Source of the DNA: Blasia pusilla
Lineage: Eukaryota
NCBI GenBank assembly: GCA_050084515.1
Contig: CM114271.1
Coordinates: 39,618,001-39,682,000 of the forward strand
Direction: 5' to 3'
Length of the DNA: 64,000 nucleotides
Both the position numbers and the translations under genes were made by a program. Below are positions 1 through 64,000 of the stretch, one piece after another. The notes beneath the pieces were generated by a model. It saw only the letters and a program-made list of their open reading frames with translations, was not told where the DNA came from and ran no database searches. Within the stretch, counting starts at the first letter, position 1; each line of letters starts with the position of its first letter.

Positions 1-870
1 TTGATAAGACTCTTGGAAATACTGCAGAAAGTGGTGAAGGAATTTAGGAACGTCTTGAAGAAGGAGCTTCCGAATAAATTACCACCAATTAGGGAAGTCA
101 CTCATAAGATTGAGGTGATACCAAGGTCTCAACCGCCCTCAAAGGCTCTGTATAAGCTCAATCAAGTTGAGCTTATTGTTGAAGAAGCAATTGGATGAGC
201 TCTTGGAGAGGGGTACATCCACATCCACAAGTCACCTTTTGGCGCATTAGTTCTTTTTGAAAAAAGGAAGGATGGGAGGTTGAGGCTATATTTCAATTAT
301 TGGGTGCTCGACAAAGTGACGATAAAGAATATTTATAGTCTCCTAAGGATATATGAGCTCTTTGATAGGTTGCTAGTTATAGGTGCTAAGTACTTCAGTA
401 GGATTGACCTGAAGTCATGCTATTACCAGATTCGGATAGCGGAAGCTAATATGGAGAATATTGCATGCCGAAAAAAGATACGATTTGTTCAAATTTTTAG
501 TGATATCTTTTAGTTTGTGTAATGCGCTTTCAACATTCACCACATTGATGAACTCCATCTTTCACGAGGAGATGGATGAGTATGTTATCATCTATATTCA
601 TGACATATTGATCTATATGAAGTCACTAGAGAAGCATGCTTGACACTCGAAGGCGATGTTGTTAACACTTGTTAAGAGCAAACAAGTTGTACGAGAATGT
701 GGAAAAGAGTGAATTTGGTTTGAGCAAGATAAAGCTTATGGATCATGTGGTTAGTGCATTTGGAATCAGTCAACATATGGATAGAGTCAAAGACATTGCT
801 AATTAGAAACCTCCCTCCACTATGAAGGGGAAGAGAAGGTTCATTGGATCTATCCAATTTTACCATGTCT
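1..870 (+). pseudogene. Degenerate Ty3/Gypsy pol fragment (reverse transcriptase), 5' truncated by window edge
   Basis: Frameshifted RT motifs: LPNKLPPIREVTHKIEVIP, YFSRIDLKSCYYQIRI, FSLCNALSTFTTLMNSIF, and IIYIHDILIY (decayed YIDD). Confidence 0.85.
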
Positions 871-1449
871 ATATATATAAGGAAATTTACAGGAATATAT
901 AATGAGATCTTTTACACATTGGACCACAAAGTTTTCCAACATGACCATGACCCACGTAGAGGGTCATGAGAGATAATCTAACTTTTAAAAGTCTAGGAGG
1001 TTGAAAGCTTGAGAAGTACATTAAGTAAAGTCAATAAAGCTTTGAACATAATACGTATATTGCGAATGGCTACCTCTTTGACGTCTATATTGGTAGAGAC
1101 ATGAGAATCCAATCATGATTGCAGGTCAAAGGCCTACTTTTGACCCATGAACATAGGATGAACCTTATTGGTATCACTAAGATGGAACCAAGACTGAATT
1201 GTTGCAAGACTAGGGAAGCAAAAAGTCATGAGACAAGTCTAACGTTAGCCATTGGAAGTAAGGCCGTAGAGATCCACCAAAGTGAGATTAAGATGAGCAC
1301 AAAATCTTGAGACCAAAGGCTAGCAAACCAAGATTCATGCTAAGACTAGACAAGATGACCACTTGCTTCAAGGCAAGTCTCAAGAGGAAAGATGCAAAAG
1401 CACTCACGAGAACTAAGGATGAGTTAATATGGGTAAGAAATTAAGTCTT

Positions 1450-2830
1450 GAGGTTAGTTCTTGGTTGAGGCCACTTGGCTTGGGAATGGGATCATTCAAG
1501 ATGGATGATGGTGTTGTAAGACTAGCTATAAAACATGAATGGCAACAAGATGTGCTGCAAGACGCGAAATCATAAGTAGATAATGATGGTTAGTTATAAG
1601 ATGTACATAACATAAGCCAAGAAGCCACCAAGATCCTATGGAATAAAGATGTTGTGTTAAAAACTAGGAGACTTACACAAGTCATCTTGGGATCATTTCG
1701 TAACTGAAACCGATTCCAATACTTATTGAATAGCACTTTGCCCCGTCTGGCAGAGAAGGGATTTTGTGATAAATCATAAAAAATGTTAGACTCAAGATGC
1801 ATTTGGGATGAATAAGGTGGTGTTGGAAAGCTTAGGAGAAGAAAATTCCCAACGCACTAAAGATCTAGAAAAACTCATTAGTAGAGATTGAGAAACCACC
1901 CCTGAACTATCAAAATGATAGTTGCGTTAAGGGCCACAATTAAGGAACAGCCTAAGAGGAATTTTCCAAAGGTTGGGAGGGGTGGAAATACATAGAACTG
2001 TATATAAGGGGAAGGGTCTCCAAGGGAGTATGGGATTTGAAGCCTACCTTGGGAATCGTGGGGGTGAATCAAGGGCACATGATGGATCAAGAGGTTGGCT
2101 TTGGGATACGGACTCCAAGCCAAGTCCAAGGGGATTAAATATGGGTATAAACCTTGGACCTTGATTCGTGACTCAGATATTGGGCATGGCTAGAGATTTT
2201 TTAGGTCCATTAGGCAGTTGGGACTACCAAGTCCACTTACGCCAGTTTAGGTTTGTGGTGTATCAAGGAAGTCTATCCCGAGTCTTGAAAGACTTGCTTG
2301 TGTGGTGGAGTGAGGGATTAGGATGGATCTAACCTCGCTTAGATTTATTGAGCTTGAAGAATAGTATGAGTCTAGGACTTGGGAGGTGTGAGATTGGTTG
2401 ATCCAAATAGTCACTAGCATGAGTGTGCTTGCGTGTAGATCATTAAGGAGAGCGTGACCTACTGAACATATGCTTCCATAATACTTGAGATTGATGTTCA
2501 AGAGGAGAAGATGCACGACACATTTTGGGAGCCGGGAGTTGCTTAAGCTGCAAGAAGCCTTTGCCAAGTCATCTTGATGGATAACTAGTCAAACATTAGC
2601 TCGCGCGTGGAGAACAATGTTTGAGTTGAGAGCCAAAATCAAGGGCTCGAGGGGAATAATGGAGAAGGTGGGATTCCCCCAAAGAACCCAAAAGTACCTA
2701 CAGGGAGGGACATTCTCCCTCTCTACCCACTCAAGCCCTTGAACTAGGAACTAACCTTGATGTATGTTTGGCCGTGTTTTAAGTTTGAGTTAAGGGACGT
2801 ACCTTGAGAAATTAATTGACACGCTCCAAT
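1450..2830 (+). repeat. Diverged LTR-derived sequence related to the solo LTR at 13342-14368
   Basis: Shares motifs such as GAAAGCTTA...CCAACGCACTAAAGATCT (about 1826-1866 vs 13694-13733). Boundaries are approximate. Confidence 0.35.
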
Positions 2831-4049
2831 TTATGCCATCAACTTGGGAGATTGGTCAAGGATTGGGGAAGAGGCCTTTTAGGGACACGCTATAAATGCA
2901 CTTGGGAAGACTTGATCCAATCAACCCTTTGAGGCTTCTTGGCTACCTAAAAACCATACGATTGGTTGAGTATTTGGGGCTTAATCTAAGTGTTTCACTT
3001 GCAAATTTCAAGGTTGGGAGTGCTCCAAGTTGAAGCTAGGTGAAGTAAAGAGCGAACTCTATGAAAATATTCAATGCAAAATTCCTTGACACTCTAAATC
3101 GACATTCAAACTAGGCAATAGTTGCATGATGCATATGGCCTTATTTATTTATCTACGCTATATGGTATTTGGGCTACTAATCTTATCCCTCGCAAGAAGA
3201 GATATGGCAAAGGAAGTTTCCACCAAGAAGTCAAATTTGTATTTATTTTGATGAGATTATTTTATTATTATTAAATAACATAATACAAGCAAAAAACATT
3301 TCAGAAAGTAACAAAATCCCATTTCTAATAGTCAAAAAATTTCCCTATTATCTCCTTTGGGGTATATCCATGGGTCCCTCCTTCGAGCTATGGAAAATCG
3401 TCAAAGCTCAAGTCCTTACGAGTAGCCTTGTTTTCTTTTTGGTCCATTTGACCTTCCCTACCTCCATAGATTTTCTCATAGTATCTTGAGTAGATATAGC
3501 TTCATTTAAATATGTTCTTTTTGTCTTGTCTTACTTAACTTACATTTACTTCTATTTATCCGCCCTTTGGTACGGCCTGTAAAGATGCCACATGAAATAA
3601 ATACCTCTCAACAATGGCTCCACATTGTTGTCTCAGATTTTTCAATGTTGAATCCATCTAGCTCCATAATATGGACATGCCTTGGATTTTGGTGGCACAC
3701 CCCATAGCCTTGGTAGCCCTCTGGTGACAATTGTCATATTCTTTTGCTTACCATTGCACGTGCACACACTATTTTTTCTTGTGCAAGCTAGTGCAAGTTA
3801 ACTAAATTCTTGCATGACCATAGTAGTGTTGGCTCCATGAAGCTAAAATTTTTGTATTGCCATCAATCAATTTCCTTTGATGGTAGAATCTACCGTTCCA
3901 TTATCTTGTCACCTTATGGCTTTGCGAGTTTGGCTTACAGACTTGGCTATCATATCAATCCTAGAACCCTAACATGGTTTGAAGAACCAAAGGCATATCA
4001 AGTGAGGAGTTCCATTCATGCCGATATTGGAGGACTTCTTGGCGAAGCA

Positions 4050-4590
4050 ATTGTAGGACTATAGAGAGGCTTCCACGTTGTCAGAACACAATTGACTTTG
4101 CTACAAACAACAAGCTGATGATAGGCAAGATCTCAGCTTTGAAGTTGGGAATCTTGTTTGGCTAAGACTAAGGTCCCACCAATTACCTTCAAGTATCCCT
4201 AGGAAGATGACGCCAAGATATGGGAGACCCTTTGAGATACTCAAAAGATTAAGGAGGTGTAGTAGCGATTGAGTTTTTTCTTTGTAGATGAGGCAAGTTC
4301 ATGATGTGTTCCATGTTTGTGAACTAAAGGCATTCATGGACAATCAAGACCCTACTTGGACAAGACTGCTACCATCCGATCCGATCAAAGTAAAAGACCA
4401 AGAGGAGTTCAAAGTCAAGACTATACTAGAAAACCGTGGAGTAAAGAGAGGAAGGAGATTAGTAAACGAGTACTTAGTGTCATAGAAAGGTTATGATTTA
4501 TGCTCAAGAACATGGGAACGTGAAGGTAATCTAACTCGTGTTGGGGAACTTCTAGAGGAATTTAGAAGTAGGAAATCAGAGGGAAGGTAG
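4050..4590 (+). pseudogene. Chromovirus (Gypsy) integrase C-terminus with chromodomain
   Basis: FEVGNLVWL...PRYGRPFEILK (GPF motif), VHDVFHVCELK, then chromodomain EEFKVKTILENR...EYLVS*KGY...TWEREGNL. Confidence 0.85.
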
Positions 4591-4632
4591 CTAGATGGTT
4601 AGACTAGAGTTTGCCGCATAGCTTGAGCGTAG

Positions 4633-5660
4633 TGTCATGGTTTGTAAAATTTCCATTGGTTGTATTTTTCTTTGGAAAATGACATTCACGGTATGCAAAA
4701 ACTTGGAAATTCCAAGAACCCAATAAAGTGTCCAAATTTTGTTTCCAATGAGTAATGAGTTTTGAAGTTTTTCATCGAGATATATGTACTTGTAAATGGA
4801 GCACGACTTGTATATGTTGTGGCATCATGAGATTAAGTGGGTGAGCTTGACATATACTTAGTATGACCTAACATGCTAGGTAAGATTAGTTTGGCATAAC
4901 CTAAGGCATTGGGGAATTCAACCTAAGGATTACCTATGGTGTCCTGTCAATCAGTCGCAAGACTAAAGCTAGGCGAGATGCGCACGTATCTTGTGACTAG
5001 CCTTAGGTGAGAAAGGGGCGTAGCTACCTGCGAGGATAAAGCCAAGGAAAGCAAGGTTTGAGACCTAAGAGCCAAGTGCCAAGTCAAAGGCAAGAAGCAA
5101 GGAACACATGAGTAGTTAAGATAGGCGAGACGCCATAAGACTAATCACAAAAAGCAAAGGCGGTAAGACAACCATATGCATGAGGCACCAAATCAAATGA
5201 GGAGTCAAGATGGGCGCTAACCACGAGACATACTAAACATGGGTCCAAGCTCCAAGATGCATTTTTTTGCGATCCTCATAGCCAAATGAGCGTCGATCAG
5301 CTAGAACGCTAGTGGGCTCACACAAGCCTTGTTGGGAACATGAAGTAATGATGGTCGTAACCTGATTGAACAAAACCAACCCATGAGAGCTAGGCGCAAA
5401 GGGAATTGGAACTTGATTAAGCATTTGGGGATTCTCCTCGTTTGCCCGCCCCCCTTCCTCCTTTTCTGCTATTTGTCCATGTCTCTTCCTGCTCACTTCT
5501 TTTACATCCACCACTACAACCGATTCTTTCCAATTCCTACCAAACTTAACATGTTTAAGAGGGTGGAACCCCTCTCTTACATTTTTTGGGCATTAGAAAT
5601 CTTGCTTAATATTGGCCTATGGGAAATAACACTTAGAGGAATGATACCATTTGTGTGACA
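4633..5660 (+). repeat. Probable 3' LTR of the chromovirus
   Basis: Begins TGTCA about 40 bp after the chromodomain stop and ends TGACA at 5660. The partner LTR is not in the window. Confidence 0.55.
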
Positions 5661-6359
5661 TACAACTATCTCTTTGATTCTACGTCACATGCGGGGAGTT
5701 GGTCTCATGACCCAATCCAGGTCTTCCACTCGCAAGGCTCAAGGTATAAGTCTCTTTGTAAGTCCAACGGAGAGGAGCACAAAATAAACTCTGAGAAAAC
5801 ATGGAAATATCCATAAGTTGGAAATAAAAAAATGTGATGATATGAGGGATTTTATCCCCATTTCACTTCTATCACTGCTAACAATTTAGGTATCGATGCG
5901 GCTCCATTACCGGTCCATTTTTCCCAAGAGTAGCAACTTTAAGTCCACATCATGCAAACATATTGCGGCTCCACATAGCTTTTTGAGTCATCATTGGGTT
6001 GTGAAGTAAGAAAGCTGCTTCGCCATTGTGAATGTGGTGACTTGCATTAAGCTTGCAGCTCACTCATAAACATGATAACAATTTAGACTTACAAATAAAA
6101 ACTTCTAAGACAAACACTTTGTGATAGTGGGGACCCGCATTAGAGGCATCCAAGACTTGCAACTTTTGAGTCGCTTGCAAGTTTTGAAACTAGTACGTAG
6201 TTGTTTGGGAGTCCCTAAATCAAAACTTCTAGCATAAATTGCCCTTTTACCACCAAACCACTCAATTTCCTCCTAAATTTTTGAGACTTTGCTACTTACC
6301 TTGCAACCAGTAAGAATGTGAAAAAGGACTTCCCACAACTAAATGCACCTTTTAGGAGC

Positions 6360-8260
6360 GCTAGTCCAAATTTAAGATGATCAATTTAACAAAGAGAAGG
6401 GTTTGATCTAGATTCAATATGTTAATATCAAGCTCATACTTCCGACTTTCTACAGATTCGTCACATATTTCTTTAGATGGATTTGGATTACTTAGCATAA
6501 TATTATGGTCCAGATCTAGCTCAAGTTGAAGGATATTGGTAACCTTGGCCATTATTTCAGCTTCATGAACTTGACTCTAGAGATTGCGCAGAGTATGTGA
6601 TTTTATAAGGTCATGGATATTGTTCATATTTGTAATAATCCCTTGGTGAACGCTGCAAGTAGGTTCCTATAGGTTTCTAAGATGATACTATGGCTTCCTC
6701 TGAACAAAAGGTAATGCACTCAAGAAGAACTAAGTGGAAGAACTCATTCCATTGATGCAGAGGATGGAATCCAATAAATATAACAATACGACATGTTTTG
6801 CGTGTCATGTTACCTAAATTGTCTAAGCCACTGGTATTTGCATTTAGTCTAGTTAGATAGCACTTGAGCAATTCATGCTTGGACCAATAAGAGATAAATG
6901 GCAAGTCCTCAAGGATGACAGACCTATTTGAGTACGATATGATGAGATGAGTGGATGGGATGGAAGCATTATTTTATAGGTACATTCTCCTAATCAAAGG
7001 GTTAAAATCAACATACTTAGCAACTTAAGAAATGTAAATTGTGGATTTTTTTAGTAGTGAGAGCAATTTTTATGGAAAATATGGATTTGTTCAAGACAAC
7101 GTCGAAAACTAAATCTAATTTTATCTTATCTAATCCATCAAGACCAAGGCACTTAGAAAACTCTATATCAATATTTAATGACCTTGTTTGAAGGCATATT
7201 TTGGTTGGTAGAATGACCAATCGATATTAGCATCCCTTTGAACATTCACATGAGCACCCCAAAATAGCAAGAAAAGGGCATGATAGGGGATTACATTGTG
7301 GTGCTCTATTGACGACACGTAGTAATTCCACTTAATTGTAACAAGATCAATTAATGGTTGAGGATTAATGTTTAGATTCACAAGGAAACCAAGCCACCAG
7401 TATGAATGTTGTGACTTCTTTCTTATAATACAAATTCCCTCCTTGCACTTATGAAGCTCATATGGAAGGGTCGTGCATGCTTGTTTGGAGTGTCACACCA
7501 ATTGAAGTTAGGATTAAAGCTTGTAACTATATATCAAATATCAACAATCTCAAGCTAGTATGTGGTTGAGACTTAACTTCATTCCATATTAGGGTATGGA
7601 GTAAGTGAGGCATTCCCTATTTGTTCACAATAGCTTTCAAATCCTTGAGATGACGTCTATGCCATGCATGGCTACCTAGAATCTATTGGCTAATTGAGTA
7701 TTTTGGTATATGGTGATGGAAGTCTTAATCACTCACGGAGAGTTTATCTTTCTTGAGACAATCTAAATCTTTATTGAGCACAAAAGCTCTTGATGTTGAG
7801 CAAAGTGATATAGATTGACGTACTTGATGCATAGGCAATGGGTATGGTTTGTGGAATGAGAATACACTAAACAACTAGCAATTCTTGATTTGCACGTAAT
7901 TTGAGAATGTAGATCTACTAGCAAAATACCCACAATAAAAAGGAAAAAATAATAGGAATGAGGTGGTTTCTATGGTTAAGTGCAAGTCAAGGAAAGTAGT
8001 AGATACATCTATTAGTAGGCTTTCACAAGAAGAGATATTTGAACGTAAGGAAATGCTCTTGTTGTCAAAGATATCAGTAGATGTCCTTTGAATTGGCAAA
8101 TAATAGACTACATCTTGGAGGAAGTTCACATCATGGTGGTAAGGGTTATGATTCATACTATGGGTATCTTGCCCTTTATCTCGGGAAGATTTTATTGTAG
8201 TGTAGACCAATGATATATGAAGTACAACTACTTTGGGTGAAGGACATGGCAACTTTATTA
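6360..8260 (-). pseudogene. Highly degenerate Gypsy gag-pol remnant
   Basis: Scattered minus-strand remnants resembling protease (FLGSHAW ~ LLGRPW) and integrase C-terminus (LLKCYL, KLK..., KYELDI). Many stops. Confidence 0.45.
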
Positions 8261-9299
8261 CGGCCCCTACATGTATCCTTCATTTTGCTTCTCGACTAGG
8301 TAGGCTATTTCGGTTTCTGTAATTTTTGTATATCGTAGATGAAAATTTTGGGTGTCTCCATGTAACGCAATTTGTGTAAATTAATTTTTTGTGATTAATA
8401 ATTCATCCCACAACTCCCCCTCCCTTGTGTTCTCAACTTCCCTTCACGCATATTATATGGTATACATAACTAGTGGTTTGTATTTCCGTCTTTCCCTATC
8501 CGTCCTATCCTCTGATGTGAGGCAATTTTTTCTCTCGTTCCAAAACTTCCCCTGCCTCGTAAAAAAACTAATGTACTTGGTATACAAACTGGTGGTTTTT
8601 ATGAACTACAAATTTTTTCTCTCCCGCCCTTACTAAAGGGTCGCATATTGGTGAAAGGTTTTAAATCCTTATATAGTAGGTTCACTTGAAGATTAATTAT
8701 GGGAAATTATTGTGTAGTTAGTGGAAAATTTATTCTCAACTACACTATTATGAAGGTTAAAACCAATGAAAGGGGAATCCAAAAGTGACATTAATAAGAA
8801 GAACCTATCATGAAACCGATTGAATTTCTTTTCTACCCATATCCTAGTGATTTATATAAAGTAACATTCAAATATATCCATGGTTCATTTGCTATGCAAA
8901 GATTGCATGAATGAACTGCCATATCTAGGATAATACACAGTCTTTGAGAAAACCATAGCATGAAGCATATAATGGATAAGATTCATTCTCAAGAACATAC
9001 ATTTTGGAGTGTGAGTCATATTATAGTATGTAACAAATGTTTGGAGAGACTAGCCTTAAAACCAATCATTGCTTCCTCCCTCATTTGAAGCCTTCTCGCC
9101 AATACGGGAAAAACGTAAGCACAATTTCCTTCTTCATCAAGGTTGATTCTCATTTTGTTCAAATGTTTAAAAATAAAAGAGGAAAAAAAAACCTTTCCTA
9201 TTTAAAAAAAAAAATTTGAAGAAGAAAAATCATTCATAAAGTTTGGTTTCATAGACACAAAATTTGAGTCTAAATTGAGCCAAAAAAAGAGGAGGAAAA

Positions 9300-10080
9300 A
9301 AAGAAGTAATTGTGAGTGCAAAAAACTACTACTTAGATATGCTATTTTGTGAATATTTTGCAATCCTTTTGCGAGTGGTTTGCGAGTGAGTCACAAGTCA
9401 ATTTTTGCAAGTTATTTGCGACTACTTGCAATCATCCACAAGTGACTCGCAAAGATGGGAGTCATTTGTGAGTATTGTGCGAGTCTGTTGCGATTGAGTT
9501 GCAACTAAACTATGACCAACTTGCAATGTAAGAAAATAATTTTTGTTCAAGTTGTTTTAAAATTAAAAATTGTATTTTAATCATGAGCGAGAGACTCATA
9601 AACTTACGAGTCTATTGCAATTTTCTTCTGACTATACCATAACTCGAAAAGTTGCTCTAAATGTAGTTATGCATAATTAGAGCATCAATTATGTTAAGAC
9701 ATTTGGATAATATATAAGGATTTATGCATAATGTCTTCTTGGTGATTCACCTTGCATACATGGTGAAGATTCTTTTATGTATTTGAGTCACACACTCTAT
9801 ATATTGACTCTATTAGAGACGAGAAGCGCAAGCTCATCGTCTTGCAAGTCTTTCTTTCGTGTTTTGGGAGTTCAAATTTACAAGTCCACTTCTTGTGAGT
9901 GCACTCTATTTTGTGATAATTTTGAACTTTACGAGTCGCGCAAGATGCAATAGACTTGCAAATGACTGGCATTGAGTTTTGTGAGTATGCCTTGTAAAGT
10001 GCAAGTCAACTTGCAACTTGGGACTCCTATGACTTGCAAAACTCTCTTTTAGGTGCACTCATAGATTACTTACAAACGTA
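9300..10080. repeat. Dispersed repeat rich in TTGCAAGT/GACTCGCAA motifs (probable non-autonomous DNA transposon remnant)
   Basis: Many direct and inverted copies of the motif. A related stretch (ACTACTT..A...ATTTT.TGAATATTTT) recurs at about 20800-21260. Confidence 0.4.
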
Positions 10081-12119
10081 CTTACATCCGACTTGTAAAC
10101 AATAGATCCTTGACCATAACCTCTCGCCTCCAAAACTCTCCATTCTTGCTCCTCCTCCCAACTTTTAGAGAATCCTCTCCTCACTTTTCAACTAGTTTAT
10201 TTCTATCGTGGAGCAAGGTTGCATATGGAAAAAGTTTGTGTCCGAGAACATGACCATGTCTATAGACTTACGTCCTTACTACAACTTGGAAGGACTTGTC
10301 AATGTGCCCTCCATCTTCCCCATCTCCCTCATCCCTCCTATTTGCCTTCGTGATCCGCACTTTATCGTTTCTTTCTCGTCCCACTTCTACTCCCTTTCCC
10401 CTTATTACCCCGCCCACCTACTTGCTCTTGCCTTCCACCATGGACTATAAGTGTGGGCCCTACTTTTTAATCCACGTACATGCATATCTCCAAATTTGTC
10501 CATCCATGTTTGTCCTAGGGATGGACTTAAGCTTGTCTGTTTTTGTGTAACCATATCGTGGAGCTAAGTCTTCAAATTTTTGGGTAAGAAGTTTTTTTTA
10601 TAATATTGAAGGACATTTAGATGAGTGAGGTTTATATTACTATGTTATTTTTTTAAATTATTGGTTATAAACTATAAGAAATAACTAATGACTAAAAAAA
10701 AAGAGGAAAGCCATACTTGAGAAAAAATTGGAGTGAACCAAATCCCCTTTTAATAAGGTTTTTACTATCATGTTTTTTAGGATAGATTAGTGAGATCTAA
10801 TAGAGCGCCTTTAGGAGTAGTGGAGGATAGACTGAGGAGGTTGAGGATGACCTACTGAGGCCCCAAGAAACCTGAGGTTTCCCTTCGTTTCGGCTCATTT
10901 GGAGCAATATTGATGAACTTACGATTTTAGGTAAGTACCAGTTTGAGTATATGGTCAACTTTCTATTTTTGGTAAGTGGCTCTTGACCTTCTACATTAGG
11001 TCAAGATCCAAGGAGGTGACTTGGGAGCATAGGTTACCATGGAGAGAGTTTGGGAGAGGAGAGGGATATACCTCAAGGAGAGAGAGTTTAAGAGCTCATT
11101 CTGTCTTTGTTGAACCTCTTGGTATGAGGCGGCGGAGCTATGGTCTTGCTTGCTTTGTGTGTGTAATCCAGACCTCTCATTAGGAAAGTGGGTTTGGTTT
11201 GACATTGAAAGAGACATGTAAGAGTATACACATTTGAGAGCTATGGTGTTGAGAGAGATTGGATCTTATTTTACAAAGAGAGAATGAGTGAGTGAGAGAG
11301 CTTCACGGGGGAGCTCGCTAGCTGCTTGATGTTTGGTGCGGTTTGGGGGACCATGTTCCCCGCTTCATGGCTCATGGGAGTGCTCACCGGAGCAAGAGCC
11401 GTGCGAGTTTACTGTTTTACTTTGCTGATTTTTTTTGTACGGGAGAGTGGCACGCGGAAGCGCTGCCCAATTTTTGATAGGAATTGAGTATGGGGGCGGA
11501 TTGCTCCATGCAAGTGCTCTCTAGAGCACCATGTAGCTTGCTGATTTTTTTTCTCACACGTTTTACATTTATGTTGTCAAAAATCACCGCGAAAGCGTTG
11601 CTAAATTTTGTGTAGGATAAAGAGACATTGGGCTTTACAACAATACCCGTCAATTTTATTAGAATGTCCGATTCAAAATATTTTTGATATTGTTGTAGAT
11701 CGTGAAGTTGTGCACGATGTGCAATAGACGGTGCACAATTTTCAGTTGTGAGCAAATAATTATGATCAATCTTGCAAAACTGCCATTACTAGGCAATTTT
11801 TAGGGTTAAATTGTTCAAACCCCTAAACCAGCCGCCGCGCATGCGGTGGTCGTCGCCGTCACAGTCACCATCAACGGTCTGCCATCAATAATCAACCATC
11901 ATTGTCAAGAGTCACCATCAATGATCCATCGTCCACCGCCCATCGTTGGCTTCCGTCACCGTCTAGCGCTGCTCGGAGCCGCGTACGACCGTTGTCCACC
12001 TCACATTCGACCGAAGGCGTTGATCCGAGCTCGGCATTGTTATTTGGGATATTGAGTGCGCGTGTTTAGTTTTAGTGATTGAGGGATTACTTGCGAGATT
12101 GAGAATGATCGTGTGAGAG

Positions 12120-14700
12120 GGGCACGAGGGCCATCACGACGTCCTTTTGGCATTTTGAGAGGCGAGGTAGTGGACCTAAGAGTAGCTATGGAGGGTTTAC
12201 CCGGAGTGGTGCGAGGTTTCGAGGATCTCCACATGAGAGACCACCTTGATCTCCTTGTATGTCATCTTCAGATGAGGGGGAGCGTGTAGAGGAGTGTGTT
12301 AGTGATCCACGGTACACATTGAGTGGTCCTACTAGTTGGGCGTACGAGATGGACGATCGGGGAAGAGGACCGCGTTGATTTTTGGATATTGTAGGTACCA
12401 TAGAGCTACACGACTTTATTGTGCTGAGTTTAGGAGTTGGTGTGACTCACAACAGGCTAGGAAATCGAGAGATTTCAACCTATTTACAACATGGAATGAT
12501 ATGTTCCAACATTTAGAGGGGGCACCGTGGACGATTATCATGAGTTCTCCCACACATATACCCAAGAGATTGAGACATGGCGACTCTACTATGACCCACA
12601 CTATGTGTCATGGATGGAGCCGTTCGTAGATGAGGAGGAGGAGGTCAAGAGAGGCTACTTTCTCTTCCACAAGTGATGTTTTAGGAGGGGTCACTCGCAT
12701 TGGGCAGTTGCACTGTCTAGTCGGGTTTGTCCCAGGTTCAACCCCATGGTTGAGTTCTTTGTTGAGTTGAGGGCAAGCTACCAAGGGGTACGGATGGAGA
12801 AATTATGGAGCATCCACGAATTCTAGAGGCGCCTGGATGGGAGTTTGCGTAAGGCTTACACTCGCTTGCCGGTTGATCAACGTCACTCAAGGGATGATAA
12901 AAGCTCAGGCTATCCCGTCATGGTACGCAATGCTGGACTAGACCGTACGGACATGGGTGCGAGAGGGAGTGATTCTTATGAACACCTCCCCTATGTTGAT
13001 AGATGTTTTTAGGACCACCGAGAATATTGACCGCAACATGGCGGAGGAGACCGTATCCACCATGGATTCTGGGCGAGAGTAGTCATGATTGTCAGCACCA
13101 CTAGTGCACCAACGTGGACTCTGAGATAGGTCGACTGTGACACCACGAGCTCGGGGAGGATATCGGGAGGTTGTGCCATCGAGACCTGCGCCTTCATATG
13201 TGGCTCAGCGGCAACCACCTACGATTACTTGTTAGTCATGTGGTGCAGCCCATCATCAACGTGATTGCACTCGTGAGGGTCATGCACATGTGCCTCATCA
13301 TGGAGGAGGAGATGGTGCTACATCAAGAGGTTATCAGTGTGTGTCGCAACTCTCATAACCAAAGAACACCAAATAGGCGCAAAGCGGAACATTAGAACTC
13401 AAGTGGACTCATGCGTTGCGATGTTCGCGCTAAAGAGAGGCGTTTGGAAAGGTCTATTGGAAAATTCCAAGAGATGAAAGGTAGAATAGAGTTGTGATTT
13501 TCATGCATTAGTGGTTGCCACCAGGAAACCTAGACCAAACGTAAGCCAAGACTTGAGATGAGTCGAGTCTTGGAAGATTGGTTGCCAAAGAGGTGAGAAC
13601 CAATTTTGGAACACGATTAGCGTTTGGGGAATTTGACCATGTTTTGGAACATAAATTTTAGCCCAAAGATGTGTTCAAGACAAGTAAAGAGTTGAAAGCT
13701 TATCTTGAGACGCTTCCAACGCACTAAAGATCTCAGCAAACGCATAAGTACAGACTGAGATATTGGCCGGAAACGACTATGAGAGCAATCGGGTTGAGGG
13801 CCAATTGGAGAGGCCCGGGTTTCTTTCCCTAAATGTAGGGAACCCCGGAGATCCCCATAAGTACTAGTAAGGGAGGTGTCTCTCCAAGATGGCTTGGAAC
13901 ACGAATCCCCACTTTGAGCACCAAACGGCGTCTTAGAGGCATGAGATGGAACGAGAGTTTGGCGTTGGAACTTGAGACCCAAACATGATCCAAGGGAGTG
14001 GACTTTGTACGCCACACTTGGATTCCAACCCAAGATTCACTTTGTGCGAGTTTCGGTAAGGTACTCATTGGATGTCCATCAAACAGTTGGAACCGCCATA
14101 CGCGAAACGCTGTTTGAGGTTCTTGAACCGACCAGAAAGTCTGTCCCAAGTCTTTCGAGACTTGCCCGTGTTGTAAACCGCGAAACTAGGAAGGTTGAGC
14201 CTGATGAGAGACCGAGACGAGAACTCGGAAAGTTAGCCCACTGATTGATCCAAGACTCGACTAACCAAAGTGTGTGTTTGGATGCAGATCTGCATTGAGA
14301 GCGTGAACTATTGAACACACGCTTCCGCAACAACAAGATTAACGTTCAAGGAGAGTATGCGCACGATAGTGTGACTACTGTTACAGGTATGGTCACACCA
14401 TGCGCCACGTCTTTCAGTTTATACCGTGAGTTATATCTGGACCAAGGGCCATAGAGGGCACCGGAGCGAGTAGCCGGTCTGGGTGGGCCTAGAGATCGTG
14501 CACTAGGTGGTCTCGTTGGGGGACGAGGAGTTGGAGGTACCCAACAAGGTGGTGGAGCTGCTCGTGGAGGAGGTAGAGTCCCACCACCTACACGCGTCAA
14601 GGGAGATGCCGGACGTGAGGCTAGATGAGTGCTCAGATATAGCAGCTACATAAGCATATTGCCGCTATGGCATTGAGGTTACCCGATGCCGGATCCCTGG
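12120..14700 (+). pseudogene. Gag of element A (interrupted by solo LTR)
   Basis: AEFRSWCDSQQARKSRDFNLFTTWNDMFQHLEGAP is collinear with copy B Gag. The zinc knuckle is split by an insertion at 13342. Confidence 0.75.
13342..14368. mobile_element. Solo LTR (1027 bp) inserted in Gag of element A
   Basis: TGTCGC...GCACGATA termini; 5-bp TSD GTGTG (13337-13341 / 14369-14373). Copy B is uninterrupted at the same site (CAGTGTGACT at about 26551). Confidence 0.85.
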
Positions 14701-15247
14701 CATCGACATCATATGGAGCAGCCAAAGATATGGAGGATCCAAGTTGGATATGCGGGGTTGCCCAGATGGAGGCCGCTGCAGTTGTGACACCTGGAGTAGC
14801 CGTAGAGTTGGATCCACAACGAGGGGAAGCTAGGGAGCAGACCTGACTTCTTCAGTTGTTCATGTTGTGCGAGGCGATGAGGATCCCATCAATGGATCAT
14901 GATAAGAGTTCCCTGAGAGTTGGTGATGTTATTGGTTGGTAGGCACAGGAGGCAATGGGAGAAATGAGTGCGACAACTCCTATTGATGATGCTCAGGAGG
15001 AGCATGTGTTGAGTACAATGTTGGGGGCAGCCACGATGGTGTACCATGGTCTGCTATTTTCTGCTTCCGATGTTATGACATTGGGAGGTACGCCCGCCGA
15101 GGTGTGAGTGTGAGTTGGAGTTCCTGCATCATGTTCAAAGGTGATTGCAAAGGAGGTGATGGACCTGCCCTTGGAGCGGATGCTCGGGCCGTCCACGTCA
15201 GATTCATGGCAGTCTGCTATTGCTAGGATGGCGGAGATGCCCATGCC

Positions 15248-15679
15248 ATGATAGACCGTGCCATGGCTTCTCTTGGTGTTGTGTTGTTGGATAATCAGGG
15301 AGAGGTCTTCCAGTTGGTGAGTCCCAGAGGTAGAGCTTATAGTCCACAACACGTCTTGTTGGATTCAAAAACGCAACCGCTGATGTTGTGGAAAGCGTCA
15401 TTTAGAGGATTGGGCTTGACGAGAGCCAATGTGGAGCATTGTCCATTCCAGATACAGACATCCTTGGCTGGAGCAAGTACCACACAGTATATCACCCGAC
15501 AAGCGGTCGTGGTGAGGATTTTCCTGGGACATCCTACAAATGAGTCCGTGGTGCGAGCCAAGACGATAGTGACTGATGCAGAGTCCTGCCACGTCTTGGT
15601 TGGTGGAGCAGTGTTACATCCGATGGGATTTTCCGTGGATTATTGGGAGGAGTCAGTGTCCTACAGACCAGGATGGTAG
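15248..15679 (+). pseudogene. Retroviral-type aspartic protease of element A
   Basis: VLLDSKTQPLM (copy B reads LLD*GAQPLM, giving a DSG catalytic motif) ... CHVLVGGAVL. Confidence 0.75.
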
Positions 15680-16025
15680 TCAGGTGATGGGCGCCTAAGT
15701 ACATTACCCATTCGATTTATAGGTGCAGTGATCGAACGACGGCCAGGAGAGATGGCGACCTTAGCAACATTTAGCAATGCCATCACTTGGCCTAGTGATT
15801 TGATTGAGGGGCATGTCCATGCAGAGGATACTCCCATTCTTGATATCTTTATGGAGAGGAGTGTCATGGTAGCTGCATCAGTCTGTGGAGGAGAGGTGCC
15901 GCTTTGGGGCTCGACGGAGGAGCTTCGACGCTTAGCCACTGAGCATGTGCAGACCGCGTGGAGCGAGACGTTTGCACTAGAGTATGATGGATCAGAGGAA
16001 CCCTTGGTAGCCAACGAGTGCTGGT

Positions 16026-17069
16026 ATGATCCCATTGGACACCACCGCGATTGTGTGGTGCATCCCAGAGAAGGGTATTCGGGTGTTGGATCTCTTTTGA
16101 GGGATCAACACTGGGTTAGCTGTTGTTTTGCAGGTTGGAGTGCGCGTGTAGTTGCACCTGTATGTGGAGATTGATGATGTTGCAAGGCGCACTTCACTTC
16201 ACCATGTGGCGCAATTACGTCTATGTTTTCCCGACTTGTTGTCTGCGTCCGCCATTCAGGATTACTAGAATTCTCTACCAAGGGACATTTCATTGTTGGG
16301 GTCGTAGGACTTGGAGCACGTAGGGACCATAGACTTGGTCATTGCTGGTTGGCCATGTCTAGGCAAGTCGAGTGCTGGACGGGATAGCGGATTAGCTGAC
16401 ACTCGGTCCATGTTGTTTTGGGAGATGGTGCGGATCTTGTGACACTTGCAGGAGCATCAGTCTCGTCCTCGAGCATACATTGTGGAGGATGCACTGATTT
16501 TGGGCGATTCAAGGTCCCGTGTGATGACAAGTGCACATCAGGTGCGCGCATGGATTGGCTTGGACCATCGAGTTTGCTGGATGCGACGAGTGTGGATTCA
16601 CAAGGACATCACCCATGTCTTTGGTGGACCAACTTGGTACCACACAAGGTGTTGCGGAGGGCATATGCGAGAGAGGAGTGCCCCTTCGATTTGTTGGTGG
16701 ATTCTATATTGGACCCGGGCCATCGATCAGAGGCAGTGAGGCTAGATGATCGACCACCGTTGACTGTGGTCAACTGGATTGGCATGCCACAGGGCAGCCT
16801 TTCCCACATTGGTGAGTTTTCTCGCTTCCTATGCATTCAAGGAGGCCGGACTTGGCTTGGTTTGGGATGACTGGGTATATAGGTTGGTGGAGCCCAACCC
16901 CGATGAGCGAGAGCAAGCAATGGGATTCCCCACAAGAGTAACGGAAATATCGTTACTATCAGAGGCATCACGATGTCTTGTATTGGGTCACGCGATGGAC
17001 CTCAACTGCTTGACATGGATTTTCAGCTTAGGAGTAGCTGAGCAACGTCGTCGTTTGAGGATGCGATAG
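16026..17069 (+). pseudogene. DNMT3-like C5 cytosine DNA methyltransferase domain within the Gypsy polyprotein
   Basis: Manual translation: IRVLDLF*GINTGL (motif I, 16077), YVEID (II), DLVIAGWPCLG (IV, PC at 16353-16358), YIVEDA (VI, ~ENV), LLDATSV..GHHPCLWWTNL (VIII), EREQAMGFP (IX), RCLVLGHAM (X). Confidence 0.9.
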
Positions 17070-17371
17070 ATCACAGTAGTTGCGTTGGTGCACCCCATGC
17101 TTACCGAGAAGGTTGAGGCAATGGCTGGGGGCGAAACCAGAGGAGATCGACACACCAAGGATGATCGGGAGAGACACCCTTAGACTTCTTGGGATGTTTT
17201 TCATGTACGCCAGGAGAGGGTAGCCACAACATCGAGGTGGTTCTGGATACTGCATGTGGAGATCCAATTTTGCAGTTGGCTGTAGGGGAGCAATCAAGTT
17301 TTGTTGTGTGAGACGGGGTTGCACCATAGCAACCACTGACACCCGCGTCAAAGAGTCCTACTATAATCACG

Positions 17372-18400
17372 ATGGAGACTTGGGAGCCAGATATGGGCCC
17401 TAAGTTGACAAGAGGAGAGCGGCAGTGGATACACCTATTCCTTAGGAGTTATAAGAGGTTTTTTGCATCTAGTATGCATGATTTGGGTACGCAGAAGGGT
17501 CTAGGGATCCGCATTGAGTTGTCGAGTGACACACCGATCTTCCGACAATCTTAAAGATACAGTGACATGGAGAGGGATTTGATTCAGAGTAGGAGCCAGG
17601 ACTTGGTTGGAGCAGGACTAGTGGAAATGTCGCATGGAGAGTATGCATCTGCCACTGTCATGCCCGCCAAGAAGGATGTCCATGGCAACTGGACGGATAG
17701 GCGTATGTGTGGAGATTAACGATATGTCAATTGGCAGACAAAGTCCGATAGGTATGCCATGCCCACTCCAAAGGAGATCCTTGATGCTATTGGGCATGCA
17801 AAGGTCTTCAGTTTGTTAGATCTTCGAGCCGGATACAATCAGCTACCTATCACATTGGAGCACAAGGAGAAGACCGTATTTTGGGGCAACAATCCTCACA
17901 GGAAGGTTTGCTTGTACCAGTGGCGGTTCTTACCATTTGGGTTAAAGAGCACCCCGGATAAGTTTCAGAAGGTCATGGATAGGATCTTGGCAGGTCTGGA
18001 TTTTGTAAGGTGTTATATTGATGACATCATAGTCTTTAGTGCCACGGTTGAGGAGCATCTAGAGGAGGTGTTTCGACGATTGCAATGACAAGGGTTGAAG
18101 CTACATCCAGGCAAGTGCAAGTTCTTCTATGACTAGATTGAGTACCTAGGTCATACGATATACCCAGGGGGCCTTGGTGTGCAGGAGACAAAGGTAGAGG
18201 CTATTTCATGCATTCCACGTCTTAGAGATGTAAGTCGAGTTCGTGCATTCATGAGATTGGCAAACTTCTATCGACGGTACGTCAAGGATTTCAGCTCGAT
18301 TGCAAAGCGGCTAACCTTACTGACCAAGGTGGATAAGGAGTGACACTAGGGGGATGAGTAGGAGAGAGCATTTCAGCTGCTCAAGGGCACATTGACGTCC
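17372..18400 (+). pseudogene. Reverse transcriptase of element A
   Basis: FSLLDLRAGYNQL, LPFGLKS, CYIDDIIVFS (YIDD at 18014-18025), LHPGKCKF. Confidence 0.92.
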
Positions 18401-18419
18401 GCGCCCATATTGAGGAGAC

Positions 18420-18830
18420 CGATCAGGGGGTCTTTTCCAGTTGCATACCGATTGGAGCATGTTGGGGCTTGGAGTTGTGCTCATCGAGCATAACGATGAT
18501 GGTAGAGAGTTCGTGGTGGCTTACGCTAGTCGCTTGAACAACGTTGCAAAGACAAAGTATAGCTTGTATGAGGGTGAGTGTTTGGTTGTAGTGTGGGCTG
18601 TCGCACATTTCAGATGTTATCTATTCGGAAATCCCTTTACCATCTTTATTGATCATCAACCATTTAAGTGGTTGATGGAGTCCGACAAGGTTATAGGGAA
18701 GCTTACGAGGTGGGCTCTTTTGTTGCAAAAGTATGACTTCCAAGTAGTGTATAGACCTAGGATGCTCAACCAAGATGCAAATGGTTTGAGTTGTAACCCA
18801 TGCTCGAGTCAGCGAGATGCGACTGGAGCT
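18420..18830 (+). pseudogene. RNase H of element A
   Basis: LHTDWSMLGLGVVL...VVAYASR...YSLYEGECLVVVWAV.HFRCYL...DHQPFKW...RWALLLQ...DANGLS. Confidence 0.9.
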
Positions 18831-18925
18831 CGTTGGCATGGTAAGAGTGATAAGGAGTTGGTGCCAGATGGCATGCATCAGCCTATTTGGGCTCGCTAGC
18901 TATGGAGAGCTAGATTTCTGAGACT

Positions 18926-20435
18926 TTGATGGCGAGGTCTGATGGAGAGTCCTTAGATCCAGAGGCCGATGAGGAGACGATAGGTGGCCGAGAAATTCAC
19001 AACGATGGAGTGGTCTTGGAGTACCTACGTACAGGCAGCGTCGCGAGTATAGTGGGTGCTAGAGAGCGGGATTGGATCCTACAGCGAGCCAAACGGTTCC
19101 GGTGGAAGGGGACACATGTGTTGCAAGTGTGGGAGGATGGTAGAGTGCATGTAGTGCCTCATCCTTTGCATAGAGCACGTTTGGAGCGTCATGCCCATGA
19201 GGAATTGGATCATTTTGGAGTGAAGCGGATGTACAACTTGCTCCAATTTCAGTATTGGTGGCAAGGCATGCAGACCGACGTTCAACAATTTGTTGCTAGG
19301 TGCATGGTGTGTGATCGAGTCTGAGCATCGTTCAATGCTCTGACTCCATAATTACATCCTCTTTCGATCATGGGTTTTGGTTATAGATGGAGTTTGGATT
19401 TTGCATGACCTTTGCCTTTGACGGAGCACCATAGTCGTTATGTGTTGATGATGGTCGAGCACTTCTCGAACTGGATAGAGTTGGTTGCATTGCTTGACAA
19501 AGCGAGTGAGGGAGTAGCGTATGCCTTCCAAGATCGAGTGCTGAGTCATTACGGTGCACCAACTGAGGTGTTGACAGACCAAGATACAGAGTTCCGCGGG
19601 GAGTTTCAGACCTTGTATGATGACGCACTGATCAACCACCGCACTACTTCGCAAGATCATCCTGAGGCAGATGGACCAGCGGAGCGGGTTGTGCAGACAA
19701 TGAAGAGAGGACTATGTAAGTATGGCTTGCGGAGAGGTCGCCTAGGAGATTGGGACCTCCAGTTGCCGTGGTTGGCGATGCGATACAAATTCAGCAAGCA
19801 AGCATCCTTAGCGTCTTTCTCACCATACTTGCTTTTGTATGGCCGAGAGCCAGATTTACCTACAGCCATTCGTCGAGATGTTGGTGAGGTGTTGAACCTT
19901 AATGACCATGATTTATGGATGCAAGCATGTTCTCGAGATGGCTGAATTGTTTGGGAGAGTGATGCCCATGGCATTTGAGAAATTGGTGATTACGCGACAT
20001 CGGGATACATTGAGGTATGCGACTATTTTGGGGGGTGATTATCGACCTACTATCCAAAGGTTTCATCAGGGAGACTATGTCTACTTGCAGTTGACGGTAC
20101 CCACAATGTTGGATGTGATTGTAGGGCGGATTATCTTGAGAGTGCATGAGGTTCTGCCATCAAGTGTTGTCTTATTGGAGGGCCGAGATGGTATGGTTTG
20201 GAAGGACCATGTGCGTTATTGTGCACCGTGTCACCTTTCAAATATTGACGATACAATCGATCTGAGCTTAGCAGTAGTTCTTGCAGGCTTGCGATATATT
20301 TTGTGTGGTTCTACCCGTGGTGCAGCCACTATGCTAGTTCGTGATGGATGTTCGAGAGGATGGCATATGGCATGCTTGACGCCACCTCTCATTAGGGTTC
20401 CTCAGGGACGATGGATGTGTCCCGAATGTACATAG
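18926..20435 (+). pseudogene. Integrase (HHCC zinc finger + DDE core) with C-terminal PHD finger, element A
   Basis: HEELDHFG...CMVC; SLDFA.PLP, LTDQDTEF, HPEADGPAER; C-terminal ILCGS...DGCSRGWHMACLTPPL...WMCPEC. Confidence 0.9.
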
Positions 20436-21949
20436 AGTATGTAATTCTACATTCCAACTTGGGTCTGTGACATGGATGACAAGAAGGCGACAAATGATGG
20501 GGCCACATGAGCACACGACCTTCTTGCTCTTAGCGTCTGAGAGATGTATGTTACGGTAGGTAGGGATAGATGGCTATCTGGAGTTAGAGGGACCTAACCA
20601 CCAGCTAGGGGGCGATTGGAGATATTTTGGTACTTCTAGTCTCATTGTTTGGATGCCATGAGTTAGCATGGGATTGTCCGTGTTTGTGTGTGTGTTCGGT
20701 GAGAGTGATGTATATTGTGTAGCGATGTGTATGCGCACGACATTACAGACAAAAAGTGAGTTTGAACTAAGTGAAAGAGGAGTAGGAAACAAATACTTTG
20801 CAAGTGCAAAAATCCACTACTTTACGAATCCTTTACAAGTGTAGAAACCCACTACTTGGACTCTCATTTTTATGAATATTTTTCAAGTGAGCAGTGATTT
20901 AAATTTGTAATTTTTTATGATTGCTCAAATTGACAAATACCTACAAGTGACTCCCAGAGTTGCACAAAATTTCAAGTTGTTTATGAGCACCTTGCAAGCC
21001 TTTTGCAAATGAATTACAACTAAACCACAAGTATAAAAAATTGAAACTTCAAGCCACTAGCAATTTGCAAGGCCAATTACTAACATACCTTTGCCAGCTT
21101 ATGAGGCGTAGTAGCCGTATTATAGTTGCAGAAGACTTGCAACTTTGTGAGTCTTACACTTGCATTATTGAGAATTTGACAGAAGAATTCCAACTACAAT
21201 GCAATATAAAAAGTTTCGTTTTCTTACATTTGCAAATTAGTCATAGTTTAATCGCAAAATAACATATCAAAGTAGTGGTTTTTTCACTCACAAAGTAGCT
21301 AGTTGTTGCTCCATTTTCAGTAAGTTTTGACTACCTTTTAGGTCTATAAAACACCTTTTAATGTTGGATGTGGCTCCTTCCAAAAAATTTCCCTGGGATT
21401 TTTGTTTTTCTCCTTCATTTATTATAATTTGAAATAATAATTTTGGTAGAAAGAATTGTGATACTGTGAACTTCACTCATCTACATGTTCTTCAACATCC
21501 AAAAAAGTTCCTACCTAAAGAAATCTCAAGACTTAACTCCACTATAGGAACAAAAAAATTACAATGTGAGGAGAGGAGTCTCAAAAAGTTAGGAGGAAAA
21601 GAAAAAACGAAGCCATTTGGAGGCAAAGGGTAATTTATGACCAAGGTTTTAATTTGGTTATGGGACTCACAAATGACTATTTGCAAGTTTTGACTCCAAT
21701 ATGAGCCTCCATAATCATAGTTTGCGAGTCTCAAAAGCCATAATCTAGGAATTTGAATGGAAATCATGTTTTTGATTTTCCCTAGTTACAAGAAAAAAGG
21801 ATTGTCCAAATACTCAAACCAGAGGCAATCCACAAAGCTATATAGAGCCATAACGCAATCATAATACTATGAATTGGAAAAATTACAATCGCAATGGACT
21901 TGAAAATTAGCCACTCTTGACCAAAGTAGACTTGCAATGGAGGTGTGTC

Positions 21950-22800
21950 CACACCTAAATCCCAAATGGAGAGTTCCTAGGTTTGCAAGTCAAGGATGAT
22001 TTTATACGATGATTATGCGAAGGCTCATGCAACTTGCAAAGTGGAAGCGAAAATGGTAGTCTTTAGAGCTTTTATATAAGATAGAGTAGGTTGGAGCTAC
22101 AAATGAAGAGTTTGAATCCTTGGAGAATTAGGAGTCTATTAATTTTCCACAAAGCAAGAAGGCAATTGGACATGTATGATTGTTGAAGATGAAAGAAAAT
22201 TCATATGGAAGTGTTAGCATATACAAAGCCAAGCTAGGAGCCAAGTAATATGCACAAGAATGTGGCCTGGATTATGATGAGAGATTTGGTCTTGTAGCCA
22301 AGATGATGATAATTAAAAATATTTTATTATTTTCAACTAGAAAATGTTGGAGAATGCATTCAATGAATTTGAAGAATGCATTCCTCAATGGAGATTTTTT
22401 GGAGGATATATATTTGGTTCTTATCGAAGGGTGTGAGCATCTATAATATCCTTCTCTTATAAGCAAACCGAGAGAGGCTCTCAATGGACTCAAACAAGCT
22501 CCAACAACTTGACATGTTAAGGTAGTAAGTTCTTAAAAACTTTTGATTCAAGGTTTATTGTCCAGATGCCTCACTCTAGTCTTTGAGAATTGTTAAATGT
22601 TTGAGTTTGATCTATGTCAATGATATGATTGTGATCAATAGCAAAGAGCAATTCATAAATAAGATTAAATTATAATTGTAAATAGAGTTTGAGTTGAAAA
22701 ACTTAGGAGAGCTTAAGTAATTTCTTGATGAAGAGGTCATCAAGGATTGAAATGAAATGATATATGACTACTTCAACTTGACTATGCTTTTGACAATCAT
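21950..22800 (+). pseudogene. Degenerate Ty1/Copia reverse transcriptase fragment
   Basis: KAKLGAK*YAQECGLDYDERFGLVAKM (~KARLVAKGYAQ..GIDY.ETFAPVAK), MNLKNAFLNG, ALNGLKQAP, IYVNDMI. Confidence 0.8.
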
Positions 22801-25338
22801 TGTTCTTGATTAAGCAAGCCAACTCTCTTCTTTGTATATGTGTGTATGAGAATGAAAATGGCGTTGGATTAGTATTTTCTGCATAAGAAGTCAATCGACC
22901 AATTGGGAATACCTTATAAACTATTAATTATCTTAGTCTCATTTCATGTAAGGAAGGTGAAAGTTGGAATCTACCTTCTAAATTGAGAATATTATTTGGA
23001 CTTGCAAGAGTTTCATTAAATGACATCTGGATGTGGATAAAAAAGATTTATTTCCACAACACAAGCAACTATAAACTAATAGCTCTACACTTGTGACCTT
23101 AATGAGATTAGTAACAAAGTATGTGAAGAATATCAATTCCTATGGATGATTGGGTTGATTTGGTGTAAGGATTGGGGTTGTGAATGTTCTTTACATAACC
23201 TAGTTCCAATTATTCTTCCTTGCTTAAACTTTGACTTATTCATTATCCAGTCTATTACGTCTTTTAGGATGGATCAGTGACATCTAGTAGAACACCTTCT
23301 TGAGTAGTGTAGGACAAGCTCAGTAGGTTGAGGATGACCTACTGAGGCCCCGGGAAACCCGAGAAAGCATGTTTCCCCTTCGTTTTGGCTCATTTGGAGT
23401 CATATTAAGAAACTTACTATTTTAGGCAAGTACCATTTTGAGTATATGATCGACTTTTTGTTTTTGGTAATTAGCCCTTGAACTCCTACTTCAGGTCAAG
23501 AGCCAAGGAGATGACTTGGGAGAAAAGGTTACCATGGAGAGAGTTTGGGAGAGGAGCGGGGTATACCTTAAGGAGAGAGAGCTTGAGAGCTCATTCTCTC
23601 TTTGTTGAACCTCTTGGCATGAGGCGGCGGAGTTATGGTCCCTTGCCTTGTGAGTGTAACCCAAGCCCCTCATTAGGAGAGTGGGTTGGGTTTGACATGA
23701 GAGAGAGTGCACACCTTTGAGAGCTATGGTGTGAGATGGTGTAGAGAGAGATTGGATCTTACTTTAGAAAGAGAGAAAGAGAGAATGAGAGAGTGAGAGA
23801 GCTTCATGGGGGAGCTCGCTGGTCACTCGCTGTTTTTGTAGGTTGGGTACCGTGTTCCCCATTCAGCGGCTCATGGGAGTGCTCACCGGAGTAAGGGTTG
23901 CTTTGATTGTTCTTTGCATTTGCCGATTTTTCATGTGGAAGAGTGGCGCGCGGAAGCGCTATCCAATTTTTGATAGGGATTGAGTATGGGGGTGGATTGC
24001 CCCATGATGGTGCTCTCAAGAGCACCATGTAGCTTGTTGATTTGTATTTTTATAGATTTTACATTTTTTTGGGAGAAATCAGCGCGGAAGCGCTGCCAAA
24101 TTTTGTGTAGGAGAAAGAGACATTGGGCTTTAGGACAATCCTTGTCAATTTTTACAGGAATATCCAATTCTAAATATTTTTAATACTATTGTAGATCGTG
24201 AAGCTATGCACATTGTGCAACAAACAATGTGCAATTTAGAGTTATGAGCAAAAAGTTATGGTCAATCTTGCAAAACTGCCATTGCAAGGATATTTTTAGG
24301 GTTAAATTGTTCAAACCCTAAACCAGCCGCCACCGTCATCGCCAATGGTCCGCCGTCGACGGTCAACCATCACCATCAATGATCAACCATCACCATAAAT
24401 GTTCAACCATCACCGTAAATGGTCCACCGTCCGTTGTCCACCCTTTGGTTGCCATTGCCGCCATTACGGAGTGGAGGATCTTCCACGACGTTTGTTGATT
24501 CTCTGACTTGCGTCGCCATCACGTACTTTGTTTTGGCTACCACCGTCATCACAGTTTTGTCATCAACTAGTGATGGCACCTGACATCAGGTTATGGTATT
24601 TGAGTTTTGATTTCATGCTACTATGTTGTGATTGGTAGCCGCTCGACGACGACGGAGTACCATACTGTGACGCCCGTAGCCGCGACGCGCCGCTGATTGC
24701 CGCGTTGTGCCGCTTGTGGCCACACCGCACTGTCTAGATCGCGGAGCCGCACCGTCATTATGGAGCAGAGTGTGGGTTTATTGTTGATTAAGGAGGGTAT
24801 ACCGCCGAGTATTGCATCCCACCATCAAGGGCCGTGCCGTTCGTAGTCGTTCCGTGCCGCGTGCAACGCCGCACCGTTTTGCTGGAACCGCAGTCTATCG
24901 AGGAGTTTTGAGCAGCGTCAGTACGGGAGGAGTATGACTTGCTGATTGGGGGAGTTGACTCCATGAACGAGTTGGGATTGAGAGTTGCACTTTCTGAGGA
25001 GCGACATCGAGATGTGTGAAGGTTACCCATTCTGGTCCTTTACCCTACACGCGTGAGGGATTCTGGCATTTGGGTAGTTTATTTGGGGATATTGGGTTGT
25101 ATGGATGCTGAGAACATCATTTATGTATGTGTTTTAGGGGACATAGACTTGTGTGGGATGTCCAGAGTTGAGAGTAGGTTGTCGATGAGATGATAGTCTG
25201 GTCAATTTGCCGCACCACGCCGCTTGTTACCGCACGTTACACGTCTCGGGGAGGGAGAGTGTAGATCGAGTGCCGCATGTTTGGGATGAGTGATTCAGGG
25301 ATTACTTGCAAGGTTGAGAGTGATCATGTGAGAGGGGC

Positions 25339-28190
25339 ATGAGGGCCATCACGGCGTCCTTTCAGGATTTTGAGAGGCGAGGTAGTGGAATTGAGAGTAG
25401 CTCTGGAGGGTTTACCCGGAGTGGTGCGAGGTTTCGAGGGTCTCCACGTGAGAGACCACCTCGATCTCCTTCTATGTCGTCTTCAGACAAGGGAGAGCAT
25501 GTAGAGGAGTGTGTTAGTGATCCACGGTACAGATTGAGTGATCCTACCAGTTAGGCGTACGAGATGCACGACCGGGGTAGAGGACCGCGTGGGTTTTCGG
25601 ATGCTATAGGCACCATAGAGCTACACGACTTCATTGCGGAGTTTAGGAGTTGGTGTGACTCACAGTGGTCTAGGAACTCTAGAGAGTTCAACCCGTTTAC
25701 AACATGGAATGGTATGTTCCAGCATTTAGAGGGGGCACCCATGGACGATTACCATGAGTTCTCCCATAGATATGCCCAGGAGATTGAGGCATGGCGACTC
25801 TACTATGACCCACACTATGTGTCATGGATGGAGCCGTTCGTAGATGAGGAGGAGGAGTCATGAGAGGCTACTTCCTCTTCCACTAGTGATGTTTTAGGAG
25901 GGGTCACTCGCACGGGAGCAGTTGCATCGTCTAGTCGGGTTCGTCCCTGGTTCAACCTTGTGGTTGAGTTCTTTGCTGAGTTGAGGGCGAGCTACCAGAG
26001 GGTACGGACGGAGAAGTTGCGGAGCATCCACGACTTCCAGAGGCGCCAAGGTGAGAGTTTGCGTTAGGCTTACACTTGCTTGCGCCGGTTGATCAACGTC
26101 ACTCAGGGGGTGATAGAGGCTCAAGCTATCCAATCATGGTATGCGATGCTGGATCGGACCCTGCAGATATGGGTGCGGGAGGGGGTGCTTCTTATGAACA
26201 CCTCCCCTACGTTGAGAGATGTTTTTAGGACCATCGAGAACATTGAGCGCAACATGGCGGAGGAGAGCGTAGCCACCATGGGTTCTGGGCGAGAGCAGTC
26301 GCGATTGTCTACACCACCTGTGCAGCAACGTGGACTCCGAGATAGGTCAACTGTGGCACCACGAGCTCAGGGAGGATACCGAGAGGCTGTGCCACAGAGA
26401 CCTGCGCCTTCATATACGGCTCAGCAGCAACCACCTACTATTACTTGTTGGTCACGTGGTGGAGCTCATCATCAACGCGATTGCAGTCGTCAGGGTCATG
26501 GACGTGTGCCTCAGCATGGAGGAGGAGATGGTGCTACACCAAGAAGTTATCAGTGTGACTATTGTCAGAGGTATGGTCATACACGCGCCAGGTGTTTCAA
26601 TTTACATCATGAGTTACGTCCGGACCGAGGGCTAGAGAGGGCACGAGAGCGAGTAGCCGGTCTGAGTGGGCCTAGAGATCGTACACCAGGTGGTCCCGTT
26701 GGGGGATGAGGAGTTGGAGTTGCCCGACAGGGTGGTGAAGCTGCCCGTGGAGGAGGTAGAGTACCACCACCTAGACGCGCAACGGAAGATGCCGGAGGTG
26801 AGGTTGGGATGGCTGCTCAGATACAGCAGCTATAGGAGCATATTTCCGCTATGGCATTGAGATTACCCGATGTCGGATCCGTGGCATCGACATCATATGG
26901 AGAAACCAGAGATCTGGAGGATCTTGGTTGGATGTGCGAGGTTGCCCATATGGAGGTAGCCGCAGTTGTGATGCGTGGAGCAGCTGTAGAGTTGGATCCA
27001 CAGCGAGGGGAAGCCAGAAAATAGACTAGGCTTCCTCAATCTTTCACGTTGTCTGAAGCGATGAGGATCCCATCGATGGGTCCTCATCAAAGTTCCTGGA
27101 GAGTTGGTGATGTTGTTGGTGTGTAGGCACGGAGGGCGATGGGAGAAGCGAGTGCGACGACTCCTATTGTTGATGCTCAAGAGGGGCATGTGTCGAGCAC
27201 GTTGTTGGGGGCGGCCACCGTTATGTACCGCACTCCTTTATTTTTTTCTTTCGATGTTATGACGTTGGGGGGTACGTCCACCGAGGCTTTTCGGCTGGCC
27301 GCTTCACTATGTGAGCGCGGAGTTGGAGTTTGTGCATCACGTTCAGAGGTGATTTCAAAGGAGGTGATGGACCTGCCCTTGGAGCGGATGCTCGGGCCGT
27401 CCACGTCAGATTCATGGCAGGCTGCGGCTACTAGGATGGCGGAGATGCCCGCTAGACCCGCGATAGAGCGTACCATGGCTTCTCCTGGTGTTGTTGCTTG
27501 ATAACCAAGGAGAGGTCTTTGAGTTGGTGAGTCTCGGAGGTAGAGATTTAAGTTCGCAACACGTCTTGTTGGATTGAGGAGCGCAACCCTTGATGTTGAG
27601 GAAAGCGTCATTCAGAGGATTGGACTTGACAAGAGCCGATGTGGAGCGTTATCCATTCCGAAGACAGACATCCTTGGGTGGAGCGAGTACCACATAATAT
27701 ATCACCCGACAACAGGTCGTGATGAGGATTCGCCTGGGACGTCCTACAGATGAGTCCGTGGTGCGAGCCAAGGCGATAGTGACTAATGCAGAGTCCTACG
27801 ACGTCTTGGTTGGTGGAGCAGTGTTATATCCGATGGGGTTTTCCCTGGATTACTGGGAGGAGTCAACGTCCTACAGACCAGGATGGCAGTAAGGTGATGG
27901 GCGCCTTAGCTCAACATCCGTTTGATTCACATGTGCAGTGATCGAGCAACGTCCTGGAGAGATGGCGACCTTAGCAGCATTTAGTAGTGCCATCACTTGG
28001 CCTAGTGATTTGATTGAGGGACATGTCCATACAGAGGATACTCCCATTTTTGATATTTCTATGGAGAGGAGTGTTATGGTAGCTGCATCATTCCGTGGAG
28101 GAGAGGTACTGTTGTGGGGCTCGACTGAGGATCTTCGACGATTGGCAGATGAGCACGTGCAGACCGCGTGGAGCGAGGCATTTGCATAAG
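25339..28190 (+). pseudogene. Gag and protease of element B
   Basis: ELHDFIAEFRSWCD...; zinc knuckle CDYCQRYGHTRARC; protease LLD*GAQPLM. Mostly one frame with TAG/TGA stops. Confidence 0.8.
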
Positions 28191-28196
28191 AGCGTT

Positions 28197-31100
28197 CAGT
28201 CACATCTGAGTAGCCGATAGGCCGAGATCTATCGTGGATAGGGCGTAGGAGCCAGCGGACTATCTTGAGTGTAACTTTGTCCCACAGTGTTGGATGAGGT
28301 TGAGGATAGGTCCATTGTGTCAGGAACGTTGTTTATGACGACTTTCATGTTGAGGTCTTTTACAACCGGGTGACTTGTTGACCAGGTCACCTGCCCCTGG
28401 TAACCTGTGCACACAGGCTACCAAGGGAAGGGCTATTTTTAGGAGAAGAGCCTTTTGGCTCTTCCCAACCTATATAAGAGAGGAAGATGGCTTTCTTAAG
28501 CCATCTTTCTCATGTTGGGCCGTTGGAGCACCTCCCTTGTATGTGTGTGAGCTAGGACTAGGGTGCTAGCGTCCGGATTCCTTGATAGCACAAGGTGGAC
28601 GAGGCTCGATATGCCGATGTAGATTGAGGAGTGGAGTTTTAGGCCGGGTGTGCCGTTTTTACTACTCTTTATTTTTACATGAGAAAGATGTCAGGGGGCT
28701 GGTGGGAATTCGTTGTTTGCAGGTAGGCAAGCGAGTTGCCTTGGTTGGGGAGCCCCTGGAGACGTGTGTGTTCCATTTTGTGTCATTTTTCTGTTCGGAA
28801 GGCCGTGGGCGGAAGCGCTGTCCGTTTTTCTCAGATTTTGCTGGTGCAGATTGTTGGGGGACAGCAGCCGAGTGTAGCGTGTGGTGGGGCGTCGGGTGTA
28901 CGCAAGTGGAGGCGTCGAGAGAGGAGGAACGGGCAAGTAGGGCTTGCAGCCGCCCGGGGGGCTGTTAAGTAAGGTGATTAGGTCGTAGCCGCCTAGCTGA
29001 TACGTACGTATACGGCCGCGAGGTTGTGTCACCGGAGTCGCAAGGGCCGGGAGCCAGGAGACGCGCGTCAAGAAGCACGCCGTTGAGTGATCTCCAAGTT
29101 TCCCCCCAGCCGGAAGGGAAGAGAGATGGACAGGCCGCATAGGGCCGCGTGCCATACTAGATCGCGGCTCCATAGGGAGCCGCGCAGGTGTAGAAGGGCA
29201 TTTAGGAGGCTCAGGGCATAGGCAGGCTCAAGCGCAGGGAGCCACGCGTTGCATAGGGCAGCGCGCTGAGGACCGGAAGGAGAGGGAGGAAGGAAGAGCC
29301 ATTAAGGCTCCGAAGATCTAGGGCAGGTACGGTGGTACCTACCAAGCGCGGGCGTTCCCCCCCCCCCCGCATTTAGGGCCCAAGGGGCCCGCATAGGGCC
29401 GCGGTCCAAAATTTCTTCCCCCTCTCCGACGTGGTAGCACCGACGGCGGTTGGACACTTGTCGCATACGTGGTAGGACGGACGAGGTCGGTCAGGCAAAC
29501 ACGTGCGCATGGGCAACGTGAGGGCAGGGAGGATGTCGACGTGCTGAGTGATCGACAAGTTGGACAGCGGGCGTGACATGATGTTTTTGAGGCGCGCATA
29601 GGGCGTTGCAGAGTTCTGTTGGAGGGGCGTGTGCATGATGCCGACGGGTTGTCGCATCTGTTGACGGGAGGATCGACGTGTTGGTCGAGGGGAGTGTTAT
29701 GTGGCGGAGATTGTCATATCATGTGGAGGAGTGCATATTGACGGTGCAGCAGGTTGGAGGGCGTGATCAGGTTACCCATTCGAGTCCCTTTTCCCGCACT
29801 TGTCGTGTGTGATTGAGAGTGCTGGGTATCGGGTAGTAGCTGGTGCTAGATGGGTGCAGTGATGGTGACGAGTGTAGATTCTTGTCATGTGTAGCATGTT
29901 GGTGGATATACGGCGGTTGCCGAGTAGGGGTCGCGTGTATGACCCGAGAGTGTGTCGCAAGGTTAGGTGAGTCAGTTGGGAGGCTCATGGTGAGCCCGAG
30001 TGTTGAGCATGCATGAGGCCGGGTATGTCATCACGGGATTGATGTTCGCATAGGTGAGCTAGTGAGTCGTGTGGGAGACTCTCGGTGAGTCTGAGTGCTT
30101 GAGCGGGTGAGACAGGGTTTGTCATCACGGGGTTCTTCCAGGGTTCGGAAGAACGGGGTAGTGCGAGCAGTAGTAGTGGTGTGACACGGAGTGGAGTGAG
30201 ATACGGAGGGGTTACGGTGAGGAGCTCGCGACATCCATCCGTGATGGATCGTCATCATCTGGACACCGGGTGCAGTGGCGAGATCACCGAAAGAGACGAT
30301 GAGTACTTGGCAGGAGATGGGCGACATGGGCCATCGGGGCATGCGTCGTTTCTGGTGCGATGGGCACCATCGACTTAGATGATTTCATCCAGGAGTTCGA
30401 CACATGGTGCAACTTCAGGAGATACGGACCCGACACGGTTCAACCCTTTCATGGCATGGAAGGGGTTGTTCCAAAGACTTGGAGGGTCCCTCGATGGATG
30501 ACTACATGGAGTTTCGATCACTATACTCGGTAGAGATGGATGCCTGGAGGATGTATTGGGCTCCGGGTATGTGTCCACTAGTGGTCGCGAGGCATATGAT
30601 GGGATTGTGAGAGGAGAGAGACCCACACCATCGGCCAGGAGACTAGATGGAGGGGAGGACAAAGTGACACATGCGATGTGGCGAGACCTCTGGTGATAGA
30701 GGTCCACCCTGCCCACCCACCGGTGGAGTTCTTCCGGCAGGTTGGGGAAGAGCTACGGGCGTCATTTACCGACAAGCTGAAGAGTCTGAGGATTTTCAGC
30801 GACGATCGGGTGAGAGTCGAGAGAGGCATTCACACGCATGAGGAGGCGATCATTGCTACGTTTGGAGGATCGAGGCGCGTCGATCCGATTGTGTAATGGG
30901 GTTACGGACCGAGAACTACGGAGGAGAGTCCGAGATGCGGTCTTTGATTCACACAAATGGGAAGCCCACATTGAAGGTGGTCTTTGAGTTGTCTGAGCGT
31001 ATTGAGCTCAACATGAGTGAGGAGCGGTAGTGACCGCTGGATTTTTTCGAGAGTTGACGGGTCCACGAGCGGCGGTGACCCCACCGGTGCCCCGGCGAGC

Positions 31101-31496
31101 ACCGATACCACGGGAGCGGGCGGGCGGTGTGCCTATGAGGCGGGGGGTACGACGTGAGCCTATGAGGCAACGACCGCACCTACATATGTTGCCCAAACAG
31201 GACCGATGTGGCTTGTTGGGCGTGTGGAGGGGCCCATAGGCAAAGAGCGCCCCAAACATGGGAGAGGACCACCAGCGCCTCCGATTGCATAGGAGCCACA
31301 GAGGATGGCCCCACCACAGCACCAGTGTGACCATTGCCACAGATATGGTCACACTAGGGATAGATGTTTTGACCTTTGCCGAGAGGCACGTCCGGAGGTA
31401 GGCCGAGGGCCTGGGGGCGGTCGTCTTGGAGGAGGTCGGGGAGTTCTTCCTGGACGTGGTGGTAGAGGACCACCACCAGCCAGAGGAGGAGGTGCG
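28197..31496 (+). mobile_element. 5' part (terminal region, UTR, gag) of a related Gypsy element D
   Basis: Begins CAGTCACATCT, as at 44237. Gag DLDDFIQEFDTWC...FNPFMAWKGLFQ.LEG parallels A and B; knuckle CDHCHRYGHTRDRC. Truncated at 31496. Confidence 0.7.
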
Positions 31497-31498
31497 GT

Positions 31499-31572
31499 AA
31501 GAGGAGAGGAAGAGAGGAAGAGAGGAAGAGAGGAGAGAGGAGAGAGGAAGAGAGGAGAGAGGAGAGAGGAAA
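31499..31572. repeat. (AGAGG/AAGAGAGG)n purine-rich simple repeat
   Basis: Direct reading; lies at the junction of element D and the MULE. Confidence 0.8.
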
Positions 31573-31930
31573 CTACCTTCAACCGAAATAGATACCTTTT
31601 TTTTTTTTTTTGAAGAGAGTTTCCGTTGGGTTGAAGAGAGGAAAATTTTTGTGTGAATTTTTTTGCACTTTTTTGTTCATTTATTAAACAATCCCCTTTT
31701 TTTTTTTTTCCTCTTCCATATTTTTGGCAACCCTGTGAGTCCGACTAGTTGCAAATTGCACAAAATTTACAAAACTGAAAAATCGGTGGAATCATAAGTG
31801 TGGAACCAATCACTTTTTCCATCCAAGGTCTGGAAAAAATCTATCATTTGCCCGGGCTGAATAGAGTTGAAGCTCACGGTGAAGGTTGAGAAAAAAATAA
31901 GAGTACAATCTAAAACCTCATTTTGCATCC

Positions 31931-34900
31931 TCAAAGTGGTTTGTTTAAAATACTTGAACTTCTTTGAGGGACAGAGGTGGTTGGTGGATTCCTACTCCTA
32001 CCTCCGACTCTCTTAAAACTACCAAAGAACACATAGTACATGTGCTTACAAGGGAAATAGCTTTTGCCACTTGTCTCTCTTTGGACAAAGTCATCACATG
32101 AACATGTGGGAAAGCAATGAGATGTGCACCACATACACCCCTGTGACACTTGAATTTCTGAGTGTTGTTCTGACCCAATACATCCTTCCTATTCCATTGC
32201 CACTCTAACATCTTTCGTGGCGATGATCTCCATTTTTGCCTCCCGAGCTGCTGCAATTCGTTTTGCTCTCTCCACCGTTGGCCTACACATTCTGTTTCTC
32301 TTCACCCCATTTCTAGACTCAAACAGAAATAATGGATTGAGATCATCCACCTTCTCGGGTACATGTTGACATCAATCTTGGGTTGAATACTGAAAATGCG
32401 AAGGTCTCAGTAATGCGAACATGCTCGAACTTCCCCGTCTCACGAGTGCGAAACCGGCACTTGTAAGATTGTCCACTTCGTCTTGAGTGCAGTTCGTGCC
32501 TGCGGCGATGGGCCAAATTGTGGGGGTATTCCCGGGAGCTCCAATGGCAGCCGGATAAGACTTCCGGAAAGCACAAGATTCATTTGGGCAGAAGAAGTAC
32601 TTCAATTGATCCCCGGTCCTCGTGAAACGATCAAAGGTTTTGAGTCCCCAAAACCAGGCGAGAGGTCATCAGTCCTTATGCAGTTCTTATTTAGGAAAGT
32701 GCCGCATGCTCTCCTAATGCCATCAGATCCTGCCTGCCGCAGGTGGGTCCACGTCTTGGGTTGCTCGAGATATATGCCACCGTTTTAGGTTGCAATCCAC
32801 CTCCATTACGGAATCCCATATTGTTGAACCACCCGGTGACGGGGATGTTGCGAACTTCCAAAGCAATGGAGGGCTTTTGAAATAAAACATTCACTGATTT
32901 TGGAGAAGTAACTCCATCACGGAATTGGGACGGGTCGGGGTCCCCGAATACTGGCGTTGTAATTTCCTCATCCAAATCAATCACGGATTTGTTCCTCGAT
33001 CTTTGCCTCTTCACTGCTGAAGTCAAGATACTTATCGGTCTCCACGAGTCTCGTTCGGTTTGCTCTACCACCATCTGTATGGGGCGTCTTGAAACCAGCC
33101 CATGAATATCCCCACCAATGTACGTCTTGCTCGAGTGGAGTTCGGCTCACGCACCGGTTGAAGGCCGACATACAATTTTTCATCACCGAGATCTCACGGC
33201 CATACGACATAGAGCTCGTAGATCGACGGCCCTTTTCCTTTTGTTATGCCTTTTGTGAGAAAGATATGGGATCTTTGCAGTTGTAGCATTGCTCTTGCGT
33301 GGTCTTGTTGGCATGCCTCCACAAGTGAAATTCGTTGGCATGCTTGTGATGACCTCAAGAGGAATGAACACTTTCTGCTCCACTTGTGTTGGGGCAGAGG
33401 GCATTTTCATGAACGTTCAATCCGCAACGAGCGGCAATGTTAGAAGGAGCGAAAATAACCCAGAGTCAAAGAAATAAGCGTCTGTCGGAACCAGGCGAGT
33501 TGCAGGCCGAGGCATCCCATGAGCGACTCTGCGACCCGTCGGGTCGACATGTTGTAACCTTAAACCCACCTCGCAACCCGCCGGAACCTGGCGGGTTGCA
33601 AGGCCGAGGCATCCATGAGCGACTCTGTGACCCGTCGGGTCCCGAATGGTTGCACACCCGGGACGACACCAAACATCTGGATGCAACCCGTCGGTTTCCG
33701 TCGGGTTGCACACTCGGGCAACCCGTCGCATCCGACAGCTTGCTTGGTTTCTTGGGTTTGAAATCCATATAATTCCCACGCTTCTCACCCTGAGCTACAA
33801 CTTTACAAATAATTCTCAGCGTGAGCTTGACAAGACAAAATAGTGAACTCACATGCCGCATGAAGTTTCCCTATTGTCTCATACGTCTGATCCACCAACT
33901 CAACCAAGAGCACAACTCTTTGTACTTCCCTCAATCGCATGCTTCCTCCACCACCCATGAAGTTCTTCCTGGCAGTCCATGGCGTGCTTCAAGGTTTTGC
34001 TGTCCTTGTAGCGTTGGAGTAGAGTGACATGCTCTGTCCTCTTATTCTCCTTGATGCAAGATTTGGTGTACCGGGTCACAGACTGTTGCCAATGGAAAGC
34101 ATCCGACCTTTCCCTCTCAGGTTGAACCTCTCCATCCCAGAACACTTCCCGGATAGCAATCCACCCAGGTTGTGCATTGTCCGCCATGAACCCATAAATT
34201 TCCGGAGGTGGCCTTTTGTTTTCCTTCACCACCTCCAATAAGAGTAACGACACATCTTCAAAGCGCCAACATCTTCTGCCTTTACTTCACACACAAATAT
34301 AGTTTTGAGTCTCTTCTCCACATGGTCATAAACGTGAGCACCCATCGTCAACCATCCGTTCAGCACTATGTAGCAAATATCAAAGCTGACCTAGCTCCCG
34401 TACAGATCTTCCCCTTCCCTCGTTCGATCTATAAGATCGAGGCCACTCGACGGACCTGTGGTTGACATTTTGAAGACATAGGCCCTGGATCCCTCGCCTC
34501 CTTGGCCCATGAACTGCCATCTCTGAATGAATGGAAATATGGAGTTGGCCTTGATTCTGGCGATGGCATCCATTTCGGCCGTCTTTCCATCCAGAACTCG
34601 TATCTGACGCAACAAATTCCAAAAGCATTCAGGATCAGCAAGAAATGCGAGATTTTCCCAGAGTTGTTTCTCCTCAACCGCCGTGATCTCGCCCTGTCCA
34701 AGGATTCCAAGCAATTGTTCATAAATTTGTGATGCCGTTGTGAGCTTGATCACCCCGGGCTTTGAACCCGGAGAGTTTCTGAAGACCTCGGCTACTTTCT
34801 TCGCCACGTCCTCCTTGATGTGTCTTTGAATTGCATCGGTCACAGGATGAGTGTGGGAGCCAACATGAACTGCTAGCCTTGTATACTCTGATGTGGAGCC

Positions 34901-35856
34901 CAAATCATGGACAATGAAGAATATGTATGCTGACACGCTCCAACGCAGAAGGGCGATGCTTGACAATGAGGACATTGATGGCCTCCCGGCGGTATTGTGG
35001 CACCCACCTCGTATGGAGTTTCTGCATTCTTGGGGGGAATTGCGAGGTATTGACTCGCCCGTTGCGCTCTAGATACGGGCATGCTGGACTTCTACACTCC
35101 AAGGCTCCCACGCATTGGCGGCGGGAGACAATCCAAGGACCATCTGGGATGGAAGCACTGGTCCGTTGAAGCTGCACCATCGATGACAATCGGACTTTCT
35201 GTCCATACCCTTGGTGTCCTCCATCCTTCTTTTGAGGAGGAGCGGCAAGTGAGGCAACTCAAAAATGCGATTACCATCGCGTGCGGGCGGCTCGTCGACA
35301 AGAATATGCTTGAACATTTTCAAGGCGAGACGAAAGCAAACTATTGCCGATACTCGCAAGAGGAAGCAGTAGGCGGACACGGGGCCCGATTGGTGTCCAA
35401 GCCAGATTCCGGCGTGAGGTTGATAACATCCGGAATCTCTTCGGGAAGAACAACATTATTACGAGTGTGCGAAGTTGGTGTCGGCCGGATCTGCAGAGCT
35501 TGGAGTTGCAAGCGAGAGCTCGGAGCACTAGGAAATTCTAGACCGTCTACTTGGGAAACAGACGAATTCAAGGGCAGGCCGTAAACTCTGTATTGACCAT
35601 TTGCGACAGGTAGGAGATTCCATACTTTACAGTCTGAGGTCACTGGCTGGACCGTCTCACCTATTATGTCTTCCGAACCTTCCACCCTAACATCTTTGGA
35701 TACAAAGATGGTTCCAATTTGAAGAAGAAATCGAGCAGATGAGAAAATTTTCATCCACTTTGCTCTGAAAGACTCACGAGCTTGGGGTCGAATGATTTCT
35801 GATTGAGGAAGGGCCGCCAGATGACTGCCACAAGTGAGCTTAACATAATTATCCAT
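31931..35856 (-). pseudogene. Mutator-like (MULE) transposase with C-terminal SWIM zinc finger, fragmented
   Basis: N-terminal Cys/His motifs (CVGALECRSPACPY, CPHC, HVGSHTHPV); YVFKMST; GWLTMGAHVYD; GFMADNAQPGWIAIREVF...DAFHW (DDE core with CxxH-like motif); SWIM CSCDDF...PCKHMYYVF. Confidence 0.75.
33482..33738. repeat. ~257-bp segment with terminal inverted repeats and internal tandem/palindromic units
   Basis: CTGTCGGA...TCCGACAG ends; two copies of GGCCGAGGCATCC(C)ATGAGCGACTCTG(C/T)GACCCGTCGGGTC. Confidence 0.55.
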
Positions 35857-35895
35857 TCCAAGAAGATTCCTACGAGAGGAGACTGAGAATGAGAA

Positions 35896-36110
35896 TGCTT
35901 TTCATTAAAGCAACTACTTTACTTTTATAAAGTCATCTTTTATTTATTACCTCCTTTTCCTAAAGTTGGGCCCGCATAAAAGAGGCACCATAAAGAGGTT
36001 TAAACATAAGAATCTCCTTTTTCTAAGCCAATTTACTTAATACTAATGAAACTCTATCTAACACTTAATGACGAAGGAGTTTACACACTGGTTGATTTTA
36101 CTATACGACA
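35896..36110 (-). repeat. Truncated 3' LTR of element F
   Basis: Matches 43099-43313 with 3 substitutions in 215 bp; adjacent PPT GGTTTGGAGGGGGTGAA (36111-36127). Confidence 0.92.
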
Positions 36111-36204
36111 TTCACCCCCTCCAAACCTGCACATCCTCCGGTATGTGCCGAAAACATCAAGACTTCTTGCTATAGACTTACTTATGTTGTGCCTCTAGAC
36201 ACAT

Positions 36205-38046
36205 TCAATCGAAATCAAGAAATCCTTCATGTCTACGGAAAATCTTGACCCTTTTTCCTACAATGGGCAGCTTGAGAATTGTGCCATCTAGTTCACGTAG
36301 TTTGTAAGTGGTATTGTCAAAAGCAAAGACTATAACATATGGACCAAACCAACGACGTGCAAACTTCTTAATTGTACTATGTTGGTTGTCAAGGCTATTG
36401 TTGTGCACCAAGACCCAATCTCCTTCTCTTATCGGCTCCTTCCGAAGTCGATGAGTTTTATCGAAGCGCTCCTTTTTTTTCAACCTTGCTTCCTTCATTC
36501 TGACTAACGCTTCTGAAATATCCTCTTCCCGCCGCTCTAGCTGCTGCATTCGAAGTGCTAGGAGCTCTTCCCTATTGAGCCCGTCTTCCCATGACAAACC
36601 CATCCAAGTGGGTATATCTCCTTCTGCTGGCATTATCGGTTTTTGACCTATCATCAACTCTGTAGGCATGAACCCTGTAACGGTGCTGTGAGTGGTTCTA
36701 TCTGCCCATAAAGCAAATGGAAGTAATCTAGGCCAATCACCATAACGATCTCCACACGCCTTTACCAATGCTTGAATGATTGGCCGATGTCCCCTTTCGC
36801 TCTTGCCGTTTGCCTCCGGATTCATGGAGGTTGTTAATCTCAACTGGACTTCATATCTCCTGAAGAACTCTCGTGCTTCCTCCGCATTCAACTCACCTCT
36901 ATCTGCACGGATTCTCCCGACACTCCCATATCTAGCAACAATATCCTCTAGAATAAAACGACATATAGGCTCTGTTGTTTTAGCCCGTAAAGCCCTCCCT
37001 TCTACAAAGTTGGACAACTCTTCTCGTGCTAGGACCAAGTAACGCATTCCCCAAAGACCTAGTGGCATAACAACTAGATCTATAACCCATTGATGATGAA
37101 TAGACAAAGGATACGTGGGTTTAAGTCCATCTCTCACTCTGATTTTTGATTGAAACTGACATTCAACACACGACCCAACATATCTCTCAACATCCTTATA
37201 TAGGCCTTTCCACCAATACCTCTCTTTTATCTTGGTGAAAGTTGCCCAAGTACCTCTGTGACCTGCCCATAAAGAATTGTGGAATTCTTTGAGCACTTCC
37301 ATTTTTGTCCCATTGTCATCCACCACCCTCAAGGGCATTCCATCTTTCCTCTTTGGCCTTTTCCAAAGATATCCATCTTGTAGTAGATAGCCATACGCCT
37401 TGTGCCGAATCTCCTTGAAGAACTTTTCTGTCCACCCTCCATCTCTTTGCAAAGTGCTTAAATAGCGCCCAATTTCTTTTAACCTGCCCTCATACAAATC
37501 CTCTTTGAAGGCTAGAACATCCTCTATGCCACCTCGTTCTTGAGATAACACTTGCCACACATGTGCATCATCCTCATCTATCTCACTTGCCTCCATATCT
37601 TCTTCTTGACTAAATCTAGCTCTAGACAACATGTCAGCTACTGAGTTCTCTTTCCCAACTATATGCTTCAATTGTGGATTCAAGGACCTAATGTAGGCTA
37701 TCCAACATAGCATGGCTATATTTGGAGTCGTACAATTCGCAATCATACCTAACAAAGGTAGACAATCAACCTCAAGCAATACATAGGCTCCCATAAGATA
37801 CTCCTTCTCAGCTTTCATTGCAGTTACAACTCCCCAAAGCTCCCTCTTTACCTGAGGGTACCTCCTCTGTCGTTCCGTAAGTGTACGAGCTCCAAACCTT
37901 GTCGCAAATCTTCTTCCTTCCGCGTCATCCTGCCCAACTGCCCATCCGATAGCAATAGGGCTAGTGTCCATTGTGATGATAATAGGTCGTCCGCATTCGT
38001 AGCTCATTTGTTGTAGAAGCGGTGGCGACTTCAATGCCTCCTTCAA
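36205..38046 (-). CDS. RNase H + integrase portion of pol, element F (613 aa open)
   Basis: TMDTSPIAIGW...RELWG...VADMLSR; HNSLWAGH...CVEC; VIDLV, ADRGE, NPEANGKSER; WFGPY. Confidence 0.92.
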   Translation of the reverse strand: MKEALKSPPLLQQMSYECGRPIIITMDTSPIAIGWAVGQDDAEGRRFATRFGARTLTERQRRYPQVKRELWGVVTAMKAEKEYLMGAYVLLEVDCLPLLGMIANCTTPNIAMLCWIAYIRSLNPQLKHIVGKENSVADMLSRARFSQEEDMEASEIDEDDAHVWQVLSQERGGIEDVLAFKEDLYEGRLKEIGRYLSTLQRDGGWTEKFFKEIRHKAYGYLLQDGYLWKRPKRKDGMPLRVVDDNGTKMEVLKEFHNSLWAGHRGTWATFTKIKERYWWKGLYKDVERYVGSCVECQFQSKIRVRDGLKPTYPLSIHHQWVIDLVVMPLGLWGMRYLVLAREELSNFVEGRALRAKTTEPICRFILEDIVARYGSVGRIRADRGELNAEEAREFFRRYEVQLRLTTSMNPEANGKSERGHRPIIQALVKACGDRYGDWPRLLPFALWADRTTHSTVTGFMPTELMIGQKPIMPAEGDIPTWMGLSWEDGLNREELLALRMQQLERREEDISEALVRMKEARLKKKERFDKTHRLRKEPIREGDWVLVHNNSLDNQHSTIKKFARRWFGPYVIVFAFDNTTYKLRELDGTILKLPIVGKRVKIFRRHEGFLDFD

Positions 38047-40300
38047 TCTGCATCATTCTTTGCTCTTTGCTTCTTCTCCCAAGTGAACTTCTTCCTCTTT
38101 CTCAACAACTCATACAAAGGGTGGATATGTGGCCAAAATGAGGAATCCACACTTGATAGAACACACAAGCTCTAAAAACCTTCTCACTTCGGTGGCGTTT
38201 TAGCATTCTCGTATCCTCCCAATGACATCAACTTTTTGCTGGATTTGGTTTTCGCCAAACTCTCCACAAAGATGACCCACTACCACGATCGAGGAACCCC
38301 AAAGCTACACTTTTCTCCGAAAGAGTAAGATTGACCTCTTCTAGTCTTGTTAGGATCATATCCACATCTCGAATATGATGATCGGACACAAACTTTCTAC
38401 ACCCATCTTTCACAACCCTCTCAATCCTATCTTCTATTGCACACCCCTTTATAGGGATATCATCTACAAAAGGAATGGTTTTCTCAGGAATGAACTCTCT
38501 CAAGATCTTATTCATTGCACTCTGCATGTGAGCGCATGCAATTTGTTGCTCCTTGAGGTAATGTGCACATTCTTACAAGCCCAAGTGGAGTGCATAGTGG
38601 TAATATCTCTACTCTCTGTAGCTAATTGGAATTGATCATATCCCGAGTGCAAATCTCCTATAGAATAGATAGCACGGGCTGCAAAAGCTTCTGCGACTTC
38701 ATCTATTCTAGGCCCCGCTCCCATATTTCGAATGGTTACCTTATTTTCCGGTTGCATATCTTGAATGAACCAGGAGAGCTCTGATTTCTTCATGATGAAC
38801 CATCAACTCGAGTAAGGCCCCATAGATGGCTCTAAGATACCCATCTGCATCTTCTCCTTCAATAACTCAATCAGCTTGGGAATCATAGCTCGTGGTACTG
38901 GTATGGGTTTCAAATCCCAAGGCACATGTGGAACTATGAAAATTACCATCGGTGCCACCACACTCGTGTCTACACAACCAATTTCTTGTGTAGTAAAAGA
39001 GAAAGCCTTACCATGTCTCCTTAACATCTCCGAAAGCATTTTCTTTCAATTTCGTGAGAAACTCACCCCTCCGATTTTTGCAGGCGATCTAGCGTCTCTT
39101 CGTGAACTTGTGTCCTATCTTCTTGACATCCCATGAGACTTGGCTCCATTGATGCACGTTCTACTTGTCTCCCACAACCCTCTGGTAGTTGAGTAGCCAT
39201 TGGTTTCACCTTCCAGGCCCCTTTGTCTTGTATTTTGTGTGCACTTGTGCCTCCATGGGATGTTCGTCAGACTCAAACCCGTGCCCATCCGCTTCCTTCT
39301 CCGTAGATTCATATTCATTTTCTCCTTCCATGAACCTTGATATCTCTTCATGCAACTCACGCGAGTGAATTGCAATCACACTTCTATCCATGAATCGGTG
39401 TTCATCAGGTAAACACCTCTTCAAGACTATCTCCAAAACCCTCTCCTTCATACATCCCATTAATGAACTCTTCATCTAATAGAACACCCTCACATTTTAA
39501 CAAACCCTCCTTTTTTTTTATAAAACGTCTTTTCTTTTCATTCATTTCTTTCATCATTTGGAATCTACTAGACCACGAAGAAAAACATTGAGAAAACCCA
39601 CACCTAAACATATATGATTCTTCCCCCTCTACTAGCGGAAGACTCTTTCTTTTCTCTACACCCCCATATTCCCGCTCTATAGGAGTGCTAACTAAAAATC
39701 CGAAAACTCTTTCTCTACCTTCATAGGATCATCTCTCAACTTCTCTCTATTCCTTTCATGACCTACTCAAATGCGAGTAAGGAATTGAACGATCTTGTTC
39801 CATCGACTTCTAATACGGGCATAATGAGACCCATCATCCATGACTTTGGTCTCCATTCTAGATCTTTGTGATGTAAGGTTGCCCAAGAATCACAGGATAA
39901 GCGGCTCCATTCGAACAAAGAAATTTTGCTCAATCAACACATCTCCGATCGAGTTTTGACGGATGGACAAGCACCATAGAGTTCACCTTTTTGGTTGTTA
40001 GCGCTCGTAGTACCCATCCATGCCCTGTATCAATTGGCCACATCCCTTTATCGTACACACTTCGCGACATGATGTTGATCTCGAACCATGATCAACGAGC
40101 GAATCGACTCTTGAAGAGAGCCAAGTCGAACTCTAGCCTCCGTCGTTGCACGCACCCAATATGATCGAGAATATTGTCCACCATTATGCCTTTCTTCACC
40201 TTGTTCTGTCAAGGCTTCTCCTACTCTCGCCTCTTTTCCTCGTAAGTCAAGCTTTTGTCCAAACACTTGGCAAAGCTCTTCATCTCTTCTTTTGTGATGT
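38047..40300 (-). pseudogene. Protease and RT of element F (frameshifted)
   Basis: IGDLHSGYDQF, IPFVDDIPIKG (FVDD), HVPWDLKPIPVP, YPVILGQPYI. Confidence 0.8.
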
Positions 40301-41977
40301 CAATATCCAAAGCTCTCACCATCACCATATCTACAGTCATCTGCCTCTTCCTTTTGATCACATCTATGATCAACTCATGAAAGTCACGTTTGGCTATGCC
40401 CAAGACTTCCCTCAAAGAAAACTCTATTTATGCATCCAAAATCCTCTCCTCAAGAATCTCCTTTAAATTCGTGCTTGTCTAGATATCAGACTGCAGCTTG
40501 TATGTAGGAGTCTTACCCTTGGTCTTCTGAGGAGACCTCAATTCGTTCTCCTTTGTCCCTGCTTCTTTGACATGAGAATCCCTCACTGATTCAAATGTGG
40601 AAGGTCCTTCTTCTCTTGATGGTTGCGCCTCCGGTTGTCCTTTTCTTCTTAAGATCCTTGCTCTTCTTGCGGCTTCCTCAGCATCAACACCATCATTGTC
40701 GCGTCTCCTCTTCTCCTCCACACTAGCATCTTGCCAACTCACATGTTTCTCTTGTGCTAGGTATGCTTTAACACACCAGACTTCCACTGGATCATCCCAT
40801 CCGATCGGATGATGGATAGTCTCTACCCCTCGTATCATAACTTCTCGAGGAAATTCTAATGATTCACTTTTAGCTCTGAGATACAATAGGCGCTTCAATT
40901 TTCTTTGCAAAGGTGTGAGAATCTAATGTCGAGTGGCAACTCCTTCTTGACTTCTCACTAATCCTTTCATACCTCCTCTACCAAAGTTGGTATTCAACGG
41001 CATACCGGTCTGCGTCGAATGAATCTTCCCATCTTTGAAGTTTACTATTCCATTTCTAAGAGCTTCTGAAAATTCCTCACATTCTCGACGTTGATGCTCA
41101 ACACTATCACACCATATACATCTTCTCACAAAGTTCTTACTTGTTGAAGGAGCACCAACACTAGGATTCCTATCAAGTTTAAGCTCAGCCATTTCTACTC
41201 TCAACTCTCTCAAACCTTTCACCAACTCATCAATGGTAGAATCTTCAAGCTTTGCTGGCATGGCTTAGGCAATGGATTTGAAATTGGTACCTCCGACTTG
41301 AATACTGTGGTTCTACCTCTACTTCGACTTTGCTTTGTGAGGATAGCAACAACTTCTTCCACTTTCTTCCAATTAGTGCTGACACCTCCTTCTTCATTCT
41401 TGTCCGCCAACATTATGAAAAGCTTGTCCTCCAAATTCTCATCTGCCGCCTCAAGGAATAACTCGGTTTTCCTCAAGTCTAGAGTTGCCCTTTCAGAAGG
41501 AGAAAGCTGAAAAAACCGCTTCTCAAACTCACGCAACAACTCATTTGGAGTCATTCCCTTCCTTGGACGTTGCTCTATCCATTCTAGAAAACTCCTCTTA
41601 GTCACCCGATCCACATCATCATCGAAGAATTCTCCTTTCAGCAACTGTTCGTACTCCTCCCATGAGGTTGGATTTTCTGCTCTCAACTTCTTTACTTGAC
41701 TACGGATCTCTGGTATTACAACTAACTCAAAACTTGACACCATATCACCTTCGGGTACACGATTTACCTCCATCTCACAGACGTACTCTCGAACATACTT
41801 GGTGATGTTCCTGCCATCAAATCTCCCCAACTTCTTCACAATCGCTTGGAGAGCCCTTGTTGATCTTTGCTCTCCGATGTGAACTCCTCCTTGTTGGCTC
41901 AACAATGTTGTCAAAGTTCGGAGAAGATCCTCAGCTCCCTCAGTTCCCATTGATGAAGTACTCCCAAAAGTAGTCAT
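40300..41977 (-). pseudogene. Gag of element F (frameshifted)
   Basis: MTTFGSTSS...GRFDGRNITKYVREY...; knuckle CIWCDSVEHQRREC. Confidence 0.8.
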
Positions 41978-42022
41978 CTTGATAAGACTCAACTTGCAAA
42001 CACAAACTACCGCCTCAAAGAG

Positions 42023-42040
42023 CTCTCGGTGGAAGCACCA
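42023..42040 (-). promoter_or_regulatory. Primer-binding site of element F
   Basis: TGGTGCTTCCACCGAGAG, 2 nt after the LTR end (...TGACA AA TGG...). The cognate tRNA was not verified. Confidence 0.75.
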
Positions 42041-42042
42041 TT

Positions 42043-43313
42043 TGTCATGTCGAGAGTCTTTCTTGAGCAAGGCGGGCCTTCTAGCTGCGGTAGATGCGGT
42101 TGATGCAAGGTGAACTCTCTAATAAGTTCTCCTTTTTCAATACAAAATTATGATGTACACTCTCCATTCTCTCACGACAGGTATCACAAATGGAAGTGCC
42201 GAGGCGATCACTTCTTCGTAACATCGGACCCCAAAATTCCTAACTATAAAATCCCTATAAACTATTTTACGCTTGTACACGAGGAAGATAGCACAACTAG
42301 TGTTAAACCCTACTTGAGCAGGCCTATTGACATCCATGGATCGCTATATAAGGACATACAAAGTACAATCCCATGTCCTTCCATATGTGACAATAGGAAG
42401 AATCACCGGAGTTGGAGATTGCATGACCTGGTTCATGAACGCCTCCCCAAAGTGATAAACTAAATAGCGAGTGAACCAGTACCTATCTACAAAGAGTACC
42501 TTGACATGGTAAGGATTGAGGAAAGGAAAGTCGGGCACAGCTCATGCTCCACCCCTATCCATGCTTGACACATATTCTCTACTCTCCTCAAGAATGGGTT
42601 TTGGCGGAGTTATTCTCCCAAGAGGGGTAATCCACTCTCATTGGGGAAGTAACAAGCCAAAACTTCCGCTATTTTAGTATGACTAAACTCCTCTACGGTG
42701 ACAAACCTCTCATCCCCACACACACACACCACACTCTAGAAATCTCTCAAAGAATAGACCATGGTCAAGTTACTCTCCCAAGAGGGGTGATCCACTCTCA
42801 TTGGAAGAGCAAGCAATCCCAAAGCCATACACTCAAGAGAGACACGAGAGACTCAAGATGTGGAATAGAAGGTGATGAACCCTTGAAGGTCCCTCCTCTT
42901 TATATACTCACAAGGGATCCACAAGAGTACGAAATAGAGCTTATCTTATCTTGTGCCACATGGCTTCCTCCCAAGGCTTAGCCAATCACATTTTGACACA
43001 AGTAGATTTCCTCTTATCTCTTCCAAAATATCCTCTTTTACCCACATGATATTTTCCAAATTACCCCAACTAACCTAGCCACCAACCAAGACTACTTTTG
43101 CTTTTCATTAAAGCAACTACTTTACTTTTATAAAGTCATCTTTTATTTATTATCTCCTTTTCCTAAAGTTGGGCCCGCATAAAAGAGGCACCATAAAGAG
43201 GTTTAAACATAAGAATCTCCTTTTTCTAAGCCAATTTACTTAATACTAATGAAACTCTATCTAACACTTAATGACGAAGGAATTTACACAGTGGTTGATT
43301 TTACTATACGACA
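42043..43313 (-). repeat. 5' LTR of element F (1271 bp)
   Basis: TG...CA termini, PBS adjacent; element B integrase resumes at 43314. Confidence 0.88.
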
Positions 43314-43925
43314 CCGTACTTGCTACTTTATGGCCGAGAGCCAGATTTACCAACGGCCATTCGTCGAGATGCTGGTAAGGTGTTGGACCTTGATGACCCA
43401 GATGTATGGATGTGAGCATGTTCTCAAAGGGCTGAGTTGTTTCGGAGAGTGATGCCCATGGCGTTCGAGAACTTGGCGTTTGTGCAACATCGGGATACGT
43501 TGAGGTATGCGACTATTCGGGGTGGTGGTTATCGACCAACTATCTAGAGGTTTCATCAGGGAGATTATGTCTTCTTACAATAGAGGGCATCAACGACGTT
43601 GGATGTGATTGCAGGGCACACTATCCTCTGAGTGCGTGAAGTTTTGCCATCCGATGTTCTCTTGCTGGAGGGACGCGCTGGTCTGGTTTGGAAGGACCAT
43701 GTTCGTTATTGTGTGCCATGTCACCTTCCTAACATTGATGGTACAGTAGATCCGAGCTTAGCAGTAGTTCATGCAGGCTTGCGTTGTATGCTGTGTGGTT
43801 CTGCCCGTGGTGCGGCCACGATGCTAGTCTGTGATGGATGTTCGAGAGGATGGCATATGGCATGTTTGACGCCACCTCTCACTAGGGTTCTTCAAGGACG
43901 ATGGATGTGTCCCAGATGTACATAG
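43314..43925 (+). pseudogene. Integrase C-terminus + intact C4HC3 PHD finger of element B
   Basis: CMLC...CDGC...HMAC...WMCPRC (43785-43922); all eight zinc ligands present. Confidence 0.9.
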
Positions 43926-44105
43926 AGTAGGTAGTTCTACATTCCGACTTGTGTCTGTGAGATGGATGACAAGAAGGCGACTAACGATGGGGCCACATGA
44001 GCACATGGCCTTCTTGCTCTTAGCGTCCGAGAGATGTATGTCATGGTAGGTAGGGATAGATGGCTATATGGAGCTAGAAGGACCTAACCACCAGCTAGGG
44101 GGGCG

Positions 44106-44878
44106 ATTGGAGATATTTTGGTACTTCTTGTCTCATTGTTTGGATGCCATGAGTTAGCATGGGATCGTGCGTGTTTGTGTGTGTGTGTTCCGTGACAACG
44201 ATGTATGTTGTGTAGCGATGTGTATGCGTATGACAACAGTCACATCTTTTAGGATATATCGGTGAGATCTAGTAGAGCACCTTCTTGAGTAGTGTAGGAC
44301 AAGTTGAGTAGGTCGAGGATGATCTGCTGCGGCCCAGGGAAACCTGAGAGAGAATGTTTTCCCTTCGTTTCGGCTCATTTGGAGCCATATTAAGGATCTT
44401 ACTATTTTAGGTAAGTACCATTTTGAATATATGATCGACTTTTAAATTTTGGTAATGAGCCCTTGACCTCCTACATCAGGTCAAGAGCCAAGGAGATGAC
44501 TTGGGAGAATAGATTACTATGGAGAGAGCTTGGGAGAGGAGAGGGGTATACCTCAAGGAGAGAGAGCTTGAGAGCTCATTCTCTCTTTGTTGAACCTCTT
44601 GGCATGAGGCGGCGGAGCTATGGTCCCTTGCCTTGTGAGTGTAACCCAAGCCTCTCATTAGGAGAGTGGTTTGGGTTTGACATGAGAGAGATTGCACACC
44701 TTTGAGAGCTATGGTATGAGATGGTGTAGAGAGATATTGGATCTTACTTTATTGGAGATATTTTGGTACTTCTTGTCTCGTTGTTTGGATGCCATAAGTT
44801 AGCATGGGATCGTGCGTGTTTGTGTGTATATCCGTTGACAACGATGTATGTTGTGTAGCGATGTGTATGCGCACGACA
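44106..44878 (+). repeat. 3' terminal Y-X-Y repeat block of element B
   Basis: Y1 44106-44235, X2 44238-44750 (copy of 23253-23765 and 10766-11272), Y2 44751-44878 (copy of 20615-20742). Confidence 0.88.
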
Positions 44879-46855
44879 AGTTTATATACTTGGTACGTAG
44901 GTCTTGCTTGATACGTTTAATAATTAAAAAAAAAAACTCATCCGATCTCTTTATCTTGAATTTTACTTCAATTTACAATAATGTTCATTTAATGTTTTTC
45001 CAATCAATAAAGGGTTGAATTGAATGTTGAACCATTATTAAACCAGGGTGCGGCTTTTGAGACGGGTGGAGAAGAAAGTAGTTAACATATTCGTGCATAG
45101 GACAGGTGGATAGTCTAGGTCGCTGGGAAAAAAAACAACGAGAACTTGTAGAGGTCGTAACTAATAATGATCTATCGTGAATTTAAATATTCTTCTATTC
45201 ACTACTGATAGAATAAAGATCGATTTTTCATTATTGGAAATATATTGTTCCAACATTAAAATAGTGACATCCTAGTAGGGCATCTCAAATTATACTTTGT
45301 AGTGTTGGATATCAATCTCCGTATTGAAATTTATGGTTTTTGGTTGTTCCAAGTGCGGGATGGCGGAGGAGGTGGATGCACAGAGTATACATCCCAAGCA
45401 TCTTGCTTGATTCATGACCATGTAAGTTGGGGCTAGTCACAAGAACGTCACTTTGCAAATTCACGCACCCTTGAACTCATAAATATGCCGTCTTGATATT
45501 ATAGATAAATAGTGAAGAGACAACACGACCTTGGACAAGCCATAATATGTTCTTAACATGTGAAAATGTCTTTCCAACCTATTTTGAACAATAGTACATT
45601 ACTAAGCATTCCAATACTTATTCCTCACTTGTAAGGACCTCTAAGGAATGTGCGATGCACAAATTATTCTCTCTTCTTACCATTTTCTCTTCGCATGACC
45701 TCCCATTTAAGATGACCAAATGTTTTTTTGAAAGAAAACTAATGACATGTGTCAAACGGAGGAGTACTTGAAAAAAATTGCATCCTCCAAATCTATCTAT
45801 ATATTATTATTGGCGAGCGTCTCTTCATTTTGAGATCATCTCCCATATTGACACATGTCCTTTTTAGCCAAAAGAATATCTAAACCAATAAGATCACTTG
45901 AATTCAATTATATATTTTTGATGGATAATTCACAGTTCTCCCTCCAAAGTTTATAATATTTAGAGCCATGAGCCGATCGCTTGGCGATATTTGATGTTAT
46001 CTTTCTACAGTAGGCTCCGGGCCAAAAATGGATCATTCACTATTAGGCTCCGGATCGGATGATTTCGTGTTAAAAAAATTTCAACTCAAAATTACAAAAG
46101 TTATGAAGACGTTCTCATAAAAAGTCACCTCTCAACTCCCATTAAAAAACTAGCAGCATCGACCCATTCCGTCCAGCTCAAGTAGCGGTGCCGTCGTTTT
46201 AGGTCTCGGCCAATCTCACCCTGCTGGCGACGCTGGGTCTCGGCTCCGCCGAAGTCGGAGGAGCGCCAAGTGACGGAGTCAGGCAGCACTTGAATCTTCT
46301 TCCGAGCACCACCATGTCGTAGCAGACTCAGATCTTCCAGTGACTAGATTGTCGGCGCCGCTATATTCATGTCTGCCTACCCCGTCCGCAGCCGAAAGCT
46401 GCGACCGCAGGAGAGTCAGCTGCACAGAGGGTAATCGCTGGGCAACGGCAACCAATCTAGAAGTCTAGACAGACAGTGGATCCCGAGTCCAAGTGAACGA
46501 AGCGAAGTGTAGACGGAGGAAGAGAGGGCATATACACAGAGAGAGAGAGACAGAGAGAGAGAGGGAGGGAGGGAGGGAAAGAGGAGAGAGGACATTCATG
46601 AGAGTGGACAGAGATCGGGCGTTCATGAGAGTGGACGGACACCGGGCGTGGAGGCAATTTCTTGCAGGTTGGAGCGTGGGATTGTTGAATTGGTAGGCAA
46701 GAGAGGTGCATGTTGCAGGGATGAGCATGAGGAGTGGAGGAGGAGGACGGGAGAAGGTTGACTGGATCGGGAAAGGTGGTGGGACATACGTTCAGGGGGC
46801 GGACTCGAGAGGATGAGAGCGAAGAAAATATATTGTAGGAGGAAAGCGTGTCGTG

Positions 46856-49800
46856 ATGGGATCCATGCAGCTGGATATATTTATGGCAGTGGAGGAATTG
46901 CATGGTTTGAGTGCTCGAGATATGAGCAAACTTTTGAAGGACCTACATAGCTTCACCTTTCGGTTTAGCACTAGCAAAGGCTCCTCCATGCGGGTGAGCG
47001 CTAACGAAATTTACAATGCGTTCGTAGAATAATGGTTGGAGGACTGTGTGGCTGAGTCGGTTGAGGTCGGACAAATGTCGCAGGCACTCCAGGTGCCCGA
47101 AGCTGTACAAATATGGACACCCGTGCTTAGACTTCTTACGTAAAACCTGTATCTGGTTGTCGGTGTCAGGTGGATGTGCAGAGATTGGCAACCAGCTTAC
47201 CTCTACATTTGCTGGCAAATGTCGTGTCGACTGGTACTGAGCCTCGGTTTCGGTACTTGCTCCGTGGGGTCCGACTTTTGCATTCTCTCAGTGACCTGGC
47301 TCTTCGCTACCCTAAACTTGAGCAGGTTCGTGACATTTTTTATTCTGGATTGCGTGATCGTTCCCTGTCATTGATAATTGTTGTGCTTCTACTTTTCGAG
47401 TCTTCGAAGTTTTGGCCATAATCAAGAGTGTTGTTTGAATTCATTGTTCGGAAGCTTAGTATTAACTGAAATATGGAGTAGCCTTCGAAAATACGGTGCC
47501 GCTCTTCACAATTTCGGAAGCTAGAGACGAGAGGTTTTGGTGCATTTCTTAGATTGCAGTCAGGTATTGAAGCGCGTGTTTTTAGTCTTCATTATTGTTC
47601 GAGAGTATAAGTTTGCAGCTTAGCGTGTGCTGTTTATGTAACATGAGGGCCATGAAAGTGCGCAAAATGAAAAGCTCCGAACAGGACGCTCAATATTCAG
47701 TTTACGACCGGCTCGACGTGAGCTGTAATGTTTCGGGAAATGCACGCACCAGGAGCTCGTGCGGGAGCTCAATAATTTTTGCCTCAAATGACAAAACGTA
47801 TTATGAAAGATGAGAGGGTTGCATGATGCGATAACAAAGCTGCTTATAAACTTTATGGTGAACTTCGTAGTCTGTTCTCATCTACGCTCCAGACGATACA
47901 CAATTCTGGATAATGGCTAGGGACAAAATAGCTCACTGGATTGCAGCGCCACTTCAGCCAAGTGACTGAGTGGCCAAATGGGGAACCACTAAGAGTAGCT
48001 GCTGTAGATAGTTCCTTCAACAGACGTTTAGTTGAGCTTGAAACCTTTATCTGAAAAGTATTTATCTAACATTCCCACTGAGCTAGGATCATGTAGCTGT
48101 AAAAGGTTAAAATATGCAGCTGGCTACTAAAAAAGTATCTTATCTCCCACTCAACTGCGTCTCACACATCCTAATATTTGAACTAAAGAATAATATTTGT
48201 CCTTGGAGAGGCTTCTGATGAGAGCATCACAGGCCTGGTCTTAAGATCTAAATTCTTGTAGATGGATGTTTGGTTGTTGAATATGTTCTAATATGAAAAA
48301 GAGTTTGTCTTCCAATTGTCGGATTTTGGAATTGGAGTAAAAGTTTTTCGAAAGTTGAACTGCAGCTTGGTTGTCTTCGTAAAGAATGGAGTTTGTTATG
48401 AAAAACCAATTTCGGCAAGTAGTTGTCGAATCCAGAGCATTTCTTTGGTAGCCTCTCTTAGAGCTATGTATGTGTCTTACATGGTAGACTGCAATTACTG
48501 TCTGCTTCCTCGAGGCTCAATGTACTGCACATCCTGCCACGAGGAGCAAATCCTGGAATATATTTAGAAGAGGCAAAACTGGCATCTGCACAGGCTTGAA
48601 GAGTTAAATCTTGGGGTGGAACCATCAACGATGATGCCCATATGGGATGTTCCCTCCAAATACCGCAATTCTTGCATAGAAGGTTGCCAATGTTCAATGG
48701 AATAATTGGACATGTATTTTCATAACTGGCCCACCTTGAGAAAGATATCAGTGTGAGTGATGTTTGAACCATAGATAAGACTTCCAACCATAGTAGCATA
48801 TGGATATTGCTGAAAATGAGCAAGGTCATCACTAGTGGGAGCAGATGTCGGCTTGGACAATGTTGTCCCAGGCACAGACAGGGAAGAGACTGGAAGACAG
48901 TCATTCATACCAAATTCTAGTAGTTTCTCACAGATGTACGTTTGTTGATGCAAAGTAATCTTGTGTGTCTCTTACCACCATATGTCCGAATATGTGCGGA
49001 AGGCCCTCCCTTGTCAACCACTTCGGAATTGGGTTGAAACTATATTTTGAGTTGTTGTAATTGAATGAGATTATCTGTTAGGAAAGCAAGATTATCTACA
49101 TATACAGCATCTATAAATAGTTGGTCTATGGAAGACTGTTTGTGGTACCGACAAGGACTGTAAGTACTTCTGACAAGCCCCGGAGAAGTTGAGTACCCAT
49201 AAATCTTTTGATTGCAAGCTCAAGATGATTTCTTTGAGCCGTAGAAAGCTTTCTTGAGGAGGCATACCTTTGGACCTTGATCAGTTACCTCATTGTAACC
49301 TGTATTGTAACTTCATTTACTCTTAGACACTCCACAGTCAACAGAAAGTAGGCAGTGAACTGGGGCAGCTCCATCTACAACACTTACAGCAACCTGGGAC
49401 AAACACACTCCATACACATCGCCAACAATACTCCACACTCACAGTCAGTAGCACTAGTCTAGATCCCTCACACAGCAGAATCATTATCAAAGACATAAAA
49501 CGAGGGGGATTAATCTTATACTCTCACACTCTGGTCTTCCCTGCAGGGTTGCAGAGTCCCTGAGATGGCATACACAGCAGCACATTGGACTGAGCAGCAC
49601 TCTACGTATCTGGGCCGAAGAATGGAGCACAACCCCTGGACAGCCTCTCTAGAAGCCTCGTGCCCTAAATTAAGAAGCCCTAGCAGCCTCCCCTTAAACC
49701 CTAATTAGTATGTGTGCGACCGGAGACAAAAAGGAACCCTAAAGAAAAGGACTTAAACTGAAATTCTACTTTAGTTTCAAGCGTGGATCAACCTAATATT

Positions 49801-52800
49801 CCCAGCACTTTCCCTTAGTGAGAGCCCAGATTTGACACCTTGTATTTCCAGATATTTTTTGTGTTTTTCCTTGGGCAAAGCTGCTGCACTGGTAAGTAAT
49901 GTCTATTGGGGATCCCAAGCAGGTAAAGTGGATAGTGTGGTGAGAGCTTCCTGGTTGACACTTGGAAGATCCACACAGCACATTGTATGGTCAGCAGTCA
50001 CACTACATGAGTGTCGCCCTCCTCTCATATAGTGCCTTCTTCACTTCTTCCTCTCTCTACACCCATCCCAGTCTCAAGCACCCTCCAACCAGGTCGCGGG
50101 GTCTGTGGTCGCAAATCTACGACCGGCACTACTTAATGAGTACAGTCTGTCCCACAGAATTGGGGAACTTCTTGAGTCCCGACTTTCTCTCTGATAAAGT
50201 GATACTGTATATCAATATGTTTTGTTCTCTGATGATGAGTGGTATTCGCTCAGCCTTATGCAACTCCGGTTATCCACATTGATCTTTGTTGCTGAACAGA
50301 GCTTGAACCCAAGGCCTTCCAGTAATCTTCTCAACCAGATAGCTTCTTTGACTGTGTGAGTCAAAGCCATGTATTGGGTCTCTGTTGTAGATAATTCTGT
50401 AGTTGGTTGCCTTTTGGAGCTCCAACTAATGACTCCAGCATGTAGAAGAAAACAACATCCAGAAGTTGACATTCTACTATCTACAACTCCTGCCTAATCT
50501 GCATCACAGTAACCTTCAATCCATGTCGGGTGACTCTGCTGATACACAATTTAAGTGTTATTGGTCCCCTTCATGTAGTTGAGCACCCGCTTGGCAGCTT
50601 GCCAAGGACAAACCTGGTTTGTTCATGAATATACCAGTGATCCTACTGAGAATGCAATATCTGGTCTGGTGCATACCATGGTATGCATTAAGCATCCAAT
50701 CCCTTCCTTCAATGAGAAGCCTTTGGTTACGAGCCGGGACTTATACCTGAGAATACTTCCTGAAGAGGAATGTTCGATCTTGAGAACCCACTAGGAAGAG
50801 GCAATATGAACAATGTTGGTAGATGACTTGCACTTTGTGTGAATTGGTACAAGAATCCAAGCTTGGTTTTGATGACGAGAGGCAATTTCAGCTTCCACGG
50901 AAGTTTGCCATTCATGAGCACCTGATCTAGACCGGGCTTGTGTCCTGATGATGGGATGAGGTTAAACATAAGATTAGATAAGAATGTCTGAGCAGGCAGC
51001 ATCATATATTTGTACTGATATATATGTTTGTGAGGATTGTCTAGGTTGAAAAGAATTAGTCTGGTCCCCCAAAGATTTTTCTACCATAATGTCACCTTTA
51101 TTTGACAAAAGATCTCCCATTATTTCAAGATCTGTCTGTAGTTCAGTCTTTGACAGATGATCTCCCACAATTTCAAGTTCTGCCTGAAGTTCAATGTTTC
51201 TCCTTCTGTTCTCGGAATAGTTAATAATTCAGAATTCCTTACTGGACCAGATAACAACTGATCAATGATTGGAGAATAGGAAGAAGTGGAAGTAGTAGAA
51301 GAAGAGAACGGAATATCTTCATTGAAGAGAATATCTTTGCTAAAGAAAATACGTAGTGTGATGGGATTGAAAAGTTTATAGCGTTTAGAATGAATATACA
51401 TTCTTTGCTTGTAGGAACCATCTTTTTTCTTCCCTCAGCTGGAATAAGAGCAAATGCTTGGCAGCCAAATACTTGAAGATATGTAAGAATAGGTTTGAGA
51501 TTCCTTCATGCCTCAGAATGTGTTGTTGAAAGAGCCCGAGTAGGACTGAAGTTAGTGAGATAACTGGCTGTGAAAATTTGTTCTCACCAAAATGATAGAG
51601 GAAGATGCATGTGAATGCATACATTTTTCTTCTCTTGTAAAGTACAATCAAGTCTCTCAGCAGCCCTGCTCTGTGATGCTGGGTAGACATAGGAGGAAAA
51701 GACTCCTTCCTGGTAGAATTGTGTAGAAAATTGGAAATGTGAATACTCTCAAAAGATGAGGAAGGTTTCTCTTATTCAAAATCACTTACGACTGCAGTTT
51801 GAAGAACATCAAGACAATGTTAATCTTTATTGGTCGACACAAGGATGAGGGACTTGTGCTCAGTAGGAAGTCTGCTAATAGCAATGGTGATTAGGTGTAG
51901 ATCTGAAACAGGAAATCCATTGGATGCAAGATTATTTGCAATAATCTTCAGCTTTGAAAGAAATTTCAGGGTGATCTGCATGGCTCAACAGTGAGTTTAT
52001 GTGACGAAGTCTGTAAATGCAGCACAGAAAATGCATCAGTAGTGTCATAGGTGTTGAAATCAGAATTCCACTTCTCTCAGATCTCACTTTTAAAACTTTA
52101 AAACCATAGAAAGATAGCAGATCCGGATAGGATCTTCCACTGAACCATGTAAATGAGGGTAATCACTTTCAAACCTGAAAGAGCAAATCTGAAATGGATT
52201 GCTTGCAGAACTAGTCTATAACTTCCATTGAGAACTGGGTGCTTGGCACAGCAATACCTTATTAGAATACACAAGACCTGAAGAGAGGTGGTTGAAACCA
52301 AGGTGCAGGAGTATGTGGTAGATTGGTTCTTGGAGCATTCTCCACACCAATGCAACTTCCTTCCTACTTGATCAAGGCACCAGGAGGGGTTCAGGTATGT
52401 AGGAGAGTAGGAGCTAATCTCAAGACACACTGCCTCAGAGGGCAGGAGTAGAAGTGAATCAGAGAAGTAGGAAAGAGAGAGAGTTATATATTTTCCTAGA
52501 AGGGGCCAGCAGAAGGGAAGATGGAAGGGCCAGCACATCAGGCCAGCACACCATGCATAGGCCAGCACACTATGAGCAAGCCAGCACACCATGAGCACAA
52601 TTAACATAACTAGAACTCACAAGAATAGTTAAGAAATAACTAGTAATCTAACTGAAGTGAGTGACTTGTAACCATGGTAAACTTCCAACCATGCTTTGTA
52701 GAACTAACCACAGTCAAAACTGAAAAACAATGGAGGAAAGACTTTGAAAAGTAGATAATTTGAAAGGAAATCCTAACAATAGGTACGACATAAACAGTCC

Positions 52801-55800
52801 CGCACATCTTTGGCTGTGTAAAGATGTTGAGTCAGGGCTTGAGGTTCTCCTGTCAAATGTCAACAACTCAGAGATCAAGCCTAGTTTTCTAATCTCTTGT
52901 TCTGTTTGATGGTCCATTGCGGTACTGTGTGTTGACAGACATATCCTTGAGGTGTGAATGCTTCCTCAGCAGTTTCAAAGATAGAATTGGGTGAAGAATC
53001 TGGCGCAGATGTATTGATTTCTGGTTTAGTGACTGCATCCCAGAGCTCCCTCTAAACAAGAAGATTTTGAGCACGATTTTTCCAGTCTGTCCAACCAGAT
53101 CCATCGAAAATCCCAATATGAAAACCATCATGACTCCCATGCAGGCCCATAACCTGTTGAAAGATGAGAGAGATGAATGATGCTATAGTAGAGCTGCTTG
53201 TGAACTTTATGGAGAACGTGGTAGACCATTCTCATCTAAGCTCCATAGTATATGGTAGTCTGGATGATGTCTAGAGAGAAAATAGCCCAACAGATTACAG
53301 TGTCACTTTAGCCACGTGGCCACGTGGGGAACAACTAAGACCAGCAGTGTTAGATAGTTCTCTTAACAGATGCTCAGTTAAATCTGAAGCCTTTATCTAA
53401 AATGTTTTTATCTAACAATGTCGGTGTTTAGTCTAATATCCTCATTTTGGTGTTGCTGCAGTTATTGCTACATGAAGTGAAGCTACGAGAGCAGGTCTTG
53501 GATCTAGTCATATACATGCTCATCGTTTTGGCCAGCGTTGAACAGGTACTAGTTTCTAATCTCCTGAGTCTGAGGTGCTTCCAATTTGTTTTGCTGTAAG
53601 GAAACAACCTTCATCTCTTCCTTGGTAATTAGCGAAGACACATGTTAATTCCTCCTTTGTTTATTGGCGTTACTTTATAGGAAAGTGTCAAATCCTGGAG
53701 AACTTCTAACTTGATGAGCTTTTGTGATATGACTTCTGTTCAATATTTATGGGTAGGAGCAATTGTGCCTGCCAAAAGATTTGAAGTTGCTCTGACTAGC
53801 AGTTGATCGTGGCAGTCAAGAATAGTGCCTGAACTAGTACTATCTGTAATAACTTCACAAGCTGGAAATTTCTTACTTGTATGATGGAAAAGGAAGTAAA
53901 AGGGTGTATATTAGAGGCAAAGGGAGGAAAAGTGAAAGGCGACATGCGTCGAACAAAATATACTGCCTGTTTTTGACATGGTTGTCCTAAATGGAATACT
54001 CAAACGTGTATCCCTGATAGCGAATGGACAAGGTTACACTTGAACACCTTATTGTACCTTAACCAGGATGCATTGTAGTTTCAGTGAACTATTTGTGAAG
54101 TTACTTCAAAATTAAGAAAAAGACTCAAACGAATTCATCTTTAAGACACCCAGGCTCTATAATCTATATTATTAATATAGGATAGCTTCTTGATTTGCAA
54201 GAGCCTCTTTGCTCAACACATGGCAGTGGGGTTGCAAGAAAATGTTTCCATAACATAGGCAGCAAGTTTTTTTTTGCGCAGCAATACTATGAACTCCGTC
54301 CATAGAACAGGATCTGTTCTACTGTTTCATAATTCTGAAACAGCCTGACATATATATCAACCTCTTATATCTCTAGTGTCTATAGTGTATGATTTCCAGA
54401 TGCAAGATTTCTCTTTCTGGGGAACATAGCCAGTTGTCTGAAGCAACGTGTAAGTTTATTGGGTATACAAAGCAGAGTAGACGGGGTCAAATGTTTATCA
54501 ACAAAAGCAGAATCTTGTTCTAGGGTAGTAGATGGGTTCCTCTGCAGGACTGTGGACGAACCTAAGTAAGTTATTTGTAGTTTTCTTGGCTTTGAAATTT
54601 TAGATTTTTCGGGAGTAGTAGAGTTTGAAGGAATGTGAAAGTTTATTGGGTAAAAAGACAGAGTAGACAGGGTCAAATGTTTATCAACAAAGGCAGAATC
54701 TTATGCTACTGCAGTACATGGGTCCCTCTGCAGGGATGTAGAGAAACCTAAGTAAGTTATTTGTAGATTTCTCAACTTTGAAATTTTAACTTTTTCAGGA
54801 GTAGTAGAGGTTCTTTATTCTTATAACGCCTGTACTGCTGTATTTTTAACTTATCAAGAGACAGCAAGAGTTCTTGTTGGACTTTACATGTTACCTTATT
54901 ATATTTCTGATTTACTAAAGGAGGTATGTATTCCATGCAAAAGAGTACACTCTCATGCTGTCCTTCCCGAATTTGAAGCTCAACGAATATGATATTTAGA
55001 AGTGACAAAGACTCCCTCCCTGGAACAAAACTATAGATTTTTTGATTTTTTCTCGTGCATTCAGGAAGATCCATTTGGTCACTGATTTGGGTGTTCCCTT
55101 TTCGTCACCAGGAGTATCTTTGTTGATGGAAAGTACTATGACTTGAACAAAGTGACAATAACATTCATGGAAGTGAGAAGTGTATGAAAATGCCTCTGCA
55201 AAATAAAGCACTGTAAAAAAGAATTGCAGATTGGAACCCTCTAATGACATGTGATAAGACTCACAAGGTCGGGATTTGGACGACACATTACTAGGTCAAA
55301 TTCCAGAATTGTGACGTAGATATTTCTAGTTAAATCTTACATAGAAGCAATTTTGTTGTAGTTTGGAACCTTGAACTTAATCCTTGTGCTCGGGAATAAA
55401 ACAGAAGTGGACAATCTTGAGAATGAAACTAGCATGTTTACAAGTTGGAGCATCTGGATCATGATCTTTGTGTTGATCTTTCTGGCAGGAGGGCCGAGTT
55501 GGGAGCTTTATTGCTCTCCTGCACGCAGCTCTTGTGGCATGTTGTCTTTATCTTCTGACTGCATTTGTGACACGGGAGTGGGATGATGTGGTGCCTGTCC
55601 TTCTAGCACACCCAAAGGTGATTTTCTCGAGTTCAAGTTTCCATCATACCAATCATCAAATATTTTGATGCCGAGTCGTCAGTCTCCATATGTGCCTAGC
55701 TCGTGTAAAAGCAGGACCAAACATGGTGCTGTTTAATTCAGTAGGTAGAAAATGCCCATAGATCTCGGAGAGTTTTTATCTCTTCCCAAATCATACCTAC

Positions 55801-58800
55801 TAGTGATCTGGGAGCAATGGTCGCACTGAAAAGTAGTTTCCATGCAGAAAAAACAAGTAATGAGTGCCGTAGATTTGGTTGTAAGTATCTCATGGTCGCA
55901 GTGTAATCAAACTGACTCTGACCTGGTATGAATGTTGAGAGGTGAGCTGATGGATAGAACTGCATGTTGTGGATAACAGGTAGATGTATTCATGGATGCG
56001 GCTTTTGATGTTGTCAGACGAGATATTGGACTTTTGCAAAGTAAATTGCGTACCTTGCACATAAAGCTTGCAAGTAAGAAAGCGACTCTACCTGCAGCAG
56101 AGCGAGTCGGTGAAGCTACTGCACAGCAATGTGAAGCATCCCTTCAAGTGCTACAAAACCTCTGCCAAACCCAGGCCTTTAGGGATCAGCTTCTACACCA
56201 CAAGGTGTTTATCCGCTTACTACTTTTGCTGTCCCCCTCTTTCACAAGTGGTCATTGTTTCTGGTCCTAATGTTTAGACGAAGTGGAGTTTTTGGGTGTG
56301 GAGGAGGCCCTGATTTTACAGTAGTTTAAGATCTCTGACGTAATATGGCTGGGTGATTGAGACTAGGTCGTGTGAGGGTTTTTTTTTCCTATCTAAAGTC
56401 ATTGCACAAAAAAATAGTAATGTTTTGATGTCCTGTTACTCGTGGAATAGAAATGATTGGTCTTTGAAGGGGATATCTTAGTTGTCTGTCATTGTGAGTG
56501 CTCTAACCACCCTGTGAGTGGCTTGAAATTTCAGGAGCTTTGCAGAAGGGGTGGTGTTCTCCGCTTGACCCTTGCAGTTTTGAAACTAAATATGCCCAGC
56601 TCGTTACAGCAATCTAAATCTCTAGTTGCTTTTATATCTCGGTTGAAGTCCAAAGCATTATCTATGGTGAGTTTCATGAGGGAATTAGAATTTTGAGGCA
56701 TATTTGATGGAATGATCAAAGAATTCTGTAAACCAGACAGCATTTCAACTAGTATTGATTTAGAATTTATTTTTCTGTTGGTTTGAGTGTTACATCCGAC
56801 TGCTAAATTTAAATCTGCGCACCCCATTATTCTGTGATGAACCTGTGGAGCAGTTGCTGAAGTTTTGCGAGACTGAGTCAGTGTCATTTTTGGACGAAGT
56901 GGCAGCTGATTCTCGAAGTATGGAACTTGCAATACTTGTTGCCAGTGAGGTGAGTTGAAATCTGGTTCAAACTTAGTTTTGTTGGTTTTATAGACTTCAT
57001 CCACTTACGAAGCAAGAAGAAGGTGGGAAGTCATGGTTGTTGATCAGTTTGGACATCACCATCAAGCCCTAAACTAAACATAGTAGTAGATTCTCTGCGA
57101 AGAGTGTGTAATTCCAAAGTTACCTTTATGTGCGGTGGTGAAATGAAGAGATTCAAGTGATACAGCCATATCATCTTCCCATACTGTAGCTGTCACTATC
57201 CAGTTCAAAGAACTTTTGATCTTGAGTAGTTGACTCAAGCCTGGAGGTTACAGTTTAACCGTTCATCTACAAATCTTGACTCAAGCCAGGACTCTCCGTG
57301 CTCTACATTGCACTTTTCAGCTTAATACTCTTCAGGGTCTACAGGCACATTCCTCACATGTCTCGTAGACTACCTTTTTGTGGGCTTGTGTAGTATCAGT
57401 AGGGCAATGGTCTCAAGGTGTTGTTGTTCTCTGTCAGAATAGGTTCTGTTTTGATTTCAGTCTAACTTGTCTGCTATGATGTTGTGTCTCTGTTGGTCTT
57501 ATGTGCTTTACCGTGTTATTGTTCACCTTTGTCAATGCATGTTTTGTGTTGATTGCACTGTAACTTTTGTGCTATGGTGTTGTTTTTTATTGTCTCATGT
57601 GCTTAATATTCTATGTAAATTTTATGTTGATCCTAACGAGCAGTGTTTTATTGCTAGGTAGGTCCTTGCATTGGTGAGAAGTGCTCTACTTGAGGAACCG
57701 AGGTACATTGAGGATTCAGAAACAGAGCAGAATCCCATGGGTTCTCTGCACATCAACGCCCTCCGCTTAGCTGATCTATTCTCAGATGACTCGAATTTTC
57801 GCAACGTTGTGATGGACAGCATTGTATGTCAAGCCTGATCTTTTCACCCTTTCTTTGCACCATCTTTGTCTGATATGTCAGCTGTTCTTTGCAAGACTCA
57901 TGGAAACCTCACATTGAATGCAACATCACACGGAAAATTTTGGCAGGCTCCTGATTTGGGAACAGTACTGGCAGCAGCACCTAGTTTGTTCTCATCTCGT
58001 TGGTGTGAAGGAGATATTGCAGTTAACTTGGCAAAGGGTGAGATGGATGCAACGCTAGTGTATGATCCCTTCCAGGCAGCTGGTGCAGCGATGATAGCTT
58101 CTGCAAAAGGTGCCACAGCACCTTCTTCTGGTTCACCTGGATGTTCTCTTCAATACTTAGGAGAGATGGAAACAGGTTGTGTGCTCTCTATAGAGAGCAC
58201 GTCACCTGATCTATATGCACGGGAGCGATCAGCATTATTGGTCAAGCTCTTTGCTAATCTATACTGCTTCAATCCTGAAGTTTGTGCAGGTGAGTAGTGG
58301 TGTGATCTAAGGTGTGTATGTGTTCGGAACAAAAATCTTTCTCATTCTTCTTGTAAGATGTGTGACATGCCATTATGGTCCTCTTCTATGTTTTCCCTGG
58401 CAGTTGTCATACTGTATGTGGTAGAAGTTTTTTCCTGATGATATTGACAAGCTGAGCATTTACTGATATGCTACAAAATGTGAGCAATGTGCACACCCAC
58501 TTTCCATAAGACACAATTAGTTGGTATTTCAAAAAATGCAGATGATATTCTGAATAACAATCAGGGTTGCTTCTGGTGTTCAATTGATGCAGTGGAGGAG
58601 AAAGATCGCTTCATGCATGTCTTTGTAGATTGCCTTGCTTCAGGACCGCTTCTCAAATCCAGCAGTTCTCATTTTCTGACTCCAGAGCAGACTGCTGTCC
58701 GAATCTGTGAGAACCTGTGTAAGAAAAGATATCTTTTCTCCCAGCAGTTTGAATGCAAGAAATAGTAGATCAAGATTTTAGTGCCTTGAATGACAACTTT

Positions 58801-61800
58801 CTTTGCCATTCTGGTGTAGTGTGTTGTTCGACTCAGCTCAGTGTACATCTATGGTGACTTTCAGATGTGCTGCTTGACCATGTAGTCTCGTCGTCAGAGA
58901 CTGTCAATGATGAAGATCTATCTCTAGTCAGGTAGGTAATTTTTCCTTCATTTTCTGTCACTTTTGTTCCTTCAACCGTTGTTGAAGAGATTGTGCCATT
59001 TGGTGGACATGACTGATTTCGATGAATGAATGAATCAGACACGCCTATTTATAAGTCTGCAGCGCAGAGTTGAGTTCTGTTTCAGAAGGGTATATATTTG
59101 TCATGTAAGTCTGTTAGATTGCCCAGTGGATCAAATTTTGCTTGGTCACATTCTCGCAAGATCTAGTCTTGGTTTGAGAAGACGTCAGATAATTACTTGC
59201 ACGGTCTTTTGATAGTGTTTTTCCAATTCAGAAAAGGAACAACTTAGCATGAAATATTATGACAGTCATAAGATTTTGTATCTTTTTTCCATTGATGCAT
59301 CACGTCTGACTTTGAAGTAAGGTATAGAGGGTTCATTAAGACACTCTAGTGGGTGTAGCGGCGGCATGTCTAGTGTGATGCCAGGGATTAGTCTCGCTTC
59401 TAAAGTGGGAGTTATTGTCATGTGTTTGCAGTCAATTCTCAGATGCACTTCATCATGCAATCTGCCCATCTTTGCCAACCGATGAGTTTAGTTTTGTGGT
59501 AATGATCAGCTACCTCTAAATGTGGAAAGCAACTTTTCAAATTTTTTCATGAGCAGCTAAAATGTCTCATGGCTGCTTTGACGAGCGTCTGTACTCAATG
59601 ATTTTGAGCGTTGCTAAACTTGAGACAAGAATGAGATCGGAGTAGTATATTGTCATATAATGAAGGTGTAATGAGGATTAACAGTGGCACCTCAAGGAAT
59701 ATGTACTTGAGATGACTTGTTCACTAGCTGAGGCATATTCATGAACCCTTGTTGTTTTAGTCCCATCGAAGTGAGAGTCTCTTCAGATGCCTTTAAACAC
59801 TAGGGATCCAAATCTAGCAACTCCTATAGAATGTACAGGCTCCCCCTACAATTGCCAAAGGTCATTCATCAAGATGCATGTTAGCATTCTTGATCTTCAG
59901 TGAGAATGTCTTAAACTGTACAAGGAGGTGGACAAAATCATTCGCCCCCTGGATAACCATCTTTGGTATGAGAAGTGGTGAGTTCAAAATGAGCGTCACC
60001 TTATCCCCAGGGTCCACTAAGCCAGTTGACTTGGAGCTTTTCCTCATCCTCTTCTGGCTACCAAAATCATGAAACCCAGTTTGACAATTGTGTCATGAGA
60101 TATGGCATTTTGCTAGGATGTGGAATCCAGTCACTTTGACTAATATGGACAAGTTTGAATTGAATACTTGTATCCTGGGTTTGTTGACAGGAAGCACCAG
60201 TTCTGAGTTTCCTCCGAGACGCACATGAGAAGAAACTACATATGATGCATACTCGACGTCAAATGCTGCCACGGTGGCTGAAAATCCACCAAAGTCCGAT
60301 TCACCTTCAAGAGAAAGACAGTGTCAGCACTCCTTTGCCACTGAGGGTTGTCACAGATAACCTTCCTTCCTTTGAAGATGGTGTGGACATCAACAATCAT
60401 AATAGAACAGAGGTAAGGATATGTGGAGAGGATTTTTGATACAAATGAAAAGTTGCAATGTATCCATCACCCTACTATATTTGGATTTAATAAGGATACA
60501 GGCTTCCATGTAGGACATGTGAATTGTTTTCTTGGATACAGTGTGTCATCATCCAGTCCCCTGCTTTGGTGTCATAATTTAATCAAAGTGTGCATTTTAT
60601 TTCTTCTTAGTTCTTTAATGGCTGATGTTTGAAATCAGGTGGGGTGTTCCCCAGGGAAGTGGCATTCCTACCCAGGGCATGGATCGTCCAGTCTTTAGAG
60701 AGATGGGTCCTGTGCCTAACATGCGTACGAACTTTATCATGCTTCTGGGTTAAAGCTTGGAAATCCAGGGCCTTCACAAACAAAGAGAAGACCTGTGAAG
60801 AGCCCAAGGCCAAAAGCTTAAAATTTGGTTGTGAAGGTGTCCCAGAAATGCATTGACAAGTAATACACCTGGAAGGGGTTTCCACAAGTATGTAGACTGC
60901 AAGTGGACTAGAGGCAAGTTCATTCATTCATTCTTACTGGATCTCGGTATTTGCAGTTGATGCCCGAGTCAAGTAATCCAGGCTCGATCCACTTGGATAT
61001 GGCAAGGGAGGAGAGTTCAACATTTGTTGAGTTGCAGGGGAAAAGAACAGACAGTTTTCAGGAACCTGATTATTACAATATGCATATAGATGATGACGAA
61101 GATACTTTGACCAGAGAAATGAAAGATGGTGATTTTGCGATGGAAAGTAATGAAGATGACAATACCAGAAGCTCCCAGTTTATGAGAAATCCAAAGCGGC
61201 GTAGGGAATCCAAGAAAAGTCTCGATAGTGATGAACCACCCAAGAAAAGGAAGCGGAATATAATGAATGAGTTCCAGATCAAGACAATTGAAGAAGCTCT
61301 GAAGGGGGAACCTGAAATGCAGCGGTATCCCAAGCTGATACAACAATGGACAAATAGTCTCAATGCAATGGTAACCTTCTTTCATTTTTTGTTGAAGAGC
61401 TTGACACACATGGTAGAAAAATGTAAAGAGGAGACACTCTGACAATCAATGTTTAGATTTCATTCAACAACTCGCAGTCATAATTGAGCCTTAGAGTTCT
61501 AGATGCAAATAATTGTCACTGATGGAAAGCTGGGTCCGTTGTCTAATTGATGTATCTTGGATTAAGTTGAGTACTGCTGTCTTTTTTCAGGGTCCGGAGA
61601 TAGCCGTCCACCAGCTGAAGAACTGGTATGTAAATGAAACGTTCTTGAAGCAGGTCATGTAGAGAAAATGGGAGTTCATTGTCAGTTTGATGAGTATGGG
61701 CAGTTTGGTTCATCCGGGTGTGCTGGTCATCAAAGTTGTCAAGACTTATGAGAAATCTTTTGAACAAAAGATTTCTCATAAGTTCTTCAATGATGATTTG

Positions 61801-62705
61801 CAATCTGAAGATCCGGACCATTGCCAGAGTGTCTAGGTATCGGAATATTTATGTTCTCTACATTTTGCATTTGGAATGGTTTGACTTATGACTGATTCTT
61901 GGGCTCTAGGAACTAGAGTCATGTCCTTGTCACATTCTTCTGACCATTGAATTGGTTTCTCAGAGCTGTTTGGGTTCAGTTAAAAGTCAAATTTCTAGTA
62001 TTTGCAGTCAAATCGATACCGAGATTTGTAATTACTCATCCATTTGCGGATACTCTGAGCAGGCTTAACAACAGGAAAGCAAGATTAGCTCGGATTGCCA
62101 GAGAAGAACGAGCTGCGGATGGTGATCCACGAGGTGAGAACTCTCGGCATACCAGGTCTGCTCAGGGACCTTTGGGGGAACTATTACATGATATAGCTGT
62201 AACTCCTCCGGCCTCTCCTGATGGTACTAGAAGTGGAGATGGTAGTTACAAGGACTCAGGAGCTAAGTGCGCAAGCAAATCAGCCCGATCTGTCAGCCAG
62301 AGGGATGCACATGGAGATACTGGATCAACTCCAGAATCTGCTAGTACGGAGTCTGCACAAATGCTTGTGGTTGATACACAGGATCCGAGAACTGTTTCAT
62401 CATGTGACACAGCAGGAAAGTTTAATTTAGGTGAGTATGTTTCTCTTAGAGATCTTGAAGGGAAGGAAGCTGCTTTAGGATTTATCTGTCAAGTTGATGG
62501 AGCATGGCAGGGTAGGACGCTTGAAGAGCAGAATCTATGTGTAGTACAGGTTACCGAATTCAAAGTGGATAAAACAACAAAGTTGCCCTATCCTTCCAAC
62601 TTGACAGGGACATCCTTTGAGGAGGCAGAGACATTACTCGGAAAAATCAGGGTTGCTTGGCACAAAGACAAGTTGGAGAAGGTTCATGAAAGCAGCAGTA
62701 AGTAG
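46856..62705 (+). CDS. NDX: Nodulin homeobox (NDX) transcription factor, 14 coding exons, ~1010 aa
   Basis: Phase-consistent GT-AG exons: 46856-46993, 47170-47325, 53462-53545, 55489-55617, 55980-56204, 56535-56666, 56854-56949, 57662-57823, 57947-58289, 58593-58718, 58865-58931, 59432-59498, 60191-60412, 60957-61370, 61591-61625, 62063-62705. This lists 16 segments; exact count and start are uncertain, with a possible upstream exon at 46721-46756. Motifs: LPLHL...RYLLRGVRLLHSL, LLAHPKVDVFMDAAF, ESVSFLDEVA, ADLFSDDSNFR; homeodomain KKRKRNIMNEFQI...QLKNWLNNRKARLAR. Confidence 0.9.
47170..47325 (+). CDS. NDX: NDX exon (NDX domain)
   Basis: VDVQRLATSLPLHLL...RYLLRGVRLLHSLSDLALRYPKLEQ; AG/GT borders. 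Confidence 0.88.
47801..53417 (-). mobile_element. Old composite Ty1/Copia element inside an NDX intron
   Basis: Diverged ~265-bp LTRs at 47801-48071 and 53155-53417 (both end TTTATCTAACA); PBS GGTTATGGGCCTGC; RT remnants; two RNase H remnants (48300-48600 and 50212-50472, ISWSSKRQ...KEAIWLRRLL). Confidence 0.8.
54452..54809. repeat. Two-copy ~187-bp tandem duplication in NDX intron
   Basis: AAGTTTATTGGGTA...GGGTCAAATGTTTATCAACAAA...CCTAAGTAAGTTATTTGTAG...GGAGTAGTAGAG at 54452 and 54639. Confidence 0.85.
55980..56204 (+). CDS. NDX: NDX exon
   Basis: VDVFMDAAFDVVR...QQCEASLQVLQNLCQTQAFRDQLLHHK. Confidence 0.88.
57947..58289 (+). CDS. NDX: NDX exon
   Basis: APDLGTVL...FSSRWC...DATLVYDPFQAAG...YARERSALLVKLFANLYCFNPEVC. 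Confidence 0.88.
60957..61370 (+). CDS. NDX: NDX exon with N-terminal half of the homeodomain
   Basis: KKRKRNIMNEFQIKTIEEALKGEPEMQRYPKLIQQW. Confidence 0.9.
62063..62705 (+). CDS. NDX: NDX last exon (end of homeodomain + C-terminal domain)
   Basis: WLNNRKARLAR...GEYVSL...CVVQVTEFKVD...LPYP...GTSFEEAE...RVAW; stop TAG. Confidence 0.9.
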
Positions 62706-64000
62706 CATGCAGAATAACTGAGAATTTTAGGCTGGTTTTGCTATGCAGCACAACCATGTATTATTCTATTTGACTTTGAAATGGAAGAAAAAGCGGAGAT
62801 GGAGAAACTTCAATGCTTTCGTTCTTTAAGGAGTTCCATGTCGAGTCCTGTTTCTTTCCTTGGCTTCTTTGCCTACTGTTTTGTTGGTAACAGCTGCAAA
62901 GAAGTCTTCAACAGTTCCAAACTGCGCTTTGCCCGAGTGGAAAACGGGGTAGAAAATGGCTGCTTCATGAGTGCCTGGGGCTCAGTCTAAGTGTCCCCTA
63001 TTACTCTCTTCTCGATGGGAAAACTGAGAAAGAAATGCCCCTTCATGAATGCCTCAGTGGTTCCTCAACTGAGAACAGGGGAGGAAGATGGTGGAGCGTT
63101 AGTGACACTCTGTACACTTCTGGATCGGACTCCACACCAAATATCCCTGCGAATTATGCACACTGGATGATTGGGTTCTTTGAATGTTGCAAGTAGCTGC
63201 GGTTTCCAAGCATTTCAGACACAGGGGGATCAACAAAGTAGTAACGACGTATGGTGCTTGTCCAATACCAAGACTGAAGCAAATAAACTGGAGGAGACTA
63301 GTATACATGACGGATGGAACTGTGGATCTTACTGTACACGCATAATCTACTGCATACCAAGTTTTTCCTACCATAGGAGTTCACCACCTTAAGAGATAAA
63401 ATGCAGAAAAAATGGATACCGGGATTTACTTTGATTCATTTATTTAGTCGTTCACCCTTTACTTACATGAATTTTTTGGCTGTTGTATTAGTTCTATTCA
63501 CATACATAACCTGCATAAAGATACCGATAGGTGTCAAATGAAGAAGTTTAGATGCTACAAAAGTTCCCTTGATAGAAATAAAGTGGGACACATAATTAGA
63601 CTATTGAGGAAAGATAGCTAAAGTAAACATCTCATTACACATGATTAGTATGTGGTTTTCCCTTTAATTTAATTATTTTTTATGACATCCCTTAATAATA
63701 GAAGGACTTCAAGAGGACAGGTGTCAAACGCTTGAGGAGGGTTTCTTTTAACTCCATCTTTTTTTAATTATATAGGTAATGGAATATTAAAGAAATATTT
63801 AAGTAACACTGATAAAAAAATGTTTCAAAAGTTTAGGTAGCGTGGGTGAGACTATGATGGTCTATAGAACATTTTAGGTGCCATGTAAGTTAGTGGAAAG
63901 ATACAAACATGCATGACCTTCCTTAACTACCATATGAACTATGTCTTATACACCACAAGTAAATCCACTTGAGTTTTAAATTCTTTTCAATGGCTCAAAA

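Follow-up and report, generated by a model that had tools for sequence, protein, structure and literature searches.

A pseudogenised Ty3/gypsy-type element with a DNMT3-like methyltransferase domain and an integrase PHD finger, and its relatives in bryophytes

Introduction

Chromoviruses are Ty3/gypsy elements with a chromodomain at their integrase's C-terminus, and the animal proteins DNMT3A, DNMT3B and DNMT3L carry an ADD domain. A Gypsy element with a DNMT3-type domain, KnitGypsy-Dnmt3, has been described in Klebsormidium nitens (de Mendoza et al. 2018, PMC5890265); according to this description, Ka/Ks of the DNMT domain is < 0.2, and no methylation was produced by the domain in yeast, a result which the authors judged inconclusive. 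In elements termed EpiLTRs, described from Cymbomonas and Euglena, an adenine methyltransferase of Dam type is found together with a DNMT4-related DNMT and a chromodomain (bioRxiv 10.64898/2026.05.21.726589), and PHD fingers are known in other transposons, CR1, Rehavkus and Chlamydomonas elements (cited in PMC8557442).

We have analysed a window of 64,000 nucleotides of Blasia pusilla DNA containing two related copies, A and B, of a retroelement. Copy A, at 10766-20742 on the plus strand, is one Ty3/gypsy-type element with Gag, protease, a DNMT3-like methyltransferase, reverse transcriptase (RT), RNase H, integrase and a PHD finger. The best explanation, to which we assign a probability of roughly 80%, is a dead copy of a bryophyte family of the Gypsy-DNMT3 type, for which we infer stop codon readthrough, tethering by the PHD finger and self-marking by the DNMT. 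A preliminary description had proposed a self-contained writer-plus-reader system; this interpretation as a whole is supported in part, such a function being putative.

Results and Discussion

Structure and decay of copy A

All domains of copy A lie on the plus strand in the order originally read from the sequence, Gag-PR-DNMT-RT-RH-INT-PHD (Table 1), and Pfam and tblastn give the pol order of Ty3/gypsy elements, protease, RT, RNase H and integrase. The ends are exact, 10766 being the first base of repeat A and 20742 the last base of repeat B, and agree with joints of 20742 to 10766/10768 in DNA reads of the source organism, which place the family start at 10766/10768. Gag and protease calls in copy A are motif-based rather than Pfam calls, and Asp_protease_2 matches in relatives are weak (E 1e-4 to 3e-4). 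A CCHC remnant is present in gag at 14370-14396, and the protease motif, LLDSKTQ at 15356-15376, has lost the active-site glycine. Gag is split by a foreign insert of ~1 kb at 13342-14401, which is absent from copy B and missing in other family copies, the joint 13341->14402 occurring in 38 DNA reads. By tblastn, the Marchantia ORF1 protein (P0284) matches the DNMT region at 16026-17198 (E 6.6e-139) and an ORF2-type protein (P0004) matches 17366-20432 (E 2.5e-178), ORF2 terminating with TAG at 20433-20435. The rve match at 19409-19942 (E 2.3e-6, 28.2 bits) is below the Pfam cut-off of 32.6.

Table 1. Positions of element features in the window.
Feature	Position	Strand	Evidence
Copy A 5' direct repeat A (LTR-like)	10766..11273	+	81% identity to copy B 3' A repeat 44247-44751; 79% to copy B 5' region
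Copy A gag, decayed	12364..14894	+	tblastn with Marchantia ORF1 (P0284), residues 9-488
Copy A protease and conserved linker	15239..15967	+	tblastn, 47.6% identity to Marchantia ORF1 residues 597-842
Copy A DNMT3-like C5 cytosine methyltransferase domain, pseudogenised	16056..17066	+	PF00145, E 1.3e-7
Copy A in-frame TAG, ORF1/ORF2 boundary	17327..17329	+	context TAG CAA CCA
Copy A reverse transcriptase	17720..18340	+	RVT_1 17720-18085, E 1.6e-14; YIDD at 18014-18025
Copy A RNase H	18414..18896	+	RT_RNaseH, E 4.1e-30
Copy A integrase, H2C2 zinc domain and DDE core	18914..19942	+	Integrase_H2C2 18914-19321, E 2.4e-14; rve
Copy A PHD finger, integrase C-terminus	20289..20432	+	PF00628, E 4.6e-8, within 19896-20432
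Copy A terminal repeat B	20615..20742	+	90% identity to 44751-44878; also aligns to 44106-44235
Copy B, whole	23252-44878	+	alignment to copy A
Copy B 5' part: repeat A, leader, gag, protease, linker	23252..28192	+	79-88% nucleotide identity to copy A
Copy B integrase C-terminus and PHD finger	43311..43922	+	61.8% identity to P0004 residues 825-1028
Copy B 3' end, split direct repeats	44106..44878	+	B1 44106-44235, A 44247-44751, B2 44751-44878

The DNMT was undetected by Pfam on the separate ORF pieces of copy A and was found on the frame read through with X at stops (31.8 bits, cut-off 22). A non-rearranged DNMT3-type domain is present within the coding region of the element, with motifs I-VI and IX-X collinear with those of its best solved relatives, DNMT3A (E 1.2e-9), DNMT3B/3C and DRM2, and with 1331 library matches at E<=0.001. 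Motif I is broken by a stop, and the sequences at motifs IV and VI are GWPCLG and VEDA. Copy A is a long-dead pseudogene copy: the domain, with its altered catalytic motifs, contains five in-frame TAG/TGA stops (16098, 16149, 16266, 16305 and 16440), and its reading frame shifts twice, near 16.57 and 16.79 kb. It lacks the open frame with intact motifs I, IV, VI, IX and X required of an active DNMT3 and is unable to perform any of the functions proposed for the family.

Selection on the DNMT and the PHD finger

Purifying selection acts on both DNMT and PHD. Between two naturally intact relatives, L048 and L061, dN/dS is 0.12 for the DNMT, 0.115 for the protease, 0.055 for the PHD finger and 0.028 for the RT; the window DNMT compared with 60 loci gives a median of 0.20 (range 0.14-0.34), and the window PHD compared with loci gives 0.13 over 22 pairs in copy A and 0.08 over 13 pairs in copy B, dS being near saturation in several of these comparisons (pS 0.6-0.7). 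Among 61 mostly decayed copies the DNMT median is 0.56, with values <1 in 99.3% of 1,824 pairs.

The DNMT-like domain could be retained for a non-catalytic or RNA role instead of writing 5mC on element DNA: it might serve the structure of the protein or bind DNA, divert silencing factors of the host as a decoy, or methylate RNA. We consider this improbable, since the window element falls in the bryophyte-type clade, where motifs I, IV (PCQ, in GWPCQG) and VI (ENV) are kept in 13/13 rows, and dN/dS is 0.12-0.20 across the domain. Such a role would be in keeping with the inactivity of the KnitGypsy-Dnmt3 domain in yeast, inconclusive according to its authors (PMC5890265), and with the motifs of a sister arrangement, RT-RH-DNMT-IN-PHD, in Gypsy polyproteins of green algae, where GxPC is found in 40/90 rows, ENV in 23/90 and all four simple motif patterns in 3/90, although these patterns are crude and may undercount. 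In the tree, the DNMTs of this arrangement stand apart, 90/90 rows falling in one clade with an SH-aLRT of 87.

Coding plan of the family

The ancestral plan of the family consists of ORF1 (Gag-PR-DNMT), a single in-frame UAG and ORF2 (RT-RH-IN-PHD). L048 has an ORF1 of 1369 aa with protease and DNMT, a TAG and an ORF2 of 1047 aa with RT, RNase H, integrase and PHD finger, all in one frame, and L061 follows the same plan. Among related loci, a stop followed by CAA CCN is observed at the ORF1/ORF2 junction in 50 of 56 matches (37 TAG, 13 TAA), and the junction flanks are in the same frame in 25/33 loci. This conserved in-frame stop lies between DNMT and RT, and even the ancestral element had no single uninterrupted ORF. 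The single ORF with dN/dS <1 for which the preliminary description suggested a test was borne out as to selection (~0.12-0.20 for the DNMT, 0.06-0.13 for the PHD finger) but not as to the frame, and release of all parts from one polyprotein, also suggested there, would occur only via stop codon readthrough. The plant-virus readthrough consensus is UAG CAR YYA; together with conservation of the stop this suggests that the UAG may be read through, a separate start of ORF2 being the alternative.

The DNMT-PHD pairing is real and conserved at the family level. Of 23 related loci of sufficient length, 21 have a PHD finger downstream of the DNMT, at a distance of 3.1-4.3 kb in 18 and a greater distance in 3, and 2 have none; both domains are present in L048 and L061 and in 46/58 DNMT-matching polyproteins, and in a related lineage, P0273, the DNMT is present and the PHD finger absent. 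Named relatives include at least 15 gene models of Marchantia polymorpha, together with Calypogeia fissa (both liverworts) and the moss Sphagnum fallax.

Properties of the PHD finger

The C4HC3 zinc-ligand pattern is complete in copy B (43779-43922) and in 9/9 relatives examined, and copy A retains six of the eight ligands. Among fingers of solved structure, those scoring best are from CHD4, PHF12, KDM5 (PHD1), KAT6A, PHF21A, AIRE, DPF3, UHRF1 and ATXR5. The fingers of CHD4, KDM5 PHD1, PHF21A, AIRE, DPF3, UHRF1 and ATXR5 bind unmodified H3K4 or the H3 tail, and by analogy the family PHD finger is predicted to read H3K4me0 tails. Chromodomain PF00385 was not listed at E <= 0.01 for the window ORF pieces, including 19896-20432, where the PHD finger is found instead. 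Since a stop codon, RT, RNase H and integrase stand between the DNMT and the finger, the latter looks like an integration-targeting module, comparable to the chromovirus chromodomain, rather than an ADD-like DNMT regulator, and the pairing of the ADD-DNMT3 kind first proposed is not upheld.

A single coupled reader-writer, in which the PHD finger would steer or license the methyltransferase as in ADD-DNMT3, perhaps within a complex or a readthrough product left uncleaved, appears quite improbable. It would account for the co-occurrence given above, for the resemblance to fingers reading the unmodified H3 tail and for the position of the DNMT immediately before integrase-PHD in the RT-RH-DNMT-IN-PHD arrangement; however, in the family of the window element ~1,000 residues and a stop codon separate DNMT and PHD, the PHD finger sits where chromoviruses have their integration-targeting chromodomain, and the P0273 lineage has the one domain without the other.

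Copy B and reads of the source organism

In line with the flanking body and PHD finger noted for it in the preliminary description, copy B shares gag, protease and linker, which lie at 25564-28180 in this copy, and the integrase C-terminus and PHD finger, but it does not share the DNMT, RT, RNase H or integrase core. Its 5' part matches ORF1 residues 4-843 (tblastn), stopping short of the DNMT, with the CCHC at 26554-26580 and the protease motif at 27566-27586. The DNMT is missing because 28192-43311 has been replaced by other sequence.

The family is high-copy in the source organism, with RNA reads from the sense strand. From a sample of ~1% of one WGS run, 124,425 DNA reads match the element at >=85% likeness, and 4,809, 5,607 and 5,023 RNA reads match in three runs, covering all 30 bins. 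The direction of RNA reads is ~10:1 in favour of that expected for sense RNA, presuming the usual stranded library. Most RNA reads are <95% like copy A and therefore derive from other copies, which may be intact or decayed.

From the absence of the DNMT in copy B and from the unrelated 1-kb insert in copy A gag, it might be suspected that the DNMT of copy A came to lie here by chance, as a nested insertion or a piece of a host DNMT3 pseudogene, and only resembles a part of the element. This is rejected with near certainty, as the same domain occupies the same position in frame with the upstream protease in Marchantia and Calypogeia gene models, is found in 309 metagenome stretches (80 of these retrieved) and has a DNA read depth in the source organism of 554-1,240 in DNMT bins, comparable to 1,424-2,002 in RT bins, its loss from copy B being explained by the replacement described above.

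Proposed mechanism

For a living member of the Gypsy-DNMT3-type family of which copy A is the dead representative, we propose that ribosomes would mostly halt at the UAG, so that Gag-PR-DNMT would be produced in Gag-like amounts, and that rare readthrough would give full Gag-Pol, from which the protease would then free the individual parts. On the model of the chromovirus chromodomain, the integrase PHD finger may tether the integration complex to nucleosomes with H3 tails free of K4 methylation, that is, silent, gene-poor chromatin, and the DNMT, all catalytic motifs of which are kept in the bryophyte-type clade, would methylate the new DNA of the element or its landing site.

A broader scenario is speculative and rather doubtful: an ancient green-lineage Gypsy clade whose integrase-PHD reads unmethylated H3K4 would have gained a DNMT3, which remained catalytically intact in bryophytes and, being encoded upstream of a leaky UAG, is produced in amounts like those of Gag; the family is still transcribed, and present in very many copies, in a land plant, these elements choosing silent chromatin and writing their own CG methylation. 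If so, they could make a real contribution to the host methylome and could be a route for moving or renewing DNMT3-type genes in plants.

Relation to described elements

As in chromoviruses, a histone reader is carried on the C-terminus of a DDE integrase, plausibly directing integration into silent chromatin, but the reader here is a C4HC3 PHD finger and not a chromodomain; both occur together in only 2/58 DNMT-matching polyproteins. The catalytic domain is of the type found in animal DNMT3A/3B/3L and a PHD-like zinc finger is present in the same genetic unit, whereas ADD and PWWP domains are absent here and the plain PHD finger is on the integrase, not adjoining the catalytic domain. Database proteins of Haematococcus lacustris, Chromochloris zofingiensis and Mesostigma viride with the RT-RH-DNMT-IN-PHD arrangement, for which no name was found in the literature searched, also possess a DNMT3-like domain and have the integrase-PHD module in common with the window family, at 40-48% identity over ~500 residues that extend as far as the C-terminus; they differ in having their DNMT after RNase H and before integrase. 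EpiLTRs, as described, likewise unite DNA methyltransferase domains with a chromatin reader in an LTR retrotransposon, but theirs are Dam-type and DNMT4-related enzymes with a chromodomain, in contrast to the DNMT3-like domain and PHD finger observed here. In CR1, Rehavkus and Chlamydomonas elements the PHD finger is similarly an accessory domain of a mobile element; these are other element classes, and the passage in PMC8557442 describes no DNMT partner.

The window element belongs with or next to published Gypsy-DNMT3 elements, a kinship judged on the description of KnitGypsy-Dnmt3, its nearest counterpart among known elements, and the DNMT-plus-PHD family extends an element kind already described in the green alga Klebsormidium. 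Common to both are the Gypsy type, a non-rearranged DNMT3-type domain in the coding region, a streptophyte host and purifying selection on the DNMT (Ka/Ks < 0.2 there, 0.12-0.20 here). In the present family the hosts belong to the land plants, with relatives of liverwort and moss type, a PHD finger is unmentioned in the text and three supplements of PMC5890265, and the DNMT, placed there 'in the Pol polyprotein ORF', is here at the end of ORF1, after the protease and before the UAG; drawn from the description of KnitGypsy-Dnmt3, these differences are possibly only apparent.

The repeats are also alike, an A-coding-B-A-B order being given for KnitGypsy-Dnmt3 in the legend of Fig. 4c (PMC5890265). 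Copy A has the repeats A...B alone, finishing at B without a 3' A repeat. In DNA reads of the source organism, A-to-B joints are found in 395 reads and B-to-A joints in 124. A clear target duplication was not found in the flanks of the window copies. The A-coding-B-A-B (DIRS-like) order is observed in copy B, in which identity is 91.9% between the two A repeats, over 509 nt, and 92.4% between B1 and B2, and in one related locus (L068), which has the termini TGTCATG...CACGACA (TG...CA) and a 4-bp AAGG target duplication.

Domain organization and decay of copy A

Copy A, the element at positions 10766 to 20742 of the window, is a single retroelement on the plus strand and is dead. The preliminary description had assigned it the order Gag-PR-DNMT-RT-RH-IN-PHD, an order borne out by Pfam matches, by a read-through match to PF00145, by tblastn and by Gag and protease motifs. 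Pfam scans of single ORF pieces of copy A gave no match to the DNMT, but a continuous translation of the frame, with each stop written as X, matches PF00145 at E 1.3e-7 (31.8 bits; cut-off 22). The structures solved nearest to this DNMT are DNMT3A (E 1.2e-9), DNMT3B/3C and DRM2, and motifs I-VI and IX-X occur in normal, non-rearranged order. In tblastn, queried with one Marchantia ORF1 model plus one ORF2-type protein, gag, protease, linker, DNMT and the RT-to-PHD region map along copy A without overlap and, together with the CCHC and LLDSKTQ motifs, this layout therefore indicates that the claimed order is correct. Both end coordinates proposed for the element are exact, as judged from repeat comparison and read joints.

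Table. Features of copy A and of the retroelement nested in copy B (window positions).
Feature	Position	Strand	Evidence
Gag CCHC	14370-14396	+	motif-based
Protease LLDSKTQ	15356-15376	+	motif-based
Reverse transcriptase	17720-18085	+	Pfam on ORF pieces, E 1.6e-14
RNase H	18414-18896	+	Pfam on ORF pieces, E 4.1e-30
Integrase zinc domain	18914-19321	+	Pfam on ORF pieces, E 2.4e-14
Integrase core	19409-19942	+	Pfam, E 2.3e-6, below Pfam cut-off
PHD finger	inside 19896-20432	+	Pfam on ORF pieces, E 4.6e-8
Nested element, terminal repeats	35896-36110, 43099-43313		215 nt, 99% identical
Nested element, RNase H-integrase ORF	38052-36208	-	open, 615 codons
Nested element, gag-like ORF	42118-41222	-	299 codons

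Decay is evident throughout copy A, in which the longest surviving ORF is no more than 179 codons. Five in-frame TAG/TGA stops, along with two frame changes, disrupt the DNMT, a stop cutting motif I while motifs IV and VI read GWPCLG and VEDA, respectively; two of the eight zinc ligands of the PHD finger are gone and the 3' A repeat is absent. Compared with family reads from organism A, the source of the WGS and RNA reads mapped on the element, copy A carries A for G at 342 sites and T for C at 273, the opposite differences (G for A and C for T) numbering 68 and 83, respectively, a bias of the pattern expected from C-to-T decay in a methylated repeat. Dead and intact copies could not be told apart by their CpG observed/expected values (0.55-0.78). 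The gag of copy A is also interrupted by a 1.06-kb insert (13342-14401) missing from copy B, the second copy in the window, and from other family copies, in which position 13341 is joined to 14402. Within this insert, ~130 nt (13822-13953) are covered by opposite-direction RNA reads with sharp loose ends and 100% agreement; this piece may belong to another expressed repeat or be an exon. Copy A is flanked on both sides by inverted matches of 76-78% identity (10126-10632 and 21469-21624) and may have inserted into another repeat with inverted ends.

A bryophyte family with intact members

A protein of Calypogeia fissa matches the RT-RNase H region of copy A at 70% identity, and Marchantia polymorpha Mp_2g26090, which has PF00145 among its recorded Pfam domains, matches it at 68%. 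The Marchantia DNMT part, used as query, retrieved 29 proteins, including at least 15 Marchantia models and proteins of Calypogeia and Sphagnum fallax. Typical Gag-protease-DNMT models are ~1,250-1,430 residues in length, and a second set of ~1,030-1,080 residues is composed of RT-RNase H-integrase-PHD. A scan of metagenome contigs detected 309 relatives, 80 of which were retrieved for study; most are decayed, as copy A is. One of these loci, L048, is intact, with an ORF1 of 1,369 residues containing protease and DNMT, a single TAG and a same-frame ORF2 of 1,047 residues containing RT, RNase H, integrase and PHD. A second, L061, follows the same plan except for one frameshift early in ORF1. 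Among the 23 loci having more than 4.3 kb beyond the DNMT, a PHD is located 3.1-4.3 kb downstream in 18, farther away in three and is absent in two. The possibility that the DNMT is a chance chimera at the copy A locus was rejected, as a DNMT occupies the same position in Marchantia and Calypogeia models and in metagenome relatives.

A conserved stop between ORF1 and ORF2

The last DNMT motif and the motif preceding RT share a frame in 25 of 33 loci, mostly at a distance of 492 nt; the mismatch in frame between the two domains in copy A is thus attributed to decay, and a -1 frameshift between DNMT and RT was rejected on the same count. The in-frame stop at the junction is retained in 50 of 56 matches, as TAG in 37 and TAA in 13, and nearly all of these continue with CAA CCN, the window junction being GCA CCA TAG CAA CCA (17321-17335, TAG at 17327-17329). 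Because it persists in dozens of copies that are otherwise decaying, the junction stop is ancestral. In plant viruses, UAG CAR YYA is the classical context of a leaky stop.

Selection on the DNMT and PHD

The comparison of L048 with L061 gives dN/dS values of 0.12 (DNMT), 0.115 (protease), 0.028 (RT) and 0.055 (PHD), and of 0.37-0.43 in the linker and ORF1 tail. The window DNMT gave a median of 0.20 (range 0.14-0.34) against 60 loci. In pairs with the loci, the PHD of copy A yielded 0.13 (22 pairs) and that of copy B 0.08 (13 pairs), with 0.20 between copies A and B; all such ratios are rough, since distant pairs are near synonymous saturation. Ratios among the decayed loci themselves are higher (medians: DNMT 0.56, PHD 0.64), as is expected because much of their divergence reflects decay after insertion. 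Every row of the bryophyte-type clade (13 of 13) keeps motifs I, IV (GWPCQG) and VI (ENV). The preliminary description had named an out-of-frame DNMT, neutral evolution and a lack of co-occurrence with the PHD as grounds for abandoning its proposal; at the family level the DNMT is in frame, is not neutral as judged from dN/dS, and co-occurs with a PHD in 21 of 23 loci.

Split direct repeats

The full layout of the element is A-coding-B-A-B, in which A and B are split direct repeats. Copy B starts with repeat A and ends with B1 (44106-44235), A (44247-44751) and B2 (44751-44878), and the same A...B-A-B layout is observed in L068, a full element from another organism (1676-10805 of its contig), with termini TGTCATG...CACGACA and a 4-bp AAGG target duplication. 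L068 thereby shows that the split-repeat form goes in as linear DNA via an integrase-type cut. In organism A, 395 WGS reads span the joint from A end to B start and 124 the joint from B end to A start, with four letters between. The Fig. 4c legend for KnitGypsy-Dnmt3, a published Klebsormidium nitens element, describes a DIRS-type repeat structure with Gypsy domain composition, and the layout of the window family is the one described there (PMC5890265). No convincing target duplication was observed around copies A and B, and no direct repeats were detected in L048, L034 and L045 at the settings used, the latter probably reflecting contig ends or decay. A further joint, from 20742 to 10835 (B end to 70 nt inside A), is present in 18, 21 and 20 RNA reads in three runs and in a single DNA read, and might be an RNA-level event or a variant copy.

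Abundance and transcripts in organism A

A DNA sample of 1,966 million letters, ~1% of a single WGS run, contains 124,425 reads that map on the element at a likeness of at least 85%, only 152 of which reach at least 99%. Summed depth is 554-1,240 in the DNMT bins, 1,424-2,002 in RT and 1,502 in the PHD bin. RNA reads on the element number 4,809, 5,607 and 5,023 in three runs of one study and cover all 30 bins; their first mates fall on the minus strand at ~10:1, which, given the usual stranded library, means sense RNA. The likeness of most RNA reads to copy A is below 95%, and other copies are therefore their source.

Wider relatives and an alternative DNMT position

In a representative library, the DNMT query matched 1,331 proteins at E <= 0.001. 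Most of the 31 long matches scanned are Gypsy polyproteins of the order RT-RNase H-DNMT-integrase-PHD, a few having the DNMT ahead of RT. The DNMT of one RT-RH-DNMT-IN-PHD protein, used in turn as query, retrieved 58 proteins, 46 with PF00628, the named sources being Haematococcus lacustris, Chromochloris zofingiensis and Mesostigma viride. Bryophyte-type and algal proteins are 40-48% identical over ~500 residues of integrase-PHD, up to the very end, and 35-43% identical in RT-RNase H; however, the DNMT lies exactly at the RNase H/integrase boundary in the algal proteins whereas it ends ORF1 in the bryophyte type. In a quick tree built from 149 DNMT rows, rooted at the midpoint only and built with labelled host DNMT3 left out, the algal arrangement forms one clade (all 90 of its rows, SH-aLRT 87) and the bryophyte type a separate clade of 13 rows (SH-aLRT 98). 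All four simple catalytic patterns are matched in only 3 of the 90 DNMT domains of the RT-RH-DNMT-IN-PHD arrangement. A further lineage, represented by database protein P0273, encodes Gag-PR-DNMT-RT-RH-IN as a single ORF without a PHD. PHD and chromodomain occur together in one polyprotein in database proteins P0346 and P0348, and a Tudor-like domain follows the PHD in P0129.

Proposed mechanism and significance

Retrotransposons encoding the type of enzyme that normally silences them are known in a charophyte alga and in dinoflagellates. The analysis shows how the family is coded, that this plan is conserved and that transcripts exist; beyond this, we envisage Gag-PR-DNMT as the main product, with the full polyprotein arising by readthrough of the junction stop. 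The PHD, which occupies the place of the chromodomain in chromoviruses, would steer integration; its best solved matches are the fingers of CHD4, PHF12, KDM5 PHD1, KAT6A, DPF3, PHF21A, AIRE, UHRF1 and ATXR5, which read the H3 tail in its unmodified state. The DNMT would then methylate new element DNA, a role proposed by de Mendoza et al. for DIRS elements (PMC5890265). Against this step, the Klebsormidium DNMT domain is reported to be inactive in yeast, as human DNMT3B was too (PMC5890265).

One review describes transposon-encoded methylases as absent from land plants such as tracheophytes (PMC6338049), and both DNMT3 within a streptophyte Gypsy (PMC5890265) and transposon PHD fingers (PMC8557442) have been published. 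No description of bryophyte DNMT-carrying retrotransposons, or of a DNMT-plus-PHD Gypsy, was found in the literature searched, and the available supplement text of PMC5890265 contains none of the terms 'PHD', 'KnitGypsy', 'PF00628' or 'Marchantia'. Within that literature, four features are apparently undescribed: the occurrence of the family in land plants, the regular association of its DNMT with a PHD on the integrase, a DNMT that closes ORF1 ahead of a conserved stop, and the two alternative DNMT positions on a common integrase-PHD backbone; KnitGypsy-Dnmt3 was compared by description, and its Fig. 4c may already show some of these features (PMC5890265). The window and its relatives place in bryophytes a DNMT3-carrying Gypsy family which consistently combines the DNMT with a histone-reader finger on the integrase. 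The family already lies unrecognised among Marchantia gene models, some copies being named DNA cytosine methyltransferases, and bryophyte DNMT3 gene counts may contain transposon copies. With this family, the question of how a transposon benefits from encoding a methyltransferase can be addressed in a tractable model plant.

Copy B and neighbouring sequence

Copy B (23252-44878, plus strand) shares gag, protease and linker with copy A, together with the integrase C-terminus and a PHD of intact pattern, in agreement with the shared flanking body and PHD proposed previously. Its DNMT, RT, RNase H and integrase-core stretch is swapped for other sequence, and its interior holds a young nested Ty3/gypsy element on the minus strand (35896-43313). 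The stretch replacing DNMT to integrase (28192-35896) contains a GC-rich segment (0.52-0.56); a third, distant gag-like fragment, aligned with residues 15-350 of Marchantia ORF1 (27-80%), is located at 30351-31376, and several ORFs of 100-225 codons occur on the minus strand at 32375-35500. GC skew is strong, +0.19 to +0.27 in 12000-32000 and -0.26 to -0.30 in 36000-42000, the latter corresponding to the minus-strand element, such that G exceeds C on the sense strand of both retroelement families. Elsewhere in the window, a 154-nt unit is present as two adjacent copies, 86% alike, at 54473-54812.

What the first reader, a model, noticed from the sequence alone, without database searches (positions are those of the whole stretch)
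16026..17069. DNMT3-like cytosine methyltransferase embedded in a land-plant Gypsy polyprotein
Seen: between protease (15248-15679) and RT (from 17372), reading through stops gives IRVLDLF*GINTGLAVVLQVGVRV*LHLYVEIDD...DISLLGS*DLEHVGTIDLVIAGWPCLGKSSAG..GLADTRSMLFWEMVRIL...YIVEDA...GPSSLLDATSV..GHHPCLWWTNL...EREQAMGFP..T.ISLLSEASRCLVLGHAM. Knowledge: these match C5-MTase motifs I, II, IV (catalytic PC), VI, VIII, IX and X in linear order, and closely parallel the DNMT3 catalytic domain (IRVLSLFDGIATG; DLVIGGSPC; HRARYFWGNL; ERVFGFP; RQRLLG). The order is not circularly permuted like plant DRM. DNMT-bearing retrotransposons have been reported in dinoflagellates and a charophyte alga; I do not recall a description in land plants, but could not check. 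Inference: the ancestral element encoded its own de novo methyltransferase, possibly to methylate its cDNA or new insertions. This copy is inactivated.
Basis: partly seen in the sequence, partly recalled or inferred. Interest (0 to 1): 0.92.

Follow-up and report, generated by a model that had tools for sequence, protein, structure and literature searches.

The report
Retrotransposon-borne DNMT3 methylase in land plant
This is a decayed copy of a jumping gene that carries its own DNA-methylating enzyme, a kind described so far from algae, and the same family turns out to be abundant and transcribed in this plant genome and present in liverworts and peat mosses.

Summary
Window 16026-17069, read through 5 stops and 2 frame breaks, is a complete C5 cytosine methyltransferase domain. 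It scores 37 bits against Pfam PF00145 (cut-off 22). It aligns over 345 residues at 55-59% identity with liverwort proteins. Its nearest solved relatives are DNMT3A/3B, and its motifs are not permuted.

The domain lies between protease and reverse transcriptase of a Ty3/Gypsy-type element (about 10765-20742) that ends in an integrase with a PHD finger.

It is not a one-off capture. Genomic reads of the same species cover the DNMT part about 1,300-2,200 deep, against about 2 for single copy. Stranded RNA reads cover it too. Relatives with the same gene order occur in Marchantia, Riccia, Calypogeia, Sphagnum and Closterium. A sister form (RT-RH-DNMT-INT-PHD) occurs in chlorophytes.

The element has the unusual A-coding-B-A-B repeats reported for KnitGypsy-Dnmt3 of Klebsormidium.

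A conserved in-frame stop separates gag-PR-DNMT from RT-RH-INT-PHD, which suggests read-through.

This copy is dead. Enzyme activity is not shown for any member.

It is a new member of a known kind. I found no description in land plants, and one paper states such elements are absent there.

The parts
10765..11273 (+). 5' terminal repeat 'A' (A1) of element copy 1
   Evidence: BLASTN to 23252-24432 (79%) and to 44247-44751 (81%); 81.5% to A1 of copy 2
12361..14894 (+). gag region of copy 1, decayed. It is interrupted by about 1.06 kb (13341-14400) that copy 2 lacks, as do the genomic reads that skip it or diverge at 13341
   Evidence: tblastn of Marchantia P0004 residues 8-497; copy 2 lacks the insert; 44 genomic reads skip 13341->14402 and 1237 reads run on differently behind 13341
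15227..15679 (+). aspartic protease; the active-site triplet reads D-S-K here where relative L006 has D-S-G
   Evidence: BLASTP to P0016 residues 773-907, its Pfam Asp_protease_2 stretch, E 1e-07; L006 translation
16026..17069 (+). DNMT3-type C5 cytosine methyltransferase domain, pseudogenised: 5 in-frame stops and 2 frame breaks (near 16559 and 16795)
   Evidence: Pfam PF00145 at 37 bits; PDB best DNMT3A; 59% identity over 345 residues to Calypogeia P0172; keeps 23 of 26 columns that are invariant in 9 relatives
17327..17329 (+). conserved in-frame stop (TAG followed by CAACC) between the gag-PR-DNMT frame and the RT frame; candidate read-through site
   Evidence: Same site in 6 of 6 DNA sequences looked at (window, L001-L004, L006), 5 TAG and 1 TAA; in L002 the frame is open on both sides; 19 of 151 proteins end 67-72 residues after the DNMT end
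17420..18421 (+). reverse transcriptase (Pfam RVT_1 at 17732-18160), decayed
   Evidence: Pfam E 3e-21; tblastn P0016 at 39% and P0168 at 59%
18435..18800 (+). RNase H
   Evidence: Pfam RT_RNaseH E 2.5e-28; tblastn
19085..19930 (+). DDE integrase (zinc-binding H2C2 at 19172-19321, rve core at 19382-19660)
   Evidence: Pfam E 2.5e-13 for H2C2; rve E 8.8e-07 at 29.6 bits, below its 32.6 cut-off; tblastn P0016 at 45% over 282 residues
20301..20429 (+). PHD finger at the C-terminal end of the integrase
   Evidence: Pfam PF00628 E 1.7e-06, 28.4 bits, cut-off 24; 35% identity over 169 residues to the integrase-PHD end of type-B relative P0020, E 1e-31
20615..20742 (+). short repeat 'B' (B1) of copy 1; the copy is cut off here and has no A2-B2
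   Evidence: 90% to 44751-44878 and 92% to 44080-44235; 2905 genomic reads run on behind 20742 with sequence that is not in the window at this place
23252..28192 (+). copy 2 of the same family, 5' part (A1 at 23257-23766, gag, protease). It breaks off at the point that corresponds to 15982 of copy 1, just before the DNMT
   Evidence: BLASTN 79-88% to 10765-15982; tblastn P0004 residues 4-813
43312..44879 (+). copy 2, 3' part: integrase end, then B1 (44106-44236), A2 (44242-44751), B2 (44751-44879). Together with A1 this gives the order A-coding-B-A-B
   Evidence: BLASTN 87% to 19821-20742; A1/A2 92.0% over 510 nt and B1/B2 92.4% over 132 nt

Best explanation
Window 16026-17069 is the dead remnant of a DNMT3-type C5 cytosine methyltransferase domain. 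The domain is a regular part of a lineage of Ty3/Gypsy-type retrotransposons of streptophytes, the kind first described as KnitGypsy-Dnmt3 in Klebsormidium. Shown here: the coding order gag-PR-DNMT | stop | RT-RNaseH-integrase-PHD; terminal repeats in the order A-coding-B-A-B; high copy number and strand-biased transcription of the family in this genome; and near-universal retention of the catalytic residues across the family. Inferred, at roughly 0.6: the main translation product is Gag-PR-DNMT, and RT-RH-INT-PHD is made only when a conserved leaky stop is read through. The methyltransferase would then be made in the same amount as Gag. Inferred, at roughly 0.35, following de Mendoza et al. 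2018: the enzyme methylates the element's own reverse-transcribed DNA or the fresh insertion, while the PHD finger on the integrase reads histone tails and steers integration. This copy has lost the function and shows a GC-to-AT decay bias typical of methylated repeats. The confidence given is for the identity and anatomy, not for the inferred mechanism.
For: Domain identity: Pfam PF00145 at 37 bits against a cut-off of 22. The profile of 14 relatives scores DNMT3A 100 bits, DRM 51-65, HhaI 40. The model of P0219 (pLDDT 78.9) is nearest to DNMT3A/B/C. Family feature: with about 1 in 100 of a WGS run of the same species label, at 80% likeness or more, depth (both mate columns summed) over the three DNMT bins 16114-17016 is 1748, 1328 and 2218. 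Gag bins give 1340-1712, PR bins 2251-2414, and the 11 RT-INT-PHD bins 2324-3089. Only 114 of 154,645 laid reads are 99% alike or more, about 1.9x, so the DNMT part stands for roughly 10^3 copy equivalents. Three RNA runs lay 5759, 6233 and 6111 reads. Depth over the DNMT bins is 25-67 on one mate orientation against 0.2-3.9 on the other. Same order elsewhere: the window is colinear with Marchantia P0004 (gag-PR-DNMT) and P0168 (PR-DNMT-RT-RH). 15 of 43 hits are Marchantia polymorpha proteins; others are from Calypogeia and Sphagnum. Riccia, M. paleacea and two more Sphagnum species appear, and Closterium. 15 of 22 long metagenome loci have DNMT before RT. Catalytic Cys and Glu are kept in 156 of 161 full-length domains. 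Repeats: A-coding-B-A-B in copy 2 and in L006, L010 and L021. This is the arrangement de Mendoza et al. give for KnitGypsy-Dnmt3 (passages). Stop. Decay bias: places where the window has A or T and at least 20% of reads have G or C number 643; the reverse number 295.
Against: No enzymatic activity is shown for any member. In the only published test the KnitGypsy-Dnmt3 domain gave no methylation in yeast, which the authors call inconclusive (section 10 read). This copy has a stop in motif I and altered residues in motifs IV, VI and VIII. Mean DNMT depth is 0.65 of the RT-INT-PHD depth. Part of the family, or related families, may lack the domain, or the domain may simply be more diverged. Copy 2 in the window lacks the DNMT-to-integrase stretch, so it is uninformative. 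No host DNMT3, DNMT1, CMT or Klebsormidium sequence was in my trees. 'DNMT3-type' therefore rests on profile and fold ranking, not on a rooted phylogeny. Land-plant status rests on the NDX gene and the bryophyte relatives. The sense orientation of the RNA assumes the usual dUTP-type library. Read-through is inferred from conservation and context only.
Confidence: 0.85

Rival explanations
1. One-off capture: a fragment of the host's DNMT3 gene was inserted or transduced into this single element copy.
For: The second copy in the window has no DNMT.
Against: Copy 2 lacks the whole stretch from the protease end to the integrase, not only the DNMT, and holds nested foreign sequence there. Genomic reads cover the DNMT part 1328-2218 deep against about 1.9 for single copy. 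The same order PR-DNMT-RT is found in Marchantia, Sphagnum, Closterium and 15 of 22 long metagenome loci. There is no intron, poly-A or target duplication around the domain, and it is colinear with relatives without a gap.
Confidence: 0.01
2. The domain belongs to the family but does not methylate DNA. It might methylate the element's RNA (as DNMT2 acts on tRNA), or serve only as a DNA- or chromatin-binding or assembly module.
For: No activity in yeast for the Klebsormidium domain. De Mendoza et al. raise RNA methylation for LINE-borne DNMTs (section 11 read). Placement in the Gag-PR frame would put it beside the RNA in the particle.
Against: The catalytic Cys and Glu, the motif I glycines and the target-recognition-side motifs are kept as in DNA enzymes. 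The nearest sequences and folds are DNMT3A/B (100 bits), not DNMT2 (37 bits). SymbioDIRS-Dnmt3 domains do methylate CG DNA in yeast.
Confidence: 0.15
3. The open gag-PR-DNMT frames of bryophytes are domesticated host genes and no longer mobile elements. The window shows a fossil of their ancestor.
For: Marchantia gene models of 1150-1330 residues hold gag-PR-DNMT only and carry gene names. UniRef names some of them DNA (cytosine-5-)-methyltransferase.
Against: There are many paralogues: 15 Marchantia proteins and 7 more rows, at 72-100% identity. That fits a repeat family, not a gene. The frames end at the same stop that is followed in frame by RT in the DNA loci. Roughly 10^3 copy equivalents with terminal repeats occur in this genome.
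Confidence: 0.04

Closest known systems
KnitGypsy-Dnmt3 of Klebsormidium nitens (de Mendoza et al. 2018, PMC5890265; passages and sections 10-11 read)
   Same: A non-permuted DNMT3-type domain inside the coding region of a Gypsy-type element with a DDE integrase. Terminal repeats in the DIRS-like order A-coding-B-A-B. The host is a streptophyte. Catalytic residues are conserved across copies.
   Different: The hosts here are land plants (bryophytes) and Closterium. Copy number is about 10^3 equivalents, whereas K. nitens is said to have few copies. I could not compare sequences, the place of the domain in pol, the PHD finger or the stop codon, because no K. nitens sequence came up in my searches and the figure and supplements were not available.
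SymbioDIRS-Dnmt3 of Symbiodinium (same paper)
   Same: A DNMT3-type domain in a retrotransposon with A-coding-B-A-B repeats. Two domain orders coexist, as types A and B do here.
   Different: Those elements use a tyrosine recombinase and belong to DIRS. Here Pfam finds the integrase zinc-binding domain and the rve core and no tyrosine recombinase.
Host DNMT3A/3B (animals) and plant DNMT3 and DRM2
   Same: Same catalytic fold and motif order as DNMT3A/B. DRM2 is the next-nearest solved relative.
   Different: No PWWP or ADD domain lies next to the catalytic domain. It has no introns and sits in a Gag-PR frame. Unlike DRM it is not circularly permuted. About 20% identity to human DNMT3A/B in the structural alignment.
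Chromoviruses (Gypsy elements with a chromodomain after the integrase; recalled from the field, listing seen)
   Same: A histone-tail reader module is fused to the C-terminal end of the integrase.
Type-B relatives in chlorophytes (Scenedesmus sp. PABB004 'pol', Chromochloris, Monoraphidium) and metagenomes
   Same: Same DNMT family and the same integrase-PHD end.
   Different: The DNMT lies between RNase H and integrase. These DNMTs form one side of a branch (SH-aLRT 99 on 52 chosen rows; FastTree 99 on 132 rows). No A-B-A-B repeats were seen in the 5 type-B loci examined.

Membership tests
C5 cytosine methyltransferase (Pfam PF00145) | Profile match above the curated cut-off | tested here: met
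   37 bits against a cut-off of 22 for 16026-16565; 30.9 bits in the whole-frame scan
C5 cytosine methyltransferase (Pfam PF00145) | Catalytic Cys of motif IV, Glu of motif VI and the AdoMet-binding glycines of motif I (motif names recalled) | tested here: inconclusive
   Family: Cys and Glu both present in 156 of 161 full domains. This copy keeps the Cys and Glu but has a stop inside motif I and altered neighbours in motifs IV, VI and VIII. The feature is met for the family and not for this copy.
DNMT3 subfamily | Closest to DNMT3 among solved methyltransferases by sequence profile and by fold | tested here: met
   DNMT3A 100 bits, DNMT3B/3C 95, DRM 51-65, HhaI 40, DNMT2 37; the Foldseek matches listed, ranks 1-49 with gaps, are all DNMT3A/B/C chains
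DNMT3 subfamily | Linear motif order I-IV-VI-VIII-IX-X, not the DRM permutation | tested here: met
   Alignments to DNMT3A run in one order; alignment with relatives
DNMT3 subfamily | Placement inside the DNMT3 clade in a phylogeny with DNMT1, CMT, DRM, DNMT5 and bacterial enzymes | not tested
   No host or outgroup sequences could be fetched as stored proteins; all three homologue searches returned element-borne domains
DNMT3 subfamily | PWWP and/or ADD reader domains N-terminal of the catalytic domain | tested here: not met
   Pfam finds none in the window frames or in P0004, P0016 or P0020; the only reader is a PHD finger after the integrase
Ty3/Gypsy LTR retrotransposon | Order PR-RT-RNaseH-integrase with a DDE (rve) integrase | tested here: met
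Ty3/Gypsy LTR retrotransposon | Two identical long terminal repeats, a primer-binding site, a polypurine tract and a target-site duplication | tested here: inconclusive
   The repeats are A-coding-B-A-B, not a simple LTR pair. By eye I recognised no tRNA primer-binding site after A1 and no target duplication at copy 2, whose 5' boundary is blurred.
Gypsy-DNMT3 (KnitGypsy-Dnmt3) | DNMT3-type domain within the coding region of a Gypsy-type element | tested here: met
Gypsy-DNMT3 (KnitGypsy-Dnmt3) | DIRS-like repeat arrangement A-coding-B-A-B | tested here: met
   Copy 2; L006, L010, L021; the paper's legends
Gypsy-DNMT3 (KnitGypsy-Dnmt3) | Sequence kinship with the K. nitens elements | not tested
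   No K. nitens protein appeared among named hits or in the 30 cluster look-ups
DIRS elements | Tyrosine recombinase instead of a DDE integrase | tested here: not met
   Integrase_H2C2 and rve found, no phage-integrase family
Chromoviruses | Chromodomain at the integrase C-terminus | tested here: not met
   PHD finger there instead

The most novel reading that the evidence does not exclude
An old green-lineage clade of Gypsy-type elements with a PHD-tagged integrase carries its own DNMT3. Its streptophyte branch places the enzyme at the end of the abundant Gag-PR product, ahead of a leaky stop. That branch is still transcribed, and possibly mobile, in bryophytes, including the model liverwort Marchantia polymorpha. 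If the enzyme is active, these elements lay down their own methylation on new copies. With roughly a thousand copies per genome, they could add measurably to the host's de novo methylation.
Probability: 0.3. Interest if true: 0.8.

Novelty: new member of a known kind. Interest (0 to 1): 0.6.

Why it matters
Cytosine methylation is the host's main weapon against transposons, so a transposon that brings its own de novo methyltransferase is a paradox. Its purpose has been open since 2018. The published cases are in dinoflagellates and one charophyte alga, which are hard to manipulate.

The present data show the family in liverworts and peat mosses, at high copy number and transcribed in this genome. 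Open gag-PR-DNMT frames are annotated on Marchantia polymorpha chromosomes. Marchantia has gene editing, methylomes and methyltransferase mutants, so the function of a transposon-borne DNMT3 becomes directly testable.

The placement before a conserved stop, and the PHD finger on the integrase, give two concrete mechanistic handles.

Tried and rejected
- Whole-genome search of the window's own assembly: none is held.
- Pfam on the middle and last DNMT pieces alone: no hit at E up to 1. Their identity rests on alignment with relatives.
- A second DNMT in the window: none. tblastx of 15900-19900 against the window gave only short weak pieces, and tblastn of three relatives found one DNMT only.
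- Pfam on the three plus-strand frames of 27001-36002 (copy 2 and its nested material): no family at all.
- Naming the organism: run labels are coded, and the ESM Atlas gave no usable hit for the NDX exon.
- Index of public runs: no RNA holder listed. The RNA evidence comes from raw reads laid.
- IQ-TREE on 132 rows with the mixture model did not finish in 288 s. It was replaced by FastTree on the same 132 rows and by IQ-TREE quick, LG+G4, on 52 rows that I chose from them. Left out of that tree were P0308 (gappy), P0203 (long branch) and most unknown-architecture and redundant type-B rows.
- L006 and L021 have no open frame of 250 residues or more, apart from unrelated ones, so they are decayed copies too.
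- Target-site duplication and primer-binding site: not recognised by eye.
- I considered and rejected a chromovirus reading (no chromodomain) and a DIRS reading (DDE integrase present).
- Literature: ten searches. None lists a paper that describes such elements in land plants, and Mp8g17980 occurs in no held paper.
- Supplements are closed. Supplementary trees and tables of PMC5890265 and PMC12344493 may already list bryophyte sequences.
Full report
**1. The observation**

The domain runs in frame 0 at 16026-16559, shifts to frame 2 at 16559-16795, and returns to frame 0 at 16794-17066. The first piece holds five in-frame stops.

- Of the three pieces, the first hits Pfam PF00145 (E 3.5e-09, 37 bits, cut-off 22). 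The other two hit nothing at E up to 1.
- Against all PDB sequences the first piece finds DNMT3A first (6.5e-08), then DNMT3B, DRM2 and M.HhaI.
- The read-through with X at every break aligns over 345 residues with intact proteins: 59% identity to Calypogeia fissa P0172 (E 4e-134) and 55% to Marchantia polymorpha P0004.

The whole domain is therefore present and only broken.

**2. The element around it**

Pfam on the three plus-strand frames of 11901-20803 gives:

- DNA_methylase at 16284-16451
- RVT_1 at 17732-18160
- RNase H at 18435-18734
- integrase zinc-binding domain at 19172-19321
- rve core at 19382-19660 (29.6 bits, below its 32.6 cut-off)
- a PHD finger at 20301-20429

The frame 15227-15679 aligns with the Pfam protease stretch of relative P0016. 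The window is colinear with Marchantia P0004 over gag, protease and DNMT, and with Marchantia P0168 over protease, DNMT, RT and RNase H.

A second copy of the family lies at 23252-28192 and 43312-44879. It breaks off just before the DNMT and resumes in the integrase end. Between these points lie foreign and nested sequences, among them a third gag fragment at 30330-31391 and another Gypsy element on the minus strand. Copy 2 therefore says nothing about the DNMT.

**3. A family feature, not a one-off**

No genome is held for the window, so I laid public reads of the same species label on 11900-20900 at 80% likeness.

- From about one hundredth of a WGS run, 154,645 reads were laid. Only 114 of them are 99% alike or more, which is about 1.9-fold coverage of this locus.
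- Summed depth is 1748, 1328 and 2218 in the three bins inside the DNMT. It is 1340-1712 over gag, 2251-2414 over protease and 2324-3089 over RT to PHD.
- The DNMT part is thus repeated on the order of a thousand times. That is as often as gag, and 0.65 times as often as RT-INT.
- Three RNA-seq runs laid 5759, 6233 and 6111 reads. There is a ten- to hundred-fold bias to one mate orientation over the whole element, including the DNMT bins (25-67 against 0.2-3.9). In the usual stranded libraries this means sense transcripts.
- Nearly all RNA reads are under 95% alike to this copy (5712 of 5759 in X14). Other copies are the ones expressed.
- Places where the window has A or T and at least a fifth of the reads have G or C number 643, against 295 the other way. 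This is the decay expected of a methylated, deaminating copy.
- One of the two frame breaks of this copy is not shared by most family reads (998 of 1376).

**4. Relatives elsewhere**

- The first homologue search gave one protein, Marchantia Mp_8g17980 (P0004, 1248 residues, 56% identity). It has a zinc knuckle, a protease-like part and an intact DNMT.
- Searching with its DNMT part gave 43 proteins of 686-2184 residues. Fifteen are from M. polymorpha, one from Calypogeia fissa, one from Sphagnum fallax, one each from the chlorophytes Chromochloris and Monoraphidium, and the rest from metagenomes.
- The same search among shorter proteins gave 516 proteins. The listed 120 include M. paleacea, Riccia sorocarpa, S. 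troendelagicum and S. jensenii.
- Most of the bryophyte proteins lie on contigs of 1 to 49 Mb (a few Marchantia rows on 0.09-0.9 Mb scaffolds), so they are chromosomal.
- Cluster look-ups named Scenedesmus 'pol' and four Closterium strains.
- The exhaustive search found 1337 proteins at E<=1e-3.

**5. Two architectures**

I located domains with seeds from P0016, P0004 and P0020 in the 216 proteins held at that time.

- 36 have the DNMT after protease or before RT (type A, like the window).
- 82 have it after RNase H or before integrase (type B).
- 96 show the DNMT alone, and 2 have no DNMT.

On a FastTree of 132 full-length domains the type-B domains fall in one clade (support 99; 66 type B, 21 unknown, no type A), and the architecture changes once. 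IQ-TREE quick on 52 rows that I chose gives the same split (SH-aLRT 99). It places the window in a clade of nine (100) with Calypogeia, Sphagnum and Marchantia. Closterium forms its own clade (99). Neither tree is rooted and neither has outgroups.

The named type-A hosts are streptophytes and the named type-B hosts are chlorophytes. Both types share the integrase-PHD end: 35% identity over 169 residues, E 1e-31.

**6. DNMT3 type and conservation**

An alignment of 14 diverse domains keeps the Cys-Gln of motif IV, Glu-Asn of motif VI, the arginines of motif VIII and the Glu-Arg-Glu...Gly of the C-terminal motifs.

- Its profile scores DNMT3A 100 bits, DNMT3B/3C 95, tobacco DRM 65, Arabidopsis DRM2 51, M.HhaI 40 and DNMT2 37. 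No DNMT1 or CMT chain appears at E<=0.01.
- An AlphaFold model of P0219 (pLDDT 78.9) matches DNMT3A/B/C chains best (E 4e-19, TM 0.78-0.81).
- The catalytic Cys and Glu are both present in 156 of 161 full domains.
- The window copy keeps 23 of 26 columns that are invariant in nine relatives. It has a stop in motif I and changes next to the catalytic residues.

**7. Repeats**

Copy 2 has the order A1 (23257-23766), coding region, B1 (44106-44236), A2 (44242-44751), B2 (44751-44879). A1/A2 are 92.0% alike and B1/B2 92.4% alike.

Copy 1 has A1 and B1 and is then cut off. 2905 genomic reads go on behind 20742, and 1729 have other sequence in front of 20615. This fits B being flanked by A in many copies.

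Among 22 long metagenome loci:

- Three type-A loci show the full pattern (L006, L010, L021).
- Three show the B pair about 460-490 bases apart (L014, L015, L027).
- One shows an A pair cut by the locus end (L002).
- In L006 the Pfam order between A1 and B1 is DNMT, RVT, RNase H, integrase, PHD.
- None of the five type-B loci shows the pattern.

De Mendoza et al. 2018 describe exactly this 'A-coding region-B-A-B' order for SymbioDIRS-Dnmt3. They say that in KnitGypsy-Dnmt3 the repeats are as in DIRS while the domains are those of Gypsy (legends seen).

**8. A conserved stop**

In the window and in L001-L004 and L006, an in-frame stop (five TAG, one TAA) followed by CAACC lies between the tail of the DNMT frame and the start of the RT frame.

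- In L002 the same frame is open for 449 codons before the stop and 287 after it.
- Nineteen of 151 proteins that contain the DNMT C-end stop 67-72 residues after it. Seventeen of them end in similar peptides, among them four Marchantia, two Calypogeia and one Sphagnum jensenii protein.
- This explains why the Marchantia gene models hold gag-PR-DNMT only.
- The window's context, TAG CAA CCA, matches what I recall as the tobamovirus-type leaky-stop context (CAR YYA). Gag-pol read-through is known from gammaretroviruses (also recalled).

I therefore infer programmed read-through. P0016 and its cluster (2188-2327 residues in one frame) show that not all type-A lineages have the stop.

**9. Host**

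The 3' part of the window holds exons that match Nodulin_N (57839-58297), the NDX homeobox-like domain (60912-61442) and Nodulin_C (61944-62705). I recall NDX as a land-plant homeobox class. No protein over 60% identical to the window's DNMT is in the databases, so the species is none of the named ones. Run labels are coded.

**10. Literature**

Gypsy-DNMT3 is known from Klebsormidium (PMC5890265). Later papers cite it as 'streptophytes (Gypsy-DNMT3)' (PMC12344493 and the 2026 preprint, passages). PMC6338049 states that such transposons are not present in land plants such as tracheophytes. Ten searches found no description in bryophytes. Supplements could not be read.

**11. Verdict**

It is a new member of a known kind, with three additions:

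- occurrence and abundance in land plants
- the gag-PR-DNMT frame ahead of a conserved stop
- a PHD-tagged integrase shared with a chlorophyte sister group

Noticed in passing
window 20301-20429; L006 9923-10069; P0013, P0020: The integrase ends in a PHD finger instead of a chromodomain, in both type-A and type-B elements. P0013 adds a PTM/DIR17-like Tudor domain after it. I found no paper on PHD-tagged Gypsy integrases in one search.
   Followed up: partly
window 17327-17329; L001 1470, L002 11192, L003 2686, L004 4245, L006 6940: A conserved in-frame stop followed by CAACC lies between the DNMT tail and RT, a candidate programmed read-through site. The DNMT would then be made in Gag amounts.
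   Followed up: partly
window 23257-23766 and 44106-44879; L006, L010, L021: Split direct repeats A-coding-B-A-B occur in elements that have a DDE integrase. How such ends are made and integrated is unexplained. The A and B pairs of copy 2 have the same divergence (92.0% and 92.4%).
   Followed up: partly
window 13341-14400: About 1.06 kb inside the gag of copy 1 is absent from copy 2 and from the genomic reads that skip it or diverge at 13341, yet it is itself repeated (depth 944-1568). RNA of the opposite mate orientation peaks at 13706-14006 (46-76 against 9-20), with sharp loose ends near 13822 and 13953. This is probably another small transcribed repeat.
   Followed up: no
window 28192-43312: Copy 2 has lost its DNMT-to-integrase part and holds nested material. 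This includes a related gag fragment (30330-31391) and, on the minus strand, a different Gypsy element with an open 615-residue RNase H-integrase frame (36205-38052), a DUF4100-like part and an open 299-residue frame (41219-42118).
   Followed up: partly
window 57839-62705: A multi-exon NDX (nodulin homeobox) gene on the plus strand (Nodulin_N, HTH_NDX, Nodulin_C). It is the only host gene I recognised in the window.
   Followed up: partly
window 17494-18555, 17610-17919, 18243-18278, 18713-18808: Joints seen in RNA reads only, or nearly only (one DNA read at 17610-17919): 2-10 reads per run skip 1060, 308, 34 and 94 bases. They may be spliced or internally deleted family transcripts.
   Followed up: no
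proteins P0122, P0215, P0121, P0201 and 5 metagenome loci (L019, L020, L022, L024, L026): A sister group in chlorophytes and many metagenomes has the order RT-RH-DNMT-INT-PHD. Some predicted proteins reach 3200-4177 residues.
   Followed up: partly
window 54473-54812: Two adjacent direct copies of about 154 bases at 86% identity.
   Followed up: no
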